Assembly (NCBI RefSeq): GCF_001194135.2 | Contig: NC_068998.1 | Span: 49,193,763-49,241,065 of the forward strand | Source: Octopus bimaculoides | Lineage: Eukaryota | Direction of reading: 5' to 3' | Length of the DNA stretch: 47,303 nt | Part shown: positions 1 to 47,303 of the stretch, in pieces | Numbering within the stretch: position 1 is the first letter of the stretch | Layout of the letters: each line of letters opens with the position of its first letter | The notes under the pieces: model-generated | Databases searched by the model: none | Told to the model about the DNA's origin: nothing | Seen by the model: the letters and a program-made list of their open reading frames with translations, nothing else | Position numbers and translations under genes: made by a program

Positions 1-1129
1 TATATATATATGTCCTAATTTTGAAACATTACAATCGTCTGGATTTTCTTATATGGTTGAAACTAGCTCAGAAAAAAAAACGCTTAATTTGTCGGACGAA
101 ATAGATACTATTTGAGGTGAATAATTCTAACGTGCTTTATGTAAATCGCCTTCCAACGATTTGAGCCAGTAGATCTATTCAAATCGTCGACTTAAATTTA
201 ATCAAAACTCCTTTCAAATTTGGGAAGAGAATTAGATACTCGTAAATACTTGAATGAGTCTGACGGACTGCTAAATTAAGTGAACGGGCATAAAAATATA
301 AATATAAGACAGTCCAGCTAAAATACACCTTTATTCTCGCATGCACTCCCTTCATAAGCCCAGAAACTATGCTCGTTCCATAACGATTTTGTGCTATGGA
401 TTTTTCGTCACAGATGAATTCATTAAAAAATATGTTTGTGACACCACCTTCGAAAGGCAAATGCACAGCAGCTACCATATATATTATGGTGAAAGTTGTG
501 AACCCCCACGTATCTACACAGTGCGCCGCCTGTAGGCTTTCCAGAAGAATTTCTAGCTCTTTAACCGTTCTCAATGTGAAATATGGAAGAAAAGTAAGCC
601 CGGAGAGACGTCACGTTAACTAACATGCAGTCAGCAACATGTTGATATTGAGGTGTATGAATCGCCAACAAAACTTTGGAATCCGAGAATGTATTAGTAT
701 TTTACAGACAAGTAATTAAATTTCGAATGAAGTATAGCTGTGAAAAGAGCAGAGAAAGATTGTATATTTACTCTTGTATATTTACTCTTACAAGAGTGAA
801 ATATGTTGCCAGCAGGCGTCTATGAGGATTGAAAGGCCGACACCTACCCCACCTCCTCCGATACCTGATAGCCGCTCGAAACTTTTGAAGCTTAGAAATT
901 TACAGGCAAAATGAAGACAGTTACTGTTTACTTTTAAACAATTTATCAAACTCATGTAATAATATAAACAGTTTTCTCTAAATCGTTAAATACTTACAAA
1001 GGAACGTCATAATGCAATTTGTTTAGCTTTGCACCGTTCAAACACATGTTACATCATAATTATAAAAGAAATTGCCACGTTATATCGTCAGAAATTGAGC
1101 AGGCATTGAGTCCAACACGAAAATACGTA

Positions 1130-6911
<5,782 letters not shown>

Positions 6912-7247
6912 TAATCACAGCTGTTATTTTGCTATATATTGAACATTTTCAATGAAATTAAAATAGGTGTACCAAAAAAAAACAAAACAAAAAAACATAC
7001 TACAAATCATCTACGACATAAAAAAGACATTTGCAGTAGCAGCACAGTGTAATTTCATTACACTTGAATGTGGGATTACCATGATATTATATATTACCAT
7101 GGAATATATTAGAAGTATTTACAGTGACAAACATGTAATATATACATGCAATATATACTCAATATATGTTGCAACGTATTTGGAGCATCGTACACTCTAC
7201 AGTAGTAGATTAAGGGGGTGTTTTAAGGCAACAAATATAGAAAATTG

Positions 7248-7253
7248 AATAAA
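7248..7253 (+). other. Candidate polyadenylation signal of P1 (homologous AATAAA at 12998..13003 for P2)
   Basis: AATAAA followed by a T/G-rich tract, in the same context in both paralogs about 340 nt after the stop. The background is AT-rich, so this is weak evidence. Confidence 0.3.
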
Positions 7254-7859
7254 GATTTTGTTGCAGTTGCAATAATGTTATTGGTAGGTTAACTTGCATT
7301 ATACATAGAATATAGCAGTATGCATTTGAATTACAATTACGATTAGAACGTGGAGCTAGATTCATACTACATATACGGTAGCATTATTCCATGCCGTAAT
7401 ATTTTGAATGTATTTCAATGACTTGTGTATCCTTTTAAGAAGAACTATATAACAGATGGTTTACATTTACGTCGCTAATAAAAAGTGTTATCAATGAAAT
7501 GTTCAATGACAATACTGATTATTATGCGAAATCATTCGAAGAGATACGTTTTAAGAATAATATTAGGTACATGTCTTCAAAAAACGGAAATAAAATTACT
7601 TGATATTTTTAATTAATGCCAATGAATCCACATGGGGCCAGAGAAATTTCCTACAAGACAAGGTTGTATTTCCATCGAAATTCGTTTTGGTATCCTAAAA
7701 ATAGAACAGCAACAAGTCTCGTTACAGATGTCTGGGAGTTGAAAGAAACTGAAACAAATAAAATTAAATGTTTGTGTATATATATATAAAGAGAATAGTA
7801 AATAGAGAGGTAGTGGCTGATATTTATTAATTTACATATTGATAATAATTTCTTCCTAG

Positions 7860-8260
7860 AGGTTCTTACGTTTATGCTCGATGGAATTTTGACAAATGTT
7901 TATCAGTAAAAACATTTTCATCTCTCGAATTCAATAGAGAATTCTTCATTTTCATAATATTTTAACATTCTTCCTAGCATAAAAAAATATCCTGTTGCTG
8001 AGCCTATAAGAAGGACCTGAAAAGATAGTCTTCCAAGACATCTTGTAATCTATGTTGTCACTTCTCAGTTCCCAAAACGTTTTTGATAGTCCGGTACTAT
8101 CTTCTTTTCTAGGGTCGTTAAAAGATGATTTATGATTATTTAATCGCAATTTAAATACGATTTGTGTACGACCAATGTAATTGAAAGGACTAATAGATTA
8201 AGAATGAACAACAATTCTTTACAAGCTATGTCCCCAACTAAATTTATACACTTCTTAGAA
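7860..8260 (-). mobile_element. Penelope-like retroelement GIY-YIG endonuclease fragment
   Basis: The minus strand reads NYIGRTQIVFKLRLNNHKSSFNDPRKEDSTGLSKTFWELRSDNIDYKMSWKTI...SY, similar to the YIG-x-T...FK-x-R-x2-NH...T-x-LSK-x2-W pattern of Penelope endonucleases. It is absent from the equivalent P2 3' flank. Confidence 0.75.
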
Positions 8261-9379
8261 GTATAGTATACTCTTAGCAACATTAGTAGCAACGTTGACA
8301 CTTTCTATCTTCTTGCTCTATTAGAGCATTTCAGTAAAATTATATTAATATGTCAATCTGATTAAAAATTCTATTTATTTATTTATGCAGCTGTGAATAG
8401 ACCTGCATGTAAATTGATGTAATGATAGCATTTTCAGTTAAATGGAGCCTCTTGAAACGGTCGTACTGCATCTTCTCTTGATATCCTGTTGTTTATTTTA
8501 ATTTTTTACACCTTAGTTTGACTTGTAGGGATAACACCGCACACATCTATGATATAAATTGAAGTTAGCCGACCGTTGTATTCTTTCTTGTAGATATATA
8601 TATATATATATGTACAATGTTCATGTGTTAAGGGAAAATGTGTTTGTGACGCATTTCACTTAAGAAAGGCAAATTCATAGCAGTTACCATATATCTTATG
8701 GTGAAAGTTTAAAAACTTCCCGTATCTACACACTGCGACGCTTGTAGGCTTCCCAGAAGACTTTCTAGCTCCTTAACCGTTCTCAATGTAAAATATGGAA
8801 GAAAAGTAAGTCCGGACAGACTTAAAGCTGTCACTTTAACTAACATGCAGGCAGTAAAATGGACCTAGTTGAGCCATTAGAGTGCCATCTCAGATGATAT
8901 TCTGGCGTATTAATCGTCAAGAAAAATTTGGAATCGAACCCCAGAATGTATTAGTATTTTACAGACAAGTAATTAAATGCCAAACGAAGTATAGCTGTGA
9001 AAAAAGCAGAGAAAGATTGTATAGTTACTTTTACAAGAGTGAAATATGTTGCCAGCAGGCGTCTATGAAGATTGAAAGGCCGAAACCTACCCCATCTCCG
9101 ATACCTGATAGCCGCTCGACCCTTTTGAAGCTTAGAGATTTACAGGCAAAATGAAGACAGTTACTGTTTACTTTTGAACAATTCATCAAACTCATGTAAT
9201 AATATAAACAATTTTCTCTAAATCGTTAAAGACTTCGAAAATATTACAAAAGACCGTCATAATGCAATTTCTTTAGCTTTGCACCGTTCAAACACATGTC
9301 ACATCATAATTATAAAAGAAGTTGCCACGTTATATCGTCAGAGTTTGTGCAGGCATTGAGAACAACACGAAAATACGTA

Positions 9380-9416
9380 ATGAAATATTCCATATTTATA
9401 TTCTTCGTTCCTTTCC
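9380..9416 (+). CDS. Extra signal-peptide exon 1 upstream of P2 ([12 protein letters not shown]+c), possible alternative first exon
   Basis: 37-nt ATG exon followed by gtaagt, nearly identical to 1130..1166. It lies in a block (about 8665-9470) homologous to about 440-1220. Confidence 0.6.
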
Positions 9417-9471
9417 GTAAGTAGCGAAATGATAAATATTTCTGAATTTTGATATCTAGTTTGCGAGTGTT

Positions 9472-9524
<53 letters not shown>

Positions 9525-10397
9525 CACATACACANNNNNNNNNNNNNNNNNNNNNNNNNNNNNNNNNNNNNNNNNNNNNNNNNNNNNNNNNNNNNNNNNN
9601 NNNNNNNNNNNNNNNNNNNNNNNNNNNNNNNNNNNNNNNNNNNNNNNNNNNNNNNNNNNNNNNNNNNNNNNNNNNNNNNNNNNNNNNNNNNNNNNNNNNN
9701 NNNNNNNNNNNNNNNNNNNNNNNNNNNNNNNNNNNNNNNNNNNNNNNNNNNNNNNNNNNNNNNNNNNNNNNNNNNNNNNNNNNNNNNNNNNNNNNNNNNN
9801 NNNNNNNNNNNNNNNNNNNNNNNNNNNNNNNNNNNNNNNNNNNNNNNNNNNNNNNNNNNNNNNNNNNNNNNNNNNNNNNNNNNNNNNNNNNNNNNNNNNN
9901 NNNNNNNNNNNNNNNNNNNNNNNNNNNNNNNNNNNNNNNNNNNNNNNNNNNNNNNNNNNNNNNNNNNNNNNNNNNNNNNNNNNNNNNNNNNNNNNNNNNN
10001 NNNNNNNNNNNNNNNNNNNNNNNNNNNNNNNNNNNNNNNNNNNNNNNNNNNNNNNNNNNNNNNNNNNNNNNNNNNNNNNNNNNNNNNNNNNNNNNNTAGT
10101 TGTTTATAAGTGCGCAAAAAAATTTGTCTTTTCAAACTTTCGAAGCGTAAAAATTTACGGGCAAAATGAAGACAGTTACTTTTAACTTGTAAACAATTCA
10201 TCAAACGTATGTAATAATATAAACAATTTTCTCGAAATCAATAAATATTTCGGAAATATTAAAAAACAACGTCATAAATCCAATTTATTAGTTTTGTTGC
10301 ACGGTTCAAACACATGTTACATCATAATTATAAAATAATTTGCCACATTATTTCGTCAGAGATTGTGCAAGCATTGAGTCCAACACGAAAATAGACA

Positions 10398-10518
10398 ATG
10401 AAATATTCCATATTTATTTTCTTTGTTGTTTTCCGTAAGTAGCGAAATGATAGATATTTCTGAATTTTGATATCTAGTTGCGAGTGTTATATACATACAC
10501 ACACACAGATATATATAT

Positions 10519-10551
<33 letters not shown>

Positions 10552-10978
10552 NNNNNNNNNNNNNNNNNNNNNNNNNNNNNNNNNNNNNNNNNNNNNNNNN
10601 NNNNNNNNNNNNNNNNNNNNNNNNNNNNNNNNNNNNNNNNNNNNNNNNNNNNNNNNNNNNNNNNNNNNNNNNNNNNNNNNNNNNNNNNNNNNNNNNNNNN
10701 NNNNNNNNNNNNNNNNNNNNNNNNNNNNNNNNNNNNNNNNNNNNNNNNNNNNNNNNNNNNNNNNNNNNNNNNNNNNNNNNNNNNNNNNNNNNNNNNNNNN
10801 NNNNNNNNNNNNNNNNNNNNNNNNNNNNNNNNNNNNNNNNNNNNNNNNNNNNNNNNNNNNNNNNNNNNNNNNNNNNNNNNNNNNNNNNNNNNNNNNNNNN
10901 NNNNNNNNNNNNNNNNNNNNNNNNNNNNNNNNNNNNNNNNNNNNNNNNNNNNNNNNNNNNNNNNNNNNNNNNNNNNNN

Positions 10979-11067
<89 letters not shown>

Positions 11068-12653
11068 AGTGTGTCGGGGGTTTATGTTTCAGTAAGTTTT
11101 TTTTCCTTGCCAAACTAACCTTAGTTATATTTGAAGTAAACTTACTATGCTAAATTCTTGAGGCAGTAACGAAAGAGGATCACGAACAAACACTCAGTGT
11201 TGATTGCCTAATACAGTTTCTATGTTCTTTTCTCTATTTAGATGCTAGGATATTGGCGCTTTACAAAGATTGCATTGGAGAAGCAAGACATAGTTGTTCT
11301 CGATTTGCACACCCTGAACAGACCGCATTATTCTGCATGTATGTATGATCTTACTGCTAGAATCTATGTTAATATTAATATATATTTATAATCTAATTAT
11401 TGACATATATTAATTGTTAGAAAATCTTTCTCGAAATTCTAGATCTATTTACTCAGCTCCAAGACGATGAATGTTCATATATCATTTGGCTAGTACATTA
11501 TAGTACAGCAACTTACGATAGCATAAAGACTGCTCTATGATCTAAACTAATCGGGATTGAACAAATAGCATTTGTGAAATCTATTCTGTTACACTCCTAG
11601 TCAGGATATTGGCAGCTTACTGCAAATATCCTAGCATCTAAATAGAGAAAAGAACATAGACACTGTATTAGGCAATACTCATGTCAATATGAAACATATA
11701 TATCTTTGTTAGTTTTGAATTTAATTTGAATTAATTTACTGTAGTCCTTTACAATTCTTCGAAGAGATAAACATTGGATGATATTAAAACGCACTTTACT
11801 GCGATATGTCTTTTGCCAGAACTACGTAAATATGTTGTAACGTTTTTAAAGGGTGAGTATTGTCTCTTCGTTCTTTCTCCGTGTAACACTTGGTCCCTTG
11901 AAAAAGGAAATTGAGTCCAGAATATATTTGACTCTGGAACATAAAATATATAAACTTCACAATAGTACATGGGTGTATAATATTTTCATCTTCCAGGAGA
12001 TACCAAATGTTATGGAAATGTTTCCATAAGATAGACCCATATTGTATGGAGCAATTCAAATTCATGTATATTCATAAGTGTATGGTAAGTAGCTTAGCTT
12101 ACTATAGTCTTCTTCGTAAAAACAATGAGCGAGTGATAATATGCGCAATATTCTTTAGTTTGTATTTAATTTAAATTATTCCGACCGCAATGCAATGTGT
12201 AGCAATATATTGAATAATAATTGTTTTATTGTAACAATATAAACAATCATATATTTTTTCCTAAAACTGATCCTTGATGGAACAATCGAGCAAGGAAAGA
12301 AAGAATGTGTTACTTAGCTTCGTTTTATTTTCTCGTTAAATACTAAATAATGTGGCACAGGACTTACCGCTGTGACAAACGTATCGAACGGTCATAATTG
12401 CAGTAGTTTTAATAACGTCAACTATCCATGGTGTATTTTTTGTAAGATATATTGTTCACTTTCAAACTAAGTCTCGACAGCAAATTAAATAAAAAAAACA
12501 ATTTTCTTTCAGATTCCAAAGGCTGCGGAAAAACTGAAAAAAAGCTCTGGCAACACTGTTGGGATAAGCACTGCGTTTCTGCTGCCACTGTGTCTTCAGT
12601 ATATAACTACAGCTGCAACAAATGAAGGATATGCCGTTGAAACATTTCTATAA
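10398..12653 (+). CDS. P2: paralog, 120 aa; join(10398..10434,11242..11338,11997..12084,12513..12653)
   Basis: [120 protein letters not shown]. Canonical GT-AG sites, phases 1,2,0. Closest relative is P1. The exon 2 acceptor is unusual in origin (see findings). Confidence 0.8.
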
Positions 12654-14924
12654 TAATCACAGCTATTATTTTGCTATATATTGAACATTTTCAATGAAAT
12701 TACAATAGCTGTACCAAAAACCAAACAAAACATACTGCAAATCATCTACGACATAAAAAAGACATTTGCAGTAGCAGCACAGTGTAATTTCATTGATACA
12801 GTTGTATTACACATGAATGTGGGATTTCCATGGATATTATACATTGCCATGGAATATATTAGAAGTATTGACAGTGACAAACATGTAATATATACATGCA
12901 ATATATACCTAATATACGTAGCAACGTATTTGGAGTATTGTACACTCTACAGTAGTAGATTAAGGGAGTGTTTTAAGGCAACAAATATAGAAAATTGAAT
13001 AAAGATTTTGTTGCAGTTTCAAAAATGTTATTAGTAGATTAACTTGCATTATACATAGAATATAGCAGTATTGATTTCAATTACAATTACGATTAGAATG
13101 TGGTGCTACATTCATATTAGAGACACGGTAGCATTATTCCATGCCGTAATATTTTGAATGTATTTCAATGACTTGTATACCCTTTTAATAAGAAATATAT
13201 AATTGTGATGGTTTATATATACGTTGCTAATAAATGTGTTAGCAATGAAATTTTCAATGACAATACTGATTATTATGCGAAAGCATTCGAAAAGACGATA
13301 TTAGGTAATTATCTCCGAATGAACAAGGATCCCAAAGCATCATGCTCGGTAATTCCCATAGAAAGAGAAATAGTTGTAAGACACTGTATAGCCCCAGATA
13401 TGTTAAAAAAACTGTACGTATACAAACAAAACGTCTCCGTAATGTAATTAAAACATATTCAGGAACAACTTATATGGTAAATATATATACAATACAAGAG
13501 TAGCAAAGTAAAATAGCCTAACTAATTTATCTTAAATATTCTTCGATATAAAATTTCGAATAAAAAACTTTACTTCCACTTATAATTCAAGAGCCAATCT
13601 TTGTTTTCAACTGCTGCTGTGGCACTATTACTTACATACATATAAGAGCATATTATGCTAGAAGTATATATATGTATTATTTTGAAGAAGTTATGCGATG
13701 AATATATCTTTGTGAAATTTCATTGATTTTTACTGTGTCAGTTTTTGTAATTTTCAAATCGTTTTGAATGTAATATTCGAAATGTTCTTATCGAAGAAGT
13801 AACAGAAAAGACGACTCGCAAAATTATGAGACACATATAGAGGCCAGGAAAACTTCTTGCAAGACGAGGGTGTATTCCCATCGAAATGCGTTTCGATACC
13901 ATGAAAATAGAACAGCAACAAGTCTCGCTAAAGATGTCTGGGAGGTGAAAGAAACTGAAACAAGTTAAAGTAAATATGTGTGTATATATACACACATAAG
14001 CAACAAGGATATCCAAAATAAGTAACAAGGATATACAAAGTTCACATTGCTTAAATAAATGGAGTCGCATGAAACGATCGTACTGCATTAACTTTGGATA
14101 TCCTTGTTGGCTTTGATTTAATCACCTTATTTTCGAATTGTATGGATAATACCATACTTAATTCTGGTGCCTAAACTTAAGTATCATATTCACCTTGAAT
14201 ATATATATATATATATATATATANNNNNNNNNNNNNNNNNNNNNNNNNNNNNNNNNNNNNNNNNNNNNNNNNNNNNNNNNNNNATATATGAATAAAAATT
14301 TAAAAAATATATAAATAAGGGTTTTGTATGATCGTGTATAGAGGAATATATTATTTAAAAGAGTTCCAACTCTGTCTGTTTTTTATGTTTTATTTATATT
14401 CTTATAAAATTAATGTGGGACATAGAATATGGAATATATAATATAAATAGTAATATGAAATGAAGTATTGAATGTCTTATTGAATATATGAAATATTGAG
14501 TATTAAATATAGAGTATTAAATCTATAAGGACTAGTATACTTTCCTGCCTCATGGCATTCAGCAAGGTCTCCTCTGACAGATGTACATCTGTAATTTCAA
14601 CCAATCAATGACGTGTATTCAGTTGAATAAAATAGCTGCTGTTGTTTGTCAACATGTTTGTTTTATCTCTCTTTAGCGAAGTGTATTCTCTGTGTTTATT
14701 TAGATATGGATTCGCTGATAAAATTTTGTAGTTCCATCAAAGTGAAAAACCTTTTGCCTGCTAAATTAAATAGTAACTGTCAGAGCATGAATAAAAGTGT
14801 TCTGAGGTGGGCGACAAGCAGAAGGAAGGTAAATTGTAGAGCAAGAAAAATATGCATAAGGGACAAAAGAATAGGATAGAAAAATAGAAAAAAATAGACA
14901 AATAGAAAAAAAAAACCAAATGAA

Positions 14925-15020
14925 ACGCGAGTGGAACTTATGAGTTCAAATTCCACCGATTTGCATTTACTCCTTTCGGGTCATCTTTGGATTTGCCCAC
15001 TTTGGGATCGATAAAATATG
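14925..15020 (+). mobile_element. Degraded fragment of the same SINE
   Basis: gagttcaaattccaccgatttgc...tttgggatcgataaaatatgtac. Confidence 0.5.
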
Positions 15021-15503
15021 TACAAGTCAAGTGCTCGGATAGTTATAAGGGAATATTTATCCCACGCACCGAAATTGCTAACCTTGTCACAAAATTTGAA
15101 ACCAATATTCAGATGGCTTCCCTTCCAGCATTTCATCGAACGTTTCTCAATTAAAACAGTAACCTTTATACTCTACAGTGATGTGGAATGGTTACAAATT
15201 CATAAGGTCTTTCCTTAAAATATATAGAAATAAAAATCGTTAAATTTAGGACGAACACATTGTATATGTAATATTGATCTTCGTTCAGTAAGTACAGGTA
15301 CAACCTGTAATATTATATTTTATATACCCGTCGTGTTGCTGAATGTATAAGAATAAAAAGATGAAAATGTATTACGACATAACATGTCATTGATCAGCTT
15401 TAAATGCTTTCTTCGTTACTTACAACACATGTTACATTATATTCAATAAAAATTGCCACGTGGACGTCGCCAGAATATGAAGATTTGATCTCGAAATTAC
15501 ACA

Positions 15504-15597
15504 ATGAACTATCTTATGGTTATTTTACTTCTCATTTCTGGTAAGTAGCTATATGATAATTATTTTTGAATTAACGTTAATATTTATGGGGTGAGTT

Positions 15598-15629
<32 letters not shown>

Positions 15630-15755
15630 CAAACACACACACACATATACACACACACGCACACACAGGCACACACATATATATGCGATGTAGTAATATA
15701 TCTATACTGTTTCATCCTATTCTCTCTCATTCACTCATACATACTCACTTGCATA

Positions 15756-15786
<31 letters not shown>

Positions 15787-18091
15787 NNNNNNNNNNNNNN
15801 NNNNNNNNNNNNNNNNNNNNNNNNNNNNNNNNNNNNNNNNNNNNNNNNNNNNNNNNNNNNNNNNNNNNNNNNNNNNNNNNNNNNNNNNNNNNNNNNNNNN
15901 NNNNNNNNNNNNNNNNNNNNNNNNNNNNNNNNNNNNNNATATATATATAAATATATATATATATATATGCCGACGCACACACATAAAGACACACACATAT
16001 TCGTATAAATATATATTTCTGTACTTGAAGAAGAATACATGCACAGAATCCTGGAATATCCTTAAGTAACGAACCTGGAAAAGTAGAAGTCAAGAAGAAA
16101 AAAAAAACCTCAAAATATTGCCTTTGTGATTTGGACAAATAGATGGGATAGGATTATTCCACAGGCAAAAGAGAGACCAAATTCAGGTGTGTTGGAATGA
16201 CAAAAGAGAAATGAGACAGCATTTTTAGAGACATAGAAAAAAGACGATTATGCTAGGCACACTGTTAGAAAACAAATACCATGGGATTATTGCTTGCAGG
16301 AAATTAATTAGAAATCCTGAATTCTGTAGACTAAGAATAAAGAGTATTCTAGTAAAATCATTGGTGTTAAAATTCACCAGACATGAAGAGGGTGATTATT
16401 GCTGTTTAATCTGCAGCTAACGATATATCCTGAATCAAAAAGAAACTTTTTATTTTACAGTTTTAATGAGCTAGTGGTTGTCGATCTTGCAAACACCCTT
16501 TAATCTCTTCAAAAGCATCTGTGTAGAATTGTATCAATGTCACGTCTGTGAAGACCCTGCTAAGACTTCAATTCAAAAAACGTCTGTTTTGGGATAAAAA
16601 TTTATAACTTACGAATATAGAAAAGTTCAATTTCTAGAAACACAAGTTTTACGACGGAGTAGTTGTGGATTAATACAATTTTGTACCCAATAGTTGAGAT
16701 GCTGAGACCATTTCAACTTTCAGTTCAATATTATAACGTTCCAAGTTATAGCGAATATGGGAATCCGCGGTGTTTCTGCATTCCTATTAGAAATATGATG
16801 AATGATGATATCTAATACATGGCATGTATACTATCAATTGGCCTTCTTATAACAGTAAAGACACGAGAAATTGACTGATCAGTGTCAAGAAATTACCCAA
16901 CAAGAATAGCTCTCACGAACATTCGGTTCGTCTCTCTGGAGAATAAGGTAAAAGTAATAAGAGAAATCACAGATCGTCATGGAAAGTTCCTTCTTATATA
17001 TCCTCAGAGAAACGCTTAAGAAATGTGATAGATTTAGCGGTCATGAGTTACCAAGATGATGTCATACATCTTACCTTCTACCGGAGACTTAGTATTTATG
17101 CTACGGTCATCGTTGGGATGTGTAAGATAATATTTAATCTGCTTAAGATCATGTAACACCTAAGAAGTATCATCCAGACTCACTAAACTTAAATTCCCCT
17201 CCATATTATGTTTGAGCAAGTTGAATGGAAGACCAATCACGTTTGATTGACCAACAGTAATCCGCAATCAAGGTGACTTTCAGTTTGCCCTAGCATCGTG
17301 TTTCCATTTGCCCTGTAATCGAGATTCCATGATGCATATATCCTAATAGAATTTCTCTCCTTGTTCCTCACTGTCGTCGCCACAGTTGCTGGGGAAGTAT
17401 TTAAGAAGCGAGAGCAAAACATGCGTTCTTACACTCATTGCAGACCCAAGTTGTTGGAAACTGGAAATAAGGTTTTGGGTCATTTTTTCAAACTTATTTA
17501 TGTATGTATATATATTTCTTTTTCATCTATTATTTTGTTGATATCCCCTGGATTTACCAAACACTCAACCGGAATTATGGTTATTTGCATTCATTGTACA
17601 CGAAAATTTACAACATCAAGCCGAGACACGTGTTAAAAGCCTCTTAATTATATGTTAGTTGTTATGGCGCGGTCACTGAAGAGGGATTTTACCAAGCAAA
17701 TTATTTTATTTGCTAAAAAGATCCTGAAATCTTAGGTCTGACCGGAATAAAATAATAACGTAAAAAGTTTTTATTTTTCATTCCTTTTGAAGATTGCTCT
17801 TAAACGTGGATTTGGTCGTTTTGACTACTTCTTCTAGCGTGCAAAAACTACCTGTTGAAGGTAGTTTTCTCTTGTGTTTAAATGTACACTATTTTATATA
17901 TTGAGAAAAAAAATCGTTAGAATTTTGGAAAATTTCCTATTATTTCTTCATTATTACTAACGCTTTCGTTTCTCTCTAGAACTCTTTATTTGGAACGAAA
18001 GCGTTAATAATAATGAAGAAATAAAAGGAGTTTTTTCCCAAAATCCTGACGACTTTTTTTCTCAATATTCAATTCTGTACATCACTTCTAA

Positions 18092-18150
<59 letters not shown>

Positions 18151-19017
18151 CACCCCCTCCGCATATATATATATATATACATATTTACATATCTGTTACC
18201 TAATTATAGAAACATCAGTACAAATTGTGTTCAGAAACATTTAAAGAAATATGAATAGATAAATATTTATTCTTATCTATTTTGAATTTAAGTTGCTTTA
18301 ATTATTCTATTGTTGTCTAAAGATCTCCGAAGGGCTATAATCTCAATAATTTTATAATTGGCAGTGACGTTATGTTTTCTGTTTTGTTGTAGAACTATGT
18401 ACTTGATTTTTGATAACTATATATCTACGATTCTTTATTCTTCCTATTTTTCGGAATCATTTCAAAGGCAAGTGTGAGTCCAGAATAGAGTTGATGTTAA
18501 AATATAAACCATGAAACAATACTTGAATATATAATTTAGATTCCAGTAATTACGAGAATTTTGAGAAATACTTCCGATGGAAAAATCCATATTGTTTAAA
18601 ATGGTACAGAGATAAATTTAATAGCATGCGTTTAGTACGAGGCTTGCATTACTTTAGTTATATTTGTCAAAAACAATCAGTGATTGACAAATTAACGATT
18701 TAAATAGAGTCAGTAGCGATAGAATAATCGTGCAAGGAAAGAAAGATATTTTATTTAGCTAAATTTGTATTTTCTTTCAATTGAATAGTAAAGAATGTGG
18801 TTTAGAACTTATCACAATAGCATAAATGTAACGAAGAGTCATGGCTGCTATATTTTTTAAGAATCTCTCACAAACCATTGTTTCTTATATGTAAGATTTT
18901 TAATCGATCAGAGTATTCTGCACATGCTTATATGTCTGAAAATGTATTATCTTATTTCGAAACTAAGTTTTCACAATAATTCAACATTTATTTCAGGGAG
19001 ACTCTGGTGACAGCGTT
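15504..19017 (+). pseudogene. P3: decayed paralog (exon 1 15504..15540, exon 2 not found, exon 3 18547..18634, exon 4 stub 18997..19017)
   Basis: Exon 1 is MNYLMVILLLIS+g|gtaagt. Exon 3 reads NYENFEKYFRWKNPYCLKWYRDKFNSMRL, with Cys4 changed to Tyr and Cys6 to Arg relative to P4. Exon 4 matches P4 for 7 codons (GDSGDSV), then runs into a Tc1-like remnant. No DC...FC exon 2 is visible between 15960 and 18547, an interval with no gap. An exon 1-to-3 splice would frameshift. Confidence 0.8.
17899..18067. repeat. Imperfect inverted repeat (about 70-bp arms, 23-nt loop), foldback/MITE-like
   Basis: Left arm tattgagaaaaaaaatcgttag...ttatttcttcattattactaacgctttcgtt (17899-17970) pairs with right arm aacgaaagcgttaataataatgaagaaataa...ttttttctcaata (17994-18067). 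Confidence 0.8.
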
Positions 19018-19467
19018 CGAATTAATGCTGGAACGTAACTTTTCCAATGAACTCGTTTCAACATCCGACGAACACCTGATTTGGGGATTCCTATCTCACG
19101 ACTCAATTGTCCTACGGATTACTTTGGAGATCGGGAAAGGATTTCCATTAATTAGATGTGTCTACTGGGGCTGGCGGATGTTCGTGGTCTTCCAGAACGT
19201 TGCTTACTAGCGTTCTGAACAGTTCCATATGCTTCCAATTTATCTCTGATGCGAGTAATAATGCGTCGGGTTGGTGGTGTTTTCTGAAACTGTGTGTAAC
19301 ATTTTCGTGCTTCCAGTAGAACTTTAATATAATCTCTTTTCCTCGAATGTTAGTTGTGCATTTGCCATTGCGAAGGGTTGGTTGCGTCTGAAATAAAATA
19401 AAAAAAACAACAATACATTAGTAATCGTCTGTCAAACAGTGAGTACATCTTTTTGGGACACCCTGTA
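19018..19467 (-). mobile_element. 5' part of a Tc1/mariner-superfamily transposon: one terminal repeat plus degenerate N-terminal HTH region
   Basis: The minus strand begins TA-CAGGGTGTCCCAAAAAGATGTACTCAC, then broken frames MANAQLTFEE..., ITRIRDKLEAYGTVQNASKQRSGRPRTS, EIGIPKSGVRRMLKRVHWKSYVP. It is truncated at the junction with P3 exon 4. Confidence 0.75.
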
Positions 19468-20226
19468 TATATGAATGTGCAATTGTCAGAACGTAAATAT
19501 AAATATTTTGACGTGGGTAAGGCAATAAGGAGGCATGTAGTAGATCAATAAATAGGTGAATAAAGGTCAAATAAGAATAGGAGATAAAAAAGGAGAAAGA
19601 GAATACAAATAGAGAATAAAGAGATTAAAGTGAAGAGAGAAAAAGCCCGAAAATGATGACAGAAATTTGGAGCTCCATTTTTGTCGATGTCAATGTTGCA
19701 TTTGCAATTTTGTTTTCGTGTATGATAAAATACATAGAAATGAAGTGCTGGTGTGTATTCAACACCCTTCTTCAACATTCAAAGAAACTGTTTGCCTTGT
19801 TCCAATATTTAGATGGCTTCCGTTTCTCCATGTCATCTAACATTTACTCTACTACAACATGAATATGTATAGTCGCCAGCAACATTGAATGGTCACAAAT
19901 TTATCAAGATTTTCCTAAAAAAAATAGATAAATAAAGTTCCTTAAATTTAGGCAGAACACATTGTATATATAATATTGTTCTTCGTTCACTAAGTACTAG
20001 TGCACACAAACATCATAGTTTTCTGTAAAATTACCTTTTATACACCTGTACTGTGGTGAGTGTACAAAAATTAAAGCATTAAAAAGTATTCTGACATAGC
20101 ATGCCATTCATCGAATTTACATGCTCTCTTCGTCAGTTGAAACAGATGTTACATTATATTTAATTATAATAGAAACAGTCACGTGTAAATCGCCTGAATA
20201 TGTAGCTTTCATCACGAAATTACACA

Positions 20227-21666
20227 ATGAAATGTTGTATGATTATTTTCCTGCTCATTTCTAGTAAGTAGCTATAGAATAATAATTTTTCAAATATTGT
20301 TAATATTTGTGCGCTGAATATACATGTGATATAAGCGATGTAGTAATGTATCAATTATGATTTATCCTTTTCTCCTATATTCACTTTCGAAATACATACA
20401 CACCTGCAGATATATATATATATGTATACGCATGCATGTATAGATACAAATATTAAGAAGAAACTTGCAAAGAAACGCACAAGGGACAACAATCATTGCA
20501 CACAGACAAACTGTCCCATCCGTGACACAGATTTATGCCAACGGGTAAATTTTGTGCATAGAATAATCCTGATAGAATTTCTCTCTTTGTTCCTCTGTTC
20601 CTCACTGTAGTCGCCACAATTCTTGGGAAATACTCGATATGTGAGTCCAAAAAGTGCATATTTACACTCAATGCAGATCAAAGTTGCTGGAAACTGGAAA
20701 TCAGGTCTTGAATTAATTTTTCATATTCTGGTAGCTAATAAGTTTTGGAATCTGTTTGAAGGGAAAACCAAGCATTTACCTCGACGCCGGCTTATGTTAC
20801 CTCAAAATGAGGTCCTTTATCAATTCCCGAAGATGACGGCCAACAAAGTTACTTACGTTAGCTTACCTTCTGTCATTCATGTAAACTTTGAATTCAGGTA
20901 CTTGAAAGCGTTACCGTACTTGTTCAGGGTTCACAGACAATTTTCATTTTCGATTTGGAGCCATTTTTTGATTTGGAGAGGCGGCAGTAGAATATTCTTG
21001 GGATCAATTGGTGGCACAGATTTCACGCCGAGATTTTGCCGACAAGAAAGTAAATTTTGAACGCAGTATAGCTGTGTAAATAGTAGAAATATTGTGTATT
21101 TGAACCTTAAAAGACTGAAAAATGTCAGCAGAGGGGTACAGGAGATAAAATTTCCTGATGTTTTCATACCTATACTACTTCCAAAATTTGCTTTCCTGGG
21201 TGTAAGATACCAAACACATTCGACGCTAATAGAAAAAAAATTGTATATAAAATGTTGTCGCATTCCAAAGAACTATGATTGTTTAGTGTTACATTTGTCG
21301 GTCATTTTGGGCAAAAGGCTGTCTAGCTTAATAGCAGGGACACAACAGGTGACTGAGGGCCAGGTGCTGGACATCCGTAGCCGTCCGCTGACAAACTTCA
21401 GCTTTATAATTATAAAATAACCAATCTTAGTTCTGCTTCCACGGCTGTACTGTATTTTGAAACTTACTTTCTTGTCTGTAAAATACCAAACACATTCTAC
21501 GATCGCATTCATTGAAAACGCAACAATTCACATTATGAAGTCAAACTTTACATTTTGTAGGTATCAGGGTATTTTCACGGGATTGCGATGAACTAGCACA
21601 ACGATTGTGCCCTTCTACGTTTGTAGTACTTCTCAATAATAAATTCGAGTATTGCAGGTATGTGTG

Positions 21667-21704
<38 letters not shown>

Positions 21705-24052
21705 NNNNNNNNNNNNNNNNNNNNNNNNNNNNNNNNNNNNNNNNNNNNNNNNNNNNNNNNNNNNNNNNNNNNNNNNNNNNNNNNNNNNNNNNNNNNNNNN
21801 NNNNNNNNNNNNNNNNNNNNNNNNNNNNNNNNNNNNNNNNNNNNNNNNNNNNNNNNNNNNNNNNNNNNNNNNNNNNNNNNNNNNNNNNNNNNNNNNNNNN
21901 NNNNNNNNNNNNNNNNNNNNNNNNNNNNNNNNNNNNNNNNNNNNNNNNNNNNNNNNNNNNNNNNNNNNNNNNNNNNNNNNNNNNNNNNNNNNNNNNNNNN
22001 NNNNNNNNNNNNNNNNNNNNNNNNNNNNNNNNNNNNNNNNNNNNNNNNNNNNNNNNNNNNNNNNNNNNNNNNNNNNNNNNNNNNNNNNNNNNNNNNNNNN
22101 NNNNNNNNNNNNNNNNNNNNNNNNNNNNNNNNNNNNNNNNNNNNNNNNNNNNNNNNNNNNNNNNNNNNNNNNNNNNNNNNNNNNNNNNNNNNNNNNNNNN
22201 NNNNNNNNNNNNNNNNNNNNNNNNNNNNNNNNNNNNNNNNNNNNNNNNNNNNNNNNNNNNNNNNNNNNNNNNNNNNNNNNNNNNNNNNNNNNNNNNNNNN
22301 NNNNNNNNNNNNNNNNNNNNNNNNNNNNNNNNNNNNNNNNNNNNNNNNNNNNNNNNNNNNNNNNNNNNNNNNNNNNNNNNNNNNNNNNNNNNNNNNNNNN
22401 NNNNNNNNNNNNNNNNNNNNNNNNNNNNNNNNNNNNNNNNNNNNNNNNNNNNNNNNNNNNNNNNNNNNNNNNNNNNNNNNNNNNNNNNNNNNNNNNNNNN
22501 NNNNNNNNNNNNNNNNNNNNNNNNNNNNNNNNNNNNNNNNNNNNNNNNNNNNNNNNNNNNNNNNNNNNNNNNNNNNNNNNNNNNNNNNNNNNNNNNNTAT
22601 ATATATATATATATATATATGATCTTATTGTTATGTACGTAGCTACATGTTACATTTGGAGAATTATCTGCTTTTATAAATCGTTTGTCGTTATCAAAAT
22701 GCATGATCTTTTAGATATATCTACAGGGATGAAAGAATATTGCATCAGTATTGAAAGAATCTCCGCGCATAGCATTTGAAAGAGATAGAAAGATGTGGAA
22801 ATCCGTTGGTGCCGAATCAGGAGCGTACGGCTGGTGTGGCAGCACTTCCCAGCCATGCGTTTGAATGGCTTCCTTGGTCAAATTAGCGATATGAGGGAGG
22901 GCGTTCTCGTGCAGCAGAATAACTCCATGTTGCCGATTAGGTCTTTTCTCTTGAATAGCCGTGTTGAGTCCTTCCTTCTGTTGAACATAGATTTCCACGT
23001 TGACCTTTTGGTTCCGTTCAAGCAATTCTTAATGGATAATCCCTTCGCAGTCCCACCATCCGCACATCGTTTTACGCGGATGAAGATCTTGTTTCACGCG
23101 CGGTGTTGCTTGTTTACCTGGGCTAAGCAATTCCTTACATTGCCTCATATTGATGTGCAGGCACCATCTTTTGCCGCCAGTAACGATTCGGTAAAGAAAT
23201 CGATACATGTGTCCATGAGTTGAGCGGTGACGAGCAAGCAAACCAGTGAAGATTGTGGCTCGTAGATTTTTGTTGTTGTTACTTAAAGCATGCGGAACCC
23301 ATGCTTCATACTTCTAAACATGCTTCTTTATAGCGGTATGGGAGCATTCCATTTTCTCTGCCAGTTCCCTGGTCGTTTGATGGAAATATTCGTGCAAAAG
23401 TTGGTTTAATCGCTCTCCATCGAAATCAACTGGACGGCCAGAACGAGGTGCATCTTTGAGGTCAACATTTCCAAATTTTGAACTTGGCATACCAATCACG
23501 AGCAATTCTTTCAGCTATGGCTCCCTCTCCATACACAGCACAAATGTCACCAACAGCTTTTGCGGCCTTAGAACCTTGATTAAAAGCAAAAAGAATGAGG
23601 TGTCGAAAATGCTCGGTTTTCTTAACATGACATTCTATTTTAATGATCTGAAAATAAGCAAAATTAACAAATATTAACAGTATCAAAATAAACTTTCATT
23701 GCTCGAAAACAACCAGTAAGACTAACAAATCTGGAAAATATAACTATGTATTGGTAAATATGGTAAATATTTACAATAATGGCAGTACAGTGGTGTTATA
23801 AAATGATCGAGTCGTCACCAGAATCATAAATCCCAAAAGAATAGATTGAATATGTGAGTTCTTCATAACGGAGAGTTGAATGTCAAAGATGACGGTCGTA
23901 TTTCTTTCCGAAATGTCAGCGTTTTCTGCTTAAATTCGTAATTTCTTGGAGCCGATCAAAGCAGATGTGAAGGTATCTTCTTGATAACTTCTTGAGAATA
24001 ACTAAAACTTAAATATTTATAATACTATAATTAATAAAAAAAATACGTTCTC

Positions 24053-24086
<34 letters not shown>

Positions 24087-25029
24087 CTAATTAGAGAAAA
24101 CACACTACATTGAACGAAATATGAATAAATAGATATTTATTTTTGCCCATTTTGAATTTAAGTTGGTTCAATTATTCTATCGTTGTTTGAAGATATCCGA
24201 CGGGCTAAACTCTAGATAATTTTATAATTGACAGTGAAGTTGTGTTTTCTGTTTTGATGTAGAATTATGAGAGGCTATTTTGTCTTCGATAACTGCGTAT
24301 ACATTTTTATCTATTCTACCTATAATTCTAAGCCATTTCAAAGGCGTGTCTAATTTCAGAATAGAGATGATATTAAAATATAAAACATAAAGCAATACCT
24401 GAATGTATAATTTTGTTTCATATTTTACCTTCCAGTACTTACAAGGACTTTGATAAATGCTTTCGATGGGAAAGCCTATCTTGTTTAAATCAGTACAGAA
24501 CTAAATTTAATAGCGTATGTGCGGTACGTAGCTTGTATTACTTTAGTTATATTTGCCAACAACCGTCTGAGAAACTAACGATTGAAATAGATTGCTTCAT
24601 TGTAAGAATATAAACAGTCATTATTTCCTTAAAGTCACTCGTGACGGAATAATGGTTCAAGGAAAGAAAAACTGTTATTTAGCTACATTTGTATTTTCTT
24701 TCAATTGTATTAGTAAAGAATGTGGTTTACGAATTGCCATAATGACATACACGTAACGAACAATCATGACTGCTATATTTTTAAATAACCTTTCAAAAAC
24801 AATTGTTTCCTACTTCTAAGATTTTTAATCGATCGCAATATTCTGACGTCTATATTCAGTAGAGGATGTTAGTGCATATGTTTGAAAATGTATTATCTCA
24901 TTTTGAAACTAAATTTTCACAATACTTCGATATTTATTTCAGGGAAAGTCTGGTGACAGCGTTGGAATAAGCAAAACATTTCTATTGCCGCTGAGTATTC
25001 AATATATTACTACAACTACATTAGATTGA
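20227..25029 (+). CDS. P4: paralog, 102 aa; join(20227..20263,21561..21657,24436..24523,24943..25029)
   Basis: MKCCMIIFLLISSIRVFSRDCDELAQRLCPSTFVVLLNNKFEYCSTYKDFDKCFRWESLSCLNQYRTKFNSVCAGKSGDSVGISKTFLLPLSIQYITTTTLD. Donors gtaagt/gtatgt/gtacgt. Exon 3 is visible inside track ORF 24413..24613. Confidence 0.85.
22745..23700 (-). mobile_element. Degenerate near-full-length mariner transposase in P4 intron 2
   Basis: Track ORFs on the minus strand: EHFRHLILFAFNQGSKAAKAVGDICAVYGEGAIAERIARDWYAKFK, GNVDLKDAPRSGRPVDFD, AWVPHAL (mariner WVPHEL), RIVTGGKRW (TGDEKW), LLHENALPH, HQPYAPDSAPTDFHIF (YSPDLAPSDFHLF). Contains frameshifts and catalytic-motif substitutions. Confidence 0.9.
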
Positions 25030-25659
25030 AGGATACACTTGTTTTAATTGAAAATAATTCTATTGAAACATTTCTGTAGCAAAGGAAGCTGTTGTTTTGT
25101 TATCACTGAAATAGTATGTAAACCTTTTCGACATGGCTACACTAACAGTATCATGTGTATGAATTTTAACTCCGATAAACTGGAAAAGAAAAACAGATTG
25201 TTTTCCATTAGTATTACGGTGTAATGTACCTATTATTTAATTACCAGAGAGTGAATGAAAGTATTAAAACAAGTGTATTACAACATGTATCTTCCGTATT
25301 AAAGTCATATTTAAACTCCTAGCTGAAATAGAAGGCTTTATAGCAAATGACATGCATTAGATATGCAATATATATTGTATGTCTGTTGCAATGTAAATTC
25401 AACACTAGAACGTTAAAAGACGTTCTCGATGTAAGGACAGTTGTAGACAATTGATTTGAGAAAGCGCGTAGTTACAGTAAACGTATGGATAGTTTAACTT
25501 ATGTTATACATAGCTTATAACTCTATGCATAGGAATTACAATTATGAGAATGAGATGCTAGTTTCATAATACAAGTAAGTAGATCTATTCCTTGCTGTAA
25601 TATGTTTAAAGTACTTGTAAAGTGTGTGTATGTATGTATATATCACAATCGCGTGAGCG

Positions 25660-25890
25660 ACCAGTCTGTAAGGCGCTGTTGCTCATCGATTACGAAAATA
25701 TATTTTGCATTGTTTAAGATTTCAAAGGAAGCCATCCACCTCGGTAGGAGAGCAGGTTAAAATTCACCCCGCTTATCACAAGGATTTGACTAACGTGAAA
25801 TGAAGTGTTTTGCTATAGAACACAATTTGGCGTCTGGTATCGTAATCGACCCCACGATCTGGCGATGCAATCGTGCAGTAGCTTGACCAT
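25660..25890 (-). mobile_element. Degraded SINE-like element of a second type
   Basis: GC-richer island containing gaaatgaagtgttttgctatagaacac...atcgaccccacgatct, which on the minus strand resembles a tRNA-like head (agatcgtggggtcgatt). Confidence 0.4.
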
Positions 25891-25921
25891 CCGGTATTCA
25901 CAAGCACACACATACATAAAT

Positions 25922-26037
<116 letters not shown>

Positions 26038-27759
26038 AAGTTTAAAGTTATGGCCGCTCATATAGTGACCATTAGCTTCGCTCCTATAAAGAATCTCAAG
26101 AGGTGCCAATAACCTTAAAGGCATTATATCTGCGGTAACAACGATGACTGGCTGTATGTTTTAACTTCCTAAAATTACATTACGAATCTAATGCATTAGA
26201 GTGTGCTTTTTCTTCAGATATATTAAATACTGGCGATATACAAACTCATACAGACACAGACACAAACACACATGCACACACACATGCACACACACATGTC
26301 TATAATACATCAAATGTGAGCTTGAATCTTGCTTGTTTGCTTGCAATATTACTCAGCGAAACTGGTGCATAATGGGATAATACTATGAATTAAGTCGAAC
26401 CTGAAATGTGAATAAGCGATAAGACAGGTTTCTCGTAAATCGGACAACTGGTTATTGAAATATTACTGATTTTCGGGGTATAAATACCAAAACGGTGCAT
26501 TATGGGAAAGTTCTGCGAAAATAACTTAATCCTGAAAGGTAATAAACTCTTCTATTTTCGCTTTTGTCAAGCACAATATTTTAATCATTTAGAAATATTT
26601 TTAAGTGAAAGTAATTTCAAGGATATAACGTATTTGTACAGTAAGTACAGTAAAATTTTAGCTTTCTTTAAACTGACAATATTTTTATGTCTTTTTTACA
26701 ATTATTTTCAAGTGAATACCATTACAAATAATTTTTTGGCAAATCTAAAAATTATTTAAAAATGAAAATGAGTTTAAAAATACGGTAAAAATTTCGTAAA
26801 ACACCCGTTCGTACCCTCGGTGAGAAATAATGTTTTTACATAGGTTTTCTTCTAGTGAATTCAACGTATGTCACCGCCAAAGATTTGCCTGCTAATTCTG
26901 TCACGCTCTGCTACCGCGTAACAGCTCTTTGCAATAAAGGACCCGAAATACCTGTTACGTGGTTGAAGGGCGTGAAAAAAGTAGCAGCCAAATCTTTCCT
27001 TTTCTGTTCAAAGGATCCGATTTTAGTATCAGATTCGTTGAAAGGATGCGCAATAACCTGGAAACGAAAAACAAACCCACAGAACAGAACACCGTTGCTG
27101 GCAAACTCAGTCTTTTCCGGTGACCCAGCGTGTCATGGGTAGTCTTGCATATAAATTGTCAGAACGTAATTGTCAGAACGTTAATATAAGTATTTTGAGG
27201 CGGGGGTGAAGCAATAAGAAGGCAAGTAACAGCGTAAAAAAAAGTGAATAAGGGTAAAATGAATAGGAGATAAAAAAAAGGAGAAAGAGAATAGAAATAG
27301 AGAATAAACAGATTAAAGTGAAGAGAGAAAAAAGAGCGAAGATGCGGACGAAAATTTACAGTTCCATTTCCGTCGATGTCGGCGTTGCATTTGCTCTTAT
27401 TGGTGTTCGATAAAAAATACAGAAATGAAGTGCTGGTGTGGATACAATACCCTTTTTCCACACTCACCGAAATTATTTGTTTTACCCCAAAATTTGAAAC
27501 CAATATTCAGATGGTTTCCATTTTCCCATGTCATCTAAAATTTTCTCATTTACAACATAAATGTTTATGACGTTGAATAGTCACAAATTCACAAAATTTT
27601 TTCTTTAAAAATAGATAAATAAAAGTCGTTAAATTTAGGCCGAAAACATTGTATTTGTAATATTATTCTTCGTTCACCAAGTACAGGTACACACAAACAT
27701 CACACTTTTCCGTAAAATTATCTTTTATACACCTGTAGTGTTGGTGAATGTACAAAAAT

Positions 27760-27911
27760 AAGGCGTAAATGTATTATGACATAGCATGTCAATGATCAAA
27801 CTTACATGCTTTCTCTGTCAGTTGAAGCAGATGTGACATCCTATTTAATTATAATAGAAATTGCCACGTGGAAGTTGCCAAAATATGACGATTTGATCAC
27901 GAAATTAAAGA
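27760..27911 (+). promoter_or_regulatory. Conserved proximal promoter block of the family (representative copy; homologs precede all nine first exons)
   Basis: Ordered motifs: atgtca(a/t)tgatca, then CAGTTG-n3-CANNTG-nn-ACAT, then a TATA-like attataa(t/a)agaaa, then CACGTG 47 nt before the ATG (at 15457, 20180, 27865, 37687). Function is inferred from conservation and position only. Confidence 0.5.
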
Positions 27912-27948
27912 ATGAAATATTCTATGATTATTTTTTTTCTTATTTCTC
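27912..27948 (+). pseudogene. P5: orphan exon 1 (MKYSMIIFFLIS+c|gtaggt) with promoter block and partial intron 1; either a truncated duplicate or an alternative first exon for P6
   Basis: The conserved upstream block (about 27150-27910) and the 37-nt exon are present. The following sequence (about 28430-29100) matches intron 1 of other copies, then joins the P6 upstream block. No exons 2-4 were found. Confidence 0.65.
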
Positions 27949-28110
27949 GTAGGTATCTATATGTTAATTAGTTTTAATATACTGTTTATATTTGTGCTCT
28001 GAATATACATGTGATATAAACAATGTATAATATATCTATTAGGTTTCATCTCCTTCACATTCGTCATATAAACACACTTTTACATAGATATGCATACATA
28101 TGCACGGATC

Positions 28111-28149
<39 letters not shown>

Positions 28150-28238
28150 CAATTATGTATATATACATACATACATACACACACACACAGACACACACAC
28201 ACACACACATATATATGTATATATATATATATGTATGC

Positions 28239-28289
<51 letters not shown>

Positions 28290-28333
28290 AGTGTGTGTCT
28301 ACGTACTTACATCTATACGTATATATATGTATA

Positions 28334-28379
<46 letters not shown>

Positions 28380-29914
28380 TATATATATACACACACATAT
28401 ATATATATACGTATATGCACCAGAAATGAAGATGATGATCATTGCATCTGTTTCAGCTGTGAACACAGTTGTCCGATTATCTGAATTAGCAGCGCGTTCT
28501 GATATGTGAGGGAAATGTTTCTATTGTATAAAAGAAAATTTATACAGCCTTTTCAAAATATTATCGATGATAATCCAGGTAAATAAATGAAGACAAAAGC
28601 ACATCATGAACCGGAGTCAACTATCAGAAATGTGATGAAGAACGATATGGTGTATTTACTGAGAAGTGGACTGCGTATAACATCCAAGATACGGGAAATT
28701 GGTTGATCAATGTCAAGCAGATACTTAACAAGAATAAATCTCACGAATATTCGGTTGTTCTCTGTTTAAGAAAAACGCTGATTAACGGGCAAAAGTAATA
28801 AGAGAAATCGCAGATTATCATATACAGTACTCTCTGCTATATCCTCAGAAACATTGACAAGAAATATGATAGATTTAGAGGTTATGAGTGATCAAGATGA
28901 TGTCACACCTCATACCTTCTACCGGAGATTTAGTATTTATACTAGTCTTCGTTGAGATGTTGAATTTAATATTTAATCCGCTTACGATCATGTAACGCCT
29001 GACAAGAGAGATTCAAGCATACTACACTTAAGTCCCTCTGAATTGTACGTTTGACGCAGGTGGAATGGACAAATCCACATACTCACAATTCAAGAAGCTT
29101 CTTTGAAGGCCAACTTCGTTCGAATGATGTCGAAAATGAAGATGTTGCAGGCATATCAACGTTTGCAGCCCCAGTTTGATGCAGGCAACGAAATGTACAC
29201 CAGTTTCATACGAAAAATCTTCTGAATAAATATCTCGAGAATACGTAAGTCTGCTTTTGGAATTTTTTCTTATATGATTTTATTCATGGATGTGGTCTTC
29301 CGTATTATCGATTTGCTGGTTTGAATTATCTACACTATTATGCTTCATCACGTAAAATATTTCAGTACAATAAATATTAATGATTATAAATATGGGAACT
29401 TTTAATAATTAAAACGATTTAATGAATCATGGAAAAACATATTCTGTTAGTGTTAGGAATATGTATATTCCAAATCAACATGAAATGAATCATTTTATCA
29501 TAAAATGAATGATGGATCCTCATCATCAACTGAAATAAACGTAAGAAAAACTATGCTCTTAAATGTGAAGAGAGGAAAAGAGCGAAAATAAGAGCGGAAA
29601 TTGTGAGTTCTATTACCATCGATGTTGATGGAACCTTTCCTCCAGATTCGATGAAATATGCAGAAATGAAGTGCCGGGTTGAATGTGATGAGCTTTTACC
29701 ACACTAACCGAAATAGCTTGCCTTGTCCCCAAATTTGAAACTGGCTTCCATTTCTCCATGTCATCTGACATTTTCTCAATTACAACGCGAATATATATGC
29801 TCTCCAGCGATGTTGCATGGTCAGAAATTCATCGAGTTTTTCCTTAAAAAATACATAAATAGATGTCGTTAAATTAAGATCCAACACATTGTATTTGTAA
29901 TATAGGTTCTTCGT

Positions 29915-30130
29915 TTAAGGCGGTGAACTGGTAGAACAGACAGCACGCCGGGTGAAATGCTTAGCGGTATTTCTTCTGTCTTTATGTTCTGAGTTCAAAT
30001 TCCGCCGAGGTCGACTTTGACTGTCATCTTTATGGGGTCGATAAATTAAGTACCAGTTGCATACTGGAGTCGATCTAATAAACTGGAGCCCTCCACCAAA
30101 ATTTCGGACCTTCAGTCTAGAGCAGAAACG
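29915..30130 (+). mobile_element. tRNA-like SINE in the P6 upstream region
   Basis: ggcggtgaactggtagaa...gagttcaaattccgccgaggtcgacttt...ggggtcgataaattaagtaccagtt...gaaacgaatatt, with a B-box-like GAGTTCAAATTCC. Other copies occur elsewhere in the window. Confidence 0.75.
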
Positions 30131-30390
30131 AATATTCGGGCCTCGTTCACTAATTACAGGAACGCACAAATATCACGATTTTCTGTAAAATTATCTTTTA
30201 CGCACCTGTCGTGCTCGTGCATGTACAAAAAGAATAAACATATGAAAATATATTATGGCATTGCATGTCATTGATCAAATTTACAAGCTGTCTCTGTCAG
30301 TTGAAACACATGTCACATCATATTTAATAGCAATATATATTTCCACACGCAAAACGCCAGAATACGAACTGTTCGACACAAAATTAGACA

Positions 30391-30722
30391 ATGAAATGTC
30401 TTATCATTTTTGTCTTCCTCATTTTCTGTAAGTATCTATATGGAAATTATTTTGTAATGTAAGAAAAAAAAAGCACTGGAGAGGCGAAGCATAACCAACG
30501 CGCAAACACACAGACGAACAGACTAAGACGAGGGATTTCAATAATCTGCTTTCGCTTACGCGCGCATGGTTATTGCTGTTCCTATTTGTGTGCAGAATAT
30601 TGATATGATATACGGGATCTATTTTGTCTCAAAACCATTTTTAATTCTCCCTTTTCATGCAGGCCCACATGAATTAATACATACATACAAACATACATGC
30701 ATGCCTACATGCATACTTATAA

Positions 30723-30765
<43 letters not shown>

Positions 30766-33135
30766 TAGCTGCTATATTAAATCTCTGAGCGAGATGTAAA
30801 CAGTAACAATATGAATTCGTAACATAATTGTCAACTAAGAGTTGCGTCCCATACGGGACAGTGCTAGCGGCGTTTATAGCCCCAGGAAGATATCTAATCC
30901 AGCCGGCCTAAGACACAAATTCTGTGTCACTAAGGATGTGCCTGAACCCAGAATGCAACTACCATCATCTGAAGGGCACAAAACGATCGAAAATTAAATA
31001 TAAATAGCAACAGAAGAGTCCGACAACAACAACAAAAACGACAATACAACCACACTTTACCTATAACCAAACAACGAAGACATTCCTGTTAAATGTACGT
31101 GGCATGAACCCATTACTCACTGCGCCAAAATGGAAGATCCCACACATAGAGAGATGGCTTGCCGAAACGGCATATTGCATCCCTTTCTTTATCCTTATTG
31201 AAACTCACTTAAATAGCACTCATATGGATGCCGAGGTAAAAATAATAGATTTCACCATCATCCGTACAGATTGCACAGACCGAAATAAAGTGAGAACAGC
31301 CATCTTTCTCCATGACTCCTTTTCAGTTGATGCCAAGGGCTTAGTTTCCAATGACTATTGTGAATCAATGTCCCTATTCATCAAGACCAAAGACAATCAT
31401 TGTTGGCTTTACAGGCCTCTTCAAACACCTCTAAAGTGCTTTGAAGAATGACTCAACAAAATCAATTCCTTCCTTCAAAAATACAACTCCGGAAACATAC
31501 TGGTGATGCGTGATTTGAAACTCCCTTATGTAAACTGGACCACCTATACTCTGAAGTTAGGCAAATGTTCTACAACAGACAAAGCAGCAGCAGAAGTATT
31601 CTTTAATCTAATGGATTTTTCCTGACTCAGCTAGTGCCGGAACCAACGAAATAGAATAAAACTGCTTTCGATCTAATATTAACCAACCACTATAGCTCTG
31701 TTCACAGTATTCCAGTTGAAAAGCCTCTCCTCTCAGACCACCCTATGATACTCTACAACTTTAATTTCCGGCATATCAAAACAAAAGCAGCCAATCCCAC
31801 TCCATTGCACTTATTTGACAACATAAATTTCAACAAAGCGGACTGGGGAGCAATCACAAAGGATCTGTCCTTCATAAATTGGTCCTTCACTCTCAGTTCC
31901 ACTGACATTGAGACCGCCTGGCAGCCCTTTGAGGACACTGCTGTTTATATGCGCTTCCAAGCTTCTGTTGTTGGATGCCATGAGAGTTTCACCTCAAGGT
32001 TGGGAGTTTCAGGGCATCCTCTCAATCGCAGGATAATGCTAATAATATAGCCTAAATAGGATAAACTACCCCTATTTTGCAGAAAAAAGTGTAGGTAGTT
32101 ATATATCTCTATAATTGTATATATATTCTACATGATAATTTTATAACACAATATCTGTGATTAAAATATTTTGGTTTATAAGTTGTGTTCATAATATAAA
32201 ACTTCTTATACCACGACTAAGAATCAAGATTGTGATATCTGCACAGAGTCATTAAAAATGTATTGTGAAGTTGTTTCGAAGCCTTTGTGATGCTGACAAA
32301 AAGATGGAACAAGATTGTTACAAAGTCAAAACGGAGACTAAATTCTGTCGTATTATGAAGGGAAAAAACAAATGAGACAGCATTTTCTACACTAATAAAA
32401 AGAACGAATATTATGCTAAACATGTAAATACAAGAAACACATTCAGTGTCCCCAAATTTATATTTTGACGAGTAATTATTACGTCAAATGTTTCATTCAA
32501 GGGTGTCGAAAGATACCCCATGAGGATTTATCCAAAATATGATTTATTTAAAGTATAATAAATGATAGCATAAAAGCTTCGGTTCCGACTGTAAACAAGC
32601 AGTTCTACGGACAACTGAATTACCTGTGCAATCCGATATGGTAGACACTGAGTGGAATATTTCAATTGAAGAAAACAAATCGTTAGACACAGCAATTTAT
32701 ACAACGTGTTCTAAATATTATCGATGATAAACCAGGTAAACAAATGGAGGCCATTTCTGAACATCATCATGTATCGGAGTCAGAAACGTGATGAAAGAGG
32801 ACACTCGATATATGGCGTGTTTATGTAAAGTAGCGTATTTATGTCAGCTGATAAGCACACGGTAAGAACTATATTGAAACGTCTTTAGGGCGCTCAAAAA
32901 TACACAAAATAGAACATCAAACAGTATAATCTCTATCATAAGAAACTAACATGATTTGTAATTGGGAATAATCATTCAATATTTTCAAGAGAAAACTCAT
33001 ATTTTAGGCGCAGTGTCATCTGGACTGGATTGCATTGAAGTTGCTAGACGTGACTGTCCTTCTACCTTTCTATATCCTCTACTAGATGTTAAGACATTCT
33101 GCAGGTAAGTATAGTTATATTTAAAAGCGTATATA

Positions 33136-33173
<38 letters not shown>

Positions 33174-33548
33174 CCTACATTTGGTCTCAATATTAACTTA
33201 ATATTTTTAAAATTGCATAATGACAGATATTTCCTTTTATAAAACTATTACCAAAATGCTAGATGTATTTGTATAGAATCACGACAACGAATCTGAAATC
33301 TCCTTTGATCAATATATCAAATCTGCATGTACAATCTTTTGGTTTTTAAACTTGCACCGAAAGCGATTATGTTTCCGCTACAAATTATCTAACGCAGTTG
33401 ACTGTGATTTCAGTGGCTAACTCTCTCTCTCCCCCTCTCCCTCTCCATATATATATATACACACACATATACATATACATGTACCCATATATATACATAT
33501 ACATATATATGCCCATGTATATGCATATATATATATATATATATCCCC

Positions 33549-33600
<52 letters not shown>

Positions 33601-34537
33601 GCATACATAAATATGCATACATATGTACACATATATATATATATATACATATATATACATATATGCATATATATACATATATCTATATATATACATATAT
33701 ACAGATATTTATATACATATACAAATATAAACACATACACGCACGCACACACACATCCATACATATATATATATATACATATATATGTATATATATATAT
33801 ATATATTACTCTCACCTCACCTAATTACCAGAGAGAAAATAGAAATTGAATTACATGAAAGTCAAGTCTGACTCCAGAATCGGGGTTTTCTAAATATATA
33901 AACAATACAAGAATACCCGAATGTATAATTTCCGTTCTAAGTTTTCCTTTCCAGAAACTTCAAGGACTTTAATTCTTGCCTCAGGGGAATTTCCGAAACA
34001 TGTGTACAATATTTCAGGGATATGGAATACAGCAGGTGCCCGGTAAGTAGTTGCCTTGCGTTCACTATATTTCCGTTAAAAAATGATCGACTGAGAAATG
34101 GACGATTTTAAAATCATTGTTTTAGTTTCAAAATCTAAACCTTAAATCACTCCTGATGGAACAATCGAGCGAAGAAAAACGAATTATATTTAACTCTCAA
34201 TGCAATACTAAATAATGGGGTATAGGACGTACAGCGATTGAAATAAACGTGATAAACAATCATGGTTGCAGTAATTTTAATTGCTTTTAACAATCTATTT
34301 TGTAATATCTGTAATCGATTGTTGTATCATGGTTTCTATACTCAGTAGAGGATAACTTTTCACATGGGAATATGATTGAAAATCTATTTTTTGTTTTGAA
34401 ACTAATTTTTCACAATAATTCGAATTATTTTTCAGAATAATTCTCCGCCGGGGAAGGTATTGTGGAACATAGTTGGAGTAAGCAAAATATTTCTACTGCC
34501 GCTGAGTCTTCAATATATGACAACCAACTCGATTTGA
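30391..34537 (+). CDS. P6: paralog, 107 aa; join(30391..30427,33008..33104,33955..34042,34436..34537)
   Basis: [107 protein letters not shown]. All three donors are gtaagt, and no N gap lies within the gene span. Confidence 0.9.
31075..31960 (+). mobile_element. Degenerate CR1/L2-like LINE ORF2 apurinic-endonuclease fragment in P6 intron 1
   Basis: Reads LLNVRG..., [36 protein letters not shown] (GDFNLP.INW-like), [12 protein letters not shown] and NFNKADW. These are ordered APE-domain motifs broken by stops and frameshifts. Confidence 0.85.
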
Positions 34538-36991
34538 AGTATATATGTCTTTTTAACTCTCTACAATACTCTCACAACATATCTTTAGTAAACACCACAT
34601 ATTTGTTATTAGTAACATAGCATGGTAAACCATTTCAATATGGCTACAATAACGGTAACGTAGGCATAAAATATAATGCAATGCCCCAAGAACGCAAAAT
34701 GGCATATTATAACGACCTAACTGAAATAGTAGTGTTCACAGTAAAATACATCCGTCAGCTACGTATTAAAATTTCCTTGTTTGAAAAAGTTGAAAGATGG
34801 TTCAATATAAGGACTGTTTTAGAAAATTACATTAAGAAACCGAGTAGTTACAATAACATAGAATTTCACAGTAAGCATAGGAATTAGAATTGTGAGAATG
34901 AGTTGATAGTTTCATAATACGGATACGCTAGATTTATCCCTTCAGCAATATTTTGAATATATTTTAATATCATACATAAGTATCTTTATAAAGCTTATGA
35001 TATAATATTTATGGCGCTACATGTTCGTTGCGAATAAAATTGTAATCGAAAAATTTCCAATGACAATGTTGATTATTACGCGTATATATTTGAAAAGAAT
35101 GTTTTTTAGAATGGGATTCTCTAGTTTCCTTCATATGAACAATGATCTTAAGACTGCTGGATTGGTAATTCCTGTAGTTATTCTAGATCAACCATTACCA
35201 GCATCTGCGTGCGTAAATGGAATCTAACAACAATACAACCAAACCTACGCCAAAGTTAGGGCATACAATCAATAAAATCACGAGTTAAAGATAGTGTGTC
35301 GGATATGTACAAGAAAGTGTATCTATCCAAACAAACCACTTCGTAAGTTAATTAGAAATATCTCCAAGCATACCGTATATGTTTTTAAAAAATACAACAT
35401 ACACTGCGGATCGATAAAACAATCTAACTTATATCCTCATAAATAACATAAAATTAGATGTGGCCCTGACTAATATATTTTGTGTCCATATCATCGATAA
35501 AAACATAGGCCAATCGAAAATTCATAGAAGTGGTAAGCGTAGCACAATGAAACTTCTCATTAGTAAAAAGGCCCTTCTAATTTACAATACATTATTGTTT
35601 TTATTAAATTTTGAATTTCAAAACTTTTCTTCCATTTACAGGTTAACAGCCAGTCAGTGTTTGGAGCTGCTATTGTAACTCTCTTACTTACATATACATA
35701 AGTATTTGTTATGGCACTAGAAGTACGTATGTCTATTAATTTGAAAAAATTATTCAATGAGATAAGCCATGAAAACAGGATTCAATTATTACAAGAGAAC
35801 GACTTGACTACATATGTGTACAATTTCGTACGTGACATTAAGGATATCTAATAATGTCCTACACTGTACTCTTTAAATATAGATTAAATTATCTTCTTGA
35901 TATTTCAACGACTTTTACTGCGTCAGCTTTTGTAATTTTCAAATCGTTTTAAATGTAACATACGAAGTATTTACCGCGGATGAAAATGTTGTCAAAGAAG
36001 CAGAATCAATAATGGTAAGAAAAAGATAAATTGTTTGACGCTGCCATGTAAACCTCAAATTGTACCTAAATTGAGATTCCGCATTATAGATCGTGTAGTA
36101 TGATGAAACAGAAATAGTACATTAAGTACACCCACACGAGATACTATGACCTATATTTTCGAAATAAAACCTTCTAGGACAATACATACATTTGCGTGCA
36201 CGTATATATCGGGTGATTCAATGTTAATTTAATAATAATTCTGCTTATATAAAGATGTGATGCATTTCACTTTCAAAGAAGTATTTAAAATCTGTGGCAA
36301 AGCACAACTGGGACGAAAGCAATGATGTCTTCCATTTGCGATCCTGTATTTCATGTGGTGATAAAGAGCATAGCTGTAGGAATATCTGTTATAGTACGAT
36401 TAATCTATATTTAGATTTGTAACTGTAATTTTCGGGTCATTCAAATATTATCGGTAAAATCTATATAAAAATGGTTTTGTGCTTACACCTACAACGCAAA
36501 ATAAATTATCACCATCCCTCTTATATTTTATAAACTCACAAATTCGAAACAATGACTATTAGTCAACTCATGCCAACCCTATCACATAAAGATTAATAGA
36601 CATTATAATCTAGTGAAAAGAATTTATACCATAGTTTCGGGTACCAATGTACGTGAATGAAGACTCCGTGAACTTAATTGAACATTAATCTGAAGACATT
36701 ACCCAACATCATTTGAAAGATGAAGAGATTAAACGAGCAAAGAAATATTTATACAAACATTAAAATAAATCCCATATGTTTCCACACATCACCCTATATA
36801 CTTTATAGCAGAGACTCCATCTATGTATATCTGAAGAAGGAATTGTATTCCGAAATATCATCGGACTATAGATAACTTAATTACAACAGGTATATAGTCC
36901 ATCTTTTGTATTATAGTGCATTGTTGTACCATTCAACACTTTTTATTCTTTACAAACAATGTACAATGCTTCCAGCGAACTACAATACTCT

Positions 36992-37022
<31 letters not shown>

Positions 37023-37267
37023 NNNNNNNNNNNNNNNNNNNNNNNNNNNNNNNNNNNNNNNNNNNNNNNNNNNNNNNNNNNNNNNNNNNNNNNNNNNNNN
37101 NNNNNNNNNNNNNNNNNNNNNNNNNNNNNNNNNNNNNNNNNNNNNNNNNNNNNNNNNNNNNNNNNNNNNNNNNNNNNNNNNNNNNNNNNNNNNNNNNNNN
37201 NNNNNNNNNNNNNNNNNNNNNNNNNNNNNNNNNNNNNNNNNNNNNNNNNNNNNNNNNATATATATAT

Positions 37268-37482
37268 ACCGAGCAAAGCCTTGCGATTAGATTTGGTGGA
37301 CGGATGATTAGCGTTATACCATCTGCCTTTACGTTCTGAGTTCAAATTCCACGGATGTCGACTTTGCCTTTCATGATTTCAGGGTCGATAAATTAAGTAC
37401 CAGTCGCATACTGGTGACGATCTAAACGACTGGCCCGCTGCACAAAATCTTCGGGGTTTGTGCCTAGTGCAGAAATGAATAT
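37268..37482 (+). mobile_element. Same SINE in the P7 upstream region
   Basis: gagttcaaattccacggatgtcgactttgcctttcat...gggtcgataaattaagtaccagt...gaaatgaatatt. Confidence 0.75.
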
Positions 37483-37733
37483 TGTTCTTCGTTCACTTAG
37501 TACGGGTGCACAGAAATACCACAATTTTCTGTAAAATTATCTTTTATACACCTGTCGTCTTCGTGAATGTACAAGAATAATTATATGAAAATGTTATATG
37601 GCTTTGCATGTCATTAATCAAATTTATATGCTTTCTCTGCCAATTGAAACACTTGCCACATCATATTTAATTAAACTAGATATTTCCACGTGCAAGTCGA
37701 CAAAGTACGAGGTGTTCATCACGAAAGTTGATA

Positions 37734-40700
37734 ATGAAATATTTTATCATTTTTGTCTTCCTCATTTTCCGTAAGTAGCTATATGGAAATTATTTTGTAA
37801 TGGAAAAAAGAAAAAAAAAGGTCACAACAGAGGCGATGCAAACCCGGTGTGAAGATAAATTGTTTTGCAAAATATCGTCTGGCTTACAATGCGTTGCTTA
37901 TGCATGGTTTTTATTGAGATAAATTAGGCTTTGGAAACGTTTAAGTAAACTTGCCTATCGGGAAATTTGTAAGTTCTATTTATTTTTTGTGTTTTAAGTA
38001 TTACAATTATTGGAATACTCCGATGAAATCAAGAAATCAACTCGGGAATAAACGAATCCTCGATTCCATCACTACAAACACACACGCACACGCAGAGTCG
38101 CAAATGTATGTATTTATATATGCTTGAAGATAATCAAACCAAAATTTCATCATTTCGAACCACTTCACCAATGATTATTTCAACTAAATTTGGTGAATAT
38201 CCATTCAACTCTTTTTTTGTTCTAGTAATTTTTGCAAATACACAGACAAACATGTTAAGATGAGTGATTACAATAATCTGCTTTCGCTTATGCGCGCTTG
38301 ATAGTAGTTGTTCCTATTTGTGCACAGAATATAGATATGACATACAGGATGTGGTACTATATCTATTTTGTCTCAACAAATTTCACTTTCTTTCTTTTTA
38401 TACGCACACACATGAATACATACATACATACATACATATATACATAGATAAATGCATACATACATGCATACTTACAAAGCTATATTGATACATACATATA
38501 TACATAGATAAATGCNNNNNNNNNNNNNNNNNNNNNNNNNNNNNNNNNNNNNNNNNNNNNNNNNNNNNNNNNNNNNNNNNNNNNNNNNNNNNNNNNNNNN
38601 NNNNNNNNNNNNNNNNNNNATATATATATATATATATATATACATAAGTATATATTTACTAGAAACTGCCAGGCACAGAATCTTTGAATATTCTTAAGTA
38701 TTCAACCTGTACTAATGAAGCAGTTACTAAGATGGCGACAGTACAAGACAAGAATGTATAAAACTTAAAAGAATGCTGCTGTAGTTGGAATTTGAGAAAA
38801 GAATATTTATAAGGCGTTCATTGTTTTTTATTATTATTATTTCCTTGTTTAAGATAAAATACTTAAGGAGCTATTTATTTTCAGTTTTAGTAAAAAGTAT
38901 AAGTGCCTTAATAGTTTCACATTGAAAATTTTACATTACAAATTTATAGATTTAAGATAATCAAGCAATAGCAATTAAAGTAATATTGATAATTAAATCA
39001 CATAAGTTTTACACAAAATATAGGAAGACATTTTTATTTATTGCGCCCAATTAAAATACAGTAAAATCTCGCAGTACTATTACAACGTTGTACGAGTAAT
39101 TTGCTCTACAATCCAAGGTTCGTGTAAATTTTTGTCTTGAAACACAGGCGGAAAATCACAGTATGATCACACAAATCGTCCTATCTTTAGGGTAATTCGT
39201 TTAATAAACAAGTTTACACATTTCTTTTATATCCGCCTTTCTTTTTATAATTGTCACTATACTTGTAACTACACCATTTCTGTTTTAAAACACAGAAAAT
39301 TATTATTGATTGAATTTTGTGTGAAGGAACGGATTAATCGTATTTTAGTTAATTTCAATGTGGAAAATTGATTTGTAAAACAAGTGATTTGTAAGACGAG
39401 CTCGGTCATGGAACGAATTAAACTCATACTGCGTGGAATAACTGTATTTTTCTAAGTGTAAATATAAAACATTTTGTTATATGAATAAAGATAACTTTAA
39501 AGAATTTAATACTTTTGTTACTATAGAAACATGTTTTACTGATTTTACTCTTTTGTACATACGGGGTGATATCAAGCAGTTCTCGGACTACATCTGCAGC
39601 GCGGCAGCAGATGACAGGTTACAGATGCGTGCGCGGTGAGGGCTAGAACTCATCTTCATAAAGTAATGTCCGAGTTAATTCACTGTGTTTACTTCGCAAA
39701 TCGCGACATTTGCGTTTTTGTGATCTCGTTTATGATGTATTTGATATTTCGTCATGGACAGAAAGCTGGAACAAAGGGCAAATAGTTTGCCCAAATAGTT
39801 TGGCATCAACGTCCATTTCTCTCCCTGTATCAGCCTGTTATCGGTGTCTTTTCTCTTCCTCTTCTGATACAAAGGTTTCAACTATAGTCGCATATTTCCT
39901 TCCTCTTGTAAAGAAAGTTATCCTCTCTATTTGTTCCTCCAAGATTTCCTCTTTCTCTTCCAGCGGTGCGTGTTCTATTCTCCTATTTACATTCGAAAAT
40001 GTTCTGAATATGACCGTCTTGTTTTCCAGTTTTCTTTTTTTCTCCAGGGTCATTTTTATAGTTGACCCCTCTTTCTTTATCATGCCACAATATTTGGTTA
40101 TCTTCTCCTAATTCCAATCCAACATCTCCGGCTTCAGCACACGTGGATCTAGGGGAACTCGACCTCCAGTAGCTTCCGCATAACTTTTCATTTTTTTTCA
40201 ATAATTCACTACCACCCAACGATAGTGGCTTCGCACAAAAATTCCGCTTAAACTTCTTCAAAAGCCAACACAAGGGCGTGGCTTGGTAGCGTCAATGCAT
40301 TTTCGCCTTTCAAAACTTATAGAATTTCAAGTGAAATAAATTCACCGATCTACAAATTTAGAAATATTGAATTTCTAAATCTCTCCAGGAGACACACAAT
40401 GCAGTACGATAAAGTGGTGGTTTGTTTCCGACTTAATTTGGCAGTATTGGGACTGCCACATTATACATTGTCGATGAAAATCCTGGTAAACAAATGGAGG
40501 TCTATGCCGAACGACATTACGTATCAGAAACGTGATGAACGAGTTCATTCGATTTAAGGCGTGTTTTCTGATGTGTCGATATTATGTCAGCTGATAAACA
40601 CAATACACAATTGTCACAAATACTCGACCAGAAGGATACTGAAACGACTTCACCACATCCAAGAATACACCAAACACCACATCCAAGAATACACCAAACA

Positions 40701-41698
40701 CCACATCAAAAAAACCATATGTATAATCTGTATCATATGAATTCCTAACGACCTAAAATGATTTGTAATTTAACAAAAAAAAAAATTTCGGAATAATCAT
40801 TTAAACATTCACTATAGAAACCTCACTTATTTTAGGCGTAATGTCATCGAAGCTGGATTGCAGTAAACTTGCAAATGATAAATGTCCTGGCTACTATAAA
40901 GATTTTGAAGTCAGTCATGAGGGATTCTGCAGGTAAATATAATTATATTTACAAGTGTATATGATTTTACTTTGGGTATTAGTATGCATTTAATATTTAT
41001 ACAATTGCATATTGAGAAATATTTCCTTTTATAAAACTATTACCTAAATGCTAGATGTATATAGAATCATGTCAATGAACCTGAATATGTCCTTTGATTA
41101 ATATAGCAAATCTCCATGCACAATTCAATATAAACACCATTTTGTTTTTAAACTAGCACCGGCAAAAATGCACTTTGCGCTACTAATTATCTAACGTGGT
41201 TGACCGGGATATTAGTGGTTAACACACACGCACACGTGCACACACACACATGCACACACAGACGTACACACACTCAGAGACGCATACACACACATACACA
41301 TATATATATAGCAATAATTACTGTCAAGCATTGTGTAGAATATATTCTAGAAATGATCGCGGGTAAGGCCAAAAAATGCGAAGTAAATGCAAGGTAAAAT
41401 CACAAGAAAACAAATATGTGAATTAACGTAGGGCTTAACTTGTATTCAATATTTCGGGGTTATGAACCCATCTACTCACGTTCACACACACATCGGCAAC
41501 ATTTCTGAATTTCTTGAGGGTAGGGTCATAACCCCAAAATATGGAATACAAGGTAAGTCTACGCTAATTGAAATATGTTTTCTGGTGATTTACTTTGCAT
41601 TTACTTCCCATTGTTTTGGCCTTACCCGCGAACTTTTATACAACACACACACACACACATATACACATATACATATATATATATATACATACATATAT

Positions 41699-41739
<41 letters not shown>

Positions 41740-42470
41740 NNNNNNNNNNNNNNNNNNNNNNNNNNNNNNNNNNNNNNNNNNNNNNNNNNNNNNNNNNNNN
41801 NNNNNNNNNNNNNNNNNNNNNNNNNNNNNNNNNNNNNNNNNNNNNNNNNNNNNNNNNNNNNNNNNNNNNNNNNNNNNNNNNNNNNNNNNNNNNNNNNNNN
41901 NNNNNNNNNNNNNNNNNNNNNNNNNNNNNNNNNNNNNNNNNNNNNNNNNNNNNNNNNNNNNNNNNNNNNNNNNNNNNNNNNNNNNNNNNNNNNNNNNNNN
42001 NNNNNNNNNNNNNNNNNNNNNNNNNNNNNNNNNNNNNNNNNNNNNNNNNNNNNNNNNNNNNNNNNNNNNNNNNNNNNNNNNNNNNNNNNNNNNNNNNNNN
42101 NNNNNNNNNNNNNNNNNNNNNNNNNNNNNNNNNNNNNNNNNNNNNNNNNNNNNNNNNNNNNNNNNNNNNNNNNNNNNNNNNNNNNNNNNNNNNNNNNNNN
42201 NNNNNNNNNNNNNNNNNNNNNNNNNNNNNNNNNNNNNNNNNNNNNNNNNNNNNNNNNNNNNNNNNNNNNNNNNNNNNNNNNNNNNNNNNNNNNNNNNNNN
42301 NNNNNNNNNNNNNNNNNNNNNNNNNNNNNNNNNNNNNNNNNNNNNNNNNNNNNNNNNNNNNNNNNNNNNNNNNNNNNNNNNNNNNNNNNNNNNNNNNNNN
42401 NNNNNNNNNNNNNNNNNNNNNNNNNNNNNNNNNNNNNNNNNNNNNNNNNNNNNNNNNNNNNNNNNNNNNN

Positions 42471-42505
<35 letters not shown>

Positions 42506-43253
42506 TAAAACCGACTGAATTACCAGGGAGACAATACATATTGAATTCCATGGAAATGGAGTCTGACGCAAGGATTGGGATTTTACAAATATATAAACAA
42601 TACAAAAATATCCGAAAGTATAATGTTCATTCATAATTTTACTTTCCAGTAACTTTGAAGGATTTGTAAAGTGCATGATGAGATTTACCTATGTGTGTTT
42701 AGAGCATTTTAAAGACATCCATTATTGGAAGTGCGTGGTAAGTATCTTGCATTGTGTTTGCTATATTTCCATTTAAAATTATCGACTGAAAATTAACGAT
42801 TTAAAAAGTATAGATTTATTTAAAAGATCTAAACAATCATTTATTTCCATTGCATCACCCTTGAAGGAACAATCGAACGAAGAAAGAACGAATATCATTT
42901 AGCAATGATTTTTTTTCAATTCAATACTAAATACTTGGACATAGGGTGTACCGCGATGAAATAAACGTAATGAACGGCCACGGTTGAAGTAATTTTTATA
43001 ACATTTGACAATCTATTTGACAATCGATTTGTAATCGATTGTAGTATTATGACTTCTATATTCAGTAGAGGATAATTTTTGACATAGGAATATGCTAGAA
43101 ATCTATTATTGGTTTTAAAACTAAGGTTTCAAAATTCAACATATTTTTCAGAGTGAACCACCGCCGGTGATGGCATTGGGCAACACAGTTAGGGTAAGCA
43201 AAATTTTTCTACTGCCGCTCAGTCTTCAATATATGACAACCATGTCGATTTGA
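37734..43253 (+). CDS. P7: paralog, 107 aa; join(37734..37770,40836..40932,42650..42737,43152..43253)
   Basis: [107 protein letters not shown]. Canonical splice sites; exon sizes match P6 (37/97/88/102). Confidence 0.85.
39057..39446. mobile_element. Tigger/pogo-like non-autonomous DNA element
   Basis: Bounded by TA-CAGTAAAATCTCG and GCGTGGAATAACTG-TA (degenerate CAGT...ACTG ends with TA duplication). The internal gtaagacgagctcggtcatggaacgaattaaactc tract is typical of such MITEs. Confidence 0.5.
39690..40290 (-). mobile_element. Probable degenerate retrotransposon ORF1/gag-like fragment in P7 intron 1
   Basis: Overlapping, codon-like, K/E-rich minus-strand ORFs (KKRKLENKTVIFRTFSNVNRRIEHAPLEEKEEILEEQIERITFFTRGRKYATIVETF). 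Absent from paralogous introns. No diagnostic motif was recognised. Confidence 0.35.
40651..40707. repeat. 24-nt tandem duplication CACCACATCCAAGAATACACCAAA x2 plus a partial copy
   Basis: Read directly. Confidence 0.85.
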
Positions 43254-45226
43254 TGTATATGTCTTTTTAATTCACTAAAATTCTATCGCAAAATATCTGT
43301 TGTAAACGCCACTCCCTATTTGTTATTAGTAACAGAGTATGGTAAACCATTTCAATGTGACTACAAGAACGGTAACGCAAACAAGAATATAATGGAATGC
43401 TTCCGGAACGCAAAATGTCATATTGTAACTTTCTATCTCAGATAGAAGTGTTCGCAGTAAAATACATGCTTCAGTAATTATTAAATATTCCTTGTTTGAG
43501 AAAGTTAAAAGATGGTTTCAATGTAAGGGATATTTTGGAGAATTACATTAAGAGACCGTTGTAGCTACTCTAACATAGAATTTCACAGTAAGCATAAGAA
43601 TTAGAATTATGAAAATGAGTTGATTGTTTTATAATAGGTATACCCTAGATTTACCGCCGCACCAATATTTTGAATGTATTTTAGTAATGTACATATGTAT
43701 AATCTTTATAATACATATGATATAATATTTATGGCGCTACATGTTCGTTGCGAATAAAATTGTCATCGAAAAATTTTCAATGACAATGTTGATTATTTCG
43801 CGTATATATTTGAAAGAATGTTTCTTAATAATGGGATTGTGTAGTTTCCTTCATATGAACAATGATCTTAAGACTGCTGGATTGGTAATTCCTGTAGTTA
43901 TTCTAGATCAACCATTACCAGCATCTGCGAGCGTAAATGGAATCTAACAACAATACAACCAAACCTACGCCAAAGTTAGGGCATAAAATCAATAAAATTA
44001 CGAGTTAAAGATAGTGTGTCGGATATGTACAAGAAAGTGTATCTATCCAAACAAACCACTTCGTAAGTTAATTAGAAATATCTCCAAGCATACCGTATAT
44101 GTTTTTAAAAAATACAACATACACTGCGGATCGATAAAACAATCTAACTTATATCCTCATAAATAACATAAAATTAGATGTGGCCCTGACTAATATATTT
44201 TGTGTCCATATCATCGATAAAAACATAGGCCAATCGAAAATTCATAGAAGTGGTAAGCGTAGCACAATGAAACTTCTCATTAGTAAAAAGGCCCTTCTAA
44301 TTTACAATACATTATTGTTTTTATTAAATTTTGAATTTCAAAACTTTTCTTCCCTTTACAGGTTAGCAGCCAGTCAGTGTTTGGAGCTGCTATTGTAACT
44401 CTCTTACTTACATATACATAAGTATTTGTTATGGCACTAGAAGTACGTATGTCTATTAATTTGAAAAAATTATTCAATGAGATAAGCCATAAAAACAGGA
44501 TTCAAATATTACAAGAGATCGACTTGTCTACATATGTGTACAATTTCGTACGTGACGTTAAGGATATCTAATAATGTCCTACACTGTACTCTTTAATTAT
44601 AGATTAAATTATCTTTTTAATATTTCAACGACTTTTACAACGTCAGTTTTTAATCTTCAAATCGCTTTAAATGTAACATTCGAATTATTCACCCTGGATG
44701 AAAATGGTACCATACAAGCAGAATCAATAATGGTAAAAAAGGGAGAAATTGTTTTACGCCTCATTATAAGCCTCAAATTGCACATTAATTCAGATTTAGC
44801 ATTATGGATCGTGAAGTTTGATCAAACAGAAATAGTACATTAAGTACACCCACAGGAGATACTATGACCTATATTTTTGAAATAAAACCTTCTAGGACAA
44901 TACATACATTTGCGTGCACGTATATATTTGGTGATTCAATGTTAATTTAATAATAATTCTGCTTATATAAAGATATGATGCATTTCACTTTCAAAGAAGT
45001 ATTTAAAATCTGCGGCAAAGCACAACTGGGATGAAAGCAATGATGTCTTCCATTTGCGATCCTGTATTTCATGTGGTGATAAAGAGCATAACTGTAGGAA
45101 TATCTGTTATAGTACGATTAATCTATATTTAGATTTGTAACTGTAATTTTCGGGTCATTTAAATACTATGGGTAAAATTTATATAAAATGATTGTGTGCA
45201 TTAATAGAATATACATACATACATAC

Positions 45227-45277
<51 letters not shown>

Positions 45278-45734
45278 NNNNNNNNNNNNNNNNNNNNNNN
45301 NNNNNNNNNNNNNNNNNNNNNNNNNNNNNNNNNNNNNNNNNNNNNNNNNNNNNNNNNNNNNNNNNNNNNNNNNNNNNNNNNNNNNNNNNNNNNNNNNNNN
45401 NNNNNNNNNNNNNNNNNNNNNNNNNNNNNNNNNNNNNNNNNNNNNNNNNNNNNNNNNNNNNNNNNNNNNNNNNNNNNNNNNNNNNNNNNNNNNNNNNNNN
45501 NNNNNNNNNNNNNNNNNNNNNNNNNNNNNNNNNNNNNCCTAAATTTGGAACTAATATTCAAATGGCTTCCATTTCTCCATGTCATCTGATATTTTCTCAA
45601 TTACAACATGAATATATATGCTCTCCAGCGACGTTGAATGGTCTGAAATTCAAGAAATGTTTCCTTAAAAAATAGATAAATAATAGTGGTTAAATTTAGG
45701 CCGAACACATTGTATGTGTAGTATTGTTTTTCGT

Positions 45735-45870
45735 TTCCGCCGAGGTCGACTTTGCCTTTTATCCCTTCAGGATCGATAAATTATGTACCAGTTGCGTGCT
45801 GGGGTCGATCTAATCGACTGACCCCTTCACCCAAAAATTCGGGCCTTGTGCCTCGAGTTGAAACGAATGT
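45735..45870 (+). mobile_element. Same SINE, 5'-deleted, in the P8 upstream region
   Basis: ttccgccgaggtcgactttgcc...gatcgataaattatgtaccagtt...gaaacgaat. Confidence 0.75.
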
Positions 45871-46116
45871 GTACGGCTGCACACAAATATCACACAAGTA
45901 TCACAATTTTCTGTAGAATTAATTTTTATAAACCTGTCGTGTTGGTGAAAGTAGAAGAATAGAAATATTAGAATGTATTATGTCATTGATCAAATTCACA
46001 TGCTGTCTCTGTCAGTTGAGACATATGTCACATCATATTTAATAATAATAAATATTTCCAGAATAATAGATATTTCCAGAATCTCCAGAATACGGCGTTC
46101 GTCACGAAATTAGACA

Positions 46117-46153
46117 ATGAAGTATTTTATCATTTTTGTCTTCCTCATTTCCC
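46117..46153 (+). CDS. P8: exon 1 (MKYFIIFVFLIS+c|gtaagt) of a further paralog, presumably continuing beyond the window
   Basis: 37-nt exon with the conserved upstream block. Downstream intron sequence matches intron 1 of P7 (about 37770-38480) and P6 (about 30430-30960). Confidence 0.7.
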
Positions 46154-47271
46154 GTAAGTAGTTATATGGAAATTACTTTGTAATGAGAAAAAAAAAAGGC
46201 ACTCGAGGTGCGATGCAAACCCTGCGCGCTGATAAATGATTAGGTAAGTTATTGTGTGGTTTACAATGCGTTGCTTATCCATGGTTTTTAATTGAATTGA
46301 ATGAAGCTTTGGGAGCGTTTCATTGAACTTGCTTATCGGGTAATTTGTAACTTCGATTTAATTTTTGTGCTTTAAGTATAACTACGATAAACATACTCTT
46401 CTGAAATTAAGAAATCAACTGGTAAATAAATGAAAAAAACTCGAATCCATCACTGTAGACACACACGCGCACACACAATCGCAAATGTATGTATGCTTGT
46501 ATGTATGTATGTTTGAAGATAATCAAACCAACATTTCATCATTTCGAACCACTCATCCAATGATTTTATTTTTGCCGAATTTGGTGAATATCCATTTAAC
46601 CGTTTTTTCCCCAAGAATTTTGTCAAACACGTAAAGAAACAGACTAGTACGAGTGATTCCGTTAACCTAATTTGTCTTAGGCGCTCATGGCAATAGTTGT
46701 TCGTATTTGTGCGCAAAATGTAGATATGATATACGGGATGTAGCGCTATATCCATTTAGCCTCAACTATCTTTTAATTCTCCCTTTTCATGCATGCACAC
46801 ATGAATTCATCCATACATACATACTTACTTACAAAAATATATAGATACAGACACATACACGCACACACACACAGCTATATTAAATCTCTGAGCTAGATGT
46901 AGACAGTAGCAATATGGAAATGTAACATATACTTGCCTACCAAATGCGGTGTCCCATACGGACTGTGCTACTAGCGTTTATAGCTTCAATAAGACGTCTC
47001 CTCCAGCTAACAAGACACATTCTATTTCCGATTAATATTTGCGAGGGAAGGTCATCGCCACCTCCCTATCATTTCGTGTTACACACAGATTCGAGTATCT
47101 TGGTGGTAACCCGTCCTCAACGTATCTTAATGACTAGCTAGTGTATAACACGGAAAGCCAGGAATAGGAGCGATATCCTCCCCTCGCAAATACCAATCGG
47201 ACACAGAATGTGTGTCGTTAGTGAGCACGCCAGTAGCACTCTGCCGTATGGGACAGCACACTCGGTTGGCA

Positions 47272-47303
<32 letters not shown>

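Follow-up and report, generated by a model that had tools for sequence, protein, structure and literature searches.

Can the coding exons of two neighbouring genes diverge faster than their adjacent introns and, if so, what drives them apart? The question is raised by a 47,303-nucleotide stretch of Octopus bimaculoides chromosome CM046618.1 (the window), which carries a tandem array of small cysteine-rich genes. The array genes represent an undescribed, uncharacterised family of at least 35 members that is found only in Octopus. Its proteins are about 105–120 residues long and are encoded by a signal-peptide exon, two domain exons of 97 and 88 nt, a short linker and a hydrophobic C-terminal tail. 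An earlier note on this DNA had singled out positions 33955–42737, which extend from the first base of exon 3 in gene P6 to the last base of exon 3 in gene P7.

The features of the array are listed in Table 1. In both P6 and P7, exon 3 is an 88-nt phase-1 exon with AG/GT borders. The P7 exons splice to an uninterrupted frame of 107 codons, of which residues 1–90 equal NCBI model P0003. P6 exon 5 has homologs in an exon of that P7 model and in the tails of the majority of the family, and NCBI model P0001 uses the read-through ending of P6 exon 4. NCBI models cover the array loci, with P0004 containing exons 1–3 of P1. An exon-5-like reading frame of P2 lies at 13592–13645. In P3, exon 3 has lost two cysteines, the tail is gone too, and a search of the window for its exon 2 found none. 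P1, P2, P4, P6 and P7, like the Octopus vulgaris genes OvB and OvC, retain open frames, intact splice sites and the six cysteines. We propose that the window belongs to a birth-and-death tandem array.

Table 1. Genes, exons, conversion tract and assembly gaps in the window
Feature	Positions	Strand	Remarks
P1 gene	1130–6911	+	exons 1130–1166, 5369–5456, 6276–6363, 6771–6911
Orphan/extra signal exon	9380–9416	+	
P2 gene	10398–12653	+	exons 10398–10434, 11242–11338, 11997–12084, 12513–12653; identical to NCBI model P0002
P3 decayed copy	15504–19038	+	signal exon 15504–15540, exon 3 18547–18634, truncated exon 4 18997–19038
P4 gene	20227–25029	+	exons 20227–20263, 21561–21657, 24436–24523, 24943–25029
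P5 orphan signal exon	27912–27948	+	without its own gene body
P6 exon 1	30391–30427	+	signal peptide, phase 1; ATG, GTAAGT donor, spliced frame; 92% identical to P7 exon 1
P6 exon 2	33008–33104	+	97 nt; helix 1 and loop; Cys1–3; 60.8% identity to P7
P6 exon 3	33955–34042	+	88 nt; helices 2–3; Cys4–6; first site of the finding
P6 exon 4	34436–34537	+	linker 34436–34477, internal GTAAGC donor at 34478, read-through tail to 34537
Gene-conversion tract	35169–35868	+	98.6% identical to P7 43889–44588; includes exon 5
P6 exon 5	35642–35701	+	VNSQSVFGAAIVTLLLTYT*; hydrophobic C-terminal tail typical of the family
Assembly gap	37023–37257		intergenic
P7 exon 1	37734–37770	+	signal peptide
Assembly gap	38516–38619		P7 intron 1
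P7 exon 2	40836–40932	+	ortholog is OvC exon 2, L004 29921–30017
Assembly gap	41740–42470		P7 intron 2, within TA microsatellite
P7 exon 3	42650–42737	+	second site of the finding
P7 exon 4	43152–43253	+	linker 43152–43193, internal GTAAGC donor, read-through tail to 43253
P7 exon 5	44362–44421	+	VSSQSVFGAAIVTLLLTYT*; ends where the NCBI gene range ends
P8 signal exon	46117–46153	+	P8 body beyond the window

We compared P6 with P7 exon by exon and intron by intron. Exon 3 is identical at 48 of 88 nucleotides (54.5%, 40 mismatches), and the encoded peptides have 9 of 29 residues in common, three of which are Cys; the hand count in the earlier note (about 40 of 88 nt different, 9 of 29 residues shared, including three Cys) was exact. 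Exon 2 is identical at 59 of 97 positions, intron 3 at 311 of 386 (80.6%) and intron 2 at 75–80%. The beginning of intron 3, previously put at about three-quarters identity by eye, matches at 51 of 69 positions (74%) over its first 70 nt, and the signal exon and exon-4 tail are nearly the same, as had also been noticed: 34 of 37 nucleotides agree in the former, and the latter encodes the same 15 residues in both genes. Fisher's test places the contrast between exons and introns well outside chance, at p=1.6e-6 for exon 3 versus intron 3 and p=5e-9 when exons 2+3 are set against introns 2 and 3. In exons 2 and 3 alike, the divergence runs from one splice site to the other and no further, and dN is 0.63 versus an intron K of ~0.23.

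Positional orthologs of P6 (OvB) and P7 (OvC) are present at the syntenic locus in O. vulgaris. Between P6 and OvB, exon 3 is 45.5% identical versus 85.1% for intron 3, and exon 2 is 52% identical at the protein level; for P7 and OvC, exon 3 is 77.3% identical versus 84.4% for intron 3. The corresponding values are 58% versus 89% for OvA/OvB, 85% versus 90% for P1/P2, 74% versus 82% for P3/P4 and 47–52% versus 67–74% for comparisons with P8. At an intron K of 0.17–0.23, dN reaches 0.66 for P6/OvB and 0.27 for P7/OvC; for P1/P2 it is 0.11, merely the intron rate, with dN/dS ~0.3. Replacements have built up in the domain exons at two to six times the rate of the adjoining introns, in paralogs and positional orthologs alike.

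Three assembly gaps fall in the span of the finding, and the 700-bp tract of 98.6% identity makes an assembly duplication conceivable in principle; the gaps might join unrelated pieces, and the 'P7' exons might belong to different genes. However, no exon is touched by a gap, and across both intronic gaps the order, strand and flanks of the P7 exons match the gap-free O. vulgaris ortholog. Since the contrast is also present in ungapped stretches (exon 3 versus intron 3) and in the gap-free pairs P6/OvB and OvA/OvB, we regard the probability of such an artefact as negligible. At the intergenic gap, some sequence may be absent from the window, because O. vulgaris has ~2.6 kb where the window has ~0.5 kb. 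Alternatively, the exons might simply be old, P6 and P7 being ancient paralogs whose non-coding DNA was lately made similar by gene conversion. Conversion does operate in this array: the tract around exon 5 is only 76% identical to its O. vulgaris ortholog and was converted recently. Mismatches limit gene conversion, and hyperdivergent exons might block heteroduplex extension; the synonymous divergence of exon 3 is indeed high. Nevertheless, intron 3 reveals no within-species homogenisation, the 80.6% identity of P6 and P7 being essentially no higher than the 77–79% in the paralog comparisons that reach into O. vulgaris (P6/OvC 78.3%, P7/OvB 79.3%, OvB/OvC 77.1%) and lower than the 84–85% between orthologs. 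Because the orthologs exceed the P6/P7 value, the intron tree, ((P6,OvB),(P7,OvC)), is the tree of duplication and speciation, and recent intron homogenisation is therefore no explanation for the pattern. Recent conversion, which the earlier note had named as a possible source of the intron similarity, is absent from introns 2 and 3. Moreover, the positional orthologs show the exon excess too, in a comparison that conversion between paralogs does not bear on, and exon 2 has diverged at synonymous sites just as the introns have, so that we consider old exons very unlikely. Relaxed constraint or neutrally drifting pseudogenes would agree with the losses in P3 and with the P1/P2 pair, yet neutral drift is unable to outpace introns two- to sixfold, and the frames, splice sites and cysteines of the seven genes named above have been maintained at loci that have NCBI models. 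We judge this explanation extremely unlikely.

We then fitted exons and introns jointly by maximum likelihood (MG94 codon model with HKY), taking the introns as the neutral reference; the samples are small, with ~35 synonymous sites and introns that could be aligned in just four or five sequences. Equal exon and intron rates are rejected (p=1e-9 for the P6/P7 pair, ~1e-12 for four taxa), exons 2+3 evolving at ~2.2 times the intron rate (p ~1e-12). With intron-calibrated branch lengths, M2a is preferred over M1a (2dl=72.5), placing 70% of codons at omega=3.5. With the synonymous rate left free, omega >1 is not significant by a site-class test of exons 2+3 (rho=1.6, omega2=2.1, p=0.088), for which the NG86 dN/dS is 1.0. 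Exon 2 bears a classical selection signature, with synonymous sites at the intron rate (rho ~1.1) and omega ~1.6–3. Exon 3 alone yields omega ~0.7–1.25 and an exon-wide rate rise of about threefold (rho ~2.8–3.3 at omega ~0.9–1.25; rho different from 1 at p=0.0017–0.012); its NG86 dN/dS is 0.29. The diversifying selection proposed in the earlier note is thus borne out in one respect, as replacements exceed the intron yardstick in P6/P7 and in the orthologs, and not in another, as dN/dS does not rise above 1 in exon 3.

Exon-limited mutational input, strongest in exon 3, might produce the same picture without net positive selection, most non-cysteine sites being effectively neutral (omega ~1). 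Proposed sources are short ectopic conversions or exon swaps drawing on other members of the family, and an error-prone process associated with exons or mRNA. Exon 3 can be fitted with omega ~0.9 and a threefold rate rise, and the log-likelihood of M1a with rho left free (lnL -787.1) is nearly that of M2a with rho=1 (lnL -786.5). Third positions of exon 3 are 38–55% different versus 16–21% in introns, and sense-strand A<>G differences outnumber C<>T differences in exons only. On the OvB branch, ~28 of 88 nucleotides changed in exon 3 and ~6% in intron 3 (a three-point estimate made by hand from the identities). Mosaics exist as well, since in OvA an exon 3 and an intron 3 of P6 type are combined with an exon 4 of P4 type, and the 700-bp tract is a recent conversion. 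For conotoxins, raised Ds in mature-toxin exons and an error-prone-polymerase hypothesis have been discussed (PMC3862624). On the other hand, no donor of exon 3 was found among 42 family proteins (best non-self match at most 41%), and the divergence is bounded by the splice sites of both exons, which is not expected of random conversion tracts. Exon 2 has no synonymous excess, and codons with unchanged amino acids show 11 synonymous differences in five pairs versus 7.0 expected from the introns; this is 1.6 times the expectation (P ~0.1, a Poisson estimate from the counts) and compatible with the intron rate. Furthermore, a mean omega of ~1 in a domain with invariant cysteines and core still implies omega >1 elsewhere in it. 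We therefore take mutational input seriously but hold it to be unlikely as the main cause.

The best explanation, which we favour with modest confidence, is recurrent diversifying selection on the domain exons of this Octopus-only tandem family. The six cysteines and some aromatic residues of the core are fixed, and nearly all other domain positions are free to change. Across the family, only the six cysteines are invariant; Ala8 and aromatic or hydrophobic residues at positions 16, 26, 30, 33, 37, 40 and 48 are conserved, and the variable positions are polar on average. An AlphaFold2 model of the domain has three helices (pLDDT 86.7) and predicts a small three-helix bundle with three disulfides. 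The variable sites are probably solvent-exposed, and positive selection would have acted recurrently on the helix surfaces of a putative extracellular binding or recognition module. The hydrophobic C-terminal tail resembles a GPI-attachment signal, which suggests GPI anchoring. Purifying selection plus local gene conversion may have kept signal and tail uniform. The conserved signal, cysteine scaffold and tail around a hypervariable middle, described earlier for P6 and P7, hold true family-wide. The term 'toxin-like' holds only as an analogy of pattern; the predicted bundle is neither a three-finger nor a PLA2 fold, and we found no toxin, venom, salivary-gland or other tissue evidence.

Among Pfam families, only the RGM N-terminal domain (RGM_N, PF06535; RGMA, RGMB, RGMC) was matched repeatedly, by 9 of 31 members with E up to 1. 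A score of 37.9 bits (cut-off 24.2) is reached by the O. vulgaris protein P0015, which has four repeats; none of the single-domain members reaches the Pfam RGM_N threshold. A comparison by hhalign gives a probability of 14.6% over 28 columns, and Foldseek returns RGMB at E=9.6 and, with the domain-only model, does not find it. The octopus proteins invite this comparison by their predicted three helices, six cysteines and GPI-like tail, and the FC-x8-C-x7-C spacing is identical. Their first cysteine pair, however, is C-x7-C rather than C-x4-C, their last helix is shorter, and they lack the RGD motif, von Willebrand D domain and GDPH autocleavage site of RGM. With Ly6/uPAR proteins they share small size, a signal peptide, a C-terminal GPI-type signal (GPI-like in octopus), tandem clustering and rapid divergence. 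Whereas Ly6/uPAR proteins are beta-rich with 8–10 cysteines, the octopus domain is predicted to be all-helical with six, and the Pfam searches gave no UPAR_LY6 hit.

Conotoxin superfamilies resemble the octopus genes in their conserved signal exon (commonly phase 1 in both), in introns that are conserved between species and among superfamily members, and in a fixed cysteine framework within a hypervariable exon. As in octopus, Dn and Ds are both raised in the mature-peptide exon (PMC3862624). In octopus, in contrast, two exons share the hypervariable domain and a conserved hydrophobic tail comes after it, whereas conotoxins have a propeptide before the mature region; a three-helix bundle of 55 residues is predicted for octopus instead of a knottin-like peptide, and omega >1 is not significant once the synonymous rate is free. 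Snake venom PLA2, three-finger toxin and small serum protein genes also form tandem arrays in which non-signal exons outpace introns, although fold, taxon and exon structure differ and the octopus comparison comprises 4–8 sequences. In 1993 and 1995, Nakashima et al. reportedly described accelerated evolution of this kind in snake venom genes, whose exons vary more than their introns. Primate red and green opsin genes are likewise tandem paralogs with introns more alike than their exons and with active conversion; according to Shyue et al. in 1994 and Zhou and Li in 1996, their introns are said to be homogenised by conversion while selection keeps the exons apart. In the octopus array, by contrast, introns 2 and 3 have not been homogenised recently, and the excess of exon divergence persists between orthologs.

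Exon 3 of P6 and P7, two units of the tandem array of small Cys-rich genes, is more divergent than the neighbouring intron. The interval singled out in an earlier note begins at the first base of exon 3 in P6 and ends at the last base of exon 3 in P7, and we reproduced the counts reported there: 48 of 88 nt are identical (54.5%), and 9 of 29 residues are shared, three of them Cys. Intron 3 is 74% identical over its first 70 nt (51/69) and 80.6% identical as a whole, and intron 2 is 75–80% identical. Exon 2 reaches 60.8%, the signal exon 92% and exon 4 83%. The contrast between exons and introns is highly significant (Fisher test, p = 1.6e-6 for exon 3 and 5e-9 for exons 2 and 3 together). In all pairs examined, intron 3 is better conserved than exon 3, with exon and intron identities of 85% and 90% for P1/P2, 74% and 82% for P3/P4, and 47–52% and 67–74% when P8 is compared with P6 or P7. 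The exon-4 linker part is similarly divergent (52–69% identity); the signal exon, like exon 5, is conserved. The array displays the pattern of toxin-type accelerated gene families such as conotoxins or snake PLA2, in which a conserved signal and conserved introns accompany a hypervariable mature exon with a fixed Cys framework.

The window consists of AT-rich eukaryotic DNA interrupted by ten assembly gaps, and comparison with itself shows related units arranged head-to-tail on the + strand. Where a unit is intact, its five exons are a signal exon of 37 nt that ends in phase 1, exon 2 (88–97 nt) and exon 3 (88 nt) with three Cys each, exon 4, and exon 5 about 1.1 kb downstream of exon 4. Nine signal-peptide exons face six gene bodies. 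The surplus signal exons are the second, sixth and ninth in the table, and the last of these is that of P8, the body of which falls in the 20 kb that follow the window. In the decayed copy P3, no exon 2 was detectable, and the Cys losses in exon 3 are one Cys-to-Tyr and one Cys-to-Arg change. A protein built from the exons given in the earlier note matches NCBI model LOC128249758 of Octopus bimaculoides, and the locus of that model equals window positions 10227–44537 at every base, which places the window on chromosome CM046618.1 of assembly GCA_001194135.2. Among the NCBI protein models, P0002 agrees exactly with our P2 model and P0003 with exons 1–4 of P7. Two models splice across units: the P4 leader is connected to exons 2–4 of P6 in P0001, and in P0004 exons 1–3 of P1 run into exon 2 of P2, out of frame. 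Such splices may represent alternative leader usage or read-through chimeras. Two repeats were also observed. A MITE-like nested inverted-repeat element of about 300 bp is present in P7 and absent from P6, and a SINE-like repeat (…GAGTTCAAATTCCGCCGAGGTCGACTTTG…GTCGATAAATTAAGTACCAG…) lies immediately upstream of several signal exons. An Rfam scan of the window, SINE-like repeat included, gave no match at the gathering threshold.

Features of the array, in window coordinates
Feature	Position	Strand	Remarks
P1 gene model	1130-6911	+	canonical AG/GT borders, open frame
P2 gene model	10398-12653	+	canonical AG/GT borders, open frame
P3, decayed copy	15504-19038	+	two Cys lost, early stop in exon 4
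P4 gene model	20227-25029	+	canonical AG/GT borders, open frame
P6 gene model	30391-35701	+	canonical AG/GT borders, open frame
P7 gene model	37734-44421	+	canonical AG/GT borders, open frame
Signal-peptide exon starts	1130, 9380, 10398, 15504, 20227, 27912, 30391, 37734, 46117
Locus of LOC128249758	10227-44537
Exon 3, P6	33955-34042
Exon 3, P7	42650-42737
Internal GTAAGC donor in exon 4, P6	34478		after ...NIVG
Internal GTAAGC donor in exon 4, P7	43194		after ...NTVR
Read-through tail, P6	34478-34537
Read-through tail, P7	43194-43253
700-bp tract, P6	35169-35868		exon 5 included
700-bp tract, P7	43889-44588		exon 5 included
MITE-like element	41345-41643		P7 intron 2
SINE-like repeat	29920-30100, 37290-37440, 45560-45735		also at other units
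Assembly gap	37023-37257		intergenic
Assembly gap	38516-38619		P7 intron 1
Assembly gap	41740-42470		P7 intron 2, within TA microsatellite

The Octopus vulgaris locus of protein P0020 is syntenic with 28.4–43.8 kb of the window and carries three relevant copies, OvA, OvB and OvC. OvB and OvC are the positional orthologs of P6 and P7, respectively; OvB and P6 are collinear for about 13 kb, with 76–85% identity. The upstream copy OvA is a mosaic (positions 3571–4200 of that locus): its exon 3 and intron 3 resemble P6 and OvB (86–89% in the intron), and its exon-4 region resembles P4 (88.6%), which points to exchange between units in the O. vulgaris lineage. Intron 3 is most similar between orthologs (85.1% for P6–OvB, 84.4% for P7–OvC) and less so in the other comparisons (79.3% for P7–OvB, 78.3% for P6–OvC, 77.1% for OvB–OvC), as expected from a tree of the form ((P6,OvB),(P7,OvC)). 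The P6/P7 duplication is older than the species split, and introns 2 and 3 have escaped homogenisation since. Recent gene conversion of these introns, which the earlier note had named among the findings that would overturn its claim, is therefore removed as an explanation, and old exons beside converted introns do not account for the pattern. P6 and P7 share a 700-bp tract, exon 5 included, at 98.6% identity; the P6 copy is 76% identical to OvB, and the adjacent P6/P7 introns are about 80% identical. This tract most probably reflects a recent gene conversion, and an assembly duplication is less likely. Orthologs, too, diverge more in the exon than in the intron: exon 3 identity is 45.5% for P6–OvB and 77.3% for P7–OvC, and between OvA and OvB an exon 3 at 58% lies next to an intron at 89%.

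By the NG86 method, exons 2 and 3 give dN 0.63 and dS 0.63 for P6/P7, with an intron divergence (K) of 0.23; the values are dN 0.66, dS 0.40 and K about 0.17–0.22 for P6/OvB, and dN 0.27, dS 0.41 and K about 0.18–0.20 for P7/OvC. Since synonymous sites are few, we estimated MG94xHKY codon models together with the flanking introns. Two factors were left free: omega, and rho, which expresses the synonymous rate of the exons as a multiple of the intron rate. Pairwise maximum-likelihood dN/dS from Biopython (F3x4) was set aside as numerically unstable on alignments of 29–61 codons (omega 0.06–7.7). The fits reject a common rate for exons and introns (p = 1e-9 with the pair, 1e-12 with four taxa), with exons evolving overall at 2.1–3 times the intron rate. 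When rho is fixed at 1, M2a is preferred over M1a by 2dl = 72.5, with omega = 3.5 in 70% of codons. When rho is left free, exons 2 and 3 yield rho = 1.6 and omega2 = 2.1, and omega > 1 does not reach significance (p = 0.088); measured against synonymous sites of the exons, omega for both exons is 1.3–2.1 (p = 0.09–0.3). Exon 2 alone gives rho about 1.1 and omega 1.6–3, and exon 3 alone gives rho about 2.8–3.9 and omega 0.7–1.25. The dN/dS above 1 that the earlier note had proposed as a check is suggested by the exon 2 estimates, and dN lies far above intron K (p about 1e-12), but exon 3 has omega about 1 and the two exons together fall short of significance once rho is free. At codons with an unchanged amino acid, 11 synonymous differences were observed in five pairs, compared with 7.0 expected from intron rates. 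By our own Poisson estimate from these counts, the excess is not significant; codons with multiple substitutions are therefore the main source of the exon 3 rho signal.

Divergence builds up much more rapidly in the domain exons than in the non-coding DNA around them, whether paralogs or orthologs are compared. Frames, splice sites and the Cys scaffold are intact across the fast-changing copies, and signal and tail are conserved. Neutral decay does not account for this, because the exons outpace local non-coding DNA with their frames intact. Nor does assembly error: the three gaps listed in the table affect no exon and the spliced frame is open, and both flanks of each intronic gap are collinear with the gap-free O. 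vulgaris ortholog. We lean towards diversifying selection on exposed helix surfaces, since dN exceeds all available neutral yardsticks, exon 2 shows the classical signature, and a domain whose Cys and core residues are fixed can average an omega of about 1 only if omega exceeds 1 at other sites.

A mutational or exchange input limited to exons and strongest in exon 3, is possible but rather unlikely; a donor for exon 3 was sought among 42 family proteins and none was found. Selection and exon-limited input are compatible, and both may act together. The same ambiguity between selection and mutation has been recorded for conotoxins (PMC3862624). We regard it as quite improbable that the hypervariability arises partly from an exon-delimited process that passes through the spliced transcript and acts on an Octopus-only surface-protein family. 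Examples would be patch repair between paralogs from RNA or cDNA templates, or the hard-wiring of A-to-I edited sites into the genome. In its favour, the 88-nt exon 3 accumulates synonymous as well as nonsynonymous differences about threefold faster than the introns, and the borders of divergence are sharp at the splice sites. In addition, the sense strand of exons 2 and 3 has an approximately twofold excess of A<>G (0.29–0.32 per purine site) over C<>T (0.12–0.16 per pyrimidine site; p = 0.02–0.05), and introns of the same transcript are symmetric (0.09–0.11 for both; P6, P7, OvB and OvC).

The proteins begin with a hydrophobic N-terminus. The alignment shows that most family members end in the exon-5 type of tail (...VNSQS-VFGAAIVTLLLTYT, then a stop). 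Isoform P0003 reaches it by splicing from the internal exon-4 donor to exon 5, encoding V(N/S)SQSVFGAAIVTLLLTYT and a stop. The exon-4 peptide seen in the earlier note is indeed conserved in several units, but it is an alternative ending produced by read-through of this donor; we rejected it as the true C-terminus, because the family alignment and P0003 place the canonical tail in a separate exon 5. The read-through tail is less hydrophobic than the exon-5 tail. Its frame is intact in P1, P2, P4, P6, P7 and OvB, with mostly synonymous differences; in P8 it is shifted by a 2-nt deletion, and the OvC version is altered non-conservatively. Only the read-through C-terminus seems possible in P1, P2 and P4, because these carry ATAAGC in place of the GTAAGC donor. 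We infer that the family proteins are probably secreted or GPI-tethered binding modules that take part in a rapidly evolving recognition interaction.

Queried with the five proteins of the window, a full HMMER scan (E up to 1e-3) retrieved 35 representatives. Nearly all are O. bimaculoides proteins annotated as 'uncharacterized' and encoded on the same chromosome; O. vulgaris or O. sinensis contributes a few, some of these multi-domain with 2–7 repeats. The scan gave no squid, cuttlefish or other mollusc match, and word-indexed protein searches returned only O. bimaculoides models from the window and no orthologs. One of the representatives, P0031 (WP_234446203.1), is a spliced, partial sequence, continuous from signal to Cys6, on a 322-nt contig filed under 'Campylobacter fetus', and is almost certainly eukaryotic (cephalopod) cDNA contaminating a bacterial assembly. 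The six Cys (C-x7-C-x12-17-C-x8-C-x7-C-x9-11-C) are the only positions that do not vary among 31 members. Ala8 comes next in conservation, together with aromatic or hydrophobic residues spaced i, i+3/4, and the remaining domain positions are highly variable and on average polar. The relatives P0015, P0016/P0037 and P0025/P0036, from other chromosomes or other Octopus species, carry 2 to 7 tandem six-Cys domains with a YP..PD..YC.RL motif. Literature searches on the LOC identifiers and on tandem secreted families of octopus found no description of these loci, and the family appears to be undescribed.

The AlphaFold2 model of the domain has three helices (pLDDT 86.7). PDB sequence searches with the family profile and P0015 gave nothing meaningful, and Foldseek against the PDB, with full-length and domain-only models, gave no match with E < 4. 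Extracellular domains of RGMB and RAMP were seen only at E about 10 (RGMB 6z3j_D with the full-length model, E = 9.6, TM 0.39), and the domain-only model gave no RGM match. P6 and P7 have no Pfam match. The only recurrent Pfam signal is RGM_N (PF06535), seen in 9 of 31 members at E 0.02–1, all below the 24.2-bit cut-off. It is strongest in the multi-domain relatives, and P0015, with four repeats, is the only protein above the cut-off (37.9 bits summed over four stretches). An hhalign comparison of the family with the RGMB N-domain gave 14.6% probability. RGM_N is a three-helix, three-disulfide bundle carried by GPI-anchored proteins (PMC7354924), and the octopus proteins share its FC-x8-C-x7-C spacing and a hydrophobic C-terminal tail. 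However, they end 30–45 residues past Cys6 and lack the remainder of the RGM architecture, namely the RGD motif, the vWD domain and the GDPH autocleavage site. A kinship with RGM_N is possible and would be new, but it is unproven, and we file it as resemblance rather than membership. In contrast to the beta-rich three-finger fold of Ly6/uPAR proteins with 8–10 Cys, the octopus domain has six Cys and is predicted to be all-helical, and a Pfam search gave no Ly6/uPAR match.

Exons that outpace their own introns are rare and are a hallmark of arms races and recognition, as in venoms, gamete recognition and immunity. Mature-peptide exons that evolve at an accelerated pace within tandem arrays are a known kind of pattern; here it occurs in a large, apparently undescribed family that is known only from Octopus and clustered on one chromosome. 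Nothing in our analysis identifies the products as toxins. The predicted fold and putative membrane tail would be most like the BMP-binding N-terminal domain of RGM co-receptors. If selection is the cause, the array would represent an unknown extracellular recognition system in octopuses, with recognition of pathogens, gametes, conspecifics or self among the candidates. If the mutational reading is true, it would be the second animal system, after cone-snail toxins, with raised synonymous and nonsynonymous change in a mature-peptide exon, and one in which positional orthologs and introns are at hand to dissect the mechanism.
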